Shown: one piece after another, positions 1 through 64,000 of the stretch
Numbering within the stretch: the first letter of the stretch is position 1
How the letters are laid out: each line of letters starts with the position of its first letter
NCBI GenBank assembly: GCA_021793215.1
Contig: JAJYTE010000008.1
Location: 14,876 to 78,875, forward strand
Source: Bacillota bacterium
Lineage (GTDB): Bacteria > Bacillota > Sulfobacillia > JAJZYS01 > JAJYTV01
Reading direction: 5' to 3'
DNA length: 64,000 nucleotides
Translations under genes and position numbers: made by a program
Notes under the pieces: generated by a model
Databases searched by the model: none
Seen by the model: the letters and a program-made list of their open reading frames with translations, nothing else
What the model was told of the DNA's origin: nothing

Positions 1-1387
1 GCACGTGCGACCCCTGGCGCTGCTTCGAGTAGTACGCGGCCAGGAGCGCCGCGTCCAGGCGGTCCGGCGCTCCGACCGCGCGTCCGGGCAGCGGGCGGAG
101 GATGCAGTGCGCGCCCTGCCGGTCCTTGGTGTGGAACCAGAGGTCCTGGGGACGCGCGGCGCGCGTCAATGCGTCGTTCTCTTTGGCGCTGCGTCCGACG
201 ACCACCTCGTGCCCGCCCGCGGTGATGAAGCGCAGCGGACCGCTGCGCTGCTTCGCCTCGCCGTCCTCCGAGGCATCCGGTAGCACCTCGCGGCGCAGCG
301 CGCGCAGCGCGGCGCTGTCCTCGGCGCGCTCGACCTCCCCGAGCAGCAGCGAGAGTTCGGACAGGCGTTCCTCGAGGTTCTCGACCGCCTGCCCGAGGTG
401 CGACGCGCGCGCCCGGAGCTTCTGGTAGCGCTTGAAGATCCGGGCCATGTTGTCGGCGGGCGATAGGTTCGGATCGAGGGGGACCTCGATCAGCCTCGAT
501 GGGTCGGAGGGATCCGCAACCCGCGCGCTCTCGAGACCGGGAGGAAGGTCGCCGAGGTGCAGCTTGAGTGCCTCACCTTGGGCCAAGAGGGCCGGCAGAT
601 CAAGAGTCTCCGCGAGCTCCGCCTGCGACTTCTCGAGCGTCCGGAGCGCGCGCTCCCGCTGGGCGGTGAGATGCTGGCGCAGCGAACTGCGCAGTTCGCG
701 CACCTCCATGTCGCCGAGGCGCTGCGCCGCGACGCGGCTCAGGGCCGAGAGCATGTCGTCGGCCGGAGAGAGCGCACCTTGCGCGGGCCAGGGGAGGGCC
801 CGCGCGTCGAAGGACTTGCCGCCGCGTACCTCGACCATGGGGGAGTACGCGCCTGAGGCGATGCGGCGAAGGAGATCACCCGGCGCGAGTTCATAGCCGC
901 GCAGCGTGCGGCCGGGGGGCGGTTTCGGCCCGGGCAGCGCGAAGGCGTCGCCGACGGCGAGGCGACGGCCGCGCAGCGCGAAGAGCACCTTCCCGCCGGA
1001 GCCGAGCACCACGTCGGCGTGGGTGCCGAAGAACTCGCCGCAGAGGAAGAGTTCGCGTTCGTCTCCGAAGCGATCGCGGCCTAGGAGGTGCAACGCGAGC
1101 ATGCGCTCGCCGAACGGGGCGCAGGCCCCTTCGACGCGCGCTCCCTCGAGGTCGCGCCGCAGGAGCTGGAGCGTTGCGCCGGGTGTGCGCGCTTTCGCGG
1201 GAGCACGCGGGAGCAGGTAGACGGAAGGCAGTTCCTGCCGCGTCTCGAAGGCGAGCGGCAAGGTGCGCCCCTTCGCGCGCAGCGTGACGACGAGACGCCT
1301 CGGGTCGAGGTGCACGCCGTCAACGCGGGCCCCCTTCAGGGCAGCCACGTCCCGCGCGGCAGCCTTCAGTGTGATCCAGTCGGTCAC
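1..1387 (-). CDS. NFACT/RqcH (FbpA-like) family protein. N-terminal ~462 aa only; the gene continues past the left edge.
   Basis: Minus-strand frame, open from a GTG at 1385-1387 to position 1. A GGGAGGG Shine-Dalgarno lies 6 nt upstream. The translation begins VTDWITLKAAARDV (NFACT-N-like) and later contains a DUF814-like LWFHTKDRQGAHCIL motif. It is absent from the ORF track because it runs off the window. Confidence 0.6.
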   Translation of the reverse strand, partial: MTDWITLKAAARDVAALKGARVDGVHLDPRRLVVTLRAKGRTLPLAFETRQELPSVYLLPRAPAKARTPGATLQLLRRDLEGARVEGACAPFGERMLALHLLGRDRFGDERELFLCGEFFGTHADVVLGSGGKVLFALRGRRLAVGDAFALPGPKPPPGRTLRGYELAPGDLLRRIASGAYSPMVEVRGGKSFDARALPWPAQGALSPADDMLSALSRVAAQRLGDMEVRELRSSLRQHLTAQRERALRTLEKSQAELAETLDLPALLAQGEALKLHLGDLPPGLESARVADPSDPSRLIEVPLDPNLSPADNMARIFKRYQKLRARASHLGQAVENLEERLSELSLLLGEVERAEDSAALRALRREVLPDASEDGEAKQRSGPLRFITAGGHEVVVGRSAKENDALTRAARPQDLWFHTKDRQGAHCILRPLPGRAVGAPDRLDAALLAAYYSKQRQGSHV

Positions 1388-1432
1388 GCAGGTCCCTCCC
1401 AACGATCGGTGGCCCGGCACATGGTGCGTCAG

Positions 1433-1438
1433 GTATAA
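1433..1438 (+). promoter_or_regulatory. Candidate sigma-70 -10 box (TATAAT) ~40 nt upstream of the ABC permease start.
   Basis: A perfect TATAAT sits in an otherwise GC-rich intergenic stretch. A GGGAGG RBS at ~1461 precedes the ATG at 1476. No strong -35 was seen. Confidence 0.3.
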
Positions 1439-1475
1439 TGGCCGGACGGGACTCCGGCGAAGGGAGGCGACCCGG

Positions 1476-3188
1476 ATGAGCTGGTTCCCCGCGCCTGCCA
1501 TCGCGCGCAGGCGCACCTTCGGCTGGGTCGACCTCCTGGTGCTCTTGGCCGTGCTGCTGCTCCTGCTCGGAGTGGTGCGTCTGGGTTCCGGCATGGCGGC
1601 GCCGCTTCGGACCGCATCGCACATCTCGCTCTCGCCCTGGTCGCTCCCGCTCTACGCGGGCGAGAGCCTCCTTCGCATCGTCATCGCCTTCGTCTTCTCT
1701 CTCGTCTTCGCGGTGGCCTACGGCTACGCGGCCGCGAAGACGAACCTCGGCAGACGCCTTCTCGTGCCGCTGCTCGACATCCTGCAGTCCGTTCCGGTAC
1801 TGGGCTTCCTGTCCGCCACCGTCGCATTCTTCGCCGGCCTCTTCCCGGGCAGCACGGCCGGCCTCGAGATGGCGTCGGTGTTCGCGATCTTCACCGCCCA
1901 GGCCTGGAACATGGCGTTCAGCTTCTACCACTCGGAGATGACGCTGCCCCGCGACCTGCAGGAGGCGTCAACAGTCTACCGGCTGGGACGCTGGCAGCGG
2001 CTATGGTACCTCGAACTGCCGAGTTCCGCCATCTCGTTGATCCTCAACAGCATGATGTCCTTCGGCGGGTCCTGGTTCTTCCTCGCCGCATCGGAGAACG
2101 TCACCTACGCCGGCCGCTCCTACCTCCTGCCGGGCGTGGGCTCGTACATGGCGGTCGCGGAGCAGCGCGGCGACGCCGGCGCGATGGTCGCCGCGGTGCT
2201 CGTGATGATCCTGCTGATCGTGCTCGTGGACCAGATCTTCTGGCGTCCCGTGATCGCATGGTCGCAGCGGTTCAAGATGGAGCAGACCCGCGCCGCGGAC
2301 GAGCCCACGTCGTTCGTCCTGATGATCCTGCAGCGCTCAATGCTCGTGGAGATGCTCGAGCGCCGCGTGCTCCGGCCAACCCTGGAGGGGGCGCTGCGGG
2401 CCCTCTCGCGTCCACCCCGTCCCGCGCAGGTGCGCCGCCTGGGGCGCGGAGCACTCGGCTCAGCCGGGGGCCTCCTGGCGGTTGCGCTGCTCGCCTGGGC
2501 GGCGTTCTCCGGCGCGCATCTTCTGCACGGGATCGGCGGCGCGCAGGTGCTGCACGTGCTCTGGCTCGGTATCCTCACGCTCCTGCGCGTCGCCGCGGCG
2601 GTGTTGCTGGGAGCGCTCTGGACGGTTCCTGTGGGTGTCTACATCGGCCTCAGCCCGCGCGTCAGCGGCTGGGCGCAGCCGGTCGCCCAGATCGCCGCGT
2701 CCTTCCCCGCGAACATGCTCTTCCCTGTCGTGGTGGCGCTTTTGCTGCGGATGGACACCGGGCTCGACATCGGGGCGATCCCGCTGATGATGCTCGGCAC
2801 GCAGTGGTACATCCTCTTCAACGTGATGGCGGGAACCATGGCGATCCCCTCGGACCTCAAGGAGGCGGCGCGCGTTTTCGGCGTCAGGGGTGGACTGCGC
2901 TGGCGCCAATTGATCCTCCCCGCGATCTTCCCGTCCCTCGTCACAGGCGGCGTCACGGCCGCGGGCGGCGCGTGGAACGCCTCGATCGTCGCGGAGGTCG
3001 TGGGCTGGGGCGGGCACCTGCTGGTCGCGCAGGGCGTCGGGGCGTACATCACGCTCGCGACGGCGCACGGCCACTTCGGCGACATCCTGCTCGGCATCGC
3101 CGTGATGTCGGTCTTGGTGGTGGCGATGAACCGCCTCGTATGGCGGCCGCTCTACCGACTGGCGGAAACGAAGTACCATCTCGACTGA
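1476..3188 (+). CDS. ABC transporter permease of the nitrate/sulfonate/taurine (NitT/TauT) type, with fused tandem transmembrane domains.
   Basis: Long hydrophobic protein containing two binding-protein-dependent transport-system inner-membrane (EAA-loop-like) modules. The ATG at 1476 has a GGGAGG RBS. The track ORF start at 1263 is an over-extension. Confidence 0.85.
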   Translation: MSWFPAPAIARRRTFGWVDLLVLLAVLLLLLGVVRLGSGMAAPLRTASHISLSPWSLPLYAGESLLRIVIAFVFSLVFAVAYGYAAAKTNLGRRLLVPLLDILQSVPVLGFLSATVAFFAGLFPGSTAGLEMASVFAIFTAQAWNMAFSFYHSEMTLPRDLQEASTVYRLGRWQRLWYLELPSSAISLILNSMMSFGGSWFFLAASENVTYAGRSYLLPGVGSYMAVAEQRGDAGAMVAAVLVMILLIVLVDQIFWRPVIAWSQRFKMEQTRAADEPTSFVLMILQRSMLVEMLERRVLRPTLEGALRALSRPPRPAQVRRLGRGALGSAGGLLAVALLAWAAFSGAHLLHGIGGAQVLHVLWLGILTLLRVAAAVLLGALWTVPVGVYIGLSPRVSGWAQPVAQIAASFPANMLFPVVVALLLRMDTGLDIGAIPLMMLGTQWYILFNVMAGTMAIPSDLKEAARVFGVRGGLRWRQLILPAIFPSLVTGGVTAAGGAWNASIVAEVVGWGGHLLVAQGVGAYITLATAHGHFGDILLGIAVMSVLVVAMNRLVWRPLYRLAETKYHLD

Positions 3189-3253
3189 GCAGGGAGGCGC
3201 CGCCGACCGCGCTATACTAGAGACGAGAAGAGGCGGCCGGCGCTGGGCCGCGG

Positions 3254-4579
3254 TTGATCCACCCGTTCCGGAAGGGGGCGAACGCCATCTCCGAACCGCT
3301 GATCACGCTGCGGGGCGTGCACAAGCTCTACGAGATGCCGGGCGGCGGCACCGGGACGGTGCTTGAGGACATCGACCTCGAGGTGCGCGAGGGGGAGATC
3401 CTCGCGGTGCTCGGTCCGAGCGGGTCTGGCAAGTCGACGCTGCTGCGCATCATCGCCGGTCTCACGCAGCCCTCGCGCGGCAGCGTGCGCTACCGCGCAG
3501 GGGTGGTCGGCCACGGTGTCGCGCTCGTCTTCCAGTCCTTCGCGCTGTTCCCGTGGATGACCGTGCAGGAGAACGTGGAGATCGGCCTGCGCGCGCAGGG
3601 GCTCGCGCCGAAGGAGCGCGAGCGCAAGGCGCTGCAGGTGATCGACATGATCGGGCTCGACGGTTTCGAGGGGGCCTACCCGAAGGAGCTCTCCGGCGGC
3701 ATGCGCCAGCGCGTCGGGTTCGCGCGTTCCCTTGTGGTGGACCCCGACGTGCTCTTGATGGATGAGCCCTTCTCCGCGCTCGACGTGCTGACGGCCGAGA
3801 ACCTGCGCCGCGACCTTCTCGACCTTTGGCTCGAGCGGCGCATCCCGACGAAGGCCGTGATCATCGTCACGCACTCGATCGAGGAGGCGGTGTACCTCGC
3901 CGACCGCGCGGTGATCCTCTCGCGCGATCCGGCGCGCATCGCCGCCCAGGTGCCGATCACGCTGCCGCATTGGCGCGAGCGCGAGGACCCGCGGTTCGTG
4001 CAGCTCGTCGACCAGATCTACGGCCTTCTTACGCGCCGCGAGGCGGTGCCTGCGCACGCTTCGAACCGCAGGGTCCAGACGGTGCCGCCGGTGCGCAGCG
4101 GCGCCTTGAGTGGGCTCTTGGAGCTCTTGGAGGACCAGGACGAGAAGGTGGACCTCTACCGTCTCGGCGAGGAGCTGTCGCTCGACGTCGAGGACCTTCT
4201 GCCGATCGTCGAGGCCGCGGAGCTTCTTGGCTTCGCCAAGGTGGCAGAGGGCGACATCGAACTCACGCAGGAGGGCCGGGACTTCGCCGAGGCGAGCCTG
4301 CTGCGCCGCAAGGAGATCTTCCGAGACCAGGCGCTCAACCGCTGTCCAGGTCTCGAGAACATGGTGCGCGTGCTCGGCCAGAAGTCGAACGGTCGCATGA
4401 ACCGCGAGTTCTTCGTCGACGTCCTCGAGCGCAGCGTGGGGCCGGAGGAGGCGGAGCGCCAGGTCGACACCCTCATCGACTGGGGCCGCTACGGTGAGAT
4501 GTTCGCCTACGACACGGAGTCGCGCCAGCTCTACCTGGAGTCCGTTGTGGAGGAGCAGGAGAGCGCTCCTACAGATTGA
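3254..4579 (+). CDS. ABC transporter ATP-binding protein (NitT/TauT family) with a ~190-aa C-terminal extension domain.
   Basis: Walker A GPSGSGKST, an LSGGMRQR signature and a Walker B DEPFSALD are present. A C-terminal helical domain is typical of the ssuB/tauB-like ATPases that carry an AAA-associated C-terminal domain. TTG start. Confidence 0.9.
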   Translation: MIHPFRKGANAISEPLITLRGVHKLYEMPGGGTGTVLEDIDLEVREGEILAVLGPSGSGKSTLLRIIAGLTQPSRGSVRYRAGVVGHGVALVFQSFALFPWMTVQENVEIGLRAQGLAPKERERKALQVIDMIGLDGFEGAYPKELSGGMRQRVGFARSLVVDPDVLLMDEPFSALDVLTAENLRRDLLDLWLERRIPTKAVIIVTHSIEEAVYLADRAVILSRDPARIAAQVPITLPHWREREDPRFVQLVDQIYGLLTRREAVPAHASNRRVQTVPPVRSGALSGLLELLEDQDEKVDLYRLGEELSLDVEDLLPIVEAAELLGFAKVAEGDIELTQEGRDFAEASLLRRKEIFRDQALNRCPGLENMVRVLGQKSNGRMNREFFVDVLERSVGPEEAERQVDTLIDWGRYGEMFAYDTESRQLYLESVVEEQESAPTD

Positions 4580-5285
4580 TGTGCACGCCGGCTGTGATGC
4601 CGCCGATCAGCATGGCGAAGAGGATGGCCGGCAGGAGGTTGCCGACCTTCACCTTGGTCGCGCCGACCATGTTCAGGCCGATCAGGGCGATCAGCACGCC
4701 TCCGACGTACGTGAGGGGGGCGATCACCGCTGCGCTGAGGAGCGGCGCGACGAGCGCCGCGAGTGCCGCGATCAGACCCTCGTAGACGAAGACGGAAGCG
4801 GCGGCCAGCAGGACACCCGGACCGAAGGCCGCGGAGAAGAAGATGGCGCTCGTGCCGTCGAGGGCGGACTTCGTGAAGAGGATCGTGTCCCTTCCGGTGA
4901 GCCCGCTCTGGATCGCGCCGAGCACGGCGAGGGCGCCGATGCACCAGACGAGCGTCGCGAGCATGAACCCCTCGACGAACGTGCCGCCGCCCCCGAAGCG
5001 CTTTCGCATGCGCTCCGCGAAGCGCTCCAGGCGCTCCTCGAGCTGCAGCCACTGCCCCGTGGCGGCGCCGAGCGCCATGGATGCGATCACGATCAGGAAG
5101 TTCGGCTTCTCGAGCGCCATGGAGATGCCGATGAATGCCGCCGCCGCCCCCAGCGCCTGCTGCACGATGTTGCGCACCGGCTCCGGGATGCGGCGGACGA
5201 GGAGACCTAGGAGCGCCCCGACGAGGGCCGCGACACCGTTCACGAGTGGCCCGAGCTCATGCGCGAAGAAGGTCAAAGAGGGCAT
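4569..5285 (-). CDS. DUF554 (YqgA-like) family membrane protein.
   Basis: 238-aa polytopic, Gly/Ala-rich membrane protein with the DUF554-like N-terminus NGVAALVGALLG. Its 3' end is convergent with and overlaps the ABC ATPase by 11 nt. Confidence 0.65.
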   Translation of the reverse strand: MPSLTFFAHELGPLVNGVAALVGALLGLLVRRIPEPVRNIVQQALGAAAAFIGISMALEKPNFLIVIASMALGAATGQWLQLEERLERFAERMRKRFGGGGTFVEGFMLATLVWCIGALAVLGAIQSGLTGRDTILFTKSALDGTSAIFFSAAFGPGVLLAAASVFVYEGLIAALAALVAPLLSAAVIAPLTYVGGVLIALIGLNMVGATKVKVGNLLPAILFAMLIGGITAGVHINL

Positions 5286-5423
5286 CCTCCTGCGGCATGC
5301 TGTTCGCGCCGCGAGGCAGCATCCCTGCCGGGTCAGGCGCTCCGGCGCGTTTTCGGTCGAACGGCCGAGAGTGAGGGACCGGAGCGCGGAGATCGCCGCG
5401 CTGAAGGCGGTGGCCGCTGCGGT

Positions 5424-6092
5424 TCACGGGCCGAGGAACAGCGTCTCGGGTGTCCCGTGCGGTGGAGAGAGCAGCACCTGCGCGCTGCCGCCTGCCGCAG
5501 GCAGGAAGGCGGCCTCTGTCTGCCCGCCGAGATCCGCCACCGCGAGGACGCCGGAGGAGAAGGGCCAGGTCTTCGTGACAAAGGCGGCTGACCCGAGCCC
5601 TTGCGCCCAGGCGCTGACGCGTCCTCGCAGCGGCGCGGGGAGGTCCGTCGGCGCGACCGGGGTGACGCCCGGGCCAGCTGCGGGCGGGAAGGGGATGTAC
5701 CAGCCGCTCTCGTTGGTGCGGCCCACGAGCCCCAGCGTGCGCGGACCGATCACTTCCATCGCGGCGAAGCGCACCTTGCCATCCTGGCCGAGCAGCATCA
5801 GAACCTGTTGTCCGCTGACTGTCCTCGTCTTTCCGTGCTGGTCCGATTGCTCGGTGAACGGGCTCGCGTAGACCACCTGCGCCGCGTCGCCACGGAACAG
5901 CATGCGCGCTGCGCGGCGCGCCGTCGCGACCGCTTCGGCGCGGGAGATCGACTTCGCCTGGAACGCGGACATGGACCCTCTGGCGGCAGCCGCGTCCAGA
6001 CCGTGGAGTGCAACGAGCGCGAGCAGTCCGAGCGCGATCAGGGTGAGGCCCGCGAGCAGGACGACTGGCGTTGGGCGACGCGGCATCACCAA
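5424..6092 (-). CDS. Hypothetical membrane-anchored protein: one N-terminal transmembrane segment plus an extracytoplasmic domain.
   Basis: 222-aa ORF. Its start overlaps the upstream gene stop by a few nt, consistent with an operon. No recognisable family. Confidence 0.5.
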   Translation of the reverse strand: MVMPRRPTPVVLLAGLTLIALGLLALVALHGLDAAAARGSMSAFQAKSISRAEAVATARRAARMLFRGDAAQVVYASPFTEQSDQHGKTRTVSGQQVLMLLGQDGKVRFAAMEVIGPRTLGLVGRTNESGWYIPFPPAAGPGVTPVAPTDLPAPLRGRVSAWAQGLGSAAFVTKTWPFSSGVLAVADLGGQTEAAFLPAAGGSAQVLLSPPHGTPETLFLGP

Positions 6093-6760
6093 GCACCTCC
6101 AGATATGGCCGTTCCGCCGCCGGAGAGTACCTGGTAGGAGGCCGTCGCGCGGGAGATGTAGAGGTCATAGCCCGGGAACGCGACCGGACCATCGTAGCCC
6201 CCGTAGCGGCTGCCCTTCGGCGGCGTTTGGGGGCCGCCGGTGTAGATCGCGTTCACACCGAGGTTCTCGAGCTGGATCGACCCGTTGCGCCAGGTCGCCT
6301 GCAGCCGGTAGGTGCGCGCCCCGGGCCGCCGCAGCCAAACCTCGTAGTTGCCGTCCGAGATGCGCAGCGCGCGGCCGACTTCGAGTCCGGGGAAGACGGT
6401 GCCGAACTCGCGCACGGCGCGCTGCGGCAGGGCCGCAAAGCGGGCCGTCGTGTGCCGCCCGGTAGGGACAGCCATCGCCTGTGGGTAGCTTGCGGGGGTG
6501 GCGATCCCGGCGAGGAGTGCGAGGGCACCGAAGCCGAGCAAGGCCGTACCGATCCAGAAGACCCGCGGCAAGCGCCGCGGGGGCGCACTGCTCCTAGGGC
6601 CGAGGGAGAGCCAGAGGGCGCTGGGGACCCCGACGAGTAGCAGCAGTCCCGCGAGCACGAGGCCCGGCGCGAAGCCGGCACCCTGCCAGCGCCAGATCAG
6701 GAGACTTGCGCCGGCCAGGAGGACGACGCCCCCCAACGCAGGAAGCGCTGCGCGCCTCAT
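6086..6760 (-). CDS. Hypothetical membrane protein: ~3 transmembrane segments plus an extracytoplasmic domain.
   Basis: The start MRRAALPALGG overlaps the SHOCT gene stop (ATGA). The track ORF extends to 7753 but upstream of 6760 it is antisense to the SHOCT gene, the divergent promoter region and the response-regulator gene. Confidence 0.5.
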   Translation of the reverse strand: MRRAALPALGGVVLLAGASLLIWRWQGAGFAPGLVLAGLLLLVGVPSALWLSLGPRSSAPPRRLPRVFWIGTALLGFGALALLAGIATPASYPQAMAVPTGRHTTARFAALPQRAVREFGTVFPGLEVGRALRISDGNYEVWLRRPGARTYRLQATWRNGSIQLENLGVNAIYTGGPQTPPKGSRYGGYDGPVAFPGYDLYISRATASYQVLSGGGTAISGGAW

Positions 6761-6993
6761 TCGGCGTCGCCGCGCAAGGCGCGCAGCATCTCGTCGTACT
6801 CCGTGCGGCTGATCTCGCCGCCCGCGAAGCGGCGGCGGAGTGTCTCCTCCGCGCTTGGGGGCTGCGCTTGTGGGCGGAAGTACTGCACGAGCCCGACGAT
6901 CACGAGGACGATCCCGACGGGGATCGCGAGAACCAAGAGTTCCATGAGCACGGAGAGGATCGGCATCCAGGGAGAGACACCGGACGTCGCCAA
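6757..6993 (-). CDS. SHOCT-domain small membrane protein.
   Basis: The C-terminus EETLRRRFAGGEISRTEYDEMLRALRGD matches the SHOCT short C-terminal domain. It is preceded by a transmembrane helix. A TTG start at 6993 has a GGGAGGG RBS 6 nt upstream. The track start at 7125 is over-extended. Confidence 0.55.
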   Translation of the reverse strand: MATSGVSPWMPILSVLMELLVLAIPVGIVLVIVGLVQYFRPQAQPPSAEETLRRRFAGGEISRTEYDEMLRALRGDAE

Positions 6994-7111
6994 GGGGAAC
7001 CCTCCCATCCTGTGGCGAGTGTACCCCGGCATGGCGCGCTGCGCGGACAAGAAACGGTGAAGGTTCGCCGGACGGTGCGGGCGAGGGCGCCCGCCGTGCG
7101 ATAATGCCGGT

Positions 7112-7804
7112 ATGGACGTTCGCATCGTGGTGATCGAGGACGACCCCGTGATCTCCCATCAAGTCGCAGGCCACCTGCGCGAGCGGACGGGCGCGAGCGT
7201 CGACGCCTTCCCGGCGCTCGCGCCGGCGAAGCGGGCGCTCTCGCAGGCGGACCTCGTCGCCCTCGACCTCAACCTGCCGGACAGCGACGGGCTCGAGACA
7301 GTCCGCAGCGCGAGACTCCTCGCGCCGTCGGCGTTCCTGATCGTCATCACGGCGCGCAGCGCGCTCGCGGACCGCGTCGGGGGGCTGCGCCTCGGTGCGG
7401 ACGACTACCTGGTGAAGCCCTTCAGCCTCTTGGAACTGGAGGCGCGGGTCGAGGCGCTGCTCCGACGCCGCGGCGGCGCGGCGCCCCCGACGGGCTCGGA
7501 CCTCTCGTGGGACGTCGCCGGGCGGCGGGTTCGGCGCACCGGAGAGGACCTCGGGCTCACGCCGCTCGAGTACGAGGTGTTCGGCGCGCTCGCGGCGCGC
7601 CCGGGACAGGCGCTCTCGCGCGTCGAACTGCTTCGCGACGTGCTCGGACCGAACTTCTACGGTTACGAGCGGGTGATCGACGTGCACGTCGGCCACCTGC
7701 GCAAGAAGCTTGACCCCGACAATACCTTCCGGTACATCGGCACCGTGCGACACTACGGCTACCGCTGGGACGCGCCGGCGCCGGAGAAATCCGATGCGAC
7801 CTGA
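7112..7804 (+). CDS. OmpR-family response regulator (REC domain plus winged-helix DNA-binding domain).
   Basis: D-D-K receiver motifs (IEDD...LDLNLPDSDG...DYLVKPF) and a C-terminal trans_reg_C (YGYRW). Divergent from the SHOCT operon. Confidence 0.9.
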   Translation: MDVRIVVIEDDPVISHQVAGHLRERTGASVDAFPALAPAKRALSQADLVALDLNLPDSDGLETVRSARLLAPSAFLIVITARSALADRVGGLRLGADDYLVKPFSLLELEARVEALLRRRGGAAPPTGSDLSWDVAGRRVRRTGEDLGLTPLEYEVFGALAARPGQALSRVELLRDVLGPNFYGYERVIDVHVGHLRKKLDPDNTFRYIGTVRHYGYRWDAPAPEKSDAT

Positions 7805-8657
7805 GCGGGAGGGCGGCCTCCTCGTGCTGCTCGGGGGGCTCGTCTACGGCATGTGGCCGCCGGCGCCCCCTGAGCGGATCTGGTGGCTATTGGCCTGGGC
7901 CGTTTTCGCCTCGTGCGCCCTGCTCTGGCTGCGGCTGCCGGCGCGCGGCCCGGCGGCGGAGGGGGGGAGCGCCGCGCCCGAAGAGCCCGCGAGGGACTGG
8001 GCGGTGCACATCGCGCACGACTTCCGAACGCCGCTGATGCGCCTTCGCCTGCACCTCGGCGCCTTGGCGGAGGGGAATCCCGCGCCGCAGACGACGGCCG
8101 CCATGGAGGCGGAGATCCTGCAGCTCGAGCGGTTGGCGGACGGACTGATCGACCTCACGGCCCAGGGCAGCGCGCCCGCAGGGGAACGCCCCGGCGATCT
8201 CGGCGCGCTCGCGAGCCGGCTTTCGGACCGACTCGGACCGCTCTTCGCGCAGCAGGGTCGCGCGCTGCGCTGCGAAAGCGAGGAGGGTTGCCGGACGACA
8301 CTGGACGAAGCCGCCGCGGAGCGCGTCCTCGAAAACCTCCTCAGCAACGCCCTGCGCTACGCCGAGGGAGAGGGCGACGTCGCCCTTCGCGTGAGGCGCG
8401 ACGGCCCCTTCTTCGTGCGTGCGGAAGTGACGAACCCCGCGCGGGCGCCTGGCGTGGACATCGAGACGCTGCGCGCGCCCTTCGTACGTGGGCCCGCGGC
8501 GGAGGCGGAGCAGGGGTTCGGGCTCGGACTTGCCGTCGTTGAGCGCCTGTGCGGCCTTGCAGGCGGGCGCATGCACCTCTCCTACGACGACACGGTGCAC
8601 CGGTTCTCGTCGGCCGTCGTCGTACCCAGGGTGCGCCGGGGCGGCGAAACCGCCTAG
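7794..8657 (+). CDS. Sensor histidine kinase: one N-terminal transmembrane segment, HisKA and HATPase_c domains.
   Basis: H-box HIAHDFRTPL, then N/G-box regions LENLLSNALRYA and GFGLGLAVV. The ATG overlaps the response-regulator stop. Confidence 0.8.
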   Translation: MRPEREGGLLVLLGGLVYGMWPPAPPERIWWLLAWAVFASCALLWLRLPARGPAAEGGSAAPEEPARDWAVHIAHDFRTPLMRLRLHLGALAEGNPAPQTTAAMEAEILQLERLADGLIDLTAQGSAPAGERPGDLGALASRLSDRLGPLFAQQGRALRCESEEGCRTTLDEAAAERVLENLLSNALRYAEGEGDVALRVRRDGPFFVRAEVTNPARAPGVDIETLRAPFVRGPAAEAEQGFGLGLAVVERLCGLAGGRMHLSYDDTVHRFSSAVVVPRVRRGGETA

Positions 8658-8949
8658 GTTCGCCACGGCCACCAAGCGTATGGCGGGAACGGGCATCCGT
8701 CGCACCCCAGGTCTTGTGGCCTTCGCCTGACGATTCGGCCGCAGTCCGACAAATGACGCCCTCATGGATTGCTGCATAGGGACGGATCGCGTCGAATCAT
8801 CCCGCGACATGGCGGTACCTGTCATCAAGGGGACGTTCGCGCTACCTGTGGATTTTGTAGAAAACCCTGTTGACAACCGCTTCTTGGGGGAACTTGTCGT
8901 GGTGCGGCCAATGCTATACTTCCCGTAGATCTCGCATGGAGGAACCGCC

Positions 8950-10278
8950 ATGGATCTTCGCCCTACGTGTCACATCGATACCTACGGCTGCCAGATGAAC
9001 GAGAACGATTCCGAGATCCTCCTGGCCTACCTCGAGGAACTCGGTTACACATGGACCGACGACGTGTCCGAGGCGGACGTCGTCATGGTGAACACCTGCT
9101 GCGTGCGCGAGTCGGCGGAGGACCGCGCCTACGGCCGCCTTGGGGAGCTGAAGTCTCTCAAGGCCGCGCGGCCGGAGATCTTCATCGGCGTGGCCGGCTG
9201 CATGACGCAGCAGCCTGGCGTCGCAGAGGAGATGGCGGCGCGCTACCCGCACGTGAATCTCATCCTCGGGACGCACAACCTGCGGCGCTTCCCGGAGCTC
9301 TTCTCGGCGAGCCGTGCGGTGGACCGTCCGCTCGTCGACATCGCCGCGGAACCGGAGGAGATGCCGATCTTTCCCCGGGGCGTCCGCGATGGCGGCGTCA
9401 CGGCCTGGGTCACGATCCTGCGCGGCTGCGACAAGAGGTGCACCTACTGCATCGTGCCGTACGTGCGCGGGCGGGAGATGTCGCGGCCCGTCGAGGAGAT
9501 CGTCGCGGAGGTGGAGGCGCTCGTAGGGGACGGCGTGCGCGAGGTGACGCTGCTCGGCCAGAACGTAAACGCCTACGGCAAGGACCTGTCGGGCGGCCAG
9601 ATCAACTTCGCGACGCTGCTCCTGGCGCTCGACGAGGTAGAAGGGCTCGAGCGGATCCGCTACACCACATCGCACCCGCGGGATTTCACGCAGGAGATGG
9701 TCGAGGCGATCGCGCAGACCGAGAAGGTGTGCGAGCATTTCCACGTGCCCGTGCAGTCCGGGGCGAACCACATGCTCCGGCGCATGGCGCGCGGCTACAC
9801 GCGCGAGCGCTACGTCGACCTGATCGAGCGGATCCGCAGGTCGCATCCGACCGCCTCGATCACCACCGACCTGATCGTCGGCTTCCCCGGCGAGACGGAG
9901 GAGGACTTCGCCGAGACGCTAAACCTCTGCGAGGAACTGCGCTTCGACAAGTCGTACACGTTCATGTACTCGCCGCGCAAGGGCACCCCAGCCGCGGACT
10001 TCCCGGAGCACATCCCACTCGCCCTGAAGAAGGAGCGCCTCGCGCGCCTGATCGAGGTGACGGACAGGCTCTCGCGCGACGCGAACGAGCGTGCGATCGG
10101 CAGCGAGGTCGAGGTGTTGGTCGAGGGCGTGTCGAAGAAGAACGCCCTGCGCCTGATGGGTCGCACGCGCCAGAACCAGCCGGTCGTGTTCCCGGGAGAT
10201 GGCAGTTGGGCCGGTCAGCTCCGCAGGGTGCGCGTGGCGCGCGCGAACACATGGACATTGGAGGGAGAAGTCCTATGA
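8950..10278 (+). CDS. miaB: tRNA-i6A37 methylthiotransferase MiaB (radical SAM plus TRAM domain).
   Basis: The N-terminus TYGCQMNENDSE is the MTTase N-domain motif. A CxxxCxxC radical-SAM cluster (CDKRCTYC) and a C-terminal TRAM-like domain follow. A GGAGG RBS precedes the ATG. Confidence 0.9.
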   Translation: MDLRPTCHIDTYGCQMNENDSEILLAYLEELGYTWTDDVSEADVVMVNTCCVRESAEDRAYGRLGELKSLKAARPEIFIGVAGCMTQQPGVAEEMAARYPHVNLILGTHNLRRFPELFSASRAVDRPLVDIAAEPEEMPIFPRGVRDGGVTAWVTILRGCDKRCTYCIVPYVRGREMSRPVEEIVAEVEALVGDGVREVTLLGQNVNAYGKDLSGGQINFATLLLALDEVEGLERIRYTTSHPRDFTQEMVEAIAQTEKVCEHFHVPVQSGANHMLRRMARGYTRERYVDLIERIRRSHPTASITTDLIVGFPGETEEDFAETLNLCEELRFDKSYTFMYSPRKGTPAADFPEHIPLALKKERLARLIEVTDRLSRDANERAIGSEVEVLVEGVSKKNALRLMGRTRQNQPVVFPGDGSWAGQLRRVRVARANTWTLEGEVL

Positions 10279-10568
10279 CGACGCGAGCGGAGATCCTGCA
10301 CCGCGCGCGTGAGCTCGCGGACGCGGTGGCGGACTCCGAGGAGATCGCGGAGCTGCAGCGCTGCGAAGCGGCGCTCGCGGAGCTGCAGGGCAGGGATGCG
10401 GAGAGCTTGGCGGACGACCCGAGGGCCACCGCCTACGCGGCTGCCAAGGATCGCGCCGAGCGGCTGATCCGTCAAGTTTCGTCGGCGTTCCTCTTCCCGC
10501 TCACCGGCAGCCTGCAGCAGGGAGGCCGACCGGGCGCCGCGTGCGCAGGCTGCGAGCGTACCGCCTAG
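10275..10568 (+). CDS. YmcA/YlbF/YheA-family (UPF0342) small helical protein.
   Basis: 97-aa acidic helical protein. It is translationally coupled to miaB (ATGA overlap). Its position between miaB (ymcB) and mutS matches the Bacillus ymcB-ymcA-mutS arrangement. Confidence 0.5.
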   Translation: MTTRAEILHRARELADAVADSEEIAELQRCEAALAELQGRDAESLADDPRATAYAAAKDRAERLIRQVSSAFLFPLTGSLQQGGRPGAACAGCERTA

Positions 10569-10584
10569 GCCAGGAGGGAATCGC

Positions 10585-13083
10585 GTGTCGGAGCGTACCC
10601 CGCTGATGCAGCAGTACGAGCGCCTGAAGGCGGAGAACCCCGGTGCGCTGCTCTTCTTCCGCCTTGGCGACTTCTACGAACTCTTTGGTGAGGATGCGGA
10701 GGTGGCGGCACCCATCCTCGAGATCGTCCTCACGTCACGCGACCAGAAGACGCCGATGTGCGGCGTGCCGCACCATGCGGTGGACGCCTACGTGGGCAGG
10801 CTGGTGGCGGCAGGGTACCGCGTGGCGATCTGCGAGCAGATGGAGGATCCCGCGAGCGCGAAAGGACTCGTGCGGCGCGAGGTGGTGCGCGTCGCGACGG
10901 CGGCGACCTACCAGGCGGAAGGGGACGAGCTCTCACGGTGGCTCGGCGTGATCGTGCAGGCGGACGAGGGCGTCGGCCTCGCGCTCCTCGACATCAGCCA
11001 TGGGCGCTTCCGCGTCGCCGCCCTGCGTGGGAGGGATCCGCAGCAGCGGGCGCGGCGAGAGATGCAGCGCGCCGGTGCGGCGGAACTGCTGCTCTCAGGG
11101 GCTGAAGCAGGGGAGCTCGCCACCCTGGTGCAGGCTCCCCTGCCGTCGCCCGAAGCGGTCCACGCGAGCCGCACATCGCTCGCCTCCGCGGTGCGGCATC
11201 TGCCCCCACCGGCGCAGGAGGCTGCGGTGCTCGGCCACGCCTACCTCGCTGAGACCCAGCGCGGAGCGCTTGCGCACCTCGAGTCGCCGTACCTCTACGA
11301 GGTGGAGCACGGGCTCGGCATCGACCCGGCCACCCGGCGCAACCTCGAACTCGTGCAGCGGCTCGACGGGTCGCGCGAGGGGTCGCTCCTCTGGGTGCTC
11401 GACGAGACGCGCACCGCGCTTGGACGCCGACTGCTGCGCGAGTGGATCGAGCGTCCGCTGCTCGAGCGCGGGGAGATCGTCGCGCGCCATGAGGCGGTCG
11501 CGGCGCTGCTCGCGGCGGGGATGCAGCGCGGTCGCCTGCGCGATGCGCTCTCGGGCGTGCGGGACATCGAGCGCCTGCTCGCGAGGATCAGCGCCGGTCA
11601 GGCGGGTCCCCGCGAGTACTTGGCACTCGGCCAGACGCTCAGGGCCTGCCCCGAGATCGCGGGGATCGCAGCCGACTTGGAGGCGGACCTCGTCGCCGCG
11701 CTCGCCGTTCCCCTGCGCGAGGAGCTCGCTCTCGCAGGAGAAGTCCTGCGCTCGATCGTCGACGATCCGCCGGCCAGCGCGCGCGACGGCGGCTTCGTGC
11801 GCGAGGGGCTCGACGCCGAGATCGATCGGCTGCGCGCCGCACAGGGCGGCGCCAAGGAGTACCTCGCGGCCTTCGAGCGCACGGCGCGGGAGTCGACGGG
11901 GATCCGCGGGCTGAAGGTCGGGTTCAACAAGGTCTTCGGCTACTACATCGAAGTGAGCCGCGCGAACGTGTCGCTCGTGCCGCCCGCGTGGGAGCGCAGG
12001 CAGACGACGGCGAACGCCGAGCGGTACGTCACGGACGAGCTGCGCCGCCAGGAGGAACTGATCCTGCGCGCGGAGCGCGAGCTCTCACAGCGCGAGGCTG
12101 CCGTGCTGGAGAGGCTGCGCGGTGCGGTCCTGGATCGGGCCGACGAGATCCGAAAGAGGGCGGCCGCGCTGGCGGGCCTCGACTGCCTGCAGTCCTTCGC
12201 GGAGGCGGCACGCCGCAGGCGCTACGTGCGCCCCGAGATGCGCGAGGAGCCGGTTCTCGAGATCGCGGGAGCGCGCCACCCTGTCGTGGAAGCGCTCCTG
12301 CCGGACGGCCAGTTCGTCGCGAACGACGTCTCGCTCGACGCGCGCGCGGCACGCCTCTCGCTGATCACCGGACCCAACATGGGCGGCAAGTCGACCTACC
12401 TGCGCCAGGTGGCCCTGATCCAGGTGATGGCGCAGGCCGGCGCCTTTGTGCCGGCAGAGCGCGCCGAGATCGGCATCGCCGATCGGGTCTTCACGCGGGT
12501 CGGCGCGTCCGACGACCTGACGCGCGGCGTCTCGACGTTCATGGCGGAGATGCTCGAGGTGTCGCTGATCCTGCGCGAGGCGTCAGCGCGCAGTCTCGTC
12601 GTGCTTGACGAGGTCGGCCGGGGAACGGGCACGGCCGATGGCGTCGCGATCGCCGCGGCCGTCACGGAGTACCTCGCAGCCGTCGTTCGCTGCCGCGCCC
12701 TCGTCGCGACCCACTACCTCGAGCTGTGCGCGCTTTCCCAGGAGTACGGAGCGGTGCGCAACCACACCGTCGCCGTGGCGGAGGAGGGCAAGCACGTCGT
12801 CTTCCTGCACCGCATCGTCCCCGGGGCCGCCAGTCGGTCGTACGGCCTGGACGTCGCGCGCCTTGCCGGGCTGCCGGAGGCAGTGCTCGGTCGCGCCGCG
12901 GGGCGTCTACGGGACGGCATGCCGTCGCAGCGGCCCTCGGAGGAGAGCCAGCTCGCCCTCTTCCCCGTGGCGCCGCATCCTGCGCTCGTGCACCTGCAGC
13001 GCCTCGACCCCCAGCGCATGACGCCGCTCGAGGCGCTCGTCGAACTCGCGGAACTGCACCGGCTCGCAGAGGAGGACGCCTGA
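10585..13083 (+). CDS. mutS: DNA mismatch repair protein MutS.
   Basis: The N-terminus TPLMQQYERLKAENPGALLFFRLGDFYELFGEDAE is canonical. Walker A GPNMGGKST is present. 832 aa. GTG start with a GGAGGG RBS. Confidence 0.95.
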   Translation: MSERTPLMQQYERLKAENPGALLFFRLGDFYELFGEDAEVAAPILEIVLTSRDQKTPMCGVPHHAVDAYVGRLVAAGYRVAICEQMEDPASAKGLVRREVVRVATAATYQAEGDELSRWLGVIVQADEGVGLALLDISHGRFRVAALRGRDPQQRARREMQRAGAAELLLSGAEAGELATLVQAPLPSPEAVHASRTSLASAVRHLPPPAQEAAVLGHAYLAETQRGALAHLESPYLYEVEHGLGIDPATRRNLELVQRLDGSREGSLLWVLDETRTALGRRLLREWIERPLLERGEIVARHEAVAALLAAGMQRGRLRDALSGVRDIERLLARISAGQAGPREYLALGQTLRACPEIAGIAADLEADLVAALAVPLREELALAGEVLRSIVDDPPASARDGGFVREGLDAEIDRLRAAQGGAKEYLAAFERTARESTGIRGLKVGFNKVFGYYIEVSRANVSLVPPAWERRQTTANAERYVTDELRRQEELILRAERELSQREAAVLERLRGAVLDRADEIRKRAAALAGLDCLQSFAEAARRRRYVRPEMREEPVLEIAGARHPVVEALLPDGQFVANDVSLDARAARLSLITGPNMGGKSTYLRQVALIQVMAQAGAFVPAERAEIGIADRVFTRVGASDDLTRGVSTFMAEMLEVSLILREASARSLVVLDEVGRGTGTADGVAIAAAVTEYLAAVVRCRALVATHYLELCALSQEYGAVRNHTVAVAEEGKHVVFLHRIVPGAASRSYGLDVARLAGLPEAVLGRAAGRLRDGMPSQRPSEESQLALFPVAPHPALVHLQRLDPQRMTPLEALVELAELHRLAEEDA

Positions 13084-14798
13084 TGCCGATCCGCGAGCTC
13101 CGCGCCGAGGTGATCAACCAGATCGCCGCCGGCGAGGTGGTCGAGCGCCCCGCCTCCGTCGTCAAGGAGCTCGTCGAGAACAGTCTGGACGCTGGAGCGC
13201 ACCGGATCGTCGTGCGCATCGAGGCGGGCGGCGTCTCCCGCATCGAGGTGCTGGACGACGGCGGCGGGATGTCCCCCGACGAGCTGCCGCTCGCCTTGCG
13301 GCGCCACGCGACCTCCAAGCTCTGGACGCTCGGGGACCTTGATGACCTGCCGAGCTACGGCTTCCGGGGGGAGGCGCTGCCGGCGATCGCCGCCGTCTCC
13401 CGGCTGCGCATCGCGTCACGCGCGACCGGCAGTGATGTCGGGTACCTGTACGACGCGGGATCCTTTCGCCCGGTGCCGACCGCGATGGCCGCCGGGACCC
13501 GCGTTACGGTCGAGGACCTCTTCGGCAGCGTCCCCGCGCGACGCAAGTTCCTGCTGGCGCCAGAGTCGGAGGCGCGCAAGGTTGCCGCCGCACTCGAGCG
13601 CCTTGCGCTCGCTGCACCGAAGGTCTCGTTTCTGCTGGAGATCGAGGGGCGAGAGGTACTGCGCACCGGCGGCACGGGCAACCTCGTCGAGGCGTTCGCC
13701 GACATCTTCGGACGTGAACTGGCCGAGACGCTTCAACCCGTCAAGCTGCGCTGGCCCGCCGGTTCCGTGGAGGGGCTCACGAGCCGGCCTGGCCGCGACC
13801 GCGGCAACCGCCAGCTGCAGTTCTGGTCCGTCGGGGGACGCCCGGTGTCGGCGGGGAGCCTGCGCTTCGCCGCGGAGGCCGCCTACCAGGGGCGGCTGCT
13901 GAAGGGACGCTTCCCGCTCTACTGCCTGCGCATCGAGGTCCCCATCGGCGACGTCGATGTGAACGTCCACCCGGCGAAGCTCGAGGTGCGCTTTCGCCGC
14001 GAGCGCGACGTGGCGGCCCTCGTGCGGGCCGCGGTGGCGGACGCGATCGGCGCGTCCGACCCGCCTGCGCCCTACAAAACCGCGGGGGGGGCGGGACAGG
14101 CTTCGGCGGACGCGGCGCCCGCGGCGCTCTTCCTCGGGGAAGGGACGTTGGAGTACAGCGGCGGATGGGCGCCCAGGGAAGTGGCGGCGGCCACGGCTGC
14201 GGATCCGCCCGCCCTGCAGCCTGCCGCCCGCGGTGCGGCGCCGCGCCCGATAGGGCAGGCGCACGGCCTCTTCCTCGTGGCGCAGGACCATGACGCCCTC
14301 TACCTCTTCGACCAGCACGCGGCGCACGAACGGATCGGCTACGAGCGCCTGGGGGAGGCGTCCGAGCGGTCCGCGCAGCTCCTGCTCGCCCCGGTCGTAC
14401 TGCGCCTTGGACCAGAGCAGGCGGCTGCGCTCGTCGCCTCGCTCGACTCGCTGGCGGAGTACGGCTTTCAGGTGGAGCCGTTCGGCGCGCGCGATGCGCT
14501 CGTGCGGTCGGTGCCGCGCATCTTCGGCCAGGCGGCGGACGCCAAGGTGCTCCTCGAAATCCTCGATGCGGTCGGCGGCGTCGGCGAGCACCCCGTGGAG
14601 CGCCTCGAGCGCGTGCGGCGTGAGATCGCAGCCTGCCGCGCCTCTGTGAAAGCGAACGACCGGCTCTCCGTGATGGAGCAGGCTGCACTGATCGAGCAGC
14701 TGTGGCGCTGCGAGGAACCGCGCTTCTGCCCACACGGGCGGCCGACGTTCCTGCGCCTGACGGCTGAGGAGATCAAGGCGAGGCTCGGTCGAAGGTGA
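13083..14798 (+). CDS. mutL: DNA mismatch repair protein MutL.
   Basis: The N-terminus IRELRAEVINQIAAGEVVERPASVVKELVENSLDAG carries the GHKL ATPase motifs. Its ATG overlaps the mutS TGA. The track start at 12726 is over-extended. Confidence 0.95.
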   Translation: MPIRELRAEVINQIAAGEVVERPASVVKELVENSLDAGAHRIVVRIEAGGVSRIEVLDDGGGMSPDELPLALRRHATSKLWTLGDLDDLPSYGFRGEALPAIAAVSRLRIASRATGSDVGYLYDAGSFRPVPTAMAAGTRVTVEDLFGSVPARRKFLLAPESEARKVAAALERLALAAPKVSFLLEIEGREVLRTGGTGNLVEAFADIFGRELAETLQPVKLRWPAGSVEGLTSRPGRDRGNRQLQFWSVGGRPVSAGSLRFAAEAAYQGRLLKGRFPLYCLRIEVPIGDVDVNVHPAKLEVRFRRERDVAALVRAAVADAIGASDPPAPYKTAGGAGQASADAAPAALFLGEGTLEYSGGWAPREVAAATAADPPALQPAARGAAPRPIGQAHGLFLVAQDHDALYLFDQHAAHERIGYERLGEASERSAQLLLAPVVLRLGPEQAAALVASLDSLAEYGFQVEPFGARDALVRSVPRIFGQAADAKVLLEILDAVGGVGEHPVERLERVRREIAACRASVKANDRLSVMEQAALIEQLWRCEEPRFCPHGRPTFLRLTAEEIKARLGRR

Positions 14799-15676
14799 GG
14801 GCGCGCATTGCCGTCTTCGGACCGACGGCGGTCGGCAAGACGAAGTTCGCGATCGAACTCGCCCGCAAGGTCGGCGGCGAGATCGTCAACGCCGACGCGG
14901 TGCAGCTCTATCGCGGCTTCGATCGCGGCAGCGCGAAGCCCTCGCTCGCAGAGCAGGGCGGGGTGGCCCATCATCTCCTGGATATCGCCGACCCCGAGAT
15001 GCCGGTGAGCGTTGCCCTCTACCAGGAGATCGCGGAGAAGGTGATGGTCGAGATCGAGCGGCGCGGCGCCGTTCCGATCGTCACCGGGGGTTCCGGGCTC
15101 TTCCTGCGAGCGGCGATGGGGGAGTGGGACGACTTCGGTGCGCCGCCGAACCCTGAGGTGCGCAGATGGGCCGCGAGCGTGGATGTCGCGCAGGTCTGCG
15201 ACCGTGCCATGTCGGTCGACCCTGCGGCGGCGGGCCGCCTCTCGCCGGGAGACCGTCCGCGCCTGGTGCGGGTGATCGAGCGTGCGCTTTCGCCGAGAAC
15301 GACGGCGAGTCGAGGGCTTCGGGCGCGCTTCCTCAAGATCGGGCTGCAGCGGCCGCGTCCGGAGCTGTACGCCCGGATCGACGCGCGTGCCGCGCTGCTC
15401 TTCCCTGCGCTGTCGGAGGAGACCCCGAGACTGATCGCGCGCGGCGAAGCGGCGGAGGTCCTCGTGCGGCGAACGCTCGGCTACCGGGAAGCGGCCCGCG
15501 CGATGGATGGCGAACTGTCACCAGAGGAGGCGCTCGCGGTCCTTCGGCAGGGCACGCGGCGCCTTGCGAAGCGCCAACTGTCCTGGTGGCGCGGCGAAGC
15601 GAACGCGATCTGGGTGCGTCCGGATGACGGCATTGGGCAACTCGGACCCACGTTGGTGGGGCACTGTTCCCGTTGA
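14795..15676 (+). CDS. miaA: tRNA dimethylallyltransferase MiaA.
   Basis: P-loop GPTAVGKT followed by ...NADAVQLYRGFDRGSAKPS...HHLLDI. GTG start overlapping the mutL stop. No hfq follows it. Confidence 0.9.
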   Translation: MRARIAVFGPTAVGKTKFAIELARKVGGEIVNADAVQLYRGFDRGSAKPSLAEQGGVAHHLLDIADPEMPVSVALYQEIAEKVMVEIERRGAVPIVTGGSGLFLRAAMGEWDDFGAPPNPEVRRWAASVDVAQVCDRAMSVDPAAAGRLSPGDRPRLVRVIERALSPRTTASRGLRARFLKIGLQRPRPELYARIDARAALLFPALSEETPRLIARGEAAEVLVRRTLGYREAARAMDGELSPEEALAVLRQGTRRLAKRQLSWWRGEANAIWVRPDDGIGQLGPTLVGHCSR

Positions 15677-15811
15677 CAACGGGGGATTCGTTCGCTTGCG
15701 CAGAAAGGATTTCTGAACCAGCCCGCGAATACTGCTGAACAATCTACATGGGAGGTGGTGGAACTCCGCTCCCACTGTGTTCGAGCATCTTGAAGGGAGG
15801 GTTCTCTACAG

Positions 15812-17449
15812 TTGGCAACAGCGACAGCTCCTGCGACAAGTGGCAACCTTCGTCGCGAGTTGACCTTCCTTGACCTGACGATGACGTCGCTCGGCGGTAT
15901 CATCGGGTCCGGATGGTTGTACGGTGCCTGGAAGGGCGGGTATCTCGCCGGCCCCTCCGCCGACCTCTCATGGGTGATCGGCGGCATCGCGGTTCTGCTG
16001 ATCGGACTTGTCTACGCCGAGCTCGGCGGCATGCTGCCGGAGGCCGGTGCAATCGTGCGTTACCCTCAGTACTCCCACGGAACCTTCGTCAGCTACATCA
16101 TGGGCTGGGGCGCGTTGATCGCGTACGCTTCCGTTCCGCCGATCGAGGCGGAGGCGGCGGTGCAGTTCATGGGGTACTACTGGCACGCGGTGTACAACAC
16201 CGCGACCGGATCATTGACTGCGACCGGCATCTGGATGTCGGTGGCCTTCATGCTCCTGTTCTTCTTCATCAACTACTTCGGAGTCTGGATCTTCGGCAAG
16301 ACGAACACCGTCTGGACGCTGATCAAGCTCGCGGTGCCGACGCTCGCCGTGATCGTGCTCCTCTTCGGCGGTCACTTCAACGGCGCCAACTTCACGGCAT
16401 TCGGCGGGTTCACGCCGAATGGCAGTTCGGCGATCTTCGCCGCAGTACCGCTCGGCGGCATCATCTTCGCCTACCTGGGATTCAGGCAGGCGCTAGACCT
16501 TGCCGGCGAGGCGAAGAACCCGCAGCGCGACGTGCCGCGCGCCGTCCTGACTGCGATCATCATCGGCGTTGTGCTGTACGTCTTCCTGCAGAGCGTCTGG
16601 GTCGGCAACATGCCGGCTTCGCAGCTCGCGCATGGATGGGCCGGCACCAAGGGTGAGTTCACCGCTCCATTCTCCGACCTCGCGAATCTCGCCGGGTTCG
16701 GCTGGCTGGCCGTGATCCTGCTGATCGACGCGATCTGGTCCCCGAGCGGGACCGGCAACGTCTACCTCGCGTCGACCTCGCGCGTGATGTTCGCGATGTC
16801 GAAGAACCGCTACTTCCCGAAGTTCCTGCTCTGGGTCCACCCGAAGAGCGGCGTGCCCCTCTGGGCGCTCACGCTAACCGGCGTCCTGGGCCTCGCCTTC
16901 CTGCTGCCGCTTCCATCATGGTCACAGCTCGTGGGACTCGTCTCGAACGCGACGGTGTTCACCTACATCATCGGTCCGGTCGCGATCGCGGTCCTGCGCA
17001 AGACCATGCCCAACCTGCCCAGGCCGTTCCACCTGAAGGGCATCGGGTTCTTCGGACCGGCCGCGTTCGTCGTCGCGTCGCTGATCCTCTACTGGTCCGG
17101 TTGGTCGGTCGACGCGCCCGTGGCGCTCATCCTGCTGATCGGCATCCTGCTCTACGCCTACGGTGTCACGACCTTCGCGGATGACACGACGATCTACTCG
17201 TGGCAGTACGTCAAGGCCGGCATCTGGCTCGTCGTGTACATCATCGTGATGCTCGTGATGACCTACATCGGGTCGTCCAACTTCGGCGCCCCGCACCAGC
17301 TGATCCCCTACCCGTGGGACATCCTGGTGGTGGCGGTCGTCGCGCTCGCGTTCTACTACTGGGGTGTCGCGAGCGGCTTCACGACCTACGAGGTCGAGGC
17401 GAAGAACAAGGAACTGGGATCCGGTCCGTCGCGGGCTTCGGCGGACTGA
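15812..17449 (+). CDS. APC-superfamily amino-acid permease.
   Basis: 545-aa, 12-transmembrane-like protein with an N-terminal GGIIGSGWLYG motif typical of amino acid/polyamine/organocation transporters. TTG start with a GAAGGGAGGG RBS. Confidence 0.8.
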   Translation: MATATAPATSGNLRRELTFLDLTMTSLGGIIGSGWLYGAWKGGYLAGPSADLSWVIGGIAVLLIGLVYAELGGMLPEAGAIVRYPQYSHGTFVSYIMGWGALIAYASVPPIEAEAAVQFMGYYWHAVYNTATGSLTATGIWMSVAFMLLFFFINYFGVWIFGKTNTVWTLIKLAVPTLAVIVLLFGGHFNGANFTAFGGFTPNGSSAIFAAVPLGGIIFAYLGFRQALDLAGEAKNPQRDVPRAVLTAIIIGVVLYVFLQSVWVGNMPASQLAHGWAGTKGEFTAPFSDLANLAGFGWLAVILLIDAIWSPSGTGNVYLASTSRVMFAMSKNRYFPKFLLWVHPKSGVPLWALTLTGVLGLAFLLPLPSWSQLVGLVSNATVFTYIIGPVAIAVLRKTMPNLPRPFHLKGIGFFGPAAFVVASLILYWSGWSVDAPVALILLIGILLYAYGVTTFADDTTIYSWQYVKAGIWLVVYIIVMLVMTYIGSSNFGAPHQLIPYPWDILVVAVVALAFYYWGVASGFTTYEVEAKNKELGSGPSRASAD

Positions 17450-17467
17450 TCCGACAAGGCCAACCGG

Positions 17468-17502
17468 GAAAGGCCCGACCTCTTCGGAGGTCGGGCCTTT
17501 CC
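17468..17502. terminator. Bidirectional rho-independent terminator hairpin between two convergent genes.
   Basis: Perfect 14-bp inverted repeat AAAGGCCCGACCTC-TTCG-GAGGTCGGGCCTTT. It lies between the permease stop (17449) and the peptidase stop (17524). Confidence 0.6.
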
Positions 17503-17523
17503 CCATCGCCGGGGAGATGCGCG

Positions 17524-18857
17524 CTACCGTGCCGCGAGTTCCACGATGGCGTCAGCGTAGATCTGCGCGGCGCGGACGAGGTCCTCGACGAACACATGCT
17601 CATCCGCCTGGTGCGCTGTCTCCGGGCGCCCCGGGAACTGCGGACCGAACGCAACCGCGTGACCCAGGGTACGCGCGTAGGTGAGGCCGCCCATCGTGCC
17701 CGGCGCCGTCGAGTCTCCCGTGCGGCTGCGGTAGACGGTGAGCAGGCGCTGCACCAGGGGGTCCTCGGGAGGGACCCAGTGGACGGGCGCGTCGAACTCC
17801 TTCACAACCCTCGCGCCCAAAGGGCGCACTCTCTCCGCCACGATCTTCGCGATCTCATCGCCCTGCACGCCGTGCGGGTAGCGGATGTCCAGCCAGACAC
17901 GCGTTCCCGTGGCGTCGTGGTTCACGATGCCGAGGTTCAGCGTGAGGCCGCCAAGGTCCGGATCCTCGCGCCAGATCCCGAGAGACTGTCCGTCGGTGTC
18001 GGAGGTCAGGAGTTCGAGCAGCGGATCGGCGAGCTGGTCGCCGAACAGGCGGACCGCCTCGCGCACCGCGTTCGTGCCGAGCTCGGGCACCGAGCCGTGG
18101 GCGCCCGCTCCGAGAACCTCGAAGGAGCGCTGCGGGTCGTTGTCGTCCGGCACGACCTGCACCCCGAGTTCGCGGGCGCGCTCAACGACGAAAGCTGCGG
18201 GCAGCTTCTGCGCGAACTCGAGGCGCGCGCGGTCCGGTACGACGTTCGACTGCTGCCCGGCCTCCATCAGGTAGCGCTGCGGCGCGCGCGGATCGCGCTC
18301 GATGCGCAGCGTGAGGCCGCCCTTCTCGCCGTGGATCAGGGGGAATTCACTGTCCGGCGTGAATCCGAGCGTCGGACGCTCGGCGTGCTGCAGGTAGTGC
18401 TCCATGCACTGCCAGTAGCTCTCCTCATCACCGCCGGCGATCAGGCGGACGCGCCGCCGCAGTGGCGGTCCTTGGGACGCGACGGCCGCGAGCGCGCACA
18501 GCGCCGCTGCGGCGGGTCCCTTGTCGTCGATCGCGCCCCGCCCGAACAGCCTGCCGTGCTCGACGATCCCGGCGAGCGGTGAGACGGTCCACCCGTCGCC
18601 TTCCGGCACGGTGTCGAGGTGTACGAGGACAGCGAGGATCTCCTCGCCCTGTCCGATCTCCACCTCGATCGCGTAGCCATCATAGTCGCGCACGGCGGTC
18701 AGGCCCATCCCTTCGGCCGAGCTCCGGAAGGCGTTGAACGCCTGGCGTACGCCCGTGCCGAACGGGGCGCCCGGCTGGGGCGCTTCGCGAACCGAGCGGA
18801 TGCGGATCAGGGCGCGGGCCACCCGCACGATATCCTCGGACGAGATCTGCCAGTCCA
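17524..18857 (-). CDS. M20-family dipeptidase (Sapep/PepV-like).
   Basis: Metal-ligand motifs HLDTVPEG, GRGAIDDKG and a GGDEE-like segment. 444 aa from the MDWQ start. The track start at 18966 is over-extended. Confidence 0.8.
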
Positions 18858-18892
18858 TGCAGGCATGTCTCCTCTCCGACGGGTACGCGTCT

Positions 18893-20086
18893 TCACTTCC
18901 GCGGCGCGGCCCCGGTTCCTGCTCCGCTGCGGCCACCGACGAGTGCCGCTGCGGCGGCGAGGGCAAGCATCGACGCGAGCGCCGCCCAGGTGAAGGGGAA
19001 GCCGCTCGTGGCGGCCAGAAGGCCGATCAGCGGCGGGAAGGCGATGGAGCCGGCGAAGATGGATGCGGCGATGAACCCGATCGCCCTTGCGGCGCGCTCC
19101 GGCGCGACGCGCTCGGCGGCCCACGTGAGAAGAACGGCGTTCCAGCCCATCGCTCCGGTTCCCGCGACGAAGTAGAGCGCGACGCGGAGCGGGTAGGGCG
19201 CGCCTGGACCAAGCCCCGGCGCGAGAAGTATCCCCAGGGCGCCGAGTCCCGACGAGATCGCGACGACGGCGGGGCGGCCCCCGAGACGGTCACTGAGCGC
19301 GCCGAAGACGATCCGACCGGTGACGCCGCCGATCTGCGAGATGGCGAGCAGCAGGCCGGCGCCCGCGAGGCCGACGAACTGCGACTGATCACCTACGGTA
19401 TAGGTCAGCAGACCGTACTGGCCCGCTGCCAACACGAAGCCAATGAGCGCCGGGAACGCGAGCAACGCGAGGTCTCCCCCGAGTTGCGAGGGAGCCGCGG
19501 CGCGCGCGGATCGCGGGGTAGCGGGCGTCTGCAGCGCGAAGGCGATGCCGAGCGCGCTCGCGATAAGAGAGAGGAAGAGCCATGGGGAGAAGGGACCGTG
19601 CAGTGCGACGTAGGCCGGGAGCGTGGCCGCGGCGAGCGCCGCCCCGAACGTCACGCCGGTCTGGCGGATGCCCATCGCCGTGCCGCGCCACGGCCCGCTG
19701 AAGCGGAAGAACACGGCACGCGATCCGGCGACGGGAACGGCACCGATCGAGAGTCCGACGAGCGCAAGCGCTACGAGGAGGATGCCGTAGCCGTGCGCGA
19801 AGGTGAGCGCTAGCGCAGCGACAGGTCCGAGACACGCGGACGCGATCAAGACGGGCCGCGGTCCGTAGCGGTCTGTCGCGCTGCCGCCGAGGAGCATGGC
19901 CGCCATGACGCCGAGCGACGTCGCACTCACGAGGGTGCCGGACTGCGCCAGACTGAGCGAGAGGTGTGAGCGAAAGGCGAAGCTCAGGACGGCGATGCCC
20001 TGCTGCGTAACGGAGACTCCGACCTGGGCGAGGGTTGCGAGCAGGAGGAACGGGACACCAAGGGCACTGATGCGGCGCGAGGCCAA
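18893..20086 (-). CDS. MFS transporter.
   Basis: 12-transmembrane-like hydrophobic profile with a conserved D-R-x-G-R-R-like loop (DRYGPRP). Candidate TTG start at 20086. The track ORF to 20761 is over-extended into the divergent region. Confidence 0.65.
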   Translation of the reverse strand: MASRRISALGVPFLLLATLAQVGVSVTQQGIAVLSFAFRSHLSLSLAQSGTLVSATSLGVMAAMLLGGSATDRYGPRPVLIASACLGPVAALALTFAHGYGILLVALALVGLSIGAVPVAGSRAVFFRFSGPWRGTAMGIRQTGVTFGAALAAATLPAYVALHGPFSPWLFLSLIASALGIAFALQTPATPRSARAAAPSQLGGDLALLAFPALIGFVLAAGQYGLLTYTVGDQSQFVGLAGAGLLLAISQIGGVTGRIVFGALSDRLGGRPAVVAISSGLGALGILLAPGLGPGAPYPLRVALYFVAGTGAMGWNAVLLTWAAERVAPERAARAIGFIAASIFAGSIAFPPLIGLLAATSGFPFTWAALASMLALAAAAALVGGRSGAGTGAAPRK

Positions 20087-20195
20087 AGGGCACCACCAAA
20101 TCAGGGGTTCCGTCCGTGCGCCCGATCTCCTGCCGCGCGGACGGGCCAGGAGATCGGGTGCGCTGCGCGAAGACCGCCCACTGGTAGAAGCGGAG

Positions 20196-21131
20196 GTGGG
20201 CGCGATCGGGAGCCAGACCATCACTGTCGTGCGGCCACTGGGGCAAAGGCAGAGCGCACCGCAGGCGCAGCCCGGCGCGCTCGAGGCGCTGCGCCGGCTG
20301 GTCGGGCTGCGCGAGGTCAAGGAGGCGATCGACGAGATCCTCGCGCTGCACCGCGTCGCGGCGCGACGCTCGGCGATCGGTCTGCGCGCAGAGCCGCAGA
20401 CCCTGCACATGGTGTTCAGAGGCAATCCTGGTACCGGCAAGACGACGGTGGCGCGCCACCTTGGAACGGTGCTGCGCGAGGCGGGCGTCCTCAGCCGCGG
20501 ACACCTCGTCGAGGCGGAACGGGCCGACCTCGTCGGGGAGTACATCGGCCACACCGCGCAGCGAACGCGTCGCCTCGTACAGCGAGCGCTTGGCGGTGTG
20601 CTGTTCATCGACGAGGCGTACGCCCTGGCGCGCGGTGGCGAGCGGGACTTCGGCCGCGAGGCGATCGATACGCTCGTGAAGGAGATCGAGGACCGCAGGG
20701 GCGACCTGCTGCTGGTCCTCGCGGGGTACCCGCGGGAGATGGACGCGTTCCTGGCCAGCAACCCCGGCCTCGTCTCGCGCCTGCCAATCGTGTTGAGCTT
20801 CCGGGACTACTGCGCGAAGGAACTGATGGAGATCACCGACTGCCTGCTGCGTGAGCGGGAGTACCAGCTCGACGACGCCGCGCGCGAGTTGCTCGACGCG
20901 GGCTACCGCGCGCTGGTGCGCGACGGCCAGACAGGCGAAGCGAACGCCCGGCTCGCCCGCAACGTCGTCGAGGCTGCGATCCGCCGCCACGCGCGCCGGA
21001 TCGACCGCAAGGCGGGGGCGACGCGCCAGGATCTCCTGCGCATCCAACGGGACGACCTGCCGCCGCTCCTCGGGTTGCCCGCAGGCCGGCCGCGGTTCTC
21101 GGAGGATTGGGGAGAGGCCGCGCCGCGGTGA
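20196..21131 (+). CDS. AAA+ ATPase of the CbbX/SpoVK family.
   Basis: Walker A GNPGTGKTT and Walker B LFIDEAY, with a CbbX/SpoVK-type N-terminal helix (LVGLREVKEAIDEI). The start is uncertain: GTG 20196 versus ATG 20070. Confidence 0.75.
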   Translation: MGAIGSQTITVVRPLGQRQSAPQAQPGALEALRRLVGLREVKEAIDEILALHRVAARRSAIGLRAEPQTLHMVFRGNPGTGKTTVARHLGTVLREAGVLSRGHLVEAERADLVGEYIGHTAQRTRRLVQRALGGVLFIDEAYALARGGERDFGREAIDTLVKEIEDRRGDLLLVLAGYPREMDAFLASNPGLVSRLPIVLSFRDYCAKELMEITDCLLREREYQLDDAARELLDAGYRALVRDGQTGEANARLARNVVEAAIRRHARRIDRKAGATRQDLLRIQRDDLPPLLGLPAGRPRFSEDWGEAAPR

Positions 21132-21230
21132 CGGGCCCTCGGCGAAGGATCGGCTGCTGCGGCGCGGCGAAGCCTACGCGGCAGGGAGCCGCGCTCCGCG
21201 CGCGGAATCTCGACGACGAGGGGGCGCCTT

Positions 21231-21815
21231 GTGGACCACTACTTCAGCGCGACGCCGAAGGCACCGTCCGAAGAGCGGGATGTCCTTCTCCAGGTCCTCG
21301 GAGAGGAGATCCGCTGCACGACGGACCGGGCGGTGTTCGCAAGCCGGGGCCTGGACGAGGGCACCCGCATTCTCCTGGAGTGCGTCGAGGTGCCGCACGC
21401 CGCACGCCTGCTGGACCTCGGCGCCGGATGGGGAGCGATCGCCGTCACGCTCGGCGTGCACTACGGCTGCGAGGTGCTCTGCGTTGAGCGCAACGAGCGG
21501 GCGGCCGGACTCTGCCAGCGCAACCTGGAGCGCAACAAGGTGCGCGGGCGCGTCCTCGTCGGCGACGGCTTTGCACCGGTCGCGGGCGAGCGGGTGGACC
21601 TGATCACGCTGAACCCGCCGATCCGCGCGGGCAAGTCCGTCTACTACCCGTGGCTAGAAGAGGCGAAGCAGTACCTTCGGCCCGGCGGCGCACTGTGGGT
21701 AGTGGTGCGAACAACCCAGGGTGCGAAGAGTCTGGAGCGCGAACTCTGGGCGCACTACGACACTGTGCGTGAGGTCGAGATCAAGCGGGGCTACCGCGTC
21801 TACAGCGCGAGGTGA
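21231..21815 (+). CDS. Class I SAM-dependent methyltransferase (small MTS domain, RsmC/RlmG-like).
   Basis: SAM-binding motif LDLGAGWGAI and an NPP (LNPPI) catalytic motif typical of N-methyltransferases of the RsmC/HemK type. Confidence 0.75.
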   Translation: MDHYFSATPKAPSEERDVLLQVLGEEIRCTTDRAVFASRGLDEGTRILLECVEVPHAARLLDLGAGWGAIAVTLGVHYGCEVLCVERNERAAGLCQRNLERNKVRGRVLVGDGFAPVAGERVDLITLNPPIRAGKSVYYPWLEEAKQYLRPGGALWVVVRTTQGAKSLERELWAHYDTVREVEIKRGYRVYSAR

Positions 21816-23419
21816 CGGGAGAACCACTCCGCCTCGAGCGCAAGGCGCGTCGTCTGCACCATGGGCGGCCACGCGTGCACTGGTCCGCTCTCGGAGAAGA
21901 CGTGCTGCGCGACGAGGTTGCCGTCCGCGACCCGGGCGGCGCGCTGCCTTCCCACGTCCGCACCGAGCAGCAGCAGAACGGCCGGCCGAGCCCCTCCGGG
22001 CGCCGCCCCGGCCAGTTGGGTCGGAAGCTCTTCGGGCGGATTCGTGAACGCGGCCGCGCGCGCTTCAGGCAGGAGCGGCCAGTCGAGCAACGCGTCGTCT
22101 CCTTCCGCGCAGACGCCGAAGCGTCGGCCGTCCAACTGCGGGAAGGCGCCGAGCGCGGCTGCGCGCGCGGCACCTAGCAGGCCCGGGGGCGCCGCGATCA
22201 CCGCGAGGCCGCCGGATGCCATGGTTTGGGCTTGGGCGGAGAAGCCGTGGCCGCAGCGCGAGGCGAGCAGCACGAACGGTGCGCTCTCCGCCGTCTCTGG
22301 CAGGTAGAGGTGCGCGAAGGCGCCGCCCTCCAGCGCGAGTGGATACGGCGCGAAGCGCTGCACGTCTGCGAGGCCGGGCTCCTCGTGGCGCGAACGCAGC
22401 AGGAGGTGTCCGGCAGTGTCGCGCAGTTCGAAGCGTGCCGGCCCCAGCTGCTCGGCGACCACGAGCGCCGTACGGCTTCCCTCGTCATCGATGGCGAAGC
22501 GCGAGACCGGCAGGCCCTGCGGCGAGCGGGGCCGGCGCGCCAGGCGCGGGCGCACCTCCGCCAGTTCGTACCTGCCGGGCGTACCTAGGAGCGCGTAGAC
22601 GGAGCTGCCGTCGATGCTGTAGACGGGGGCATGGCCCGCCGCCGGCGGCGGAGCGTCTCCCGGCCCTTCGGCGTAGGGCTCGGGCACACCGCCTTCAGCG
22701 CGTACCGTGTACAGCGAAGGGGCGCCCTGGCCGGGGGGGCGCGCCGCGAAGATGACGTGGGTGGCGTCTGGTGAGAATGCGGCGGGGCCGGGCTCGTACT
22801 CTGGCCCGACCAGAAGCTGAGCATCGCCGCCGTCGACGGAGACGATGGCAAGGCAGTTCCGCCCTGCTGGCTCGCGGGCGAGGAAGGCCACACGTCCCCC
22901 GTTCGGCGCGAACGCCGGACGTGAGCAGGCGAGGCCGTCGACCGAGAGCTGGCGCCAGGTGCCGTCCATCTGCAGGAGGATCAGGGCGTCGGTCGCGTCG
23001 GCGGGGCTGGGCTCGCTCGAATCTCCGGCGGCGAGGGGACGCGGACCGCTGGGGCCCGCGGGTACGATCGCTGCGATCGAGCGGCCGTCGAGTGACCACG
23101 AGAACTCCCGCACGCCGAAGGACAGGCGCGTGAAGGGCATCGCCTCTCCGCCTCGCCGGTCGAGGAGGTAGATCTGGGCGGCGGCGCCGTCGCCCCGGAG
23201 GAACGCGATATGGCGCCCGTCCGGCGAGTAGCGCGGGTTCGTGTCGCGTGGCCCGCGGGTCAGAGGGGCGGGTTCTCCTGACTGATCGAAGCCTCGCCAC
23301 AGAGCGGTCGCGCCGCTCGGCTCACGCACGGCGTAGGTGAACTCGTCGCCCGCGGGAGCGATCGCGGCGTCAACGACGGCGCGCAGGGAGAGCAGATCCA
23401 AAGGGCGAAACTGTCGCAC
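21800..23419 (-). CDS. S9 (prolyl oligopeptidase/acylaminoacyl-peptidase)-like protein: beta-propeller plus alpha/beta-hydrolase domain.
   Basis: An N-terminal propeller signature (YSPDGRHIAF) is followed by a C-terminal hydrolase-like region. The expected GxSxGG nucleophile position reads GVCAEG, so Ser is not evident there. Confidence 0.6.
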   Translation of the reverse strand: MRQFRPLDLLSLRAVVDAAIAPAGDEFTYAVREPSGATALWRGFDQSGEPAPLTRGPRDTNPRYSPDGRHIAFLRGDGAAAQIYLLDRRGGEAMPFTRLSFGVREFSWSLDGRSIAAIVPAGPSGPRPLAAGDSSEPSPADATDALILLQMDGTWRQLSVDGLACSRPAFAPNGGRVAFLAREPAGRNCLAIVSVDGGDAQLLVGPEYEPGPAAFSPDATHVIFAARPPGQGAPSLYTVRAEGGVPEPYAEGPGDAPPPAAGHAPVYSIDGSSVYALLGTPGRYELAEVRPRLARRPRSPQGLPVSRFAIDDEGSRTALVVAEQLGPARFELRDTAGHLLLRSRHEEPGLADVQRFAPYPLALEGGAFAHLYLPETAESAPFVLLASRCGHGFSAQAQTMASGGLAVIAAPPGLLGAARAAALGAFPQLDGRRFGVCAEGDDALLDWPLLPEARAAAFTNPPEELPTQLAGAAPGGARPAVLLLLGADVGRQRAARVADGNLVAQHVFSESGPVHAWPPMVQTTRLALEAEWFSRHLAL

Positions 23420-23533
23420 GATGGCAAAGCCCCCCCATGGTGTCGTACTCGTTCTTCGCGACCGACGTTGGACATCCTTCGGGTGCAGGGATGAGAGTGG
23501 CGGAAGATCTGAGGCAAGGAAGGGATCGGCTGG

Positions 23534-24748
23534 TTGGAGCGTGCACTACTCATCTACGCAGGACCGCTGCGCGGCGGCGACCTCGACTTCTACGTCGACG
23601 AGCTTCGGGGGCTCGCGGACGCGGCTGGCGCGGAGGTGGCGGGCGAGGTCGTGCAGTCCACCCAGGAACCGGACCCGCGTAGCTACCTCGGCCGCGGCAA
23701 GGCGGAGGAGGCCCGACAGGACGCGGACGAGTTCGGTGCGACGCTCGCAATCGCCGCGCATCCGCTTGGGGCGTCGCAGCAGCGACACCTCGAGGAGGCG
23801 CTCGGGCGTCCCGTCGTCGATCGTACGGCGCTCATCCTAGACATCTTCGCGCAACGCGCGCAGAGCAGCGAGGGCAAGCTGCAGGTAGAACTGGCACAGC
23901 TCGCCTACTGGCTGCCGCGTTTGCGCCGCAGCGCCGGTTCGCTCTCACGCCTGGGCGGTGGGATCGGGACGCGCGGACCCGGTGAATCGAAGATCGAGAC
24001 CGACCGCCGCCACATCCGGGCGCGCATGGCCGAGATCCGCGCGCGCCTCGCGCGCGTCGAGCGCCAGAGATCTGTTTCGCGCGCCCAGCGCGGCAGTCTC
24101 GCGCGCATCGCGCTCGTCGGCTACACGAACGCCGGCAAGAGCACCCTGCTGCACGCGTTGACGGCGTCCGGCGGCGGGGAGGATCGGCTGTTCGCGACGC
24201 TCGACCCGACGACGCGCCGCCTCGAACTCGGCGGTCACCAGGAGATCCTGCTGACCGACACCGTCGGGTTCGTACAGAATCTGCCCACGGAGCTGGTCGC
24301 AGCGTTCCGCGCGACGCTTGAGGAGACGAGGCAGGCGGATCTTCTCCTGCACGTCATCGACGCATCCCATCCCCGATGGTCGGATCAGGAGCGCGCGGTA
24401 CTGGACACGCTGGAAGAGATCGGTGCTGTGAGCCAGCCGACGCTGACGGTGTACAACAAGGTGGACCTTTTGCTACCGGCCGCCAGGGCGCAGTTGCCGG
24501 GAGTCGCGGTCGCGGCGCGTACGGGGGAGGGAATCGAGGATCTGCGCGATCAGATCGCCAAGGCGCTCGCGGCGCGGCGGACGCGCCGAACGTTCCGCGT
24601 GCCGCACCAGCGGGGCGACGTGCTCGCGCTGATCGCCGCGCACGGTGAGGTGCTTTCCAGGCGTTCGGATGGGGAGGGAACGACCGTCGACGTCGAGATC
24701 GAGGCGGACTGGGCCGGCCGGATCGCAGCCCTTCTGGCGCGTGGATAG
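23534..24748 (+). CDS. hflX: GTPase HflX.
   Basis: N-terminal HflX domain, then G1 GYTNAGKST, G3 DTVGF and G4 NKVD. 404 aa. TTG start. Confidence 0.9.
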   Translation: MERALLIYAGPLRGGDLDFYVDELRGLADAAGAEVAGEVVQSTQEPDPRSYLGRGKAEEARQDADEFGATLAIAAHPLGASQQRHLEEALGRPVVDRTALILDIFAQRAQSSEGKLQVELAQLAYWLPRLRRSAGSLSRLGGGIGTRGPGESKIETDRRHIRARMAEIRARLARVERQRSVSRAQRGSLARIALVGYTNAGKSTLLHALTASGGGEDRLFATLDPTTRRLELGGHQEILLTDTVGFVQNLPTELVAAFRATLEETRQADLLLHVIDASHPRWSDQERAVLDTLEEIGAVSQPTLTVYNKVDLLLPAARAQLPGVAVAARTGEGIEDLRDQIAKALAARRTRRTFRVPHQRGDVLALIAAHGEVLSRRSDGEGTTVDVEIEADWAGRIAALLARG

Positions 24749-25946
24749 GTATGAGGCGGCTCGCAGGGCCGCGGATGACGTTCTCGCCGAAAGCCGCGCA
24801 CAACATTTCGCGCTTGCGCGCGCAAACGCGCGACGTGTACTGGACGCCTTCCGCAGCGCGCGCGTTGCGGAGTACGACTTCGCGCCGTCGGTGGGCTACG
24901 GCTACGGCGACCGCGGCCGCGAGACACTGAACGCGGTGTTCGCGGCGGCGTTCGGTTGCGAAGCTGCGCTCGTCCGCCCGCAGATCGCCTCGGGGACCCA
25001 CGCCATCGCGCTGGCGCTTTGGGGCGTGCTCCGACCGGGGGGTGAACTCCTCGTGGCGACGGGCACGCCGTACGACACGCTGCAGTCGGTGCTGGGACTG
25101 CGCGACACGCCGCGCTCGCTGCGGGAGTGGGGCATCGAGACGCGCGTCATCGACATGGCGGAGGGACTGGATCCCCTGCGCCTCGCATCGGCGCTCCGGC
25201 CAGGGACGCAGGCCGTCCTGTTCCAGCGCTCGCGCGGCTATGCGGCGAGGGACTCGCTGCGACCCGAGGCGCTCACCCCGGCGCTTCATGCGCTGCGCGC
25301 GCGCGGCGTCGTCTCGGTCGTCGACAACTGCTACGGCGAGTTCGTCGCCGACCGCGAGCCCGAGGCGGACCTTTTGGTCGGGTCGCTGACGAAGAACCCT
25401 GGCGGCGGCATCGCCCCGAGCGGCGGGTACGTCGCCGGACGGCGCGAGTTGGTCGAGGCGGTGGCAGACCGCCTGACGGCGCCGGGTCTCGGCGCGGACG
25501 TCGGCAGCTTCCCCGCGGGCAAGCGCTCCCTCTTCCAAGGGCTCTTCCTGGCTCCGCACGCGGTGGCCGAAGCGCTCTGCGCGGCCGACTACGCCGCGGC
25601 GTTCGCGCACTCGCTGGGCCTCGGGGTAGACCCGATGCCGCTCGCGGCGCGGGGCGACATCGTGCAGGTCATCCGCTTCGGAGGGCGGGAGCCGCTACTC
25701 CGCTTCGCGCAGGCCCTGCAAGCGCACTCGCCAGTGGAGAGCGACGCGCGCGTCGAGGAGGCGCAACTGCCGGGATACCCCGATCCGGTCGTGATGGCCG
25801 GCGGCACATTCTTCCCCGGCGCGTCGCTGGAGCTCGGGATGGACGCTCCGCTCAGGCCACCCTACGACGGCTACCTGCAGGGCGGCATCGCGAGCCCCTA
25901 CGCCGTCGAGATCCTGCAGCGCGCGTTCGTGACGGCCGAGCTGTGA
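24741..25946 (+). CDS. PLP-dependent methionine gamma-lyase-family protein (aluminium-resistance-protein/YnbB-like).
   Basis: SVGYGYGDRGRE...LVRPQIASGTHAI is the family signature. It lies immediately downstream of hflX as in Bacillus (ynbA-ynbB). Candidate GTG start at 24741, overlapping hflX by 8 nt. Confidence 0.8.
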   Translation: MDRYEAARRAADDVLAESRAQHFALARANARRVLDAFRSARVAEYDFAPSVGYGYGDRGRETLNAVFAAAFGCEAALVRPQIASGTHAIALALWGVLRPGGELLVATGTPYDTLQSVLGLRDTPRSLREWGIETRVIDMAEGLDPLRLASALRPGTQAVLFQRSRGYAARDSLRPEALTPALHALRARGVVSVVDNCYGEFVADREPEADLLVGSLTKNPGGGIAPSGGYVAGRRELVEAVADRLTAPGLGADVGSFPAGKRSLFQGLFLAPHAVAEALCAADYAAAFAHSLGLGVDPMPLAARGDIVQVIRFGGREPLLRFAQALQAHSPVESDARVEEAQLPGYPDPVVMAGGTFFPGASLELGMDAPLRPPYDGYLQGGIASPYAVEILQRAFVTAEL

Positions 25947-25983
25947 GATGGCGGGCGCTCGCGGCGCATAGGCGTGAGCCGAG

Positions 25984-26448
25984 GTGGGAGCCATGGCGTT
26001 TCTGCTTGCGACAGCTGTCGCGTTCGGTTGGCTTTTGGTACTGGCCGGTGTGCGCCACGGCCACTGGGTGATGGGAGCGGGGCTCCTGCTCGCACGGCTG
26101 ACCGGCGGCATCAGCACGCGACTGTTCATCGAGGTCGGGCTTCTACTGCTGGTGGCCGTTGGATTCGACAGCATCCTTGCCTCGGCGCTGCAGCGCAGCG
26201 GGTTCGCGAAGGGCCTGCCGCGCTGGCTGCCGCTGGCCGGCGGTGCAGTGGGCGGTGCGATCGGCCTGATGGCGGCGGGCAACCAGACGGGAACGCTCTA
26301 CGGCGCCTTCTTGGGGGCGCTGCTTGCGGGATGGGTGCGCGGTGCAGGCGAAATCCGGAACCTGAGTCCGCTCTTCTGGGTCTCGGAGTTCGTGCGCGTT
26401 CTGAGCCTGTTCGTCTCCGCCGTCTGGCTGATCTTCCGCCTCTCCTGA
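25984..26448 (+). CDS. Hypothetical small membrane protein (~4 transmembrane segments).
   Basis: 154-aa hydrophobic ORF in an otherwise gene-free gap. No recognisable family. Confidence 0.45.
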   Translation: MGAMAFLLATAVAFGWLLVLAGVRHGHWVMGAGLLLARLTGGISTRLFIEVGLLLLVAVGFDSILASALQRSGFAKGLPRWLPLAGGAVGGAIGLMAAGNQTGTLYGAFLGALLAGWVRGAGEIRNLSPLFWVSEFVRVLSLFVSAVWLIFRLS

Positions 26449-26515
26449 ACGCGAGGGCGCGCTGCGGCAGGAGGCGCGCAGCCGCCCCGTCGAACTCAGG
26501 GCGAGAGGTGATCCC

Positions 26516-27046
26516 ATGGAGGTCGTCGTGCGTCCTGTGCGCGAGGAGGATGCGGCAGCGCTCCACGCCATCCAGCTCCAGGCCGGTGTTCTGCCGTACA
26601 TCCTTCAGCTGCCGAGCGTTCGCCTCGCCCAAGCGCAACGCTACCTTGCTGACCTCGGTCCGGACATGCACTACTTCGTCGCCGAGGTGGAAGGCACGAC
26701 GGTCGGATACGCCGGTCTGCGCTGCGCGCAGGGGCGGCTCCGCCACAGCGGCAACCTGTTCGTCGCCGTCGACCCCGGGAGCCACGGCCAGGGCGTTGGC
26801 ACCGCGCTGCTGCGGGCGATCATCGACCTCGCGGACAACTGGCTGATGCTCGAGCGGCTGGAACTGACCGTGCTGGGCACCAACCCTCGCGCCCAGGCGC
26901 TCTACGAACGCATGGGATTCGTGGCCGAAGGCAGGAAGCGCGGCTCGGTGATCAGTGCCGGTCGCTACGTCGACGAGATCGCGATGGCCCGCCTCCGCCC
27001 CGGGGGCCTTCTCGCGCAAGCGCAGCAGGCGGACGTGCCCTCGTAG
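26516..27046 (+). CDS. GNAT-family N-acetyltransferase.
   Basis: Acetyl-CoA binding motif VDPGSHGQGVGTALL (Q/RxxGxG/A). Confidence 0.75.
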   Translation: MEVVVRPVREEDAAALHAIQLQAGVLPYILQLPSVRLAQAQRYLADLGPDMHYFVAEVEGTTVGYAGLRCAQGRLRHSGNLFVAVDPGSHGQGVGTALLRAIIDLADNWLMLERLELTVLGTNPRAQALYERMGFVAEGRKRGSVISAGRYVDEIAMARLRPGGLLAQAQQADVPS

Positions 27047-27086
27047 GCGACGGCATGGTAGATTGAAGACGAAGGGCGGCGACGGC

Positions 27087-28409
27087 TTGTCGGAAGACCC
27101 GCGCGCGGGCGTCCTGCGCCTCGCGGAGGAGCAGCAGGTGGAGATCGTCCACCTGCAGTTCACGGACATCCTGGGCACGATGAAGAGCGTCAGCATCCCG
27201 CGGCGCGAACTCGCGCGGGCGCTTGCGCGCGGGATCATGTTCGACGGTTCCTCGATCGAGGGGTTCGTGCGCATCGAGGAGTCGGACATGTTCCTGCGAC
27301 CGGATCCCGCGACGTACCTTCGCTACCCATGGCAGCCCGCGGCCGCGCGCCTGCTCTGCGACATCGTCCGACCCGATGGGAGTCCGTTCGCGGGTTGTCC
27401 GCGCACGGCCTTGCGGCGGGCGGTTGACGCGGCCGCCGCGGAGGGCTTTCAGTTCGCGGTTGGCGCGGAGCCGGAGTTCTTCCTGTTCCCGCGCGGCGCT
27501 GACGGCAGGGCGCAGCTCCAGACCTCCGACCAGGCCGGCTACTTCGACCTCTCTCCCGCCGACGTCGGGGAGCGGGCGCGCGCGGACATCGTCCAACAGC
27601 TGTCGGAGATGGGCGTCGCGGTGGAGGCGGCACATCATGAGGTGGCTCCCGGTCAGCACGAGATCGATCTGCGCTACCTGCCGGCCCTGGAGATGGCGGA
27701 CCTTCTGGCCACCTTCCGCATCGTGACCCGCGCGATCGCAGAGCGCCACGGGCTGCACGCGACCTTCATGCCGAAGCCGATCTACGGCCAGAACGGCTCG
27801 GGCCTGCACGTGCACCAGTCGCTGTGGCGCGATGGAGAGAACGCGTTTTGGGACCCGAACGCACCGGACGGACTCTCGGCGACGGCGCGCCAGTTCATCG
27901 CCGGCGTGATGGCGCACGCGCGCGCGATCACCCTCGTGGCGAATCCGCTCGTGAACTCCTACAAGCGGCTCAAGCCTGGCTACGAGGCGCCGGTGCACAT
28001 CGCCTGGTCGGTGCACAACCGCTCTCCGTTGATCCGCGTTCCGGAGGAGAAGGGCGAGCATACCCGGATCGAGCTGCGCTCGCCGGATCCGTCCTGCAAC
28101 CCCTACCTCCTGCTCGCCGCGACGTTGACCGCCGGGCTCGACGGGGTGCGGCGCCGCCTTGAGCCGCCGCCGCCCGTGCCGCGCGACATGTACCACCTGA
28201 CGCGCGAGGAGCGGCAGGAGCTCGGCGTCGAAGAACTGCCGCGTACGCTCGGTGGAGCGGTACGCGCGCTGCGGCAGGATGAGCTGGTGCGTTCGGCGCT
28301 AGGCGAGCACATCGCGCGCCAACTGGTCGAGGCCAAGCAGATCGAGTGGGAGATCTACGAATCGCAGGTGCACGGCTGGGAGATCGAGCAGTACCTCATG
28401 TCGTACTAG
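27087..28409 (+). CDS. glnA: Glutamine synthetase type I.
   Basis: Beta-grasp and catalytic-domain motifs (FDGSSIEG, ...HVHQSLW..., NPYL). 440 aa from TTG 27087. The track start at 26955 overlaps the GNAT gene and is over-extended. Confidence 0.9.
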   Translation: MSEDPRAGVLRLAEEQQVEIVHLQFTDILGTMKSVSIPRRELARALARGIMFDGSSIEGFVRIEESDMFLRPDPATYLRYPWQPAAARLLCDIVRPDGSPFAGCPRTALRRAVDAAAAEGFQFAVGAEPEFFLFPRGADGRAQLQTSDQAGYFDLSPADVGERARADIVQQLSEMGVAVEAAHHEVAPGQHEIDLRYLPALEMADLLATFRIVTRAIAERHGLHATFMPKPIYGQNGSGLHVHQSLWRDGENAFWDPNAPDGLSATARQFIAGVMAHARAITLVANPLVNSYKRLKPGYEAPVHIAWSVHNRSPLIRVPEEKGEHTRIELRSPDPSCNPYLLLAATLTAGLDGVRRRLEPPPPVPRDMYHLTREERQELGVEELPRTLGGAVRALRQDELVRSALGEHIARQLVEAKQIEWEIYESQVHGWEIEQYLMSY

Positions 28410-28537
28410 CGCGCAGCGCGCCGCGTTCCGGCCGCTTCGCGGGACTGGCGTGCCGGTTACCGTTGACTCCCTGCAGGTGCATGGGGACATGGCACAGGAC
28501 AGATACCAGCCGCCCGAGGACATCAAGTTTCTGTAGG

Positions 28538-28572
28538 GGGCCGCCGGAGCCCCTATTGGGGTCCGGCGGCGT
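28538..28572. terminator. Rho-independent terminator-like GC hairpin between the convergent glnA and lexA genes.
   Basis: GCCGCCGGAGCCCC-TATT-GGGGTCCGGCGGC imperfect inverted repeat with one bulge. Confidence 0.5.
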
Positions 28573-28622
28573 TGCGCATGTATCCTACCGCTCGCGCCGA
28601 AGGATCCTCCTGCGCGGGACTA

Positions 28623-29246
28623 CTAGTGCTGGGGACTCGCGCTCGCGCCGTAGAGGCGCAGCAGGCCGACGACGCGGCCGACGATGCCGAGCTCGGGCGG
28701 CCGCAGGTCGGCGAACGCCGGGTTTGCGGCACGGAGGATCCAGGCCTGTCCATCACGCTCGAGCGTCTTGACCGTCGCCTCGCCTTCGATCAACGCCACG
28801 ACGAGCGCCCCGCGTTCCGCGGAGGTCTGCTGGCGCACGATGACGAGGTCGCCGTCGTGGATGCCACGGCCGATCATCGAGTCGCCGCGCACCCGCAGCA
28901 GGAAGTGCACACCTGGCCCGACGAGTTCCCGCGGCAATGCGATCTCGCCCTCACGCATCTCCTCGGCGAGGATGGGCTGGCCAGCGGCCACCTTGCCCAA
29001 CAGCGGAAGCCGGACGAGCTGCGGGCGCTCCCCGACCAGTTCGATCGTCCGGCTCTTCGCACCGTCGCGGCGGATCACATTGGCTTGCTCGAGTCGCAGC
29101 AGGTAGGAATGCACGGTGGATGTCGACTTCAGTCCGGCTGCCTGACAGATCTCGCGGATGGATGGGGGATACCCGCGCTCCTCCGTGCTTTTGCGGATGA
29201 ACTCGAGGATCCGCTGTTCCCGGTCGTGCGACCGTGCGCGCGGCAT
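28623..29246 (-). CDS. lexA: LexA repressor.
   Basis: N-terminal winged HTH. The Ala-Gly cleavage site (VAAGQP) and the S24 peptidase Ser/Lys are in a conserved context (GDSM...VKTL). 207 aa from MPRARSHD. Confidence 0.9.
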   Translation of the reverse strand: MPRARSHDREQRILEFIRKSTEERGYPPSIREICQAAGLKSTSTVHSYLLRLEQANVIRRDGAKSRTIELVGERPQLVRLPLLGKVAAGQPILAEEMREGEIALPRELVGPGVHFLLRVRGDSMIGRGIHDGDLVIVRQQTSAERGALVVALIEGEATVKTLERDGQAWILRAANPAFADLRPPELGIVGRVVGLLRLYGASASPQH

Positions 29247-29322
29247 CGCGTCACCTTCCTCTGTCTGGAGCAATTGCACCATACCAGGGGAGAATTCCTG
29301 CCGATGAAAACGCGCAAACGGA

Positions 29323-29529
29323 TCAGATGCGGCGCGGCGGCGCCTGTCGGAGCATTTCCTCCTCCGCAACCTCGATCGCGGCATGCACGAGGCGCCCGCA
29401 GTCACGGGCCGAGACGGCACCCCAGCCACCTTGCTCGACGGTCGGACGGACGCCGAGTTTCGGCGCGAGCTGCCATTTGAGTTCCTCGCTCATCAACTTG
29501 CCCAACGTGTCTCGCCTCCTCGACGACAT
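29323..29529 (-). CDS. Possible alpha/beta-type small acid-soluble spore protein (SASP).
   Basis: The 68-aa ORF (LSEELKWQLAPKLGV...GGWGAVSARDCGRLVHAAIEVAEE) loosely follows the SASP pattern K-x-E-I-A-x-E-x-G-V ... G-x-V-G-G-x-x-x-K-R-L-V. It has its own intergenic slot between lexA and the antiporter. Confidence 0.45.
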   Translation of the reverse strand: MSSRRRDTLGKLMSEELKWQLAPKLGVRPTVEQGGWGAVSARDCGRLVHAAIEVAEEEMLRQAPPRRI

Positions 29530-29661
29530 TTTCCCTCAACCCCCAAAACGCGACGCGGGCGGAAGATGGTGCGGCAGGAATGGGCTGGACGGCGCCTTGG
29601 AGGAGTCGGCCTGTGCGGCCGAGAATCCCAGTCCTCCCTCGACGCAGGAGGAGGGCGAAGA

Positions 29662-31404
29662 TTGCAGACCAGCCTTATCTCCGTTCTCGCCGTGTCTGTG
29701 CTCGCGCTGCTGGCACCCGTGCTTACGTCGCGCCTTCGCCCCGTCGTCGTCCCCGTGGCCGCCATGGAGGTCGTGCTGGGCATCGTGTTCGGCCGCACCG
29801 GCTTCGGGTTTCTGCAGCCGACGGCCGTCACGGCGTTTCTGTCCCTCTTCGGGCTTTCGTACCTCATGTTCCTCTCCGGCCTGGAGGTCGACGTGGTGCG
29901 CCTGATGCGCCCATCCACCGCCGACCGGAGGGGGCTCGCGACGGCAGCGCTGACCGCTGTGGCGCTGCTTGGAGCCGGCATCCTCGGCGGTCTCGAACTG
30001 CAGCGTCTCGGCATCGTCGGCAACGGCCTCGCGCTGGGGCTCCTGCTCGGGTCCTCCGCGCCGACCGTCGTACTCCCGACGCTCAAGGAGGGGCGGCGAA
30101 CCGGGACGCAGTTCGGACGAACGGTGCTCTTGGTTTCCTTGCTGCTCGACGTCGTCGGACTGCTCGGCGTCTCGGTCATCGCGGGCCTTCGGGCGGGTGG
30201 CCCGAGGGCGCTTCTCTTCATCATCCTCCTGGTGCCGCTCGTGGCTGCCGTTCGGCTCAGCGGCCCCCTGCGGCGTTGGTGGGCCCGGCAGACGCTGGAT
30301 TCCGTGACGTCTCAGCTCGGCGTGCGTGGAGCCCTCGCGATCGTGGTCATCTTCATCGCCGTCGCCGAGTCCTTGGGAACGGCTGCCGTGCTCGGCGCGT
30401 TCGCGGCAGGTATGACGGCGGCGATCGTGCTGGGCGACCGCCTCAGCGCGATCCAGGAGAAGCTGGATGCGATCGGCTACGGTTACTTCATCCCTTTCTT
30501 CTTCATCCTGCTGGGCGCGCAAATAAACGCGCACACCGATCTCGCGCGCGTGGCGCTGCTCGCCCTCCTCATGGTCGCCGCCTTCGTGGGCCTTGGCCTC
30601 GTCGCGTCTGTGGTCTTCGGCGTGCGCTTCGGAAGTTGGCGAAACGGCCTGGGAGCCGGCATGCTGCTCGCGACCCACCTCTCGGTGACGGTCGCGGGCA
30701 GCGCGATCCTCGAGTCGGCCCAGATCATCTCCGCGGCCACCGCAACGGCGGTGATCGTCGCGTCGGTCGTCAGTGCCATCGTGCTTCCGCCCATCTCTCT
30801 TTGGCTCGTACCGCCACGCAAGGAGCTGCGCCAGGGCGTCCTGCTGGTCGGTCCGAACCAGCGTACACGGCGGTTGGCCGCCCGCCTCGCGTCGCAGAGC
30901 GGCGATGTACAGGTCGTCGAGTCGCTCGCCGCGGTCGACCTCGCGGGAGTCGGGACGGGCGTTGTACTCGGCGAGAGCGCGGAGAACAACTTCTCGCGCG
31001 CCGAGAAACTCAGTGAGGGAGGGGTCCCTCGCGTGGTGGTCGAGGTGACGCCGGATCTGGCGAAGGACGCCCGGGAGGCCGGATGGGTTCCCTTCACTCC
31101 AGAACTGGCGGCGTCGGAGCTCCTAGAGCTGCTCGTGCTCGCACCGGCAGGGGCGGACCTGCTCGTGGGACACCAGGACGGCGAGATCATCGACGTCACG
31201 GTGCGCAACCTGTCGTTCGACGGCGTGCCGCTGCGCCTCGTGGCACTGCCGTCGCGCGTGCTCATCGTGTCGCTCGCGCGGGGCAGGGACCACATCGTTC
31301 CGCGAGGCCAGACGGTACTGCGCCTAGGAGACGTCGTGACGCTGCTGGGAAGTCCATCCGATGTCGAACCGCTGCGCGCCACATTCGAGGATGGTGCCGG
31401 CTGA
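29662..31404 (+). CDS. Cation:proton antiporter (CPA family) membrane domain fused to C-terminal RCK/TrkA-C-like regulatory domains.
   Basis: ~12 transmembrane segments followed by a soluble region (LVGPNQRTRRLAARL...; ...VVTLLGSPSDVEPL resembles TrkA-C). TTG start at 29662. The track start at 29383 is over-extended. Confidence 0.7.
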   Translation: MQTSLISVLAVSVLALLAPVLTSRLRPVVVPVAAMEVVLGIVFGRTGFGFLQPTAVTAFLSLFGLSYLMFLSGLEVDVVRLMRPSTADRRGLATAALTAVALLGAGILGGLELQRLGIVGNGLALGLLLGSSAPTVVLPTLKEGRRTGTQFGRTVLLVSLLLDVVGLLGVSVIAGLRAGGPRALLFIILLVPLVAAVRLSGPLRRWWARQTLDSVTSQLGVRGALAIVVIFIAVAESLGTAAVLGAFAAGMTAAIVLGDRLSAIQEKLDAIGYGYFIPFFFILLGAQINAHTDLARVALLALLMVAAFVGLGLVASVVFGVRFGSWRNGLGAGMLLATHLSVTVAGSAILESAQIISAATATAVIVASVVSAIVLPPISLWLVPPRKELRQGVLLVGPNQRTRRLAARLASQSGDVQVVESLAAVDLAGVGTGVVLGESAENNFSRAEKLSEGGVPRVVVEVTPDLAKDAREAGWVPFTPELAASELLELLVLAPAGADLLVGHQDGEIIDVTVRNLSFDGVPLRLVALPSRVLIVSLARGRDHIVPRGQTVLRLGDVVTLLGSPSDVEPLRATFEDGAG

Positions 31405-31432
31405 TCGCGCGGCGGCTGGGCTGTGATCCGCG

Positions 31433-32812
31433 CTAGATCGGCTCGAATTCGGCCGCGAAGTGGCGCAGCGTCGGCGGTTCGTAGGTGAAGCGGTACCCCT
31501 CCACTCCGTCGCGCCTGGCGAGGATGCGCCGCATCGCCTCCGCAACCTGCGCGAGCTGCGCTTGGCTGTAGACGCGTCGCGGGATGGCCAGCCGCAGGAG
31601 TTCGAGCGCAGGGTAATCGTGCTCGCCGGTCTTCGGGTCGCGGCCAGCCAGGACAGTGCCGATCTCCACCGCCCGGATTCCCCGCTCGCGGTAGAGTTCC
31701 ACGCTGAGCGCCCAGGCCGGGAAAGCGTCGCGCGCAATGTGCGGCAGCATGCGTCCAGCATCGACGTAGACGCCGTGCCCGCCGACGGGTGACATGACCG
31801 GCACGCCGGAGGCTTCAAGCGCTTGGTGCAGCTGCGCCACCTGTGCCGTCCGGTAGGCGAGGTGCTGCGGCATCACGGACTCTCTGAGCCCTTGCGCAAG
31901 GGCGGCGAGGTCTCGTCCCGCGAGGCCTCCGTACGTGGCGTAGCCCTCGTAGAGGATGCCGAAGTCGCGCACTTTGCGGTAGAGCTCCTCCGAGCGGAGG
32001 GCGACGAACCCACCGATGTTGACCATCGGGTCCTTCTTCGCAGACATCGTGCATCCGTCGGCGAGTGACATCATCTCCCGCGCGATCTCGCTGGCGCTCC
32101 GGTCGGATTGGCCCGGCTCGCGCTGCTGCACGAGGTAGGCGTTCTCCGCGAAGCGCGCCGCGTCGAGGAAGAGTGGCTTGCGGTGCCGCTCGCAGAGCCG
32201 GCGCACTTCGCGCAGGTTCTGCAGCGACACGGGCTGCCCGCCGTTCTGGTTCGACGTCACGGTGACCATCACGAGCGGGATGCGCTCGCCCTGCTCGCGC
32301 AGCAGGTCTCCGAGGCGGTCGACATCCACGTTCCCTTTGAACGGGAAGTCGCCGCCGGGCTCGAGGCCCTCGGCGACGACGACGTCGACCGGCGTCGCGC
32401 CGCGCGCGAGCACGTGCGCCTTCGTGGTGTCGAAGTGCAGGTTGTTGGGGACGAGGTCCCCCGCATCGACGAGCGCCTGCATCAGGACGTGCTCCGCGGC
32501 GCGCCCCTGATGGGTCGGCAGGACGAGCGGGAACCCCAGTACATCCTGAACGGACGCCTGCAGGTCCTGGAAACTCGTACTGCCCGCGTAGGACTCGTCT
32601 CCCCGCATCAGTGCCGCCCACTGCTCCTGGCTCATCGCCGAGGTGCCCGAATCGGTCAAGAGGTCGATGTACACGTCCTGCGCCAGGAGTTTGAAGGGGT
32701 TGTAGCCGGCGCGGCGGATGGCGTCCTCACGCGCGGGCCGGGGCAACAGTTCGATCCATTCGACCATCTTCGTCTTGTACGGCTCTGCGAGCGGCCAGCC
32801 TTGTTCCTCCAA
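31433..32812 (-). CDS. Beta-eliminating lyase: tryptophanase or tyrosine phenol-lyase family (PLP-dependent).
   Basis: Full-length (459 aa) match to the Tnase/TPL family (YIDLLTDSGT...PTHQGRAAE...DAARFAENAY...SAKKD PLP-Lys...IPRRVY). TTG start with a GGAGGG RBS. It cannot be decided from inspection whether this is tnaA or tpl. Confidence 0.85.
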   Translation of the reverse strand: MEEQGWPLAEPYKTKMVEWIELLPRPAREDAIRRAGYNPFKLLAQDVYIDLLTDSGTSAMSQEQWAALMRGDESYAGSTSFQDLQASVQDVLGFPLVLPTHQGRAAEHVLMQALVDAGDLVPNNLHFDTTKAHVLARGATPVDVVVAEGLEPGGDFPFKGNVDVDRLGDLLREQGERIPLVMVTVTSNQNGGQPVSLQNLREVRRLCERHRKPLFLDAARFAENAYLVQQREPGQSDRSASEIAREMMSLADGCTMSAKKDPMVNIGGFVALRSEELYRKVRDFGILYEGYATYGGLAGRDLAALAQGLRESVMPQHLAYRTAQVAQLHQALEASGVPVMSPVGGHGVYVDAGRMLPHIARDAFPAWALSVELYRERGIRAVEIGTVLAGRDPKTGEHDYPALELLRLAIPRRVYSQAQLAQVAEAMRRILARRDGVEGYRFTYEPPTLRHFAAEFEPI

Positions 32813-32925
32813 GAGAAGCCCTCCTTCGGACGCAGCGTAGTGTTCGCTACGCGCTGCCGTACTTCCTCGATACTTCCATTACGGAAGCGTTGAGGGCGAA
32901 GGAAGGTGCCGGGGCGGTCGGCTGG

Positions 32926-33696
32926 CTACAATCCGAGGCGAGCCTGGGTGAAGGAGAGGGCTGTCTCGACAGCCGCGCGCTGCATGCGGACACGGACAGC
33001 CAGCGGCTGTCGGCCCGGGGTCTCCACGGTGATGACGTGATCGGCCACGAAGTAGAGGTAGAAGGCGAGCGGCCACTTGTCCCGTGACTTCGCAGCCTCC
33101 TCGAGGGACAGGTCCTTCGGCCATTCCATGCGAACGAGTCCCTCGTCGATCTCCATGTCGCCTTCCTCGCCGTTCGAGATGGGTCCCTCGAGCGCCATGC
33201 GCGCGAGCAGAGCCGGCGCCACCGTCGGTCCCTTGGGGAGCCGCTCGTAGACGTAGAAACCGAAGTAATCGCAGTCCTCGTGCATGTCGACGGCCATCGC
33301 GAAGCGAGTGCCCTCCAGAACGTCCTTGACCATCCGCACAGCGGGGGGCGGGTTCTCCTCTCGGAAGCATCGGTTCAGGTCGCGCCCCTCGGCGTCGTGG
33401 CGCTCGCCGCGCTCGAAGCCGTAGGGATTGAGGCAGGGGAAGGCGTCGATGCGGAAGATGCGCAGCCACTTGGCGGCGTCGTGCTCGAGCCAGTGCAGGA
33501 AACCTGCGGTACCACCCGGCTCCTCGCCGTGGATGCCGGTGGATAGGAGGAAGCGCGGCGCGTTGCGCGGCCCGGCGAGCTCAAGGTGGTACAGGGGGTA
33601 TCCGTCAGCCTCGGCACGCTGGGTGAAGGATCCACCGAGGTCCTCGGTGGCGGTCTGCAGCCGGTCGACGAGTTCGGCGTAGCTCGGGCGCTCCAA
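32926..33696 (-). CDS. M14-family zinc carboxypeptidase-like protein.
   Basis: Zn-ligand motif HGEEPGG, a downstream RDLNRCF and an HED region. TTG start with an AAGGAG RBS. The track ORF to 34161 is over-extended. Confidence 0.6.
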   Translation of the reverse strand: MERPSYAELVDRLQTATEDLGGSFTQRAEADGYPLYHLELAGPRNAPRFLLSTGIHGEEPGGTAGFLHWLEHDAAKWLRIFRIDAFPCLNPYGFERGERHDAEGRDLNRCFREENPPPAVRMVKDVLEGTRFAMAVDMHEDCDYFGFYVYERLPKGPTVAPALLARMALEGPISNGEEGDMEIDEGLVRMEWPKDLSLEEAAKSRDKWPLAFYLYFVADHVITVETPGRQPLAVRVRMQRAAVETALSFTQARLGL

Positions 33697-33884
33697 CGGC
33701 GAGGCTCCTTTCCCGGGACGCAGGTGAGGTCGGCGCAGGAGAAGTGACAGGCAGGAAGGAAGCCCGAAGCGGCTATCGCATGTCGATGGTGTTCCGCCGA
33801 TCGAGTGACGATTCCTGCAGTGGCGACACGGACTGCCACATGTGGTGTTCTCTCGGATGTGCAGACAGCGATGGCGGGGGCGCG

Positions 33885-34430
33885 ATGGGCGAGGCTGAAC
33901 TGATCCGGCGGGCGAAGGCGGGAGACCGGAACGCGGCTGGCGCCTTGTGCGAGTTGCACTGGCGGGCGGTCTATGCCCTCGTGTACGCGCGCCTCGGTGA
34001 CCGGACGGAGGCGGAGGACGTGACGCAGGATGCCTTCTCACGCCTGTGGGGCGCATTCGGGAGGTTTGAGGGCGATCGGCTCGGACCCTACCTGCGCACG
34101 ATCGCCCTGAACCTCGCCCGCAACCGCTTGCGCGACGCGGGGCGCCATCCCCACGAGCCATTGCCGGAGGTGCTGCACGCGGATCCGGGGCCCTCGGTCG
34201 AGCAAGAGGTGGTCACGGAGGAGACCCGGCGCGAACTGCTGGACGCACTCCGGCAACTGGCGCCGGAGCACCGTGAGGTGCTGACGCTGCGGCTGCTGGA
34301 CGGGCGCTCCGTCGCGGAGGTGGCGGAGATGCTTACGCGCACGCCGGAGGCGGTCCGGGCGCTGCAGTACCGGGCACTGCAGCACCTGCGCGCCGTGGTG
34401 CAGGGACCAGCACGCGTCGGGGAGGTATAG
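33885..34430 (+). CDS. ECF (sigma-70 group 4) RNA polymerase sigma factor.
   Basis: Region 2 (LIRRAKAGDRNAAGALCELHWRAVYALVY...VTQDAF) and region 4 (LTLRLLDGRSVAEVAEML). 181 aa. Confidence 0.8.
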   Translation: MGEAELIRRAKAGDRNAAGALCELHWRAVYALVYARLGDRTEAEDVTQDAFSRLWGAFGRFEGDRLGPYLRTIALNLARNRLRDAGRHPHEPLPEVLHADPGPSVEQEVVTEETRRELLDALRQLAPEHREVLTLRLLDGRSVAEVAEMLTRTPEAVRALQYRALQHLRAVVQGPARVGEV

Positions 34431-34431
34431 C

Positions 34432-35448
34432 ATGCGACCTGAGGAGAGGCTCTCGGAGGCGATCGATCGGCTGCTCGAGGGGGGCGTGCCGTACTGCCTC
34501 GAGGGGGAGGAGGCGGAACTGCTGGCGCTCGGGCGGAGCCTGCGCGCGGCCCGCGACTCCTTCTGGCCGCGCGACCAGGCCGCGTTCGCGCTGCGACTGA
34601 TGGCGAGCTTCCGGGCTGCGCCGCGTCGCCACCCGCTCGCATCGCTCGCCTCGGCGGCGGCCGCCATCCTCGCCGCGGTTGCCGTGGGGCAGGCGGCAGA
34701 GGCGCCACCGGTGGCCGCCGTGATGTTGGCCCCGGCCCTGCACGCCTCCGCCGCGCCGACAGCGCACGCAGAGAGCACGTCGCAGTCGCCCTTGTCCTTC
34801 TCCGCGGCGTCTCCTACACCGGCGCCCACCTCCTCCGCCATGGCAGCCCCGAAATCGCTTGCGGTCCAGTCGCAGGCGGCGGTGCGTACGGAAGTTACGC
34901 AGCGTCCGCTGCCACTCGCCTCAACCGCTGTGGGCATGGGCGTCGTGGCGGTCCGGCTACCGCTCGGCGGCACAGGGTTCGGCGCTGAGGTCCACGTGAC
35001 GTCCCTGACGCGGCGCACCTATCACGTCGCTGCGATCAGCGTACGCAGCCGGGAGGGGCACGCAGTCGCGCTCCTGCAGACGAGCAGGTTGCCTGGAGGA
35101 TGGTACCGACTGCGCCTCGGCGGTGCGCTCACGGCCCTATTCCTTCCGACGCCGGGCGCCGCAACGCTCCAGAGCGGATGGAAGGAGATCTCGGCCCCGG
35201 TCCCCGGCGGGCCCTTCGCGATACGCTTCGGTCCCACGCGTACGCAGGCCGCGTTCCCGGACGACGGCAGCGCGCTCGGGGTACGCCTGGTGGGGCAGGG
35301 TGGCGCGGAGGATGCGGCGTGGGCGATCGCGCAGACGCTCTTCGAACGACCGGCCATCGTGCTTACCTTCGATCCGACGCCCGCGGGCACCAGCGCCCTG
35401 ACGTTCGAGCGTCCGGGCGGCGGCAGGATCCTCGTTCCAATCCCGTAG
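34432..35448 (+). CDS. Putative anti-sigma factor: N-terminal cytoplasmic domain, one transmembrane segment and an extracytoplasmic domain.
   Basis: Translationally coupled to the ECF sigma (stop/start 1 nt apart). It has a single central hydrophobic helix (ASAAAAILAAVAV). Confidence 0.55.
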   Translation: MRPEERLSEAIDRLLEGGVPYCLEGEEAELLALGRSLRAARDSFWPRDQAAFALRLMASFRAAPRRHPLASLASAAAAILAAVAVGQAAEAPPVAAVMLAPALHASAAPTAHAESTSQSPLSFSAASPTPAPTSSAMAAPKSLAVQSQAAVRTEVTQRPLPLASTAVGMGVVAVRLPLGGTGFGAEVHVTSLTRRTYHVAAISVRSREGHAVALLQTSRLPGGWYRLRLGGALTALFLPTPGAATLQSGWKEISAPVPGGPFAIRFGPTRTQAAFPDDGSALGVRLVGQGGAEDAAWAIAQTLFERPAIVLTFDPTPAGTSALTFERPGGGRILVPIP

Positions 35449-35481
35449 TGCAGTCTGAGGATTCCCAGGAGGTGGGGTTCC

Positions 35482-36192
35482 ATGCAGTGGCCGAGATGGT
35501 CTGAACTGGTGCTCGCGCTCGTCGCGCTGGCGGCGGTCGGGCTGGCCGGGTTCGGGCTCGGTGGTGCGCAGAAGGGCGGCGCCAAGGGTGGAAGCCTGCA
35601 AGTGACCGCGACCGGCACCGCCCAGGTGACGCCGAACCTCGCCCAGATCAACCTGGGAGGTCAGGTCCAGGCGCCGACGGCGCAGGGGGCGATGGGCAAG
35701 CTGAACGCGATCACGAACGCGGTCGTCGTTGCCCTGGAGAAGGACGGCGTCGCGGCGAAGGACATCCAGACGAGCAACATGTACCTCAACCAGAACTACG
35801 ATCAGCAGGGGCACCCGAATGGCTACCAGGCGAACGAGCAGTTCACCGTCACGGTCCGCAAACTCGCGTCAACGGGGCAGCTGATCTCGGCGGGGCTGGC
35901 GGCCGGGGCGAACCAGTTCAACAACGTGACCTTCACTGAGGCCGACCCGAACGCGGGCCGGGAACTCGCGGTGCAGAAGGCGATCAAGGCGGCCAAGCAG
36001 CAGGCGGTGTCCGAGGCGCTGCAGCTCGGCGTTGCCCTCGGCCGCGTCACTTCCGTGCGCGTCCAGGGGGCGCAGACGCCTGGACCGATCTTCGAGGCGG
36101 CGAGGAGCACTCCAGCGGCGGCGGCGCCGAACGTGCAGCCGGGAAGCCAGAGCGTACAGGTGCAGGTTCTCGTCACGTACAGCTACCAGTAA
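35482..36192 (+). CDS. SIMPL-domain (DUF541) secreted protein.
   Basis: Signal/transmembrane anchor, then SIMPL-like motifs (SNMYLNQNYD...FTVTVRKLA...VQVQVLVTY). Confidence 0.6.
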   Translation: MQWPRWSELVLALVALAAVGLAGFGLGGAQKGGAKGGSLQVTATGTAQVTPNLAQINLGGQVQAPTAQGAMGKLNAITNAVVVALEKDGVAAKDIQTSNMYLNQNYDQQGHPNGYQANEQFTVTVRKLASTGQLISAGLAAGANQFNNVTFTEADPNAGRELAVQKAIKAAKQQAVSEALQLGVALGRVTSVRVQGAQTPGPIFEAARSTPAAAAPNVQPGSQSVQVQVLVTYSYQ

Positions 36193-36288
36193 TCCCCGCT
36201 CACGCGGCGGGCTGGACGGGAGTCCAGCCCGCCGCGCGCATGCTAGACTGGATCGTCGTCGACGACGTCTACCCAATGGGGCCGGAGC

Positions 36289-37539
36289 ATGCGCGCCAGG
36301 TGGGCCCTCTTCGGCATCGGCACACTGGCCATGGCGATCGCCGCCGGCTGCGGCCCGCAGGTGCATCCCACCGGGTCGAACCCCTCCGGGACCGCGGCAT
36401 TGAAGCCCACTGCGGTCCTGCAGCCGGCGAAGTCCTACGTCACTTCGGAGACCCTGCGCGCCGTGCTCACGGGCAGCGGGACCGACACCTCACACGTCGC
36501 GACGAGCTCCGGCCCCTACGGGGGCACCGGGACGCTCACCGTCACGTCGCCGTCCGGGAAGGCGCTCCTGCGCCTTCCGCACGTCGGCTGGGCCGGCATC
36601 CTGAAGTTCGGACGCCGCCATCTGCCCGTGGTCGTCACGCGGAGCGACGCGGGCAACTGCGGCAGCGGCGGATGCGAGTTCGTGAGCTACAGCTGGGCGG
36701 TAAGGCGGAGCGCTTGGGAGTGGCACGCGCTCCGTCGGGCGATCCAAGCGCGCAACGCCTGGGACGCGAAGGAGAAGCGCTTCCGGCCCGCCCCGCCGCC
36801 CCGGACCGTGCGCACAAACGCCATGTTCGGGTTCGCCACGCTGACCGCCAAGGGCCTCACGCTCGCGAACCGAACCTACGACCTGAACCAGAACGCGATG
36901 TACCTGCGCTACGCCTACGCACCCGCGGTGGGCCCCGCCGGCGCGTGGGTGGCCCAGGGCGCACCGACGTACGGTCCCAAGACGCTCGTCGGGCCGTACC
37001 CCTCGGGGCCAATGGAGGTCGCGGAGGAACTCTTGGATGCCGTCGCGATGAATCTGCCGCGGCAGGTGGAGGCGCTCTCCGTCACGCCCCGGGCGGGACT
37101 CGGGTTCGTGCGCGCGTGGCGACCTCTTCTCGGCCCCGTGGGACCGCTCGTCTACGACCAACAGTCCTTCGACGCCGCGCAGGCGGCGAAGGGAGCAGCC
37201 ACGGAGCTCGTGGCCTGGCAGGTGGGCGGCAGCGGGGGCGGAATGACGCTGCACGTGATGCGCGCTGCGCTCCGCTTCCAGCACGTAGGAGGCCAGTGGC
37301 TGGCCTCGTCGCTCAGCATCGCGCCGATCGCCCTCAAGGTGAACACAGCCGCGCAGGTGCTCTCGCGGCTGGCCCGCAACCCCTCCGCCGCAGCCTACCT
37401 CGCAAGTCATCCAGCGGTGACGCTCGTCCAGCCCGCGATGCAGAACCCAACCATTTGGGTCGTCGATCTCTCGAGCGGCGGGTCGGCGACGGTGGATGCG
37501 CGCAACGGGGCCGTGAATGCGGCAGGAATGCGGGGATAG
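36289..37539 (+). CDS. Hypothetical lipoprotein.
   Basis: Signal peptide with a lipobox-like AIAAGC. 416-aa secreted Gly/Ala-rich protein. No recognisable family. Confidence 0.5.
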   Translation: MRARWALFGIGTLAMAIAAGCGPQVHPTGSNPSGTAALKPTAVLQPAKSYVTSETLRAVLTGSGTDTSHVATSSGPYGGTGTLTVTSPSGKALLRLPHVGWAGILKFGRRHLPVVVTRSDAGNCGSGGCEFVSYSWAVRRSAWEWHALRRAIQARNAWDAKEKRFRPAPPPRTVRTNAMFGFATLTAKGLTLANRTYDLNQNAMYLRYAYAPAVGPAGAWVAQGAPTYGPKTLVGPYPSGPMEVAEELLDAVAMNLPRQVEALSVTPRAGLGFVRAWRPLLGPVGPLVYDQQSFDAAQAAKGAATELVAWQVGGSGGGMTLHVMRAALRFQHVGGQWLASSLSIAPIALKVNTAAQVLSRLARNPSAAAYLASHPAVTLVQPAMQNPTIWVVDLSSGGSATVDARNGAVNAAGMRG

Positions 37540-37590
37540 ACGTAGAAAGAGGTCCCGTTATCGAGCCATAAGGTTGACACGGGCAGCGCC

Positions 37591-38133
37591 ATGGTGGACA
37601 ACCTGAGGGAGTGGAGCGCTTTGGGTTTGCCTCTGCGCCGGTCGATGTTCGGCTACAGCCGACGAGCGACGAACGCGCTGTTGGCAGCGATGGAGGAAGA
37701 GCAGGCAGCAAACCGCGCCGAGTGGGCCGACCGCTCGGCTGGGCTGTCGCAGGAACTTGCGGACGTGCGGTCACTCGTGCACCAGAGGGAACGGGAAGTC
37801 CAAGGGGAGCAGGAGCGCCAGCGCGTGCTGATGGCGCTACTCGAGGAGATCTCCGCGCGTGGTGCGCAGGCGCTCTTGGCCGCGCAGGCGAGGATGGCGC
37901 AGAGCGAGGCGGAGATCCTCGAGGAGATCGCGCGGCGCGAGCTCGTGCTCGGACACCGCCGCAGCGTACTGCGCAGCCTGCGCGAGGACACCAGCCGCGC
38001 CGTACGGCGCGCGCTCGACACGATCGAACGGGAGCCCCCAGGGGCCGATGAGGCGGCCGCGACCCATGAAGCTGCACCGCCGGACGCGGGCTCCCGGGCT
38101 GTCGTCAACGTCCAGCAGGATACCGGGTCCTAG
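37591..38133 (+). CDS. DivIVA-domain protein (short paralog).
   Basis: N-terminal DivIVA signature F-G-Y-x-x-x-x-(V/T)-x-x-x-L (SMFGYSRRATNALLAAMEEE) followed by a coiled coil. Confidence 0.6.
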   Translation: MVDNLREWSALGLPLRRSMFGYSRRATNALLAAMEEEQAANRAEWADRSAGLSQELADVRSLVHQREREVQGEQERQRVLMALLEEISARGAQALLAAQARMAQSEAEILEEIARRELVLGHRRSVLRSLREDTSRAVRRALDTIEREPPGADEAAATHEAAPPDAGSRAVVNVQQDTGS

Positions 38134-38183
38134 CCGTGCCGTCTCGGCGCTCGCGGCCCAAGTCCAGGGTGGAACGGCTGCCG

Positions 38184-39917
38184 ATGGGCCTGTTCGGCTA
38201 CCGGCGCGAGGATGTCCTTCGCCTCGCGGGTCAGATCGAGCAGGATGAGCTCGCTGCGCATGACCAGTTCGCGGAGCGCGTCACCGAGCAGGAGTCCGAG
38301 GTCGCCACCCTACGGGGTCGGCTCGCGGCGCTCGACGACGTGCTCCTTCGTCTGCGCGCGGACCGCGAGCATCTCGAGAGGCTGCTGGCGCTGGCACGAG
38401 ACAACTCCGCGACGCTCGAGGCCGGCACGCAGCGCGAGGTGGATCGGCTGAACGCTGAGCAGGGGGAGGAACTCGCGCGTCTGCGCGAATTCCTCCCACG
38501 ACTCGAGCAGGAGATCGCCGGCGTGGAGGGAGAGGTGACGGACCTCGCCCATCGCCTCGACCTCGTCGTGCGCGGAGATGTGTCTGAGACCTCGGACGCG
38601 GGTTCGTCGGGCGACTTCGCGGACGTGGCGGCTGCCCTACTCGAGCGTACCCCCAAGCATTTCCCCGTACGGCGCCTGCCGGGTGGCCGCACGGTTCTCG
38701 CGCTGCCAGAGGGCAGCGCGAGGCTTCAGGTCCGCGGCGGCGCAGTCGTCGCGTCCGTTGTCGGTCTCGTGGTGAGTCCGCCGCCCCACCGGGTGCTTGG
38801 GTTCGCGGTGGAGGGCGGCGACGCGACGGGGGTCGTGCCTGCGGCCGACGTCGCCGCGCTGCGCCAGGGGATCGTGCTCGTGCGCGACAAGTACCGCCTC
38901 GTGGCGGAGTCCGCTGTGCCCGACGAGGCGACCCGAGCGATCTTCCCAGTGACTCGCCCGTCCGCCACGGGTAGTCCTTTGGTCGAAGAGGTACCGCCTG
39001 CGAGGGACGACGCGGCGGACGCCGCGGACTTCGAAGCCGCAGGGCAGCGAAACGTGACCCAGAGGCCACCCGAGGAAACGGTCGCACCACAGCCTTCCGT
39101 CCCGGAGAAGCTGCCCGGCGCTTCGCCCGAAGTCGAGGCCGATGCGCCGGAGCCGCAGGACGCGGAGCCGGCCGCGCGCGAGATGGCGGCGGCGGTTGAA
39201 GACGCCGCCACTGCGCTTGAGGATGTGGAACCGACCGCCGCAGAGGCGGAGACGCCCGGATCGGAGGATGAGGCGCCCGCGACACGGCAGGACGCGCGCG
39301 CTGAGGTAGCGGATGTAGCGCTCGCGGCGCCTGCGCAAGGCGACCCGCTGCGCACGCCGACCAGCGCAGCGCGCAGCGAGGGGCCGCCGTCCGACGGAGA
39401 CCGCGTGAAGTCGTCGGGTGAACCACCGGCGGCGCCGCCCGCATGGCCGGAGCCAGCGCACGCCCTTGCGACATCAGAGGTGCCGCAACCCGACGCCCCG
39501 CCCGACGTGGAGATTGAGTGGCCTGAGGGAGTGCCGATGCCGGTCTGGCAACTGCCGGACGAGCGGCCCGCGGCGGCGTACGAGCCGCCGCACCGTGCGG
39601 CCGCGTCCCGCCCGCAGCCGACGCAAGTGCCGCCGCCCGAGCCGCCGCGGAGCCGCCCTCCCGAACCGCCCCGGCCGCGGGCGCCGGAACCCGCGCATCG
39701 TCCGGTCGCGGCTGGTTCGCCGACGCTCACGCCCGGTCTCAACATCCTCGCGTTCCTTCAGGGGAAGGTCGTCGGGCGCGACATCGTGGACGGCGCAGGC
39801 AATGTGCTGGCCGCGCGGGGGGCGTCCATCACGGCGGACCTCGTGGAACTCGTGGACGCCGCCGGCATGCTGCCGGAGATGATCGTCTACATGACCCTGC
39901 CCGAGGGCGGCGGTTGA
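38184..39917 (+). CDS. DivIVA-domain protein (long paralog) with a coiled coil, a ~200-aa Pro/Glu/Ala-rich low-complexity region and a small C-terminal PRC-barrel-like domain.
   Basis: The N-terminus LFGYRREDVLRLAGQIEQDE is a DivIVA motif. Low complexity spans ~aa 300-520 (PEPPRSRPPEPPRPRAPEP). The C-terminus is LQGKVVGRDIVDGAGNVLAARGASITADLVELV. ATG 38184 is preferred over the track GTG 38136. Confidence 0.6.
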   Translation: MGLFGYRREDVLRLAGQIEQDELAAHDQFAERVTEQESEVATLRGRLAALDDVLLRLRADREHLERLLALARDNSATLEAGTQREVDRLNAEQGEELARLREFLPRLEQEIAGVEGEVTDLAHRLDLVVRGDVSETSDAGSSGDFADVAAALLERTPKHFPVRRLPGGRTVLALPEGSARLQVRGGAVVASVVGLVVSPPPHRVLGFAVEGGDATGVVPAADVAALRQGIVLVRDKYRLVAESAVPDEATRAIFPVTRPSATGSPLVEEVPPARDDAADAADFEAAGQRNVTQRPPEETVAPQPSVPEKLPGASPEVEADAPEPQDAEPAAREMAAAVEDAATALEDVEPTAAEAETPGSEDEAPATRQDARAEVADVALAAPAQGDPLRTPTSAARSEGPPSDGDRVKSSGEPPAAPPAWPEPAHALATSEVPQPDAPPDVEIEWPEGVPMPVWQLPDERPAAAYEPPHRAAASRPQPTQVPPPEPPRSRPPEPPRPRAPEPAHRPVAAGSPTLTPGLNILAFLQGKVVGRDIVDGAGNVLAARGASITADLVELVDAAGMLPEMIVYMTLPEGGG

Positions 39918-41116
39918 TCGGCTCGCGCCGATCGGCGCGCCTATCGAGCCCGTTCGCCCGCCGCACGGCGGCCATCCTCGCCATCTCGCTCGTCTCGGGG
40001 CTGGCGGCGTACGGGTTCAACCTGCTCGTCGACGCCTTCTACGGGCCGCAGGCGCTGGCGCGCGTGCTCTCCGCGCTCGGTGCGGCCGCGACGCTCGGAT
40101 TGCCGGCCGCCGTCGTCAGCCTGCCGGTCGTGACATGGTCCGGGCAGGCGCACAACTGGAGGCGGCGCCTGCCCGCCGTGCAGGCGGGGTTCGTGGTCTT
40201 GGGTTTGATCAGCGGGGGCGGCATCCTACTGCTCGGGCGTACCTTCCCATCCGACTGGCTCCTGCCCGTCGGCCTGCTGGTCGCGCTGTCGACGTACCTG
40301 CCAGCCGTCAGCCAGGGAGCACTCGTCGGCCGGACTGCGTTCGTGGCAGCGGCGCTCGTCACGATGCTGCCGAACGTCCTGCGCTTTGCCGGCATTCTGG
40401 TCGTCGGTCCGCACCAGGGCGTCTCCACGATCTTCTGGGTGCAAGTGGCGAGCTACGGCGCGGCCGGAGTGATCGGCCTCGTCTGGCCGTACCTCACCTC
40501 GCATCCAGAAGCCGTGCGTGCGGTGAAGGCCACGCCGTGGGCTTCGGGGTGGGTGGCCCTCTCGGTGATGGCATGGCTTTCGGTGGACATCTTCGTCGCG
40601 ACGCTGCACCTCGGTGCGCAGCGGGCCGCCGGCTACGCGGTGATCGGGCTGCTTGGCAAGGCGCCCTTTTACCTTGCGCAGCCCGTGGTGCTGATGGTGA
40701 TCGGAGAGGAGGGGTGGGGTAGCACCCGCCGCGGTCCGGGCAGCCTTGCGATCGCGGCGATCACCGCCGTGAGCGTGCTGATCTCGCTGGCATTGGGACA
40801 CCTCGCCATGCACCTGATGGGCGTGGATCTGCCGGGCTGGCTCCTCGCGGCGTACGCCGTCGGGGCTTGCGCCCTGAGCTTGGGTTACCTGTGGGGAGGG
40901 TCGGCTGCGCAGCGCTCGCTCCACCACTGGTGGCCACAGCTCGCGGCCTGCGCGGTCTGGGTGGCGTGGGCGCTTCTACTGGGCGGCGGAACCACGTCGC
41001 TCGTGATCGGGTACCTCGCGGCGCAGCTCCTTGGGGCGGCAGGCGTCGTCTCGATCGGCTGGAGGCATTCCGCGGCGCAGTCCGGTAGGGAACCCGGCGG
41101 CGTGCTGGCGAACTGA
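39914..41116 (+). CDS. Polytopic membrane protein, possibly a Wzx/PST-family (MOP superfamily) oligosaccharide flippase.
   Basis: ~12 predicted transmembrane segments over 400 aa. Its start overlaps the stop of the long DivIVA paralog (TTGA). The family assignment is from topology and length only. Confidence 0.4.
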   Translation: MIGSRRSARLSSPFARRTAAILAISLVSGLAAYGFNLLVDAFYGPQALARVLSALGAAATLGLPAAVVSLPVVTWSGQAHNWRRRLPAVQAGFVVLGLISGGGILLLGRTFPSDWLLPVGLLVALSTYLPAVSQGALVGRTAFVAAALVTMLPNVLRFAGILVVGPHQGVSTIFWVQVASYGAAGVIGLVWPYLTSHPEAVRAVKATPWASGWVALSVMAWLSVDIFVATLHLGAQRAAGYAVIGLLGKAPFYLAQPVVLMVIGEEGWGSTRRGPGSLAIAAITAVSVLISLALGHLAMHLMGVDLPGWLLAAYAVGACALSLGYLWGGSAAQRSLHHWWPQLAACAVWVAWALLLGGGTTSLVIGYLAAQLLGAAGVVSIGWRHSAAQSGREPGGVLAN

Positions 41117-41128
41117 TCCAGAAAGGCG

Positions 41129-42724
41129 GTGGCATTGGTGCACTGGCAGTTGCTCGGGCCCGCCGCGATCGCTTCCGCCAGCCTGTTCGGCCGGCCACGC
41201 GCGCGCGCAGCGGGCGTGGACGAGGTCTGGGAGGCGCTGCGGGCCAACGTGGCGCCGCCCTACGACCTGACCGAGACGCTCGCGCTCGCCCTCGACGGCC
41301 TTGGCGAACTCGTCCCGGCGGAGGGGTACTACGCGTACGCGGCGCCGCGTGGCATCGCCGAACCGCAGCTGCGGCTGACGCGGTCCGAGACGGGCACTCC
41401 GCAGATCGGGATCAACTACGCCGGACTGGTGGCCGGTGCCCCGATCCGACAGGCGCCGCTCGAGGTGCCCGCCCCGCCGGAGGGCATCACCTGCGAGGAG
41501 AACGGCCCTCCGGCCGAACCCTACCTCACCATCACCCTCGGTCCACGCCTCGTGCTGCGGGCGGCGCTTCGTCGCCGCCAGCATGTCGGAGAGATCGAGC
41601 GCAAGGCCGTGCTCGCCTTCGCGTCGCGCCTGCAGCCGGTACTGGCGCTGATGATCGCCCTGGAGGACGCGAAGGACGCCGGTGGGGTCGCAGCCGTCGA
41701 GGACGCGACGCGCCAATGGCGGACAGGTCTGACGCTGCAGGCGGACAAGCTCCTGGGCCTCGTCTCTCGGCTTGGCGGCGAGGCGCTGGGCGCCGACGCG
41801 GGGTACTGCGTCGTCTGGCAGGGAGACGAACTGGCGAGCGTCTGGCTGACGGGGATGGGGGACGACCTGCGGCGGGCGCTCGACCCGAAGCAGTTGCCTG
41901 CCGTGCCGGCTGGACTGTGGCTGGCGCCACGGTTGCCCCCAGGGATCGAGGAACTGGGCTTTCAGGGGTTCGCGCTCGTCTCGGTGCGAGACGGAAGCCG
42001 CGGCGGGGCGGTGGGCTACGGGCTCCGGGAGGCGCCGCGCGCCGAGGCGTCGGCGACACAGGTGCTCGCGACCCTTTCGGACAGCCTGCGCCGCAGCCTT
42101 GACAGCCGGCTGCTGGTGCTGGGGATCGGGCGCAGCTACCTGCACTCGCTCTTGGCCGTCGCCGACCTCCTGGACGCAACAGCGAACGCGACGGGCGACC
42201 ATTCCCGGCAGGTGTCGGACCTCGCCCAGCAGATCGGGCGGCAGATGGGGCTCGTAGGCGCAGACATCGAGGCCGCGCGACTGGGCGGCCTCCTGCACGA
42301 CATCGGGATGGTGGCGGTGGACCTCGGGCTCCCCACGACCCATGGACCGCTGAGCGAGGCGAAGCGGTCGATCATCCAACAGCACCCTGTCGTCGGCGCG
42401 GCGCTCCTCGAAGGACTGCCGCCGGAGATCCTGCCTGCGAGCGTTCCTACCGCGGTGCGCCAGCACCACGAGCGCTGGGACGGACACGGCTACCCCGACC
42501 GCTTGGCGGGGCCGGAGATCGACCGGGTGGCCCGCATCCTGGCTTGCGCCGAGGTGTTCGTCGCGAGGACCAGCCCGCGCAGTTACCGCGCGGGACTCAG
42601 CCAGGGGCGGGCCCTGCACGAGATGCTGAGCCTTGCCGACCGGCAGATCGATCCCGAGGTCGTCTCCGCCCTCGTGGCCGTGTTCGCCGCCCGCGGAGTC
42701 GCACCGCAGGCGCCCGAGGCCTAG
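41129..42724 (+). CDS. HD-GYP domain phosphodiesterase with N-terminal GAF-like sensory domains.
   Basis: HD motif LLHDIGMV and the HHERWDGHGYP signature in the C-terminal domain. Confidence 0.85.
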   Translation: MALVHWQLLGPAAIASASLFGRPRARAAGVDEVWEALRANVAPPYDLTETLALALDGLGELVPAEGYYAYAAPRGIAEPQLRLTRSETGTPQIGINYAGLVAGAPIRQAPLEVPAPPEGITCEENGPPAEPYLTITLGPRLVLRAALRRRQHVGEIERKAVLAFASRLQPVLALMIALEDAKDAGGVAAVEDATRQWRTGLTLQADKLLGLVSRLGGEALGADAGYCVVWQGDELASVWLTGMGDDLRRALDPKQLPAVPAGLWLAPRLPPGIEELGFQGFALVSVRDGSRGGAVGYGLREAPRAEASATQVLATLSDSLRRSLDSRLLVLGIGRSYLHSLLAVADLLDATANATGDHSRQVSDLAQQIGRQMGLVGADIEAARLGGLLHDIGMVAVDLGLPTTHGPLSEAKRSIIQQHPVVGAALLEGLPPEILPASVPTAVRQHHERWDGHGYPDRLAGPEIDRVARILACAEVFVARTSPRSYRAGLSQGRALHEMLSLADRQIDPEVVSALVAVFAARGVAPQAPEA

Positions 42725-42749
42725 CCCGAGTCCTAGAAGGAGTGGACCC

Positions 42750-43547
42750 ATGCGCGCACCTCGCCTGCGCGGTCGCACGTTCGTCGTCTACTATGGCTAC
42801 GGCCCACTTCCGGAGATCGCCGATTACGACATCGCGATCCTGGAGCCGGCCGGTTGGCGCTCGCCGGACCTCGCGGCGCTCACGCGCCGGGGGGTGCGCC
42901 GCATTGCGTACGTCTCCGCGCTCGAGGCGACCCCGGAGACACTCCGCCGCATCGGCGTCGGTCAGCAGGACCTCCTGCGCAGCGGGGATGAACCGTGGCT
43001 GCGCGAGCAGTTCGGTACCTACGTCGTCGACCCGCGCTGCCGCCCGTGGCGCCAGCACCTGCAGCAGCAGTGCCAGCGGCTGATCGCGGAGGGATGGGAC
43101 GGGATCTTCCTCGACAGCCTCGGCGACGTCGAGGATCAGGCGGTGCAGGATCGCGCCGCGTGGCTGGTGCCTGCCGCGGCGGACCTCGTGCGGAGCGTGC
43201 GCAGCACGATCGGGCAGAGCCTTCTGCTGCAGAACAACGGGATCTTCTTCCTCCTGCCGCTCGTGGCCAAGCTCCTGGACGGGATCTGCTGGGAGGGCGA
43301 CTTCGAGCCCGAGACGACCGGTGGACCCTGGCTGCGCATGGTGCTCGAGCAGATCTCCGGCGTTGCGCGCGACGAGGGGGTTACTCCGCTTCTGCTGAGC
43401 GAAATCCCGGTAGGGGAGGGCGAAGCCTCGCGCATGGCCATGCTGCGGGATCTGAGTCAGCGCTACGGCATGCTCGCCTACTCGGCGCCGCTCGACTACG
43501 CGCGTGGCATCCGCAGCGTCGACGGCAGTGTCGTTCTGGGCAGGTAA
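42750..43547 (+). CDS. Putative GH114-like (endo-alpha-1,4-polygalactosaminidase/PelA-hydrolase-like) TIM-barrel protein.
   Basis: 265 aa. Pattern VVYYGYG...DYDIAILEP...RRIAYVSA...GWDGIFLDSLGD resembles Glyco_hydro_114. A strong GAAGGAG RBS precedes the ATG at 42750. Confidence 0.4.
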   Translation: MRAPRLRGRTFVVYYGYGPLPEIADYDIAILEPAGWRSPDLAALTRRGVRRIAYVSALEATPETLRRIGVGQQDLLRSGDEPWLREQFGTYVVDPRCRPWRQHLQQQCQRLIAEGWDGIFLDSLGDVEDQAVQDRAAWLVPAAADLVRSVRSTIGQSLLLQNNGIFFLLPLVAKLLDGICWEGDFEPETTGGPWLRMVLEQISGVARDEGVTPLLLSEIPVGEGEASRMAMLRDLSQRYGMLAYSAPLDYARGIRSVDGSVVLGR

Positions 43548-43557
43548 GGCAGGAAAA

Positions 43558-44397
43558 ATGTACATTCCTGACGTATTCCGTCGCGATGGACACGCGGCGG
43601 GAGGGAACGGCGTGGTCGTCTTCCTCATCCCAGAGTACAACGAGGAGCGGACCATCCTCGACATCCTAGGCAGGGCCGAGCCCTTCGCCGACCTCTTGGT
43701 CGTGGTGGACGACGGCTCGCACGACGACTCGCAGGCGCTCGTGCGCGGTTGGTGCGAATCGCACAGCAAGGTCGCACTGTTGAGCCACGCAAGGAACCGC
43801 GGCATGTCCGGTGCCTTGCGCACGGGCTTCCGCTACGTGCTCGACCTCGGAGCGCAAGGACTGATTGAACCGGACAGCATCGTCGTGACGCTCGACGCGG
43901 ACGGACAGCACCTGCCGGAGGAGGCGGGCCCCGCCGTCGCTGAACTCGACGCGCGCGGCGTCGACGTCCTGCTGGGACGTCGCGACCTCTCGGGCTACCC
44001 GCCCAGCAAGCAGATCGGCAACTGGCTCCTCTCGCTCTGGGCGAGCCTGCTGAGCGGATACCGTTTCCGCGACGTGGAGTGCGGATTCCGATTGATGCGC
44101 GTCGCGGTGATCGCCGACATCATGCCATTCTTCACCGGCCGGAATTACGGGTGCGCCCAGGAACTCGGCATCCTGCCCGTTCGGCGCGGCTGGAAGGTGG
44201 ACAACACCCTTCCGACCCGCGTCGCCTTCTACCGCAAGGGGGCGCGCATCCGCGATGGCCTGACCAACATGCGCATGGGCCTCGTCGCGTACCTGCGCGT
44301 CACCTTCGGCCGGATGCGGCAGGAGTCGCCAGCGGACGCCTTCGAAGTCACCTGCGATCCCGGCGTCCTGGACAAGTACGCGCTCGCGCTGCAGTGA
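43558..44397 (+). CDS. Family 2 glycosyltransferase (Dpm1/GtrB-like, GT-A fold).
   Basis: VVFLIPEYNEE...VVDDGSHDDS...TLDADGQH motifs (DxD and ED). Confidence 0.8.
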   Translation: MYIPDVFRRDGHAAGGNGVVVFLIPEYNEERTILDILGRAEPFADLLVVVDDGSHDDSQALVRGWCESHSKVALLSHARNRGMSGALRTGFRYVLDLGAQGLIEPDSIVVTLDADGQHLPEEAGPAVAELDARGVDVLLGRRDLSGYPPSKQIGNWLLSLWASLLSGYRFRDVECGFRLMRVAVIADIMPFFTGRNYGCAQELGILPVRRGWKVDNTLPTRVAFYRKGARIRDGLTNMRMGLVAYLRVTFGRMRQESPADAFEVTCDPGVLDKYALALQ

Positions 44398-45521
44398 GCC
44401 GGGCCCTCCTCACCGACGGCCTGCAGCGCAAGACGCTCGTTGCCACGCGGTCCCTTGGTCGAGCCGGCTGGCAGGTCGCCGTCGCGGACGACCGGCGCCT
44501 GAGTCTCGCCCGCTGGTCGCGGCACTGCAGCGAGGCACTGCGAAGCCCCACACCCGACGATACGGCGTACGGGGAATGGCTTTGCGCGGCTGCGCGCGGC
44601 TTCGACGTGGTGCTGCCGATGGACGACCTCTCGATGGCGGCTGCGGTCGCGCAGGGTGCGCGCCTGCCCGGTAGTCACCTCCTGCCGACGGCGGAGCAGT
44701 TCTCACTGGCGCGCGACAAGCTTCGCACCGCCGAACTCGCGGCGCGCAGCGGGGTTCCCCATCCGCGCAGCCTTGGCGTCGAGACGCAGGCCGACGTCGC
44801 GCGTGCGCGCGACGCGCTGGGCGGCGACACCGTCCTTCGGCCGCGCAAGGGTTCGGGCGGACGGGGCGTGCGCTTCCTGCCGGCGGGCGCACCGGCGCCG
44901 CGGGGGAACTTCGGGGGCCACCTCGTGCAGGAGTGCGTTCCCCTTGGGCGCAAGTTCGACGTGGGCCTGCTGTTCGGCGCAGAGGGCGACCTGCGCGCGC
45001 AGTTCTGCCAGGAGGAGCTGCGTTGGTTCCCAAGACGCCAGGACGCCAGCACGCTGCAGCGCAGCGTGGAGCGACCGGACCTCGTGGAACTCTCGGCCGA
45101 GCTCTTGCGGGAGGTGGGTTGGCGGGGTCTCGCGGAGGTGGAGTGGCAGATCGGCGCCGGGGGAACCCCGATGCTCCTCGAGGTGAACCCCCGCCCGTGG
45201 GCCTCGCTCGGCCTGGCTGTGGCGGCGGGAGTTGACTTCCCGCGCCTTTGGGCGGGCCTTGCGCTCGGCCAGGACGTGCGCGGTCCCGAGCACTATCGCA
45301 CCGACCTTCTCTGCCGCTGGTCGCTGCCGGCAGACGCGCTGCACTTCCTCCGCCACCCGCTGCGCGGGCTCGGGCAGGACGGCGGCCTGCGTCGGTCGGG
45401 CGAGCGGCTCGTCGACGACGTCATCGACCCAGGCGACCTCGGGCCGACGTTCGGCTTCGCGCTCGCGGTGCTCGGCCACGCGTTCGACCTTCGGACGTGG
45501 CGGCAGGTGATGAGGTGGTAG
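44394..45521 (+). CDS. ATP-grasp domain enzyme (carboxylate–amine/thiol ligase superfamily).
   Basis: Pre-ATP-grasp and ATP-grasp features (RPRKGSGGRGV...HLVQECVP...LAEVEWQI...MLLEVNPR). GTG start overlapping the GT2 stop by 4 nt. Confidence 0.65.
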   Translation: MSRALLTDGLQRKTLVATRSLGRAGWQVAVADDRRLSLARWSRHCSEALRSPTPDDTAYGEWLCAAARGFDVVLPMDDLSMAAAVAQGARLPGSHLLPTAEQFSLARDKLRTAELAARSGVPHPRSLGVETQADVARARDALGGDTVLRPRKGSGGRGVRFLPAGAPAPRGNFGGHLVQECVPLGRKFDVGLLFGAEGDLRAQFCQEELRWFPRRQDASTLQRSVERPDLVELSAELLREVGWRGLAEVEWQIGAGGTPMLLEVNPRPWASLGLAVAAGVDFPRLWAGLALGQDVRGPEHYRTDLLCRWSLPADALHFLRHPLRGLGQDGGLRRSGERLVDDVIDPGDLGPTFGFALAVLGHAFDLRTWRQVMRW

Positions 45522-46384
45522 ACACGCACGCGCTGACGATCGACGTGGAGCACTGGTACGACGCGACGCTCGCCGCGCGGCCCCCGAGGGTCGACCCGAG
45601 CCACGCGGAGCGCGAGCTCGATTCCATCCTCGCGCTCCTCGAGCGCCACGGCGCGCATGCGACCTTCTTCGTCCTCGGCAGCCTCGCCGAGGATCTTCCG
45701 CAGTGCGTTCGCCGGATCGCCGCGGCGGGACACGAGGTGGCCTGCCACGGTTTGACGCACGAGCTTTTGTGGCAGCTCGGGCCCGCGCGCCTGCGGGCCG
45801 AGGCGGGCAGGGCCAGGGCGCTGCTGCAGGACCTCAGTGGGCAGGAGGTCGCGGGGTTCCGCGCCCCGACCTGGTCGCTCGACCGCCGTACGCCCTGGGC
45901 CCCCGCGACCCTTCTCGCGCTCGGCTTCTCCTACGACGCGAGCGTGTTCCCGCTGCGCACCCCGCTCTACGGCGCGCCGGGCGCGCCCACCTCCCCGTAC
46001 CTGCTCGCCGGAGGAGGAGGGAGCATCCTCGAACTGCCGCCTGCGGTGCTGGAGATGGGACCGCTGCGGCTGCCCGTCGCCGGGGGGATCTACTGGCGCG
46101 TCCTCCCCGCGGGCATCGTCTCGCTGGCCCTGCGCGGGCAGTCCCCGCGCGTCCTCTACGCCCATCCCTGGGAGGCTGCGCCAGCCGGTTGGTCGCTACC
46201 TCGGTCCACGGGCTTGTCCGCGCGCTTCGCGATGCGCTTCGGGAGAGGTCACCTTGCCAAGGTCCTGGACCGATTGCTTGCAACCGTTCGCCTCGTGTCG
46301 ATCGCCGAAGCCTACGAAAATCTTGTCCGCGACGAACTTCGCACCTGGTCACTCGACGCGGCGGCGATCACTGATGGATCCTGA
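45515..46384 (+). CDS. Polysaccharide deacetylase (CE4 family with a DUF3473-like C-terminal segment).
   Basis: CE4 motifs HALTIDVEHWYD, ...HGLTHE..., ...FRAPTWS.... GTG start overlapping the ATP-grasp stop by 7 nt. Confidence 0.75.
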   Translation: MVDTHALTIDVEHWYDATLAARPPRVDPSHAERELDSILALLERHGAHATFFVLGSLAEDLPQCVRRIAAAGHEVACHGLTHELLWQLGPARLRAEAGRARALLQDLSGQEVAGFRAPTWSLDRRTPWAPATLLALGFSYDASVFPLRTPLYGAPGAPTSPYLLAGGGGSILELPPAVLEMGPLRLPVAGGIYWRVLPAGIVSLALRGQSPRVLYAHPWEAAPAGWSLPRSTGLSARFAMRFGRGHLAKVLDRLLATVRLVSIAEAYENLVRDELRTWSLDAAAITDGS

Positions 46385-48314
46385 GCACGAGGAGGTCCGG
46401 GCCGCGGAAGAAGACACTTGCACTCTGGGGATGGGCGGAGAGGAACGCCATCGCCCATGCGTAGGCGTGCGCGTCGGCGACGCGGCCGTCGGGGCCCAGG
46501 TTCTCTGCCGCCGCGAGCGAGTCCGGGACGGACTTCGCGAGGTCGGCGCGCGCAGGGCGAAGGCCGTCCGTCGTGATCCGCGGCACGTAGAGGAAGGTGT
46601 CCGGCGAGAGGATCTGAAGCGGCCAGTTCCGTGGCAGCATGCGCGGGTTTTTCGCGTCGGCCAGCGGGACCGTTCGGAGGAAGGAGCGAAGCTCCACGTG
46701 CCAGCCCTTGCCGAGCAGTTCGCTGTACTGCTCGGTGGGGGAGATCGCGGTCCACTGATAGGCTTCGTACGCGGCCTCGATGCGCCCTGTTACGACGCCG
46801 GAACCGGGCACCTCGTAGCGCGTCGTGGCCTGGACGGGCATCAGGCCGGACGCCAGGGCGCCAGCGCCCAGCAGGATCGCGAGCCCCTGCGCGGCGCGGC
46901 TCTCCTGCGGCTGGTTCGCGGCGAATGAGAAGAGCCACCCGACGAGGACCGGAACTGCGAGGAACCCGACGTACCCGCCGACGCCCAGGGTCACGCTGAG
47001 GGGAGGGGGGATCGGGAGGAGCGCCTCCGCGGCGAACGCGACCATGCAGATGCCGAAGCCGAGGAAGAGGGGCCCGTCGTCGTAGCGCCAGGCGCGCAGC
47101 GCCGTGAGCAGCATGAGGAGTCCGCTGCCGGCGAGCACGACGAGGCCGCCGGTGCCGGTGAGCCAACCCGGCACGGCGCTCGATGAGACGGCCGGCGAGG
47201 AGAGAAGCGTTGCGGCGGGCGCGTGGCCCGTGAGCAGCGCGGCGGCGAAGGGCGCGAACCCCACGGTCGCGCCGAGGAGCGCGAGTAGGGCAGCGCGTAC
47301 GCCCGCTCGCCGGCGACCGATCCACGGCAAGCCGAGGCCGACGGCGAGCAGGGCGGCGTACGGCCACGCGAGGGGCTCGAAGAGCACGGCGACGAATCCC
47401 GCGGTGCAGGCAAGCCACGCGTCCTGGGGGATGCCCCGCCGCAGGGAGCGCACGAGGAAGGCGCCTTGCGCCAGGAGGAAGACGAGCGCGGCGTGCGCGC
47501 TCAGGGGGTACCACGCGTCGAGTGAACCGCCTCCGAGCGCAGGCAGCGCCGTGAGCGCCACGAGCGTCAGCGCGACTGCTGCCGCCCAAGTGGATTCGGC
47601 GATCTCCGCTGCGAGCGCCGCTGCGGCGAGGGGCTGGAGCAGGGCGAGCAGTGGACCGAGGAAGCGCAGGACGTTCAGGGGATCGAAGAAGAAACTGGTG
47701 GACAGGAGGGCGGCGAGGATCGGGACGCCGAGCGGGTAGGCACCCGTGGTGTAGATGCCCATGTTGAGTGCGATCTGCTTCGCCGCGAGCAGTTGTTCGT
47801 AGCCGTCCGGCGTCGCGGGCACGACCTGCCCGAGCGCAGCGGGGAACTCGCGCCAGACCACGATGACCAGGACGACGAGCACCACGAGGTTCTCTGGTCG
47901 GCGAAGGCGCAATCCGGCTAGGCGCAGGGCCCTCGCCCAGCGCGCGAGCGCGTCGCGCGTGAGCGACAGGAAGGAGTGCTCGGTGTCCGGGTCCATCGCG
48001 TCGAGCGCCGAAGCCGTCCGCTCGTCGCGGGCCGCTTGGAGCTGCGGCTGCGAGAGGCGCCGGCGATGGAGGTAGCGGGCGGCCACGATCATCAGTGTGA
48101 GGGCGAGCCCGATCGTTGCGAGCTCGATGCTCGAGAGCAGCGCAAGGAGTAGGCCGAGCGCGAGCCAGATGGCCGCGCCAGCCGTCAGGAGCCGCCAGAG
48201 CGCCGTGAGAGGCGGACCCTGCGGCAGGCGGGGCAGGAGGATGTACGGCAGGAGCGCGAGCGCGGTGGCGAGTCCGATGGTGACCTGCAGCGCGGCACCG
48301 GCGGCACCGCTCAT
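46368..48314 (-). CDS. Large polytopic membrane protein (648 aa); paralog of the next gene; possible GT-C-like glycosyltransferase or polymerase.
   Basis: Hydrophobic throughout, with a ~150-aa C-terminal extracytoplasmic domain. Start MSGAAGAALQ at 48314 overlaps the upstream gene stop (ATGA). The 1559-aa track ORF to 51047 is an artefact of an open GC-rich frame. Confidence 0.5.
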   Translation of the reverse strand: MSGAAGAALQVTIGLATALALLPYILLPRLPQGPPLTALWRLLTAGAAIWLALGLLLALLSSIELATIGLALTLMIVAARYLHRRRLSQPQLQAARDERTASALDAMDPDTEHSFLSLTRDALARWARALRLAGLRLRRPENLVVLVVLVIVVWREFPAALGQVVPATPDGYEQLLAAKQIALNMGIYTTGAYPLGVPILAALLSTSFFFDPLNVLRFLGPLLALLQPLAAAALAAEIAESTWAAAVALTLVALTALPALGGGSLDAWYPLSAHAALVFLLAQGAFLVRSLRRGIPQDAWLACTAGFVAVLFEPLAWPYAALLAVGLGLPWIGRRRAGVRAALLALLGATVGFAPFAAALLTGHAPAATLLSSPAVSSSAVPGWLTGTGGLVVLAGSGLLMLLTALRAWRYDDGPLFLGFGICMVAFAAEALLPIPPPLSVTLGVGGYVGFLAVPVLVGWLFSFAANQPQESRAAQGLAILLGAGALASGLMPVQATTRYEVPGSGVVTGRIEAAYEAYQWTAISPTEQYSELLGKGWHVELRSFLRTVPLADAKNPRMLPRNWPLQILSPDTFLYVPRITTDGLRPARADLAKSVPDSLAAAENLGPDGRVADAHAYAWAMAFLSAHPQSASVFFRGPDLLVLRIHQ

Positions 48315-50293
48315 GGCGAGAGCGCGCCCAGGGACTGCAGTCCCTGGGGTTTGCTCAACTCGTACACCGTCACGTTCGGGCCGCGGAAGTAGACGGGGAG
48401 CGGACCATGCGTCCTCTCCCACGCGGCGATCCACGCGCCCAGGGCGCGCTGCGCCGCACTGCGCCGCGGCGCCACAACGCGGCGGTACTGCCGCGCGACG
48501 ACCAGTCGCCGGTCGACGAAAAGGAAGATGTGATCCTCGGAGATGGCGTAGGACGCGACGCCCCCCGCGTGGTAGACGGGCCACCGGCCGACCGTGCCGA
48601 CGTGCTGGAGAAAGGCGGAGGCGGTCATGAAGAAACCCTGGCCGTATGCGTAGTCGAAGCCGCTGTCGTCCGAGACCGCGAGCCAGGTGCCATGCGGCAG
48701 GCTCGTGCCGATCTTGACGTACGCCACGACGAAGTCGTCGGGAAGCCACCGGGACTGCGCATCCGCGCTGAGGGGCGTCGGCCGGAACTGCACCCAGGCC
48801 GCAGCGGCGATCGCGACGGCGCCGCCAAGCGCCAGCCAGCGCCCGACGCCGAAGTGCGCGAGCTCCAGGAGTTCCTGCACCGCGGAGAGACCGAGGCCGA
48901 GCGCGAGCGCTTCCGCCAGCGCGAGGAATTCTCCGGCGCGCGACGCAAGCACGAGGGAGTCGATGCCCAGGCGCGGCGCCTGCTGGATCGCGAGCGCCGA
49001 AAGCAGCACCAGAAGCCCTGCGATGGCCACCCCGAGATCGACGCGGTCGCTGCGGCGTACGAGTAGGCGCAGCCCGCGCACCAGCACGAGCGCGGCGGCG
49101 CCGGCGAGCGCGACGCGCGCCGTCAGGCTGATCGCCGGAGCGGCGGCGTGGCTTGCCGCCGCGGCGAAGGCCGCACCCGAACTGTTGAGCGGGATCCCGA
49201 GCGCCAGGGCCACGGCGATCGGCAGGAGGGCGATCAGGGCGGCGAGCGCGACCCAGCGCACGTACCAGGAGAGTGTCGCGAGGCGGACGCCGTTCGTCAG
49301 CCAGGCGCCGAGCGTCGCCGCGACGGCGGCTGCGGCGGCGTTGAGGAGGACGACGGGATGCGTCAGCGCGCACGCGAGCAGCAGGGCGAGCGCGGTGCCG
49401 CGGTGCCAGGTGCCCTTGCGTACCCAGGAGACGTAGACGAACCACAGGGTCGGCAGCACCAGCGCGTTGCCGAACTCCTGCGAATCGGTGCCGACCTGCC
49501 GGACGGCCGAGTACGGCAGGAAGTGCGGCAGCGCGCCGTAGACCAGGACGGCGACGATCGCCGGCGCGATGCGGCCACTGACGCGGTAGGTGGTGTAGCC
49601 GACCGACGCGACCATCATGATGCCGACGAGCGGGCCGAAGAACCGGATGGTCGCGATCGGGTTCGCCGCGGTGAGCCGGGCGAGGTCCGCGATCACGATG
49701 TGGAATCCCTCGGGGTAGATGCCGTTCGGGAAGAGCACCTGCGACTCGATCGCCTGTACCCAGTAGATGACGACGTCCGAGTCGGAGAAAGGGATGGCGG
49801 CGTGCGCGAGCGGGGAGGCGAGCCGCATCCACGCCGCGATGGCGAGCACGGCCAGAAGGGCAAGGGTGCCGACCACCCAGTAGAGGCTCCACCTGCGCGA
49901 CGAGCGCCCTGCGGGGCGCGGCCGCGGCCGCAGGCCGGCGAGCACGCGGGACGGCAGGCTGCCCAACTGGTCGAGCTCCGAGAGGAGGAGCGCCGCGAGG
50001 CGCGCACCGCGCCGAAGCTCGTACTCCCCGGGTGTCGCGCGCGGGCGCAGCAGGCGGACCGCGAACACCAGGAGCGCGAGCGTCAGCCAGCTGTAGATGT
50101 GCGCGGCGACGAGCGCGTACCCTGCGAGCATCAGGACGACCAGCATGCGCGCGCCGTAGCCGGCGACCGCGTCGAACGGCGCCACGCCGTCCTCGACGGC
50201 GAACGCGTAGCGCGGCCATAGGTAGAAGAGGACGATTCCGCCCACGAGGAGGCGCGCCAGCGTGGGGATCTCGATGGAGAGCGGGAACGGCAT
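48311..50293 (-). CDS. Large polytopic membrane protein (660 aa); paralog of the previous gene; possible GT-C-like enzyme.
   Basis: Shares architecture and a conserved loop with its neighbour (FPNGIYPEGFHIVIADL versus LNMGIYTTGAYPLGVPIL). Contains an acidic PFSDSD loop. Confidence 0.5.
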   Translation of the reverse strand: MPFPLSIEIPTLARLLVGGIVLFYLWPRYAFAVEDGVAPFDAVAGYGARMLVVLMLAGYALVAAHIYSWLTLALLVFAVRLLRPRATPGEYELRRGARLAALLLSELDQLGSLPSRVLAGLRPRPRPAGRSSRRWSLYWVVGTLALLAVLAIAAWMRLASPLAHAAIPFSDSDVVIYWVQAIESQVLFPNGIYPEGFHIVIADLARLTAANPIATIRFFGPLVGIMMVASVGYTTYRVSGRIAPAIVAVLVYGALPHFLPYSAVRQVGTDSQEFGNALVLPTLWFVYVSWVRKGTWHRGTALALLLACALTHPVVLLNAAAAAVAATLGAWLTNGVRLATLSWYVRWVALAALIALLPIAVALALGIPLNSSGAAFAAAASHAAAPAISLTARVALAGAAALVLVRGLRLLVRRSDRVDLGVAIAGLLVLLSALAIQQAPRLGIDSLVLASRAGEFLALAEALALGLGLSAVQELLELAHFGVGRWLALGGAVAIAAAAWVQFRPTPLSADAQSRWLPDDFVVAYVKIGTSLPHGTWLAVSDDSGFDYAYGQGFFMTASAFLQHVGTVGRWPVYHAGGVASYAISEDHIFLFVDRRLVVARQYRRVVAPRRSAAQRALGAWIAAWERTHGPLPVYFRGPNVTVYELSKPQGLQSLGALSP

Positions 50294-50305
50294 GCGGGCC
50301 CTCCT

Positions 50306-51943
50306 CTAGACCATGCGGTAGAGCATGAAGTCGATGCGCGGCAGGAGACGAAGAATCTCTACCGTCGTCAGGACGACGAGGCAGGCGACGCCTGCGATCA
50401 GGCCGACGACCGCGAACTGGTAGGCGTTGAAGACGCGGGTCGCGATGATTCCGACCGTGACGTCGACCGCGACCGCCAGCAAGAGGGAGCGCAGGGCGGG
50501 CTGCGGGTGCGCGAGGCCGAACATCACGAGGATGTTGAACAGCGACAGGGCAAGGAAGACGTAGGCGAAACTTGACCAGGAGAAGACGAAGGGCTCGACG
50601 CCGGTCACCGGAACCGCAGCGCGCAGCAGCGGTATCTGGTGCGCGAGGGACACCCCGAAGCGGATCAGGATCAGCCCGACGACCGCGACGAGCAGGAATC
50701 CGCCGACCGCCCGCAGGTACACGGAGCGCATCGCCCGCGCGAGGTCCTCGACGCGGTGCTCGAGGGCACGGTGCTGCGCGACCATCAGCCAGCGGATCAG
50801 GTAACCAACGAACGCCTCGGTCGCCGCCAGGGGAAGGATCAGCGAGGCGAGCGACCAGTCCATCCCGAGTTCGTACTGGCCGCGGAACCAGATGCTGTAC
50901 GGCAGGAAGGTGGTAGCGGTCGTCCAGGCGACGAGGCGGTCCGCGAAGATGAAGATGAAGTAGAGGATGCCGTAGAAGAAGTAGGTGCTGGTCGCGTAGG
51001 CAAGCTGCGAGGTGCGCGTCTTCACGATGCGCCCGGCGTGCTGCCACTGGCGGCTCTGGCGCCGGAAGATCACGAGCCAGGCCAGTACCGCGCCCACGGT
51101 GGCGGCGGCCATGGCGATGACCTGCGCCAGGATGACGCTATGGGCCTCGCGCCAGATGACGTACGCGATGAGGACCGCGCCGAGCGTGAGGAGCGTCAGC
51201 ATGTACTCGCGCCGCAGCACGTAGAGGCTCGCGTACGCCAGCCAGAGCACCGAGAGCATGACCATGTAGACGACCATGAACGTGACCAGCGAAAAGGGGA
51301 AGATCGGGAAGACGCTGTCGCCGATGAGGATCGCGACGGCGACGAGGATGGCCATAGTTGCGCCCCAGCGCATGACCTGGAAAAGCATGCGCTCGACGAG
51401 GGCGGCCTCCTGCAGGCCGACCAGCAGGTAGTAGGTCGTGGCCATCGCTTGGGAGAAGCCGCCCGTGACGACGAAGCTGAGGAAGGTCGCGATGCCGAGC
51501 ACCGTGGCCTGCGCCACGGAGAAGTACTGGAACGACGAGATGCTGATGTGGAGGATGACCATCGACCCGATGGACACCGCCATGGGCATCGCGAACGTGA
51601 ACCCGTGGAGGAAGTCCGCCGCGACGAGGCGGAACATCTTGAACCAGGAGACCTCCGCGCGCGGCGGCAGGGGGACGTTGCGCACCGAGACGTTGTACTC
51701 CTCGTAGAGCTCCTCCGCGAGGTCGAACACGCTCGGGCTGCCGAACACCTCGTCGACGCGCTGGTCGCTCCAGCCGAGCGACTCGATCGTCGCTGCGACG
51801 TCAAGGCTGTCCTGCAGGTCGCCGTTCGCCTCGACCACGGAGCGCAGCAACTTGGCCCGTGCATCGCGGCTGCGCGCGGACGCCGACCCCTGACCGACGG
51901 CGCTGCCCAATCGCTCACACCCCAGTCGTTGGCGCGTAGACAT
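50306..51943 (-). CDS. Polytopic membrane protein (~546 aa) with a ~100-aa cytoplasmic N-terminus; possible exopolysaccharide export/assembly protein.
   Basis: About 12 hydrophobic segments. Divergent from the PelF-like GT4 across a 185-bp intergenic region. The start is ATG 51943 or TTG 51949. The PelG-like functional guess comes from context only. Confidence 0.4.
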   Translation of the reverse strand: MSTRQRLGCERLGSAVGQGSASARSRDARAKLLRSVVEANGDLQDSLDVAATIESLGWSDQRVDEVFGSPSVFDLAEELYEEYNVSVRNVPLPPRAEVSWFKMFRLVAADFLHGFTFAMPMAVSIGSMVILHISISSFQYFSVAQATVLGIATFLSFVVTGGFSQAMATTYYLLVGLQEAALVERMLFQVMRWGATMAILVAVAILIGDSVFPIFPFSLVTFMVVYMVMLSVLWLAYASLYVLRREYMLTLLTLGAVLIAYVIWREAHSVILAQVIAMAAATVGAVLAWLVIFRRQSRQWQHAGRIVKTRTSQLAYATSTYFFYGILYFIFIFADRLVAWTTATTFLPYSIWFRGQYELGMDWSLASLILPLAATEAFVGYLIRWLMVAQHRALEHRVEDLARAMRSVYLRAVGGFLLVAVVGLILIRFGVSLAHQIPLLRAAVPVTGVEPFVFSWSSFAYVFLALSLFNILVMFGLAHPQPALRSLLLAVAVDVTVGIIATRVFNAYQFAVVGLIAGVACLVVLTTVEILRLLPRIDFMLYRMV

Positions 51944-52128
51944 TGCCAAATTGATGATAGCAGTGGCAAACTATTCCGTACATGGTGAAAGAAGATCCCG
52001 TCCCTGTCGTCAATTAGAGGACGGAGGCTTCCAGTCCTTCCTTTTCGCGGTATGCATTGGCCAATACACGAAGCGATGCGCCGTAAATCGCTGGACTGCA
52101 ACTCCCAGTCTTCGGGAGGTGATCCGAG

Positions 52129-53883
52129 GTGGCCCGCAAACTTCGCGTGCTGTTGGCGACCGAGGGCACCTATCCGTATCACCTGGGCGGCGTGAGCACG
52201 TGGTGCGATGCGCTGGTGCACCGACTCGACGACATCGACTTCACGGTCTTCGCCGTGGCGATGAACCCGTTCGTGCGTAGCCGATTCACCTTCCCGCCAA
52301 GCGTCCGCGGGATCGTCACAGTGCCTCTCTGGGGGACGCAGGATCCTTCCGAGCACAAGGAGCAGATGCCTTTCTCGGAGATCTTCCTGCAGAAGCAGCG
52401 CACGACGGAGGAGCAGATCGAGCGCGGGTTCCTGCCCGAGCTGATGCAGATCCTGACGCAGATGCGCTGCGACGGCGCCCGGCCCGAGGCGGTCGGGAAC
52501 GCGCTCGCCGGTTTGCACCGCCATTTCCAGACCTTCGACTACCGGCAGACGTTCAAGTCGCCGCTCGTCTGGCAGGCCTTCCGGGACTTCCTGCAGACGG
52601 CCGCCGACGAGGGCCTTTGGCCGGAGCCGAGCGTCTTTGAGGCCGTCCAGGCACTCGGCTGGGTCTACCACTTCTTCACGGTGCTGAACACGCCGATCCC
52701 AGAGGTGGACGTTGTGCACTCGTCGGCGGCCGCGTTCTGCGGCATGGCAGGGGTCGTGGCCAAGGTGGAGTACGGCACCCCACTTCTGCTCACCGAGCAC
52801 GGCGTCTACCTGCGCGAGCAGTACCTCTCGGTGGGTCGCAGCAACATGAGCCGATTCTCCAAACGGTTCCTCATCGCGATAGTGCGGACGATCGTGCGCA
52901 CGAACCTCTACTACGCGGACGTCGTGGCTCCGGTGTGCAGCTTCAACGCGCGCTGGGAGCGACTGCTCGGCGTAAGGGGCGAACGCATCTCCGTCGTCTA
53001 CAACGGGGTCTCGTCCGATGTCTTCGCCCCCAGAACGCAGCGGAGCGAGGGTCCCCTTCGACTGCTCGCCGTGGCGCGCAGCGACCCCAACAAGGACATC
53101 GAGACGCTGCTGCGCGCGATGGCGATCATCCATCGCCATCTCCCCGACGTGCGCCTCGACATCCGGGGATCTGTCTCGGTGCCCGACTACCATACCCGCA
53201 TGCTGGCACTTTGCACGGAGCTCGGGATCGACGATGTCGTCGTGTTCGGCGGCCACACCGAAGACCCAGCGGCGCTCTACCGTGAGGCAGATGTGCTCGT
53301 CCAGTCGAGTGTGTCCGAGGGGTTCCCCTACGCGGTGATCGAGGGTATGATGAGCGGCCTGCCGGTCGTCGCGACGGACGTGGGCGGGACGTCGGAGGCG
53401 GTCGCGGACACGGGCATCACGGTGCCCGCCCAGGATCCGGCTCGCCTCGCGGCGGCCCTGATCATCGTGCTGCAGGACGAGGACCTGCGCGCGCGGCTCG
53501 GTGAGGCGGCGCGGGAGCGGGCCCTGAACCTCTTCACCATCCGTCGCTCTGCCAGCGAGTACATGGACCTCTACACGGCGCTGGCGGGCGGCGAGGTGCC
53601 GCAGGTCGCGCTGCCGGCCGGCGCGCGCCGAGGCGTCTCTTTGAAGCCGGCGAGCACCGCCCAACTGGTGCATCTTCAGAAGGCCCTCGCGCTTCGGCGG
53701 CTCGGCATGCCGGTCGCCGCGCTCGACCAGCTCTCTCGCGCGCTCGCGGCAGCCCCGAACGCCGGCGCGGCATCCGCGATCCTTGCGCAGGTCGCGGAGA
53801 TCGAGCGAGAACTCGGCCATGGGGCCGACGCCCTCGAGCACCTCGCGAGCGCGTGGCTGATCTCGCAGGTCCAAAGCGCCTGA
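52129..53883 (+). CDS. pelF: GT4 glycosyltransferase of the PelF type (DUF3492 N-domain plus GT1_4 C-domain).
   Basis: N-terminus RVLLATEGTYPYHLGGVSTWCDALV matches the PelF hallmark (EGTYPY..GGVS.W). C-terminal GT4 EX7E region (VQSSVSEGFPYAVIEGMMSGLPVVATDVGG). Confidence 0.7.
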   Translation: MARKLRVLLATEGTYPYHLGGVSTWCDALVHRLDDIDFTVFAVAMNPFVRSRFTFPPSVRGIVTVPLWGTQDPSEHKEQMPFSEIFLQKQRTTEEQIERGFLPELMQILTQMRCDGARPEAVGNALAGLHRHFQTFDYRQTFKSPLVWQAFRDFLQTAADEGLWPEPSVFEAVQALGWVYHFFTVLNTPIPEVDVVHSSAAAFCGMAGVVAKVEYGTPLLLTEHGVYLREQYLSVGRSNMSRFSKRFLIAIVRTIVRTNLYYADVVAPVCSFNARWERLLGVRGERISVVYNGVSSDVFAPRTQRSEGPLRLLAVARSDPNKDIETLLRAMAIIHRHLPDVRLDIRGSVSVPDYHTRMLALCTELGIDDVVVFGGHTEDPAALYREADVLVQSSVSEGFPYAVIEGMMSGLPVVATDVGGTSEAVADTGITVPAQDPARLAAALIIVLQDEDLRARLGEAARERALNLFTIRRSASEYMDLYTALAGGEVPQVALPAGARRGVSLKPASTAQLVHLQKALALRRLGMPVAALDQLSRALAAAPNAGAASAILAQVAEIERELGHGADALEHLASAWLISQVQSA

Positions 53884-53953
53884 CGCAAGAAGCATCGTCC
53901 AACGGGCGCCCGCAGCGGGGCGCCCCCACGGCAGGCGATGGGGGGGGCAGGCG

Positions 53954-54661
53954 TTGGTCGCGATCGCGCTCGGACTGGTCCTCGGCTGGGTCGGCGCTGG
54001 GCTGCTCACCCGCCTGTCGGAGTACCTGGCCTCCGGACGAGCGTTGCTCGGCCCCCCGCACTGCCCGGGCTGCGGCGCGGCGCTCCGGGGGCCGAACCTA
54101 CCGCTCGTTGCGCGGAGTTGCCCCGCCTGCGGTGCGCGCGCAAAGCCTCCGATCTGGCTTGAGGCCGCGGCGATCGGAGGCACTGCGGTCGTCGTCTGGC
54201 GGCTGTGGGGCACTCCCGAGATCTTCGTCGGTGTCTTGGTGCTCTGGCTCGCGATCGCCTCTACCGCCATCGACATGCGCCTGCGCATCATCCCGAACCG
54301 CCTTCTGGCCGGTGCGGCGCTGCTCGGGCTCCTCGCGATGATCCCGCTCGGCGCGGGAGCCTTCGCGCAGGGCGCGCTCGGTACTGTCGTTCTCTTCGCC
54401 GTCGCAGCCCTTCTGGCGGTGGTCGGACGGGGCGGCTTCGGTTTCGGCGACGTGAAGTACCTCGCCGTCGTCGGGCTGCTGCTCGGGCTCGATGCAGGGA
54501 TCGTCAGCCTGCTCGCCGCGGTGCTGCTCGGTGGGCTCTACGCCGCCATGCTGCTGGCGACGCGGCGGGCCGGCCGCAAGGACACGTTCGCCTTCGCGCC
54601 GTTCATCGCCATCGGTTCAGTCGCGGTGCTGATGCTCTGGCACCTGCCACCCGGGCACTGA
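53954..54661 (+). CDS. A24-family prepilin peptidase (PilD/ComC-like).
   Basis: N-terminal zinc-ribbon-like CPGCGA...CPACGA, then the IIPNRL and GFGDVKYL catalytic Asp motifs. 8 transmembrane-like segments. Confidence 0.75.
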   Translation: MVAIALGLVLGWVGAGLLTRLSEYLASGRALLGPPHCPGCGAALRGPNLPLVARSCPACGARAKPPIWLEAAAIGGTAVVVWRLWGTPEIFVGVLVLWLAIASTAIDMRLRIIPNRLLAGAALLGLLAMIPLGAGAFAQGALGTVVLFAVAALLAVVGRGGFGFGDVKYLAVVGLLLGLDAGIVSLLAAVLLGGLYAAMLLATRRAGRKDTFAFAPFIAIGSVAVLMLWHLPPGH

Positions 54662-54663
54662 AC

Positions 54664-55605
54664 TCAGGCCAGACGACCCTCGCTGCGCAGGCGCGCAAGG
54701 TGCTCCACCGTCCGGGCGAGCCCTTCGTCCAGCGGCACGTCTGGACGCCAGTGCAGCTCGTCTGCGGCGCGGCGCGGATCGAGCACGCTGCGCCGCACTT
54801 CTCCTGGCCGCTCCGGCTCGCGCAGGGACGGCGCATGCACCCCCATCAGGTCGCAAAGGCGCACGTAGAGCTCGTTGACGGACGTCTCGAGGCCGCTCCC
54901 GATGTGCAGCGTCGCGCCGTCCGCTGCGTTTAGGGCCGCGACGTTCGCCGCGGCCACGTCGCCGACGTAGACGTAGTCGCGGGTCTGCTCGCCGTCCCCG
55001 AAGATGCGGCTGGGGCGCCCGAGCAGCAGGTTGCGGATGAAGATGGCGACGACGCCGCCCTCGCCGGTGGGGTCCTGGCGCGGTCCGTAGACGTTGGCGT
55101 AGCGGAGCGACGTGCAGGCGAGCCCCCGCTGGGACGAGTAGAGGTCGAGGTATAGTTCAACCGCGCGCTTCGCCACGCCGTAGGGCGAGAGCGGGGCGAC
55201 CTTGTCCTCCTCCTTCACCGGAAGCTCCTGCGGTTCGCCGTAGATGGCGCCGCCGCTCGAGGCGAACACGACCTTGCGGGCGCCGACCGCCGCGGCGCAC
55301 TCGATCACCTGCAGGCTCCCGAGGATGTTCACCCGGGCGTCGAAGACGGGATCCTTGGTCGACGTGCGCACGTCGACCTGGGCCGCGAGGTGGACGACCG
55401 CCTCGGGGCGCTCCTGCTCCAGAATCTCCCGCAGCGCCTGGCCATCGGTGATGTCCGCCTCGTGGAAGCGCGCAAGCGGACTGACCTGCGGCGCTTGGCC
55501 GCGGGAGAGGTTGTCCACGACCGCGACCTGGTGGCCCTGCGCGAGAAGGAGATCGACCGTGTGCGACCCGATGAACCCGGCGCCACCCGTGACGAGGACC
55601 CGCAT
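54664..55605 (-). CDS. NAD-dependent epimerase: UDP-glucose/UDP-GlcNAc 4-epimerase (GalE/PelX-like SDR).
   Basis: The Rossmann motif VTGGAGFIGSH and the catalytic YxxxK (YGVAK) are present. Confidence 0.85.
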   Translation of the reverse strand: MRVLVTGGAGFIGSHTVDLLLAQGHQVAVVDNLSRGQAPQVSPLARFHEADITDGQALREILEQERPEAVVHLAAQVDVRTSTKDPVFDARVNILGSLQVIECAAAVGARKVVFASSGGAIYGEPQELPVKEEDKVAPLSPYGVAKRAVELYLDLYSSQRGLACTSLRYANVYGPRQDPTGEGGVVAIFIRNLLLGRPSRIFGDGEQTRDYVYVGDVAAANVAALNAADGATLHIGSGLETSVNELYVRLCDLMGVHAPSLREPERPGEVRRSVLDPRRAADELHWRPDVPLDEGLARTVEHLARLRSEGRLA

Positions 55606-55653
55606 GCCCGCCCCTCCGTTGCTGCGATGCCGTTGCCGCGCCGGCCCCTTGTG

Positions 55654-56793
55654 CTAGATGCCGTGATGGTACATGTAGAGGATGTTCTTGACGTAGTTCT
55701 GGGTCTCCGGGTAGGGGGGGACCCCGCCGTAGCGCTCCACCGCACCGGGACCCGCGTTGTACCCTGCGAGCGCCCAGGAGACGTTCCCGTTGAACAGCTT
55801 CAGCAGGTACGCGAGGTAGGCGATGCCGCCCTTCACGTTCTGCTGCGGGTTCATCGGGTCGGTGACGCCGAGGTCGGCCGCGGTCTGCGGCATCAGCTGC
55901 ATCAGTCCTTCGGCGCCGGCGGAGCTTACGGCTTTCGAGTTGCCGCCGCTCTCCTGGCGGATCACCGCCATCACCAGGAGCGGGTCGATGCCGTAGACCG
56001 CGGAGATCGACTGGACGATCGAGAAGATCTGGGCGGATGTCAGCTTCCCGCTGGCCAGCTCGGCCTCGAGCTGCTGGATGGCGTCCCACAGCTGCTGCCC
56101 CTGGCTGTGCAGGCTCGCCTCGACGCCGGCGAGCGAGCTCTGCTCCTGCTGCAGTTGCGCCAGTACCGAGGCGCGCTGCGTCGCGACCTGGGCGAGATGG
56201 GTCTTCTGCTGCACGAGCGTGGCCTGCTGCCGCGTCAAGGTGGCGTGGCTCTGCTTCAGGTGGCCGAGGTCCGTGCTGATCAGGGCCGCCTCGTGCTGCA
56301 GCGTGTGCACGACGCCGGTTTGGTAGCTCGCGATGCGCGCCATCGTGCCGACTTCCGTGACGAAGTCGGAGAACGTGTGCACGGAGAGGAGGACGCTGAG
56401 GTAGCCGAGGGGTCCCTCCTGCTCGGCGAACAGCAGGACGCCGCGCAGTCCCCGCAGGCTGACGTCCATCGACGCGCGGGTGCGACGGAGGTGCGCGGAG
56501 GTGCGGCCCATCGTCGCCTCGGTGTTCTTGATCTCGACCTGCGTCGTCCCGATCTGGCGCCCGGTCGTGGCGAGCTGGGCGTCGACGGCCTGCAGCTGCG
56601 CGTTGGTGTTCGCCGCCTGCTGCTGGAGGCTCGTCGCGCGCGCCTCGTCGGCCACGAGCGTCACGTGCACGGTGTGTAGCTCGCTCTCGAGCGCGCTCAG
56701 CGATGGAGCCGCTGCCGCCGGCACGGCTGAGATGGTCAGTACGGAGATGGAAAGACCGGCGGTGATCGACCACCGCCACCAGCAACCTCTCAT
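55654..56793 (-). CDS. Lytic transglycosylase (SLT domain) with an N-terminal signal/transmembrane segment and a long coiled coil.
   Basis: C-terminal SLT motif IRQESGGNSKAVSSAGAEGLMQLMP...AGYNAGP. N-terminal heptad-rich region. Confidence 0.8.
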   Translation of the reverse strand: MRGCWWRWSITAGLSISVLTISAVPAAAAPSLSALESELHTVHVTLVADEARATSLQQQAANTNAQLQAVDAQLATTGRQIGTTQVEIKNTEATMGRTSAHLRRTRASMDVSLRGLRGVLLFAEQEGPLGYLSVLLSVHTFSDFVTEVGTMARIASYQTGVVHTLQHEAALISTDLGHLKQSHATLTRQQATLVQQKTHLAQVATQRASVLAQLQQEQSSLAGVEASLHSQGQQLWDAIQQLEAELASGKLTSAQIFSIVQSISAVYGIDPLLVMAVIRQESGGNSKAVSSAGAEGLMQLMPQTAADLGVTDPMNPQQNVKGGIAYLAYLLKLFNGNVSWALAGYNAGPGAVERYGGVPPYPETQNYVKNILYMYHHGI

Positions 56794-56886
56794 GTAGCAT
56801 CGGGTTCGCAGCGCACGTCCCGATTCCTGCCGCAGCGCGCGAAGTTTGGCGTCCCTACGCAAATGAGATCGGATCGTGTCGAGCGC

Positions 56887-58041
56887 CTACGCGAGCAGAG
56901 GGCACACGTGGCGGAGCTTCATGAGCGTCGCGCGGTTGCGGCCGGAAACCTCCGCCTGACGCTCCAGCGGCCGCACCGTGCCGGGGGGATCGACGATCCA
57001 GGCGGGCAGCGGGTCTTCGGGATCCTCGTGCGCGGCGCGGAAGCCCTCCGGCAGCGGCGCGTCCAGCGGGACCGGCGTGCCCCGCATCTCAGCCCAGAGG
57101 ATGGTCCAAGCGCGCGGTACGACGCGCAGCAGTTCGTACCCGCCTCCGCCGACGGCAAGCCACCTGCCGGCGCAGTGCGCGTGTGCGGCCGCGTGCAGCA
57201 TGGCCGCTGCCTGCCAGTAGAACCGGGTCGAGACGCGCAGGTCCGTGAGGGGGTCGCTCGCGTGGGCGTCCACGCCAAACTCCGTCACGAGGATGTCGGG
57301 ACCGAAGCGGGAGAGGGCCGGCTCGAGAACGCCTTCGAGCATCTCTAGGAACGACCTGTCGTCGGTGAAGGGCTCCAGCGGCAGGTTGACGGTCGTGCCG
57401 TGCCCGCCGCCGACGCCAACCTCCTCGACCCAACCTGTGCCCGGGAAGAGGTACCGCCCGCTCTCGTGCAGCGAGATGGTCAACACGTCGGGGTCGCGGT
57501 AGAACGCCTCCTGCACGCCGTCGCCGTGGTGGGCGTCGATGTCGACGTAGGCCACGCGCAGGCCGGCGGCGCGCAGCCGGCGGATGGCGATCGCCACGTC
57601 GTTGTAGATGCAGAAGCCGGCCGCCTGGCTGCGCATCGCGTGATGAAGACCTCCGCCGATGTTGAAGGCGTGCAGCGCTTGCCCCGAGGCGATCCGGTCC
57701 GCGCCCTCCAGCGTACCTCCGACGGCGAGCGCCGCGGCCTCGTGCATACCGGGGAACACGGGATCGTCCTCCGTGCCGAGACCGTAGTTGGCGGCGATGG
57801 GTGAGGCTCGACCGGTGCGGCCGAGTTCGCGCACCACGTCGACGTAGGACGCGCTGTGCACGAGCAGGATCTCGTCGAGGCCAGCGTGGCGAGGCGGCAG
57901 CATTTCCGCGGGATCGAGCAGCCCAAGCTCCCGCACGAGTTCCACCGTCCAGGCCAGCCGCATCGGGTTGAACGGGTGGTCCGGCGTGAATCGATAGGCC
58001 TGGTAGGCGTCGCTATAGACGAAGAGGGCATGTCCAGCCAT
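56887..58041 (-). CDS. Histone-deacetylase-family deacetylase (AcuC/acetoin-utilisation-protein-like).
   Basis: Zn and active-site motifs GGGLHHA, DIDAHHGDG and FGVDAH. Confidence 0.85.
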   Translation of the reverse strand: MAGHALFVYSDAYQAYRFTPDHPFNPMRLAWTVELVRELGLLDPAEMLPPRHAGLDEILLVHSASYVDVVRELGRTGRASPIAANYGLGTEDDPVFPGMHEAAALAVGGTLEGADRIASGQALHAFNIGGGLHHAMRSQAAGFCIYNDVAIAIRRLRAAGLRVAYVDIDAHHGDGVQEAFYRDPDVLTISLHESGRYLFPGTGWVEEVGVGGGHGTTVNLPLEPFTDDRSFLEMLEGVLEPALSRFGPDILVTEFGVDAHASDPLTDLRVSTRFYWQAAAMLHAAAHAHCAGRWLAVGGGGYELLRVVPRAWTILWAEMRGTPVPLDAPLPEGFRAAHEDPEDPLPAWIVDPPGTVRPLERQAEVSGRNRATLMKLRHVCPLLA

Positions 58042-58247
58042 CTGTGCACAACCTTCGAGGGGCGTAATCCCGTATTGCCCTGATCATAGCGCGCGAGGGA
58101 AGGGGGCGGTAGCCGCATCGGCGCGATGTGGCGCAAGAGCGCTGCGGATCGGCCCGTTGCGACGGTTCCTTTGGCCCGAAACGGCCCTGGCGCGGCACTG
58201 AGCGCACATGCACAATGTGGACAGATGGGAAGCGAGGGGGCAGGCGG

Positions 58248-60593
58248 ATGCGCGTCATCCTGCGCGACGGCCGCGTGGCGGATCTTCGGGAGGCCACGGG
58301 AGCTCCGGACGAGCGAGAGATGCTCAAGGAGTTCTTCCGGAACGCTTCGCCGACGTCCATCTACTACAGGTTCTTCCACGCCCTGCGGGAGGTGGACGAC
58401 CGCAAGATCGACGATATGCTGCGGAGCGAGCAGCCTGACACGTACGCGCTGCTTTGCGTCTCCGGGGACGAGATCCTGGGCATCAGCCACTACATCCGCA
58501 CCGACGAAGCCACGGCCGAGGTCGACTTCTTCGTGGACGAGCGGTTCCACGGCTTCGGCATCGGCACGCTCCTGCTCGATCAGATGGCGGACGTCGCGTG
58601 GCGACACGGGCTCCGGACGTTCGAGGCGTACGCCCTGCAGGAGAACCAGAAGATGATCAACCTCTTGCAGCACAGCGGCTACAGCGTGAAGCAGCATTTC
58701 CTGCCTGGCGACTACAGCACGCTCGTTATGGCGCTGCCGCTCGGCGAGACGGAGAGAAGCCGCGCACTGCGGGACGCGCGCGAACAGCTCGCGACCGCCG
58801 CTTCCCTGCAGCCCTTTCTCCACCCCAAGACGATCGCTGTCGTCGGAGCCTCGCGCGACCCGGCGCGGCTCGGGCACCTCGTGTTCCGCCACGTGCTCGC
58901 GAGCGGATTCTACGGCACTGTCTACCCGGTGAATCCCAGTGCGCATTCGATTGCGGGGGTGCGGGCGTACCCGAGCCTCGCGCAGTTGCCCGAAGCCGTC
59001 GATCTCGCGCTCCTGGTGGTGCCGGCGGAGAAGGTCGAGAGCGTGGTGGACGAGTGCATCGCCGCGAAGGTCGGAGGCGTCGCCATCCTCTCTGCCGGGC
59101 TCGCGGGAGGGGAGCAGCAGCGCGAGCGGGACATCGCCGGTCGCCTGCGGGCGGCTGGCATCCGCCTTCTCGGCCCGAACTGCTTCGGCCTCCTCACCAC
59201 CGAGGAGGCGAGCCCCCTGAACGCGAGCTTCGCGCCGGCGCTGCCGCGCCGCGGCCGCCTCGCCATCGCCAGCCAGTCCGGCGCGCTGGGCGTCGCGATC
59301 CTCGACTACGCGAGCCGCATCGGTGTCGGCGTCTCGAGCTTCGTCAGCATGGGCGACAAGACGGACGTGTCCGGCAACGACCTGCTGCAGTACTGGGAGG
59401 ACGATCCCGACACGGACCTCGTGGCGCTCTACCTCGAGTCGTTCGGCAACCCCGCGAAGTTCTCGCGCATCGCCCGCCGCATCTCCCCGCACAAACCGAT
59501 CCTCGTGGTGAAGAGCGCGCGCACGCGGGGCGGGGCCGCCGTTTCCGGGGTGCGCGGCGGCGAGGACCCGCGCGATCGAACGTACGAGGGCCTCTTCCGC
59601 CAGACTGGCGTGATCCGGGCCGACACCATCGAGGAGCTGTTCGACGTCGCCGCCGTGCTCGCCGCGAGCCCCCGCCCCGCCGGACGGCGCGTCGCCGTCG
59701 TCACGAACTCGGCCGGCGGCGCAGTGATCACGGTCGACGAGTTGCCGCGCCACGGGCTCGAGATCGTGCGCTCGCCGATCGATCTCGGATTCGAGGCGTT
59801 GCCGAGCGGCTACCGCCGCACGCTGCCGGATGTCCTGCGCGACGAGTCGGTGGATGCGGTGATCGTGCTGTTCGTCCCGGTGGGCATCTCACACGGCGAG
59901 GAGGTCGCCCAAGGCATCGCAGAAGCGGTGCGGGAAGTGGTGGATGAGGGCATCCGCAAGCCGATCGTCGCGAACTTCCTCCTGTCGCCGCAGGACGGGC
60001 CGGCACTCGGCTGGATCGAGGCGGGGGAGCAGCGCATCCCCGTCTACCCCTTCCCCGAGCGCGCGGTGCGCGCGCTCGGGCAGACCGTCCGCTACGCGGA
60101 GCACCACCGCCAACCGACCGGCCGGATCCCCGATCTGCCGGGTTCCGACCCCGCGCGGGCGCGCGAGATCGTGCGCGGCCTCGTGGGCCAGACCGAGGAA
60201 GCCGCGCCGGACGTCGCGGCGGAAGTCCTCGCGGCGATGGGCATCGCGCAGGCTGTGCAGCCGGCAGCGGCCCGGCTCCGTGCGGAGATCGCGCAGGACG
60301 CTCTGTTCGGACCGGTGCTGCAGGTGGAGCCGTTGACACCGAACCCTGCGGAGACGCAGGAACGCATCATCCCCCTGACCGACCGCGACGCGGCGGCACT
60401 CGCGCAGATCTGCCTCGCGCCGTTCGGACCTGCGGCGGCGGGCGGGCGCGATGCTTTGGCCGACAGCCTGCTGCGCCTCTCGCGCCTCGTCGAGGAGGTG
60501 CCGGAGATCGCCGGCCTTCGCGTGGAGGTCGGCGTTGGGGCAGAGGGCGCCGCGATCGGCCCCGCGGTCCTGCGCCTGGGCGCACTGGCCTGA
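58248..60593 (+). CDS. GNAT acetyltransferase fused N-terminally to an NDP-forming acyl-CoA synthetase-like unit (CoA-binding, ligase-CoA and ATP-grasp-like domains); Pat-like protein acetyltransferase with reversed domain order.
   Basis: N-terminal GNAT (DERFHGFGIGTLLL). Then a succinyl-CoA-synthetase-like CoA-binding domain (TIAVVGAS...GTVYPVNP) and ACS(NDP) alpha/beta-like segments. 781 aa from ATG 58248. Confidence 0.7.
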   Translation: MRVILRDGRVADLREATGAPDEREMLKEFFRNASPTSIYYRFFHALREVDDRKIDDMLRSEQPDTYALLCVSGDEILGISHYIRTDEATAEVDFFVDERFHGFGIGTLLLDQMADVAWRHGLRTFEAYALQENQKMINLLQHSGYSVKQHFLPGDYSTLVMALPLGETERSRALRDAREQLATAASLQPFLHPKTIAVVGASRDPARLGHLVFRHVLASGFYGTVYPVNPSAHSIAGVRAYPSLAQLPEAVDLALLVVPAEKVESVVDECIAAKVGGVAILSAGLAGGEQQRERDIAGRLRAAGIRLLGPNCFGLLTTEEASPLNASFAPALPRRGRLAIASQSGALGVAILDYASRIGVGVSSFVSMGDKTDVSGNDLLQYWEDDPDTDLVALYLESFGNPAKFSRIARRISPHKPILVVKSARTRGGAAVSGVRGGEDPRDRTYEGLFRQTGVIRADTIEELFDVAAVLAASPRPAGRRVAVVTNSAGGAVITVDELPRHGLEIVRSPIDLGFEALPSGYRRTLPDVLRDESVDAVIVLFVPVGISHGEEVAQGIAEAVREVVDEGIRKPIVANFLLSPQDGPALGWIEAGEQRIPVYPFPERAVRALGQTVRYAEHHRQPTGRIPDLPGSDPARAREIVRGLVGQTEEAAPDVAAEVLAAMGIAQAVQPAAARLRAEIAQDALFGPVLQVEPLTPNPAETQERIIPLTDRDAAALAQICLAPFGPAAAGGRDALADSLLRLSRLVEEVPEIAGLRVEVGVGAEGAAIGPAVLRLGALA

Positions 60594-60621
60594 AGCGCGA
60601 TGCGGAGGGGGCGCACACTGG

Positions 60622-61374
60622 TCAGACCATCGTGAGGCCGCCCGAGACGCTCAGCACCTGCCCGGTGATGTGGCTCGCGAGGTCCGATGCCAGGAAGACG
60701 GCTGCCTGCGCGACCTCCGCGGGCTCGGCCGCGCGGCGAAGCGGGATGCGGCGAAGCAAGCGCTCGATGCGCCCAACCTCGCCGTCGGCCGCCAGGTTCT
60801 CCGCGAGCACCCGCGTCCGCGTCGGGCCAGGCGACACGCAGTTCGCGCGCACGCCCTTGCGGGCCGTCTCCTGCGCGATCGATTTCGTGAACGCGATCAC
60901 CCCGCCCTTCGCCGCGGCGTAGACCGCTTCGCCCTGCATGCCGACGCGGCCCGCGTCGGAGACGATGTTGACGATGGCACCGCCCTCCAGCTGCAGCGCG
61001 GGAAGCGCAGCGCCGCAGGCCAGGATGACCGCCCGCAGGTTCACTGCGAGCACGCGGTCCCAGTACGTCCGACTCTCGCTCAGGAAGGGAGTCGTGAGTG
61101 TCCAACCGGCGTTGTTCACGAGGATGTCGAGGCCGCCCAGCCGCTCAAGAGCCTCCCCAAGGACGCCTTGGTTCACGTCGGGGTCGGCGAGGTCTCCGTG
61201 CAGCGCGAAGGCGAGTGGGCTGCCGAGCCGACGCACCGCCTCCCTGGCGCTCGCCTTGTGCTGCGCGAGCACGGCCACCCGGGCACCGCTGGCGAGCAGC
61301 AGCTCCGCGATGGCGAAGCCGATGCCGCGCCCGGCGCCCGTCACGACGGCGCGCTTGCCGCTGAGGCCGTCCAC
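60622..61374 (-). CDS. Short-chain dehydrogenase/reductase (FabG-like).
   Basis: TGAGRGIG glycine motif, NNAG and the catalytic YAAAKGG. GTG start at 61374, 2 nt after the upstream gene stop. The track ORF to 62418 is over-extended. Confidence 0.8.
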   Translation of the reverse strand: MDGLSGKRAVVTGAGRGIGFAIAELLLASGARVAVLAQHKASAREAVRRLGSPLAFALHGDLADPDVNQGVLGEALERLGGLDILVNNAGWTLTTPFLSESRTYWDRVLAVNLRAVILACGAALPALQLEGGAIVNIVSDAGRVGMQGEAVYAAAKGGVIAFTKSIAQETARKGVRANCVSPGPTRTRVLAENLAADGEVGRIERLLRRIPLRRAAEPAEVAQAAVFLASDLASHITGQVLSVSGGLTMV

Positions 61375-61376
61375 GG

Positions 61377-62228
61377 TCAGCTGATGCGGGCGCGGCGCGG
61401 CCACGCCGCGATGTGCAGCGCCTGGCGCTCCCGCTCGTAGATCTCGACGAGGCGCTGGGCAGCCTCGCGCCCGCTCAGGAACTCGAGCTTGCGCGCCCCC
61501 AAGGGATCTGCGCTGCGGATGACGGCGACGTCTGCGGCGGACGGCAAGGCCGTTTCGGGCAGGTCGGCGGGCAGATCGATCTCGCAGCCGCTCCCCTGCG
61601 CGACCGCCTCGCGGGTGACGCCGGGATGCAGCGATACGGCGCGGAGCGTGCCGTCCGCGCCGCCGAAGTCGAAGACGCCGAGGTTGGTGACGAGCCGGGT
61701 CGGCGCGCCCCGCCGGCCCAGCAGGCGGTCGCGCTCGGCGCCGTTGCCGGCGCCGGAGCGGAAGTCGACCTGCTCGACGACGGTGCGCGGCGAGTGGCTC
61801 GTGACGTAGTAGAGGATCTCGGAGAGGTGGCTTGTGTCCTCCGGGATGCCTCGCGCACCGACGAGAGCCACCTTCGGCTGCTCCCATGGACCGACGCAAC
61901 TGATGTTGACGTTGCCGTGGCGATCGATCTGGGCTGGGCTTATCCAGATGCGGAAGCGGTCGAGGAAGATGGCGTCGAAGATGTCCTCCATGGTCAAGGG
62001 GATGCCGCGCTGGTCGTCGGTCAGGAACTGGCCGAGCGTCAGGGTGGGCAACGGCGTGACCTCCATCCCCGACTCCGGTGTCGAGAGTACGGCGAGGTCC
62101 GGCGCGTGCGTCTTCTTCGCGAGGTGGGCGGACAGTGCTCCGAGCGCCGTCACCGAGCTGACGAGCACTTCTCCCTTGAGACTCCTGGCCATACAGGCGA
62201 TCATCAGTTCGTCGATCGTGCAGTCCAT
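61377..62228 (-). CDS. CoA-transferase subunit B (glutaconate/3-oxoacid CoA-transferase beta-like).
   Basis: 284 aa from MDCTIDEL. Family I CoA-transferase beta-subunit features. Paired with the upstream A subunit. Confidence 0.7.
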   Translation of the reverse strand: MDCTIDELMIACMARSLKGEVLVSSVTALGALSAHLAKKTHAPDLAVLSTPESGMEVTPLPTLTLGQFLTDDQRGIPLTMEDIFDAIFLDRFRIWISPAQIDRHGNVNISCVGPWEQPKVALVGARGIPEDTSHLSEILYYVTSHSPRTVVEQVDFRSGAGNGAERDRLLGRRGAPTRLVTNLGVFDFGGADGTLRAVSLHPGVTREAVAQGSGCEIDLPADLPETALPSAADVAVIRSADPLGARKLEFLSGREAAQRLVEIYERERQALHIAAWPRRARIS

Positions 62229-62272
62229 CCCGTGACCTCCCCTTCCCTGCGCAGCCTGCGTGCTCGGACCTC

Positions 62273-63136
62273 TTAGACGTCGAGGCGGCCGACGAGCGTC
62301 TCCATGCCGCCCAGCGCGTCGAGGTAGTCGTCCGGCCGGTCGGTGACGAAGCGTTCGCGGTAGCGATCCCACTCCGCCGGGTCGCGCGCCGCCAAGAGGT
62401 ACTCCTGGACGTGGCCAAGGTCGGCGCGGTAGTAGGGGGCGCAGCCGCTGAAATGGGCGCCCCAGGGCATCTCCACGACGCCTTCGACGTGCACGCGGTG
62501 GACTTGAACCTCTCGACCGTAGCGCTGGATCTCCTCCGAGGAGACGATGCGCTCGGCGGAGAGGATGGTGTGCCTCGCCGCTTTGGCGCAGAGCACGTCG
62601 ACGTGCCCGTCGCCGAGGATGACGGCGTTGCCCTGATGGTCCGCGAGGTTCGCGTGGATCAGCGCGAAGTCCGGCCGCAGGGCCGGCACCGCCACGATCT
62701 CCTCCCCCTCGAAGGGGTCTCGCATGGTGCGGAAGGAGTGGTTGACGGCCATGAGGTCGGTGGCGAGGCCCGCGTGCGTCGGCAGGAAGGGAACGCCCTT
62801 GACGGTGGCGTCGAGGCCGGCCATCACGGTGTACTCCGTCCACTCCTCGAACTCCACCGAGCCGGACTCGCGGGCGCGGCGGAAATGCGGCGCGAGCCCC
62901 ATGACCTCGAAGCCGACGAAGGCGTAGATCACCTTCGCCACCTTGCCGCAGCCGAGGAGGAGATCGACGTCCGGACCGCCGACGTCGACGACCAGGGTGT
63001 AGTCGCCCTGGCCGCGCGCGGCCAGGGCGCGGACCATTCCCATCGGCTTGCGGGAGAGTGAAGAGCCGCCGATCGCGATCGTCGCCCCGCGCGGAATGGA
63101 CTCTACGACCTCGGCGATCCCCGTCTGCTTATCCAT
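62273..63136 (-). CDS. CoA-transferase subunit A (glutaconate/3-oxoacid CoA-transferase alpha-like).
   Basis: N-terminus DKQTGIAEVVESIPRGATIAIGGSS is typical of the alpha subunit. The internal ATG at 63136 has better RBS spacing than the track start at 63148. Confidence 0.8.
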   Translation of the reverse strand: MDKQTGIAEVVESIPRGATIAIGGSSLSRKPMGMVRALAARGQGDYTLVVDVGGPDVDLLLGCGKVAKVIYAFVGFEVMGLAPHFRRARESGSVEFEEWTEYTVMAGLDATVKGVPFLPTHAGLATDLMAVNHSFRTMRDPFEGEEIVAVPALRPDFALIHANLADHQGNAVILGDGHVDVLCAKAARHTILSAERIVSSEEIQRYGREVQVHRVHVEGVVEMPWGAHFSGCAPYYRADLGHVQEYLLAARDPAEWDRYRERFVTDRPDDYLDALGGMETLVGRLDV

Positions 63137-63202
63137 CGCTGCACCCATCCTCTCTGAGAGGTTTCGGAGCCGCCGCGCGCGACGTCGAGCCCGCGGGTCG
63201 GC

Positions 63203-63994
63203 TCAGCGCACCTCCTCGAACGGGCCGGACGTGAGCGTCATGCCCCCGTCTACGCGGATCACCTGACCTGTGACGAACCCGGAGAGCTCGCTCGCGAGCA
63301 ACAGCACGGCACCCGCGACATCCTCGGGCTGTCCAATCCGCCCGAGGGGCGTCGCCTTGGCCACGGCGTGTTGGAGCGTACGGTAGCGCTCGCCGAAGTA
63401 GAATGCGGCGGAGTCGGTCGCGATCACGCCGGGCGATAGGCAGTTCACCGTGATCCCCTTCGGCCCGAGCTCTGCGGCGAGGTAGCGCGTCCAAACCTCC
63501 ACTGCCGCCTTCGCGGAGCCCAGAAGACCGTAGTTCGGCAGGGTGAACTCCGTTCCGTGGCCGGAGATCGCGATGATGCGGCTCTGCGGTCGGCCCTCCA
63601 TCAGCAAAGCCGCCTGCTGGGCAGAGAAGACGAAGCCGCGCACGATCAGGTCGTAGGTGCGCTCGAGGTGATGCTCCTTCACCTCGAGCGCGGGCTTGAA
63701 GGCGGTGGCCGCAGCGTTCGCGACGAGGATGTCGAGCCCCCCGAACGCCTCGCCAACCGAGTGGAACAGCCTCTCGATGTCCTCGGGGCGCTCGAGGTCG
63801 GCCTGCACCAGGACGGCGCGTCGCCCGCTCTGCTCGACCTCAGACGCGGTTTGCTCCGCGAGCGCGCGGTTCTTGTGGTAGTGCACCGCGACATCGGCGC
63901 CGGCCATCGCGAGGGCGACGGCCGAGGCTCGTCCGATGCCGCGGGAGCTGCCGGTGACGAGCGCAATGCGCCCGGCGAGCGAAGGGCCTGTCAT
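63203..63994 (-). CDS. Short-chain dehydrogenase/reductase (enoyl-ACP-reductase FabL-like).
   Basis: Motifs VTGSSRGIGRA, NAA and YGLLGSAKAA (YxxxK). First gene of a four-gene SDR–CoAT-A–CoAT-B–SDR operon. Confidence 0.85.
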   Translation of the reverse strand: MTGPSLAGRIALVTGSSRGIGRASAVALAMAGADVAVHYHKNRALAEQTASEVEQSGRRAVLVQADLERPEDIERLFHSVGEAFGGLDILVANAAATAFKPALEVKEHHLERTYDLIVRGFVFSAQQAALLMEGRPQSRIIAISGHGTEFTLPNYGLLGSAKAAVEVWTRYLAAELGPKGITVNCLSPGVIATDSAAFYFGERYRTLQHAVAKATPLGRIGQPEDVAGAVLLLASELSGFVTGQVIRVDGGMTLTSGPFEEVR

Positions 63995-64000
63995 CCGACG

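Follow-up and report, generated by a model that had tools for sequence, protein, structure and literature searches.

Does a gene cluster of an uncultured, high-GC Bacillota lineage encode a Pel- or galactosaminogalactan (GAG)-like exopolysaccharide system, as its first-pass annotation proposed, and what do its other genes contribute? We addressed this question in a 64,000-nucleotide stretch of contig JAJYTE010000008.1 (hereafter, the window), assigning families by means of Pfam and NCBIfam model searches. The locus is a real and conserved surface-polysaccharide cassette in which a Pel core is combined with a putative module for decoration by lipid-linked sugars and with an enzyme that degrades c-di-GMP, and we lean toward reading 37.6-53.9 kb of the window as one single conserved cassette of three modules. 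All previously listed open reading frames and their positions were supported by GC3 frame analysis and by the gene calls of the source assembly, and the earlier family calls for PelF, the GH114-like hydrolase, CE4, HD-GYP, GT2, ATP-grasp, and the epimerase were upheld by Pfam, NCBIfam, and PDB matches.

RESULTS

The Pel-type core

The gene at 52129..53883 (+ strand) encodes a PelF-type GT4 (DUF3492 + GT1), with Pfam matches to DUF3492 (3.4e-39) and Glycos_transf_1 (8.9e-31) and a ~100-aa C-terminal tail bearing one TPR-like repeat (TPR_14, 1.2e-4). As it exceeds the cut-off of the NCBIfam PelF model NF038011 (132 bits versus 100), the protein is PelF rather than a generic GT4. In the pel literature consulted, PelF is reported to polymerize UDP-GalNAc as part of a synthase-type complex that also contains PelD, PelE, and PelG. 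A distant PelG homologue is encoded at 50306..51949 (- strand); it has a MOP-superfamily fold and a ~100-aa cytoplasmic N-terminal helical domain, displays no Pfam or NCBIfam match, and is too diverged for a direct match to Pfam PelG.

The third component, at 42750..43547 (+ strand), is a PelA-hydrolase-like (GH166/GH114-clan) TIM-barrel glycosidase of 265 aa. Its match to Pfam Glyco_hydro_114 is weak (9e-5, under the Pfam cut-off), and the PelA hydrolase domain in the PDB was matched at 3e-9 with the single sequence and at 1e-22 with the family profile, for which other PDB matches were TM1410 (5e-6) and a GH114 domain (6e-5). Two acidic residues are invariant, i.e., D122, which aligns with catalytic D160 of PaPelA, and E182, which aligns with the Glu of the PelA "GWE" motif (taken as E218 by approximate offset counting); catalytic residues are likewise conserved in the CE4, HD-GYP, and GT-C proteins described below. 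Relatives of the hydrolase carry PF03537, and one is annotated as an endo-alpha-1,4-polygalactosaminidase. We looked for a hydrophobic N terminus or signal peptide and found none, so that the enzyme cannot reach an exported polymer. The TIM-barrel and GH114-clan similarity claimed earlier holds, but the protein is nearer to PelA_h (GH166) than to Ega3-type GH114. Together, PelF, PelG, and the PelA_h-like hydrolase constitute a Pel-type core. In contrast, PelD, PelE, and GGDEF domains were not detected by Pfam among the 48 window ORFs scanned, bearing out the reported absence of PelD and PelE.

Two GT-C-fold glycosyltransferases

PelG is one of three large membrane proteins that had been described as uncharacterized. 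They are indeed polytopic and without Pfam or NCBIfam matches, but the other two can now be assigned: they are paralogous GT-C-fold glycosyltransferases, i.e., a 660-aa protein with a C-terminal extracytoplasmic alpha/beta domain (48311..50293, - strand) and its diverged, 648-aa paralogue (46368..48314, - strand). In phmmer searches, the latter matched 81 family representatives found with the profile of the former (best, 1.4e-20), their PD/YP.G/GP motif blocks align, and a conserved Asp is present in the GT-C enzyme fold of both. The best structural matches include the oligosaccharyltransferases STT3, PglB, and AglB, as well as PMTs; the underlying model has a moderate pLDDT of 70.9, and its catalytic loop, including D171, is the least confident part. 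The 648-aa paralogue is conserved in 10 related loci (L002, L005, L006, L007, L008, L011, L016, L019, L021, and L022).

A coupled GT2, ATP-grasp, and CE4 module

Between the hydrolase gene and the CE4 gene lie a GT2 and an ATP-grasp gene, and the reported overlaps of their start and stop codons are real (44394-44397 for GT2 and ATP-grasp, 45515-45521 for ATP-grasp and CE4). The soluble GT2 (43558..44397, + strand; called shorter, at 261 aa, in the same frame in the source assembly) matches Glycos_transf_2 at 3.5e-17. Its best NCBIfam models were PpgS (1.4e-13), dolichyl-P hexose transferase, ArnC, PgfS, and AglJ, all far under their cut-offs, and its best PDB matches were ArnC (6e-7) and DPMS (2.7e-4); these similarities place it among enzymes of the polyprenyl-phosphate-sugar synthase kind (ArnC/DPMS/PpgS-like). 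The ATP-grasp ligase (44394..45521, + strand; ATPgrasp_Ter, 2.4e-12; ATP-grasp_3, 2e-6) is translationally coupled to both GT2 and CE4, and its gene adjoins that of CE4 in the window and in L002, L005, L019, L021, and L022. The CE4 deacetylase (45515..46384, + strand) is of the XrtA-system type with a DUF3473 domain (Polysacc_deac_1 PF01522, 2.6e-20; PF11959, 1.8e-22; TIGR03006, 201 bits against a cut-off of 276), and its catalytic and metal-binding motifs (D10/E12, H78/H82, R116, and H217) are invariant in four homologues. Both GT2 and CE4 score far under the equivalog cut-offs of all named NCBIfam models, and their substrate is not readable from sequence.

No signal peptide, transmembrane segment, or membrane anchor was detected in CE4 or in any aligned homologue, nor any signal peptide or transmembrane segment in GT2 and ATP-grasp. 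Since export signals are absent from all four enzymes, i.e., hydrolase, GT2, ATP-grasp, and CE4, the last probably does not deacetylate polymer outside the cell as PelA does. By analogy to GacIJKL, PpgS/Rv3779, and ArnC/D/T, it more likely edits a lipid-linked sugar that would later be transferred, outside the membrane, by the GT-C enzymes; a cytoplasmic CE4 acting between GT2 and GT-C would be the counterpart of ArnD in the Arn pathway. We therefore rejected an extracytoplasmic PelA_DA/Agd3-type role for this cytoplasmic enzyme coupled to GT2 and ATP-grasp, and the partially de-N-acetylated, cationic polymer proposed in the first-pass annotation is not indicated by that route. CE4 and ATP-grasp are accessory, because a methyltransferase replaces them in L016 and both are missing from L006.

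HD-GYP phosphodiesterase and other neighboring genes

Upstream of the hydrolase, as previously noted, an intact HD-GYP-type cyclic-dinucleotide phosphodiesterase is encoded at 41129..42724 (+ strand; HD_5/HD, 8.9e-32). The translation shows both the HD and the HHExxDGxGYP motif (HHERWDGHGYP), and its PDB matches were V-cGAP3 (9e-23), PmGH (8e-18), and PA4781 (8e-16). The ~340-aa N-terminal sensor region is GAF-like by homology to relatives (GAF_3 matches in the homologues of L019, L020, and L021). The protein aligns over its full length with those of L016 and L019, and the gene is co-conserved in nine loci (L006, L007, L008, L016, L017, L019, L020, L021, and L022).

The + strand operon begins with a small (180 aa) DivIVA-like coiled-coil protein (37591..38133) with an N-terminal "FGYSRR" motif. 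It has no Pfam match itself, and homologues lie beside or inside the PelF-PelG loci of L007, L008, L016, and L019, that of L019 matching Pfam DivIVA weakly. It is followed by a large (593 aa) DivIVA-like coiled-coil protein (38136..39917, + strand) with a conserved C-terminal segment of ~60 aa and, probably, a PRC-barrel-like segment; its homologues adjoin the locus in L006, L008, L009, L011, L016, L019, L021, and L022, that of L019 matching PRC-barrel PF05239 (8.6e-5) and, weakly, DivIVA. The next operon gene (39914..41116, + strand), the start of which overlaps the preceding stop by 4 nt, encodes a 400-aa polytopic membrane protein with ~9 hydrophobic segments. It had been called a Wzx-like flippase, a designation that we withdraw: it has no Pfam or NCBIfam match and no similarity to Wzx, MurJ, the MurJ fusion of L011, or the PelG profile, and it is absent from the related loci compared.

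The 4-epimerase (54664..55605, - strand) is indeed of the GalE family of UDP-hexose 4-epimerases (Epimerase, 3e-66; TIGR01179, 195 bits against a cut-off of 262; best PDB match, the UDP-glucose 4-epimerase 4zrm, 2e-89) and possibly supplies precursors. Its membership in the locus is uncertain, however, as its synteny is confined to the closest relatives (L001, L002, L004, L005, and L012), the gene being missing from L007, L008, L011, and L016-L022. A prepilin peptidase also shows no co-conservation with the locus beyond close relatives.

Co-conservation across genomes

The gene set stays together despite rearrangement in more than 15 Bacillota metagenomic loci, being kept through inversions and reshuffling in L002-L011 and recurring in a Sulfobacillus MAG (L016) and in L019. 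In L021 and L022, both reached from arbitrarily chosen distant members of the GT-C family, the genes for PelF, coiled-coil protein(s), PelG, GT-C, ATP-grasp, CE4, MurJ, GT2, DUF2304, and HD-GYP form a collinear operon; L021 extends past HD-GYP, with a GH114-type hydrolase next. The PelF-PelG-GT-C triad also occurs in Bacteroidota (L020) and Acidobacteriota (Thermoanaerobaculia, L018), often with HD-GYP and hydrolase alongside, and the GT-C gene directly follows PelG in the window, L016, L018, L019, L020, L021, and L022. In Balneolaceae L017, a 658-aa protein of unconfirmed homology is a candidate at the GT-C position. Sister loci carry a MurJ-type flippase and a DUF2304 partner, neither of which is encoded in the window. 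Because the genes are co-conserved, and given the TIM-barrel similarity of the hydrolase and the assignment of PelF, the earlier proposal of a Pel-like locus is not refuted.

DISCUSSION

Proposed mechanism and alternatives

The family or fold of each protein, operon coupling, the absence of export signals, and co-conservation were determined here; we infer which sugars are used, how the steps are ordered, what the acceptor is, which flippase serves this genome, and in which direction c-di-GMP acts. In the favored model, cytoplasmic PelF would build a hexosamine-type chain from UDP-sugar, MOP-fold PelG would provide its passage across the membrane, and the PelA_h-like glycosidase would trim it. 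A second module, of the GacI/J/K/L, PpgS-Rv3632-Rv3779, or ArnC/D/T type, would supply lipid-linked sugar decoration: the soluble GT2 would load HexNAc onto polyprenyl phosphate, the CE4/DUF3473 enzyme would take off the acetyl group, and the ATP-grasp ligase would re-derivatize the freed amine or ligate another carboxylate or amine, whereupon the lipid-linked sugar would be flipped and transferred by the two GT-C-fold proteins, on the outer face of the membrane, to an acceptor, either the Pel-like chain or some other envelope component. As regulator, the GAF-like/HD-GYP phosphodiesterase may substitute for PelD in coupling the machinery to c-di-GMP. The DivIVA-like coiled-coil proteins also belong to the cassette. 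Several observations weigh against this model: the window encodes neither a MurJ-type flippase nor DUF2304, and its 400-aa membrane protein resembles no flippase; a hydrolase devoid of a signal peptide could not act on an exported chain; the GT-C model is of limited confidence around the catalytic loop; and CE4 and ATP-grasp are accessory. Moreover, Bacteroidota loci L017 and L020 have no GT2 within 10 kb, yet L020 retains a confirmed GT-C homologue, so that GT-C may serve the PelFG machinery in a more fundamental way than by adding side chains.

Among the alternatives, all of which we regard as unlikely, we give most weight to a lipid-carrier pathway in which PelF would assemble a glycan on polyprenyl, PelG would act as a Wzx-like flippase, and GT-C would polymerize the glycan or ligate it outside the membrane to an envelope acceptor (protein, peptidoglycan, or a secondary polymer), GT2, CE4, and ATP-grasp being optional decoration. 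The structural matches of GT-C to oligosaccharyltransferases and PMTs are consistent with this scheme, as is its position directly after PelG in the window and six other loci, L020 with no GT2 within 10 kb among them; moreover, the MurJ-type second MOP protein of sister loci could serve the GT2 branch, freeing PelG for the PelF product. However, the locus has no priming phosphoglycosyltransferase and indicates no acceptor, and the literature places PelF in a synthase-type complex. Slightly less probable is a Gram-positive Pel/GAG-type system in which CE4 would be the PelA_DA/Agd3 equivalent, de-N-acetylating an exported GalNAc polymer and so rendering it cationic, with the membrane proteins replacing PelD and PelE. 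The Pel-type core, the nearby GalE, and the separate PelA_H and PelA_DA genes of Bacillus cereus Pel favor it, whereas CE4 lacks a signal peptide or anchor in every homologue aligned, belongs to the DUF3473/XrtA-type subfamily rather than the PelA esterase class, defined as new family CE21 (PMC12022489), is coupled to GT2 and ATP-grasp instead of PelF/PelG, and is dispensable in L016 and L006; in addition, GT-C enzyme folds, both with a conserved Asp, were recognized in two of the three membrane proteins.

In the window, the genes of the locus are distributed over convergent and divergent transcription units, a wide range of envelope polymers is decorated by GT2/GT-C modules, and accessory genes differ among loci (CE4/ATP-grasp versus methyltransferase), all of which would fit two unrelated neighbors, i.e., a minimal PelFG exopolysaccharide locus next to a GacIJKL-like module acting on wall polysaccharide, teichoic acid, or S-layer protein. 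We consider this improbable: in at least 12 loci, the modules remain neighbors even though genes have been inverted or reordered; they form one collinear gene string in L019, L021, and L022 and have GT-C adjoining PelG in three phyla, and the two distant GT-C members, chosen arbitrarily, were both located in PelF/PelG loci. Very improbable is another earlier suggestion, namely, that the product is a polysaccharide of the spore surface (crust or exosporium) and not a biofilm matrix polymer. In its favor are the Bacillota host lineage, a SpoVK-like AAA gene at 19896-21131, and the proximity of L021 to bofC, but the conserved cassette contains no sporulation gene, gene neighbors vary among loci, the triad occurs in non-sporulating Bacteroidota and Acidobacteriota, and no sporulation-type promoter evidence was obtained.

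Comparison with known systems

Separate hydrolase and deacetylase genes, regarded earlier as a departure from pel operons, have already been described for Gram-positive pel loci, with galE as accessory; the B. cereus ATCC 10987 locus is pelDEA_DAFG plus accessory pelA_H and galE (PMC7112168). With that locus, the window has in common homologues of PelF and PelG, a PelA_h-like hydrolase encoded on its own and not together with any deacetylase, a nearby GalE-family gene, and a link to c-di-GMP metabolism. In contrast, it lacks PelD (a TM-GAF-degenerate GGDEF receptor), PelE, membrane-anchored PelA_DA, and the signal sequence carried by B. cereus PelA_H, its PelG is too diverged for Pfam, and it adds two GT-C proteins, the polyprenyl-P-sugar-type GT2, the cytoplasmic CE4/DUF3473 enzyme, ATP-grasp, and in-locus HD-GYP and DivIVA-like proteins. 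Similarly, Pseudomonas aeruginosa pelABCDEFG shares the PelF/PelG core and a PelA GH166 domain with which the hydrolase aligns, whereas the window lacks the outer-membrane export proteins PelB/PelC, PelD, PelE, and the PelA esterase domain and adds the GT-C, GT2, CE4, ATP-grasp, HD-GYP, and DivIVA-like genes.

A polyprenyl-P-sugar-type GT2 together with GT-C transferase(s) is common to the window, GacIJKL, PpgS-Rv3632-Rv3779, and ArnC/ArnD/ArnE-F/ArnT. The similarity is at superfamily level only, the GT-C family not being that of GacL, ArnT, or Rv3779; unlike these pathways, the window lacks DUF2304 and a recognizable flippase, adds an ATP-grasp step without counterpart, and has a Pel-like chain as presumed acceptor. 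The experimentally characterized GacI/J/K/L system of the Streptococcus pyogenes group A carbohydrate side chain comprises GT2, DUF2304, Wzx/MurJ, and GT-C (10.1101/180810), and DUF2304 also partners PpgS in M. tuberculosis (PMC3485146); sister loci, but not the window, resemble GacIJKL in also having DUF2304 (GacJ/Rv3632) and a flippase of the MOP type.

In the searchable literature, we found no description of a Pel core combined with lipid-linked decoration and a c-di-GMP phosphodiesterase, in agreement with the view that the arrangement is undescribed. Clusters whose recognition depends solely on a conserved pelFG pair, in the absence of a full pel operon, have been described before. In the part of the epsSMASH report considered here, pel-like clusters are resolved by its authors as distant homologues of canonical pelABCDEFG genes; neither that part nor the corresponding text of a second paper mentions a GT-C partner, HD-GYP, or a GT2/CE4/ATP-grasp module.

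Finally, of the earlier Pel/GAG-like designation, the Pel half stands, whereas membership in the fungal GAG class does not, nor does a cationic polymer via CE4. No Agd3 (CE18)-, Gtb3-, or Sph3 (GH135)-type protein was detected in the locus, and its resemblance to the fungal cluster (Uge3, Gtb3, Agd3, Ega3, Sph3) is by analogy only, i.e., in the shared logic of epimerase, transferase, deacetylase, and endo-alpha-1,4-galactosaminidase-clan hydrolase. The hydrolase profile itself matches the solved GH114 TIM-barrel domain far more weakly than it does PelA_h.

Gene organization of the locus

The G+C content of the window is ~70% and raw ORF lists are therefore crowded with spurious frames; the gene map was taken from third-position GC analysis, and the gene calls of the source assembly, a 155.8-kb metagenome contig from ENA, gave nearly identical proteins. 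A plus-strand operon (37591-46384), in which genes overlap or are separated by gaps of ≤25 nt, encodes in order two coiled-coil proteins, a 400-aa membrane protein, an HD-GYP protein, a hydrolase, a GT2, an ATP-grasp protein and a CE4 protein. Converging on it is a three-gene membrane-protein operon (51949-46368, minus strand), whose final stop overlaps that of CE4, such that the ends of the two genes share 17 nt (46368-46384); no terminator-like structure was found between the two operons in this segment. A divergent unit, with PelF as its first gene, starts at 52129 on the plus strand. Scanning 36-55.8 kb for promoters and terminators revealed no signal exceeding shuffled expectation.

The first-pass annotation had read 42750-55605 as a Pel- or galactosaminogalactan (GAG)-like locus, and all of its family calls are backed by Pfam and NCBIfam, the sole exception being a "Wzx-like flippase." For that 400-aa protein (39914-41116), neither Pfam nor NCBIfam returned any match even at E ≤ 1, BLASTP showed no likeness to the MurJ fusion protein of a related Bacillota/Clostridia locus (L011), and hhalign showed none to the PelG profile. 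We rejected the label, and the protein is not conserved in related loci; only its operon position would allow for a flippase role.

A Pel variant with PelF, PelG and a PelA hydrolase-like enzyme

The assignment of a PelF-type GT4 to 52129-53883 was borne out, since the protein carries both DUF3492 (PF11997, 3.4e-39) and a glycosyltransferase domain (PF00534, 8.9e-31), as does PelF, the cytoplasmic GT4 of Pel systems in which DUF3492 is N-terminal, and passes the equivalog cut-off of NCBIfam NF038011 (132 bits versus 100). The 547-aa membrane protein encoded at 50306-51949 (minus strand) has no direct Pfam match itself, and it matches PF16933-carrying or PelG-named proteins at 4e-58 to 2e-34 over ~95% of its length; the Pfam PelG model is matched by 8 of the 34 members of its family. 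It is a distant homologue of PelG, a 12-TM MOP-type inner membrane protein.

The hydrolase (42750-43547) had been called GH114-like. That similarity exists, although the Pfam GH114 score (22 bits) lies under the cut-off of 27, and the closer relationship is to PelA. As a single sequence the protein matches the solved PelA hydrolase domain (PelA_h) at 3e-9, and a profile of its 23-sequence family reaches 1e-22 with the whole domain covered, TM1410 and GH114 domains scoring far weaker; among PDB entries, PelA_h is favored over a GH114 domain by 17 orders of magnitude. The invariant D122 aligns with D160 of PaPelA, and the invariant E182 with the Glu of the PelA "GWE" motif, which we take, from a rough count of the offset, to be E218; mutation of D160 and E218 has been used to abolish PelA hydrolase activity (PMC12022489). 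The profile match and the aligned Asp/Glu pair argue for an enzyme like PelA_h (GH166, an endo-alpha-1,4-N-acetylgalactosaminidase type) rather than an Ega3-like one, though one devoid of an export signal. Such a signal is present in PelA, in B. cereus PelA_H and in the Bacteroidota counterparts, in contrast to the Bacillota hydrolases. Among Bacillota-type homologues, 32 of 32 begin at the first barrel strand and lack a signal peptide, and two Bacteroidota homologues (L017 13222-14088; L020 5949-6800) have lipoprotein-like signals.

Other Pel components were not found. None of the 48 window ORFs matched PelD (the membrane-bound c-di-GMP receptor, with GAF plus degenerate GGDEF) or any GGDEF domain in Pfam, and neither was found among the genes listed for seven further loci reached via PelG or GT-C homologues (L016-L022). 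PelE (a small inner-membrane protein with TM and TPR-like parts) likewise had no match, in agreement with the annotated absence of PelD and PelE; the sole TPR-like element is a repeat in a soluble tail of PelF. This C-terminal tail of ~100 aa (residues 483-584, window 53575-53883) contains a single TPR-like repeat (TPR_14, 1.2e-4); it is found in Bacillota-type PelF (578-589 aa) and is absent from PelF of Bacteroidota and Acidobacteriota (501-526 aa). The tail could substitute for a PelE-like interaction surface. Nor was an extracytoplasmic de-N-acetylase of the PelA_DA type found, the sole esterase being the CE4 protein (45515-46384; PF01522 plus DUF3473). Its family call stands, with the metal and catalytic motifs preserved, but the polymer-modifying role attached to it is unlikely: the protein has no signal peptide or TM segment, and a cytoplasmic CE4 cannot be a PelA_DA- or Agd3-type deacetylase of an exported polymer. 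The PelA esterase itself has been described as a family of its own, CE21 (PMC12022489).

The locus therefore has three defining Pel features (PelF, PelG and PelA_h) and lacks three others (PelD, PelE and PelA_DA), and we class it as a Pel variant, neither a strict Pel member nor a GAG system. The likeness to GAG systems did not hold, as the hydrolase is below the GH114 cut-off expected of an Ega3-type enzyme and Pfam and NCBIfam scans of the window ORFs yielded neither an Agd3-type CE18 nor a Sph3-type GH135. Separate hydrolase and deacetylase genes, seen in the first-pass annotation as a departure from pel operons, are not one: Gram-positive pel loci have been described before with PelA_H and PelA_DA as separate genes and with galE as an accessory (PMC7112168). 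"pelFG-only" or "pel-like" clusters are also on record (PMC7112194; epsSMASH preprint). In the literature searched, no description was found in which PelFG is associated with a GT-C family, with an HD-GYP protein in the same locus or with a GT2/CE4/ATP-grasp module.

A large unannotated GT-C family with members next to PelG

The remaining two proteins of the minus-strand operon have the features of GT-C membrane enzymes. For the 660-aa protein encoded at 48311-50293 (minus strand), which has a GT-C membrane fold, an exhaustive profile search recovered a family of 511 clusters at 50% identity, ~650 aa in length and all unannotated, with remote members giving faint PMT_2 and DUF6541 signals and nothing else. 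Of 147 aligned members, 97% have D171, and the nearby W178, Y193-P194, G196 and G220-P221 are conserved as well. D171 directly follows a TM segment (137-166) that is preceded by an Arg-rich stretch; by the positive-inside rule this places the Arg-rich side inside, and hence the D171 loop is predicted to be outside. The catalytic acid of GT-C enzymes lies in the first outer loop, the place that this predicted topology gives to D171. Confidence in the structural model is moderate, with the catalytic loop poorly modeled.

The neighboring 648-aa protein (46368-48314, minus strand) matches 81 representatives of the same family (best 1.4e-20) and has the motif block in common with it. Compared directly by BLASTP, the two proteins give only a 40-residue match (8e-4), and hmmsearch with a narrow profile gave no match between them, even with filters off; their homology was established transitively, through common family representatives and aligned motifs, by which the 648-aa protein is judged a diverged paralogue. 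In the closest relatives the 660-aa-type gene is duplicated in tandem (L002 4227-8205, L004 2-2977, L005 4266-8205), giving three GT-C genes each.

Conservation across loci and phyla

The analysis was carried out wholly in silico, and the carriers found are all metagenomic. Scanning with PelF, limited to a single genome for each species, gave 12 loci of close relatives, each in a MAG of uncultured Bacillota or Clostridia; their gene content was determined by tblastn. PelG and the GT-C genes adjoin PelF wherever the sequence covers that side (L002-L008 and L011). The HD-GYP/hydrolase/GT2/ATP-grasp block is inverted yet still adjacent in L007 and L008, GT2 lies immediately upstream of PelF in L009-L011, and in L011 PelF is followed downstream by CE4, both GT-C genes and PelG.

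The association extends to more distant loci. A Sulfobacillus acidophilus MAG (L016) encodes PelF / PelG, GT-C, HD-GYP, hydrolase, GT2, methyltransferase and GT-C, and L019 has the complete window gene set as a single string. PelF, PelG, GT-C and GT2 occur in a Thermoanaerobaculia genome (L018), and PelF, PelG, HD-GYP, hydrolase and a 658-aa protein in one of Balneolaceae (L017). In a Bacteroidota genome (L020), a GT-C homologue accompanies PelF and PelG, and a GAF/HD-GYP gene and a hydrolase lie nearby. Homology in L016-L020 was confirmed by phmmer, except for the 658-aa protein, which had no match. Two arbitrarily chosen distant GT-C members (n = 2 sampled; L021 and L022) both lie in collinear PelF/PelG operons, in the order PelF, coiled-coil gene(s), PelG, one or two GT-C genes, ATP-grasp, CE4/DUF3473, MurJ, GT2, DUF2304 and HD-GYP; beyond this, L021, the only one of the two that extends so far, has a GH114-type hydrolase. 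Throughout, GT-C abuts PelG.

In the Bacteroidota loci, GT-C is followed by a DUF2194 protein of ~1,280-1,300 aa (L017 16174-20067; L020 17774-21604), with TPR matches in L020. By analogy with PelB, it may be an outer-membrane or periplasmic export component.

HD-GYP and coiled-coil proteins

The HD-GYP protein (41129-42724; PF13487, 8.9e-32) has intact HD metal-binding and HHExxDGxGYP motifs ("LHDIGM" and "HHERWDGHGYP") and matches solved HD-GYP phosphodiesterases at 9e-23 to 8e-16. The whole of its ~340-aa N-terminal region can be aligned with the HD-GYP homologues encoded within L016 and L019. Since Pfam returned nothing significant for this region or for the coiled-coil proteins of the window, their nature was deduced from homologues in L019, L020 and L021, where the HD-GYP proteins have GAF matches. 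The constant presence of HD-GYP, together with the lack of PelD or GGDEF among the 48 window ORFs, suggests that this protein is the cyclic-dinucleotide interface of the system, in which it may serve as enzyme, sensor or both. An HD-GYP enzyme, and not a GGDEF-type receptor, would then be central to an exopolysaccharide machine; to our knowledge, little is known of c-di-GMP signaling in Bacillota.

Conserved alongside PelF-PelG (L016 5904-8004; L019 8241-9935; L021 5240-6385) are two DivIVA-like coiled-coil ORFs (37591-39917, plus strand) whose N-terminal motif is "FGY(S/R)R". One homologue has a PRC-barrel match, and collinear loci place these genes between PelF and PelG. The proteins suggest spatial targeting of the machinery.

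Possible roles of the GT-C enzymes and the GT2/ATP-grasp/CE4 module

The GT2 (43558-44397), ATP-grasp (44394-45521) and CE4 genes overlap start to stop, and no signal peptide or TM segment was found in their products or in the hydrolase. The NCBIfam models nearest to GT2 are PpgS, archaeal dolichyl-P hexose transferase, ArnC, PgfS and AglJ, and its nearest PDB structures are ArnC and DPMS; all are polyprenyl-phosphate glycosyltransferases, with scores far under equivalog cut-offs. For CE4, the closest model is the XrtA-system deacetylase (201 bits versus a cut-off of 276).

In the Arn pathway, the CE4-family ArnD stands between a GT2 and a GT-C. Addition of the GlcNAc side chain in S. pyogenes has been shown experimentally to employ a GT2, a DUF2304 protein, a MOP flippase and a GT-C: GacI makes Und-P-GlcNAc and is stimulated by GacJ (DUF2304), GacK is the proposed flippase and GacL (GT-C) transfers the sugar, loss of gacL leading to a build-up of lipid-linked intermediates (10.1101/180810). 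Galactosamine is added to mycobacterial arabinogalactan by a comparable GT2, DUF2304 and GT-C set (PpgS, Rv3632 and Rv3779; PMC3485146). The sister loci L021 and L022 have both DUF2304 and MurJ, and L011 a MurJ fusion, whereas the window has neither component: tblastn of the L021/L022 proteins against the whole window gave none at E ≤ 0.01. On these architectures and the position of ArnD, we infer that, at the cytoplasmic face, CE4 and ATP-grasp may edit a sugar linked to lipid, first deacetylating it and then carrying out an ATP-dependent ligation, and that the GT-C enzymes would deliver it to the chain made by PelF/PelG. The GT-C donor would be a polyprenyl-phosphate-linked sugar, to which the co-conserved GT2 and the DUF2304 and MurJ genes of the sister loci point indirectly. 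The Pel-like polymer predicted from the locus would be decorated with an amino sugar that had been deacetylated and re-ligated while on its lipid carrier, a chemistry we did not find reported for Pel-family polymers in the literature searched.

Four facts do not fit neatly with such editing and decoration: MurJ and DUF2304 are lacking in the window; no GT2 lies within 10 kb of the Bacteroidota loci L017 and L020, even though L020 has a confirmed GT-C homologue; GT-C invariably abuts PelG; and the PelA_h-like enzyme of Bacillota is signal-less and probably cytoplasmic. Because of them we keep open a further explanation, which we nevertheless consider improbable, namely that the cross-phylum PelF-PelG-GT-C triad is a second mode of Pel-type assembly, in which PelG would flip a lipid-linked PelF product, GT-C would polymerize or ligate it on the outer face and GAF/HD-GYP would stand in PelD's place. 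Pel, a partially de-N-acetylated alpha-1,4-GalNAc polymer, is among the most widespread bacterial biofilm polysaccharides, and we know of no resolution of how the soluble GT4 PelF and the MOP-type PelG polymerize and export its chain. Were this second mode true, the role of PelG and soluble-GT4-driven export would become directly testable, and it would be asked whether canonical Pel is truly synthase-type. A PelFG able to run without PelD, PelE and PelA_DA, paired with the 511-cluster GT-C family, offers a natural comparison for PelG function, and folds and likely roles can now be assigned to three unannotated protein families.

The accessory genes vary. Directly downstream of PelF, L011 encodes a MurJ-type flippase fused to a class I methyltransferase (11524-13998), and L016 has a stand-alone methyltransferase in place of CE4 and ATP-grasp, so the decoration module differs among lineages in its accessory chemistry. 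L006 has an unannotated 347-aa ORF instead of GT2, ATP-grasp and CE4.

Flanking genes

The upstream half of the window holds housekeeping genes, for which no link to the Pel-like locus was found: mutS-mutL-miaA (10585-15676), a SpoVK-like AAA protein (19896-21131), hflX (23534-24748), lexA (28623-29429) and an ECF-type sigma factor and, after it, a familyless 338-aa ORF (33744-35448). Immediately upstream of the cassette, a 416-aa ORF (36289-37539, plus strand) with a lipoprotein-like N terminus (…AIAAGC) has no family match and was not found in related loci.

Downstream, GalE (54664-55605, minus strand) was rejected as a core component because it is not co-conserved; it probably has Ser at the GalE gatekeeper position (E. 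coli Tyr299). GalE and the prepilin peptidase, SLT, HDAC and Pat-like genes are syntenic in the closest relatives only, and are probably neighbors rather than components. Between the GalE and HDAC genes, a 402-aa protein (55654-56862, minus strand) has a C-terminal SLT lytic transglycosylase domain, preceded by a long coiled coil (with a PcsB-like hint) and a segment resembling a signal anchor. The HDAC-family deacetylase (56887-58041, minus strand; PF00850, 2e-90) is divergent from a gene for a Pat-like protein that joins GNAT to an ADP-forming acyl-CoA synthetase (58128-60593, plus strand), and the pair looks like a protein-acetylation switch.

Follow-up and report, generated by a model that had tools for sequence, protein, structure and literature searches.

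A coupled GT2–ATP-grasp–CE4 gene triad in a divergent Pel-type locus points to a possible acylation step on a lipid-carried amino sugar

What could an ATP-grasp ligase do inside a polysaccharide locus? The window analyzed here (the whole stretch of 64,000 nucleotides from the Bacillota contig JAJYTE010000008.1) contains such a gene, wedged between a family 2 glycosyltransferase (GT2) and a deacetylase of family CE4. A preliminary description had proposed that the ligase modifies the sugar polymer, either by re-acylating amino groups freed by the deacetylase or by amidating a uronic acid. The three genes at the center of this question are the following.

43612 to 44397, plus strand: small soluble GT2, 261 aa, with an alternative ATG start at 43558 (PF00535, 4.1e-17)
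44394 to 45521, plus strand: ATP-grasp ligase, 375 aa, of the PF15632/COG3919 type
45515 to 46384, plus strand: CE4 deacetylase with a DUF3473 domain, 289 aa, predicted cytoplasmic (PF01522 and PF11959)

The ligase ORF starts with GTG and stops with TAG, and its GC content by codon position (0.79/0.54/0.86) is typical of true genes in this window of ∼70% GC. This GTG runs into the TGA with which the GT2 gene ends, a 4-nt overlap (cAGTGAgc). At the other end, the CE4 gene starts with a GTG at 45515, just downstream of a Shine-Dalgarno-like AGGTGA element, and overlaps the ligase gene by 7 nt; a frame switch is visible at ∼45500 in the GC3 profile. An identical protein with identical gene boundaries was found on a public metagenome contig. 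The ATP-grasp ORF and its overlaps with both neighbors are confirmed as real.

Both overlaps, which the preliminary description had pointed out, are kept in the orthologous loci L002-L005, and the 7-nt overlap between the ligase and CE4 genes is also found in L006, L007, and L034, a recurrence far beyond chance. The ligase and CE4 genes are adjacent in ∼20 genomes (adjoining or overlapping in L002-L010, L016, L018-L020, L022, L027, L034, L055, and L064). Natural fusions of ATP-grasp, CE4, and DUF3473 domains also exist. Protein P0224 joins an ATP-grasp region (31% identity, 3e-36) to a CE4/DUF3473 region (35% identity, 2e-39) in the same order as in the window, and P0198 combines ATP-grasp, CE4, and GT4. 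A 33%-identical ATP-grasp subfamily is encoded directly downstream of a CE4 gene in a Wzx/GT/PMT_2 locus unrelated to the present one. The link between ligase and deacetylase is tight, and the search of other genomes for the GT2–ATP-grasp–CE4 triad supports its conservation as a unit. The locus occurs in Bacillota, including cultivable Paenibacillus, with Paenibacillus vietnamensis N4 (L023) as a cultured example, and in a few metagenome-assembled genomes assigned to other phyla.

The assignment of the ORF to the ATP-grasp enzymes was borne out by profiles and by structure prediction. Two Pfam families matched above their cutoffs, ATPgrasp_Ter (PF15632; 2.4e-12, 47.2 bits versus 29.1) and ATP-grasp_3 (PF02655; 2.1e-6, 28.4 bits versus 23.2). 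As a sequence search of the PDB returned only weak matches (2pn1 at 1e-4), a fold search was needed. The AlphaFold (AF2) model of the ligase (pLDDT 92, pTM 0.91) had 681 PDB matches at an E value of ≤1e-3 in Foldseek, and the best 50 of the 681 were all ATP-grasp enzymes, led by 2pn1 (E 8e-20, TM 0.79) and followed by biotin carboxylase, PurK, and PylC. The ligase is thus a genuine member of the ATP-grasp superfamily with the three-domain fold. Residues K109, E263, N265, and R267 are invariant among 35 orthologues, in which D108 and the Gly-rich loop residues G155, R157, and G158 are at least 90% conserved; the lysine of the DK motif, the Gly-rich loop, and the E-x-N-x-R motif align to those of biotin carboxylase. 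With these catalytic residues intact, the predicted enzyme is probably active.

The profile search proposed earlier for placing the ligase in a subfamily gave no named group. No NCBIfam cutoff was reached for RimK, D-Ala-D-Ala ligase, carbamoyl-phosphate synthase, LysX, cyanophycin synthetase, or PurK, and no MptN-specific model was among the NCBIfam matches. The best match was the "CPS-like" PRK12767 (41 bits versus 390), with RimK at 28 versus 143 and Ddl at 15 versus 243, so the labels RimK, Ddl, CPS, and LysX were dropped. Source annotations offered no informative name for the clusters of the window's own proteins, and what some ligase homologues carried was no more than a generic COG or, by automated annotation, the name "D-aspartate ligase." The family is large, with 4,413 cluster representatives at an E value of <1e-30. 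Since the structural neighbors include carboxylases as well as amide ligases, the fold alone cannot fix the chemistry.

The GT2 is predicted to transfer HexNAc to polyprenyl phosphate, as an enzyme of the ArnC/GtrB/DPMS/PpgS/GacI type. It reached no NCBIfam equivalog cutoff, its top match being PpgS (50.6 versus 370). When the profile of its family was compared with the PDB, only polyprenyl-phosphate glycosyltransferases stood at the top (ArnC, 2e-17; DPMS, 1.9e-13; GtrB, 1e-11), and the next match, chondroitin synthase (5e-8), covered only the N-terminal part. The stretch D95-A-D-G-Q-H100, invariant in 12 orthologues, corresponds to the DAD-x-Q metal/nucleotide motif of the GT-A domain, with the counterparts DADLQN in ArnC, DADLQD in GtrB, and DADLQH in DPMS. 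In the HMMER alignment, the invariant residues R124 and K133 fall on R128 and R137 of ArnC, which are ligands of the phosphate of undecaprenyl phosphate, and the GT2 therefore appears to keep the basic residues for the phosphate of the acceptor lipid. Unlike ArnC and GtrB, it has no predicted transmembrane (TM) segment. A role as a polymer synthase was rejected in view of the absence of TM segments, the absence of synthase-type matches, and the polyprenyl-phosphate transferase signatures.

The deacetylase scored 73 bits against PF01522 (cutoff, 23.1), and its catalytic residues D10 (Asp base), H73 and H78 (His-His metal site), R116 (Arg), and H217 (His acid) are invariant in 16 sequences. Its best family match was TIGR03006 (1.9e-59, 201 bits, under the cutoff of 276.2), and its homologues bear the annotation of PEP-CTERM-associated deacetylases; it is closely related to the deacetylases of the PEP-CTERM/XrtA type. 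Genes for EpsI, an exosortase, or a FemAB-like protein were not found in the window locus. The CE4 protein and its orthologues have the catalytic DVE(H/D)W motif right at their start, without a signal peptide in any orthologue and without a TM segment. By prediction, the GT2 and the ligase likewise lack both.

In archaeal and PEP-CTERM-type loci, related CE4/DUF3473 genes are paired with genes for FemAB-like aminoacyl-transferases, which stand at or close to the position equivalent to that of the ligase, and the CE4 genes concerned follow a GT2 or a phosphoglycosyl transferase; in the Bacillota loci, the ATP-grasp gene is present and the FemAB-like gene is absent. In all seven contexts sampled, the CE4/DUF3473 gene adjoins a gene for an enzyme of a type able to load a sugar onto polyprenyl phosphate, counted as either PF02397 (Bac_transf) or a GT2 without finer classification. 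The neighbor is Bac_transf in L059, L062, and L063 and a GT2 in L060, L061, and L064, and the L065 context comprises MurJ, a GT2, and DUF2304 (GacJ/Rv3632 family). We found no paper in the literature on DUF3473-type CE4 deacetylases.

Downstream of the triad, on the opposite strand, lie two genes that are co-conserved with it across loci.

46368 to 48314, minus strand: 13-TM paralogue of the 660-aa protein, 648 aa
48311 to 50293, minus strand: 12-TM protein with a C-terminal soluble domain, predicted GT-C, 660 aa

The 3' ends of the 648-aa gene and the convergent CE4 gene overlap by 17 nt. The 660-aa protein had no Pfam or NCBIfam match. Its AF2 model (pLDDT 87) was compared with the PDB by Foldseek, and the top 19 matches were all GT-C proteins (STT3, DPY19, AglB, ArnT, AftA, and PglB), with a probability of 1.0, E values of 5e-6 to 5e-3, and modest TM scores of 0.35 to 0.46. 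Residue D171, in a predicted loop, is invariant and is a candidate for the extracytoplasmic acidic residue of GT-C enzymes. From this model, the protein is predicted to be a GT-C glycosyltransferase with a lipid-linked sugar as its donor, and the 648-aa protein (22% identity to it in alignment A2) is assigned as GT-C-like by paralogy.

The rest of the locus relates it to Pel systems.

39914 to 41116, plus strand: 11-TM membrane protein, 400 aa, present only in the nearest relatives L002-L005
41138 to 42724, plus strand: HD-GYP domain protein, 528 aa (PF13487, 8.9e-32)
42750 to 43547, plus strand: GH114-like (PelA-hydrolase-like) TIM-barrel protein, 265 aa (PF03537, 8.9e-5, below cutoff)
50306 to 51943, minus strand: 12-TM protein, candidate exporter/flippase distantly like PelG (MOP type), 545 aa, co-conserved
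52129 to 53883, plus strand: PelF-type GT4 (DUF3492, GT4, and C-terminal TPR; NCBIfam and Pfam)

The GT4 passed the PelF equivalog cutoff (132 bits versus 100; DUF3492 at 3.4e-39) and is likely the polymerizing glycosyltransferase of the locus. PelG (PF16933) was matched by 5 of the 13 orthologues of the 545-aa protein (best, 1.4e-5), the window protein itself giving no match, and the profile of this family matched nothing in the PDB. The 648-, 660-, 545-, and 400-aa membrane proteins had no Pfam or NCBIfam match at E values up to 10. No flippase was identified in the locus; the 11-TM protein might, speculatively, be one. The GH114-like protein is co-conserved and has no evident signal peptide. 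The HD-GYP protein carries the HD and HHERWDGHGYP motifs, is kept in all complete loci, and is probably the c-di-GMP module.

Like the Pel systems (pelABCDEFG and the Gram-positive pelDEA_DAFG), the locus has a PelF equivalog, a candidate for a distant PelG-like protein, a GH114-like protein, a linked c-di-GMP domain protein, and a nearby GalE-like epimerase. Unlike them, it has an HD-GYP protein in place of the GGDEF/GAF receptor (no GGDEF/GAF protein was detected in the locus) and adds the GT2, ATP-grasp, CE4, and two GT-C genes, which are missing from published Pel locus listings. PelD, PelE, and an extracellular PelA_DA were not detected in the locus. In Gram-positive Pel systems, the deacetylase PelA_DA has 610 aa, crosses the membrane once, and is extracellular (PMC13254593), and we rejected the 289-aa cytoplasmic CE4 as its equivalent, since architecture and localization differ.

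We propose, with a probability of roughly 45%, that the ligase forms the amide in a cytoplasmic pathway of three enzymes by which a lipid-carried amino sugar has its N-acyl group remodeled. As the family signatures suggest, the GT2 would move a HexNAc from a UDP-sugar to undecaprenyl phosphate, like ArnC, GacI, and PpgS. On the inner side of the membrane, the CE4/DUF3473 enzyme would take off the N-acetyl group, following the logic of ArnD. The ATP-grasp enzyme would activate a carboxylate, most likely that of an amino acid, as an acyl-phosphate and join it to the freed C2 amine, giving an N-acyl- or aminoacyl-HexN-P-undecaprenol. The lipid-linked sugar would be flipped, and the two GT-C-fold proteins would transfer it to an extracytoplasmic acceptor, probably the polymer of the PelF/PelG-like synthase of the same locus. 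We infer the order of the first three steps as given. A lipid-linked substrate is favored by the polyprenyl-phosphate signatures of the GT2 and by the position of CE4/DUF3473 genes beside those of sugar-loading enzymes. Ligation to an amine is favored by the CE4 fusions, by the CE4 gene beside a distant ATP-grasp subfamily, by the FemAB-like genes at or near the corresponding position, and by VimE and VimA, which yield aminoacylated amino sugars. Re-acylation of the amines freed by the CE4 enzyme, as the preliminary description had envisaged, is the best-supported chemistry, whereas the finished polymer as its substrate was not supported.

The best model combines the logic of the Arn and Gac systems with a new ligase step. 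ArnD belongs to a polysaccharide-deacetylase-type (PF01522/CE4-like) family. In the Gram-negative Arn system (ArnC, ArnD, ArnE/F, and ArnT), undecaprenyl phosphate receives an amino sugar with a blocked amine from a small GT2, much as proposed here, a deacetylase-type enzyme frees the amine on the cytoplasmic side, and the transfer outside is the work of a GT-C enzyme (PMC12690121). The ArnC enzymes are the best solved relatives of the window GT2, and ArnT is among the fold matches of the 660-aa protein. Unlike in the Arn system, the acceptor would not be lipid A, the CE4 enzyme carries a DUF3473 domain, the re-acylation of the amine by an ATP-grasp enzyme has no counterpart, and there is no ArnA or ArnB, so that the sugar would differ and is probably a HexNAc. 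In the GacI/GacJ/GacK/GacL system of Streptococcus and the PpgS/Rv3632/Rv3779 system of Mycobacterium, a GT2 makes HexNAc-P-polyprenol, from which a GT-C enzyme passes the sugar on to a polysaccharide of the cell wall (10.1101/180810, PMC9671496). The likeness extends to PpgS as the top NCBIfam match of the GT2, but the window locus shows no gene for a DUF2304 partner, the GlcNAc of GAC stays acetylated, the mycobacterial deacetylase is not yet known, and neither system has a ligase.

The proposed reaction logic is identical to that of mycothiol and bacillithiol synthesis (MshA/B/C and BshA/B/C), in which GlcNAc is attached, the amine is freed by a deacetylase, and Cys is added by an ATP-dependent ligase. 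The enzymes there all belong to other families (GT4, LmbE-type deacetylase, and Cys-tRNA-synthetase-like or BshC ligase), and the product is a soluble thiol rather than an envelope glycan.

The same chemistry might instead take place on the nucleotide sugar, which we consider unlikely: the CE4 enzyme would act on UDP-HexNAc, the ligase would N-acylate UDP-HexN, and the GT2 would then load undecaprenyl phosphate or another acceptor. The three enzymes are all soluble, the order of their genes does not set the order of the reactions, and the Vim/Wbp pathway is drawn on UDP-sugars. In this pathway to a linking sugar, VimE (a CE4 enzyme) and VimA make 2-N-seryl and 2-N-glycyl sugars (PMC7468200). 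There, as in PEP-CTERM loci with a TIGR03006 deacetylase and a FemAB-like gene, deacetylation of an amino sugar is followed by its aminoacylation, as we propose here; acyl transfer is GNAT- or FemAB-like in those systems, whereas an ATP-grasp enzyme in the window implies a free carboxylate and ATP rather than an activated donor. The window locus further differs from PEP-CTERM loci in lacking exosortase and EpsI and in a CE4 enzyme that scores below the TIGR03006 cutoff. Against a UDP-sugar substrate, CE4/DUF3473 genes elsewhere are repeatedly translationally coupled to Bac_transf or GT2 genes, which fits a lipid-linked substrate as for ArnD, and ArnC takes only the N-formylated (blocked) sugar, the unblocking occurring after transfer to the lipid (PMC12690121).

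A substrate that is not a sugar (a dipeptide, a small amide, or a protein, with a RimK-like or L-amino-acid-ligase-like enzyme located here for the use of its product or for regulation) seems quite improbable. Homologues with 34 to 40% identity do occur where none of the locus proteins was detected in the vicinity, which also counts against the lipid-linked-sugar model: tblastn found no match to the window's locus proteins near those in L011, L013, and L021, and the one in L012 sits among metabolic genes (Pfam), where neither CE4 nor GT2 nor any further protein of the locus was detected. The ligase also shows weak NCBIfam similarity to RimK, LysX, and the N-terminal regions of cyanophycin synthetases, but every named-family score is far under its cutoff, and both the fusions to CE4/DUF3473 and to CE4 plus GT4 and the conserved coupling on both sides of the gene speak against this reading. 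The D-aspartate ligase Aslfm of Enterococcus faecium (COG3919) is an ATP-grasp enzyme that joins an amino acid to an amine of a cytoplasmic cell-wall precursor. It shares the broad COG of the window ligase, and a few distant ligase matches are labeled "D-aspartate ligase" by JGI; the resemblance is very distant (E ∼1e-8 across about 57% of the length), and the acceptor is the lysine of a peptide rather than the amine of a sugar.

The second chemistry of the preliminary description, amidation of a uronic acid, now looks very unlikely. It would resemble the TupA-like Cj1438C in the capsule locus of Campylobacter jejuni, for which ATP-grasp amidation of GlcA with phospho-amines, followed by a HAD phosphatase, is a precedent. 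Some members of the ligase family are fused or adjacent to HAD phosphatases, and fusions to PHP, LMWPc, and PgpA phosphatases also occur; the phosphatase fusions hint at phosphorylated substrates and are unaccounted for in the lipid-linked-sugar model. However, neither the window locus nor L055 has a UDP-sugar dehydrogenase, no TupA-type ATP-grasp was among the Pfam matches of the ligase at an E value of ≤0.01, and the deacetylase fusions and strict adjacency would be left unexplained. The C-terminal ATP-grasp of Cj1438, a polysaccharide-locus amidoligase fused to a GT2, does form a sugar amide (PMC11800379), but it is of another ATP-grasp family, activates the carboxylate of GlcA rather than acylating an amine, and has no deacetylase. 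The earlier statement that no such step is described for Pel, PNAG, or GAG pathways agrees with the literature searched, in which ATP-grasp capsule amidation is known elsewhere from this C. jejuni enzyme.

Chemistry other than amide formation, namely, bicarbonate activation with N-carboxylation of the freed amine, as in PurK or biotin carboxylases, or phosphorylation of the substrate, appears highly improbable. In structure, PurK and biotin carboxylases rank with the best matches (E ∼1e-18) and have the E-x-N-x-R motif in common with the ligase, but the amide ligase PylC matches equally well in Foldseek, amide-forming FemAB-like enzymes stand at or near the ligase position in related loci, and sugar N-carbamates are unstable. 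We know of no precedent for N-carbamates in glycans. Finally, polymers are common substrates of CE4 enzymes and Pel is de-N-acetylated in part, but the scheme of an exported polymer deacetylated by the CE4 enzyme and re-acylated by the ligase is scarcely credible, as ATP-grasp chemistry needs cytoplasmic ATP and there is none outside the cell, neither protein has a signal peptide or TM segment in any orthologue, so that they, like the GT2 of the polyprenyl-phosphate type, cannot act on an exported polymer, and true PelA_DA differs in architecture.

The lipid-linked amino sugar pathway lends itself to a wider proposal, a new mode of decoration for a biofilm or envelope polysaccharide, which is possible but doubtful. 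An N-aminoacyl- or N-acyl-hexosamine, built on undecaprenyl phosphate by the GT2, CE4/DUF3473, and ATP-grasp enzymes in turn, would be grafted by the GT-C proteins onto a Pel-type polymer and would stand in for de-N-acetylation outside the cell, from which canonical Pel has its charge. It would follow that the large CE4/DUF3473 family is the general cytoplasmic deacetylase of lipid-linked HexNAc, partnered by an ATP-grasp or a FemAB-like enzyme as interchangeable routes for placing amino acids on the amines of sugars. Such a module was not described in the literature that we searched on ATP-grasp enzymes with Pel/PelF, on those with a deacetylase and undecaprenyl or GT-C, and on DUF3473.

If the pathway operates as proposed, it would give a function to a large orphan ATP-grasp family that so far has only a generic COG label and to the DUF3473-type CE4 deacetylases, and an ATP-dependent acylation step would join the Arn/Gac-type decoration with lipid-linked monosaccharides. 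It would also define a divergent Pel-type locus without the canonical extracellular deacetylase across Bacillota and a few metagenome-assembled genomes assigned to other phyla, and its enzymes would be useful as targets and as tools for glyco-engineering. N-Aminoacyl amino sugars alter surface charge and antigenicity, and they can act as attachment points, as in the linking sugar of Porphyromonas.

The ATP-grasp gene lies on the forward strand between a glycosyltransferase gene and a deacetylase gene:

43612..44397, + strand, GT2 glycosyltransferase (Pfam PF00535)
44394..45521, + strand, ATP-grasp ligase (Pfam PF15632 and PF02655, both above cutoff)
45515..46384, + strand, CE4 deacetylase with DUF3473 (Pfam PF01522 and PF11959)

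The GTG start of the ATP-grasp ORF shares 4 nt with the TGA stop of the GT2 gene, and the ORF ends in TAG after a 7-nt overlap with the CE4 gene, whose GTG start at 45515 is preceded by a Shine-Dalgarno-like AGGTGA element. In this window of ~70% GC, the codon-position GC values (0.79/0.54/0.86), together with a sliding profile of the reading frames, showed each of the three ORFs to be coding and put the frame switch at the site given in the preliminary description. ORF ends, codon GC, and Pfam matches confirmed the observation reported there, and a public metagenome contig encodes an identical 375-aa ATP-grasp protein with the same gene boundaries. Downstream, the CE4 gene (+) and the gene for a 648-aa GT-C-like protein (-) share 17 nt at their 3' ends (46368-46384), which leaves no space for a terminator between the two convergent operons.

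Profile search and structure prediction bore out the ATP-grasp fold. The AlphaFold model was confident (pLDDT 92, pTM 0.91), and its best solved match was 2pn1 (E 8e-20, TM 0.79), an uncharacterised "carbamoyl-phosphate-synthase-like" structural-genomics protein, followed by PurK, biotin carboxylases, and PylC. In an alignment of 35 full-length orthologues (38-67% identity), K109 of the "DK" motif and E263-x-N265-x-R267 were invariant, and D108 and residues G155, R157, and G158 of the Gly-rich loop were at least 90% conserved; these hallmark residues line up with the corresponding biotin-carboxylase motifs. The suggested subfamily labels (RimK-like, D-Ala-D-Ala-ligase-like, or carbamoyl-phosphate-synthase-like) were not reached: no curated NCBIfam model approached its cutoff, and a Pfam search did not match the TupA-type family (Campylobacter amidoligase). 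The protein is therefore a member of the broad, uncharacterised PF15632/COG3919 group. The family is large: searching 1.84 billion representatives with its profile gave 4,413 matches at E<1e-30, the best 150 of which were mostly full-length and essentially all at E<1e-82. Source annotations were uninformative, some homologues having just a generic COG label.

Scanning a single genome for each species yielded 53 related loci, of which the nearest belong to high-GC Bacillota/Clostridia MAGs, and all window proteins were run against these loci by tblastn. About 20 loci contained a co-conserved set composed of a PelF-like GT4, a 545-aa 12-TM protein, an HD-GYP protein, a GH114-like protein, the GT2, the ATP-grasp, and the CE4, with a 650-660-aa protein of 12-13 TM segments in one or two copies. 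The order GT2-ATP-grasp-CE4 was retained in loci L002-L007, L018, L019, L022, L055, and L064, the ATP-grasp adjoined the CE4 in L008-L010, L016, L020, L027, and L034, and the -4/-7 nt overlaps were kept among the closest relatives. In Paenibacillus, all parts of the module were present in a different order; the cultured carriers include Paenibacillus vietnamensis N4 (L023) and Paenibacillus sp. Soil522 (L028). Together, the retained order, adjacency, and overlaps establish that the triad is a conserved unit in other genomes. Some ATP-grasp homologues had no locus protein detected nearby, and the one in L012 sits among metabolic genes. L024, on a contig assigned to Candidatus Udaeobacter, had the gene order of Paenibacillus loci L023 and L028 and similar identities to the window proteins, suggesting a recent transfer or a mis-binned contig.

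The locus is a divergent Pel-type locus, with a PelF equivalog, a distant PelG-like protein, the GH114-like and HD-GYP proteins, and a nearby GalE-like epimerase; no UDP-sugar dehydrogenase was found in it. In the HD-GYP protein (41138-42724), which every complete copy of the locus keeps, both the HD and the GYP motif are intact, and the N-terminal domain of ~340 aa matched no family. No GGDEF/PelD-type receptor was detected at the locus, and the HD-GYP protein is a possible c-di-GMP sensor or switch for the Pel-like system. The GH114-like (PelA-hydrolase-like) protein (42750-43547) had neither a signal peptide nor a TM segment at its N-terminus, even with the longest upstream extension, which would be unusual for a polymer-trimming hydrolase. 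Two upstream proteins of 180 aa (37591-38133) and 577 aa (38184-39917) share similar Phe-Gly-Tyr starts (FGYSRR and FGYRRED), which to us are reminiscent of DivIVA; no DivIVA profile matched, and the only Pfam matches were weak and of coiled-coil type (E at least 0.15). The C-terminal ~55 residues of the longer protein, a possible PelD/PelE-like scaffold, are conserved in a gene between the PelF and PelG-like genes of other loci. Further on (56887-60593), a histone-deacetylase-family protein adjoins a GNAT and CoA-ligase-domain protein; the two resemble the Pat/AcuC pair of protein acetylation, and CoA-transferase and SDR genes come next. This group has no relation to the polysaccharide locus.

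The preliminary description suggested that the ligase modifies the sugar polymer itself, which was not borne out for the exported form. No TM segment or signal peptide was predicted in the GT2, the ATP-grasp, or the CE4, and the CE4, whose catalytic residues are intact in the alignment, opens with the catalytic DVE(H/D)W motif, as do all its orthologues. In Gram-positive Pel systems the genuine deacetylase belongs to a different CE family and is an extracellular, single-pass protein of 610 aa (PMC13254593). Since the ligase also requires ATP, modification of the exported polymer is ruled out, which leaves a cytoplasmic precursor as the substrate.

That ligase and deacetylase are functionally coupled is supported by three independent lines of evidence. 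First, the 686-aa protein P0224 is a natural ATP-grasp-CE4-DUF3473 fusion in the order of the window (31% and 35% identity to the ATP-grasp and CE4, respectively), and P0198 fuses ATP-grasp, CE4, and GT4. Second, a 33%-identical ATP-grasp subfamily has a CE4 gene immediately upstream in an unrelated polysaccharide locus with Wzx, GT2, GT4, and PMT_2, and L065 has the order CE4-HAD-ATP-grasp. Third, in haloarchaea a GT2 gene overlaps a CE4/DUF3473 gene, which in turn overlaps one for a FemAB-like protein, an ATP-grasp gene lies 3 kb further downstream, and a Woesearchaeota locus (L031:9153-13282) reads CE4-ATP-grasp-ATP-grasp-FemAB-like. The haloarchaeal loci (L040:3862-12684 and L060) encode a DUF2206 membrane protein, FemAB-like, GT2, CE4/DUF3473, and FemAB-like proteins, as well as DHHA1, an FkbM methyltransferase, the ATP-grasp, and a MATE/Wzx flippase; these archaeal loci look like systems that build short peptides onto sugar amines of the envelope.

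In Porphyromonas and Tannerella, 2-N-seryl/glycyl sugars are made by a CE4 and FemAB/GNAT-like pair (VimE/VimA; PMC7468200). FemAB-like genes accompany CE4 elsewhere, and neither the window nor any of the Bacillota loci has one, which argues that the ATP-grasp would take the role of the aminoacyl-transferase, re-acylating the amine freed by the deacetylase. Given the fusions, the distant pairing, and the FemAB-like parallels, this reaction, already one of the options in the preliminary description, is the best-supported chemistry. The best curated match of the window CE4 was the PEP-CTERM deacetylase family TIGR03006.

The GT2 is predicted from its sequence to load a sugar onto a lipid carrier. 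Its top NCBIfam matches were PpgS, dolichyl-phosphate hexose transferase, and ArnC, and a 12-sequence family profile matched ArnC (2e-17), DPMS (1.9e-13), and GtrB (1e-11) in the PDB, followed by chondroitin synthase (5e-8, N-terminal part covered only). The invariant D95-A-D-G-Q-H100 corresponds to the DADLQx motif of ArnC/DPMS/GtrB, and the invariant residues R124 and K133 occupy the alignment positions of R128 and R137, the undecaprenyl-phosphate ligands of ArnC (PMC12690121). However, the TM helices typical of ArnC/GtrB were not predicted, which counts against full membership. In 7/7 sampled contexts of CE4/DUF3473 homologues, an enzyme type able to charge polyprenyl phosphate adjoined the deacetylase: Bac_transf directly upstream (L059, L062, and L063), GT2 (L060, L061, L063, and L064), or MurJ, GT2, and DUF2304 (L065). 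DUF2304 is the GacJ/Rv3632 family, partner of the HexNAc-P-polyprenol synthases GacI and PpgS (10.1101/180810). The L065 contig carries two CE4/DUF3473 genes (L065:1-2515 and L065:6001-9609), one followed by the HAD phosphatase and the ATP-grasp, the other by a MurJ-type flippase, a 242-aa GT2, and the DUF2304 protein. With its synthase for HexNAc-P-polyprenol, deacetylase, and flippase, the second set resembles a complete unit, and it suggests CE4/DUF3473 as a candidate type for the deacetylase step of PpgS-like GalN pathways.

The 660-aa protein encoded convergently to the triad, whose residue D171 is invariant, matched no Pfam or NCBIfam family. The top 19 PDB fold matches of its AlphaFold model (pLDDT 87) were all GT-C (STT3, DPY19, AglB, ArnT, AftA, and PglB), so the model predicts a GT-C glycosyltransferase; the 648-aa neighbour is its paralogue. 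GT-C glycosyltransferases use lipid-linked donors.

We infer substrates for all of these enzymes as follows. The GT2 would make HexNAc-P-Und, the CE4 would convert it into HexN-P-Und, and the ATP-grasp would form N-acyl/aminoacyl-HexN-P-Und, which would be flipped and transferred by the GT-C enzymes, probably onto a PelF/PelG-like polymer. Arn (ArnC, ArnD, ArnE/F, and ArnT) and Gac/PpgS follow the same logic, to which the proposed pathway adds a ligase step; its chemistry mirrors mycothiol/bacillithiol synthesis and the Vim pathway. Among close ATP-grasp relatives, P0120, P0231, P0222, P0234, P0203, and P0214 are fused to four phosphatase folds: the PgpA lipid phosphatase, HAD (PF12710), PHP, and LMW phosphotyrosine phosphatase (LMWPc). 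These recurrent fusions, which are not accounted for by the lipid-linked model, hint by analogy with Cj1438C/Cj1435 that some family members may use phosphorylated substrates.

In agreement with the preliminary description, the Pel literature searched lists no ATP-grasp, GT2, or GT-C accessory genes; in the papers searched we found no mention of DUF3473 and nothing relevant on an ATP-grasp with a lipid carrier or deacetylase. Our analysis thus describes a divergent Pel-type locus, and the proposed model would provide a testable function for two large orphan families, the ATP-grasp and the DUF3473-type CE4.
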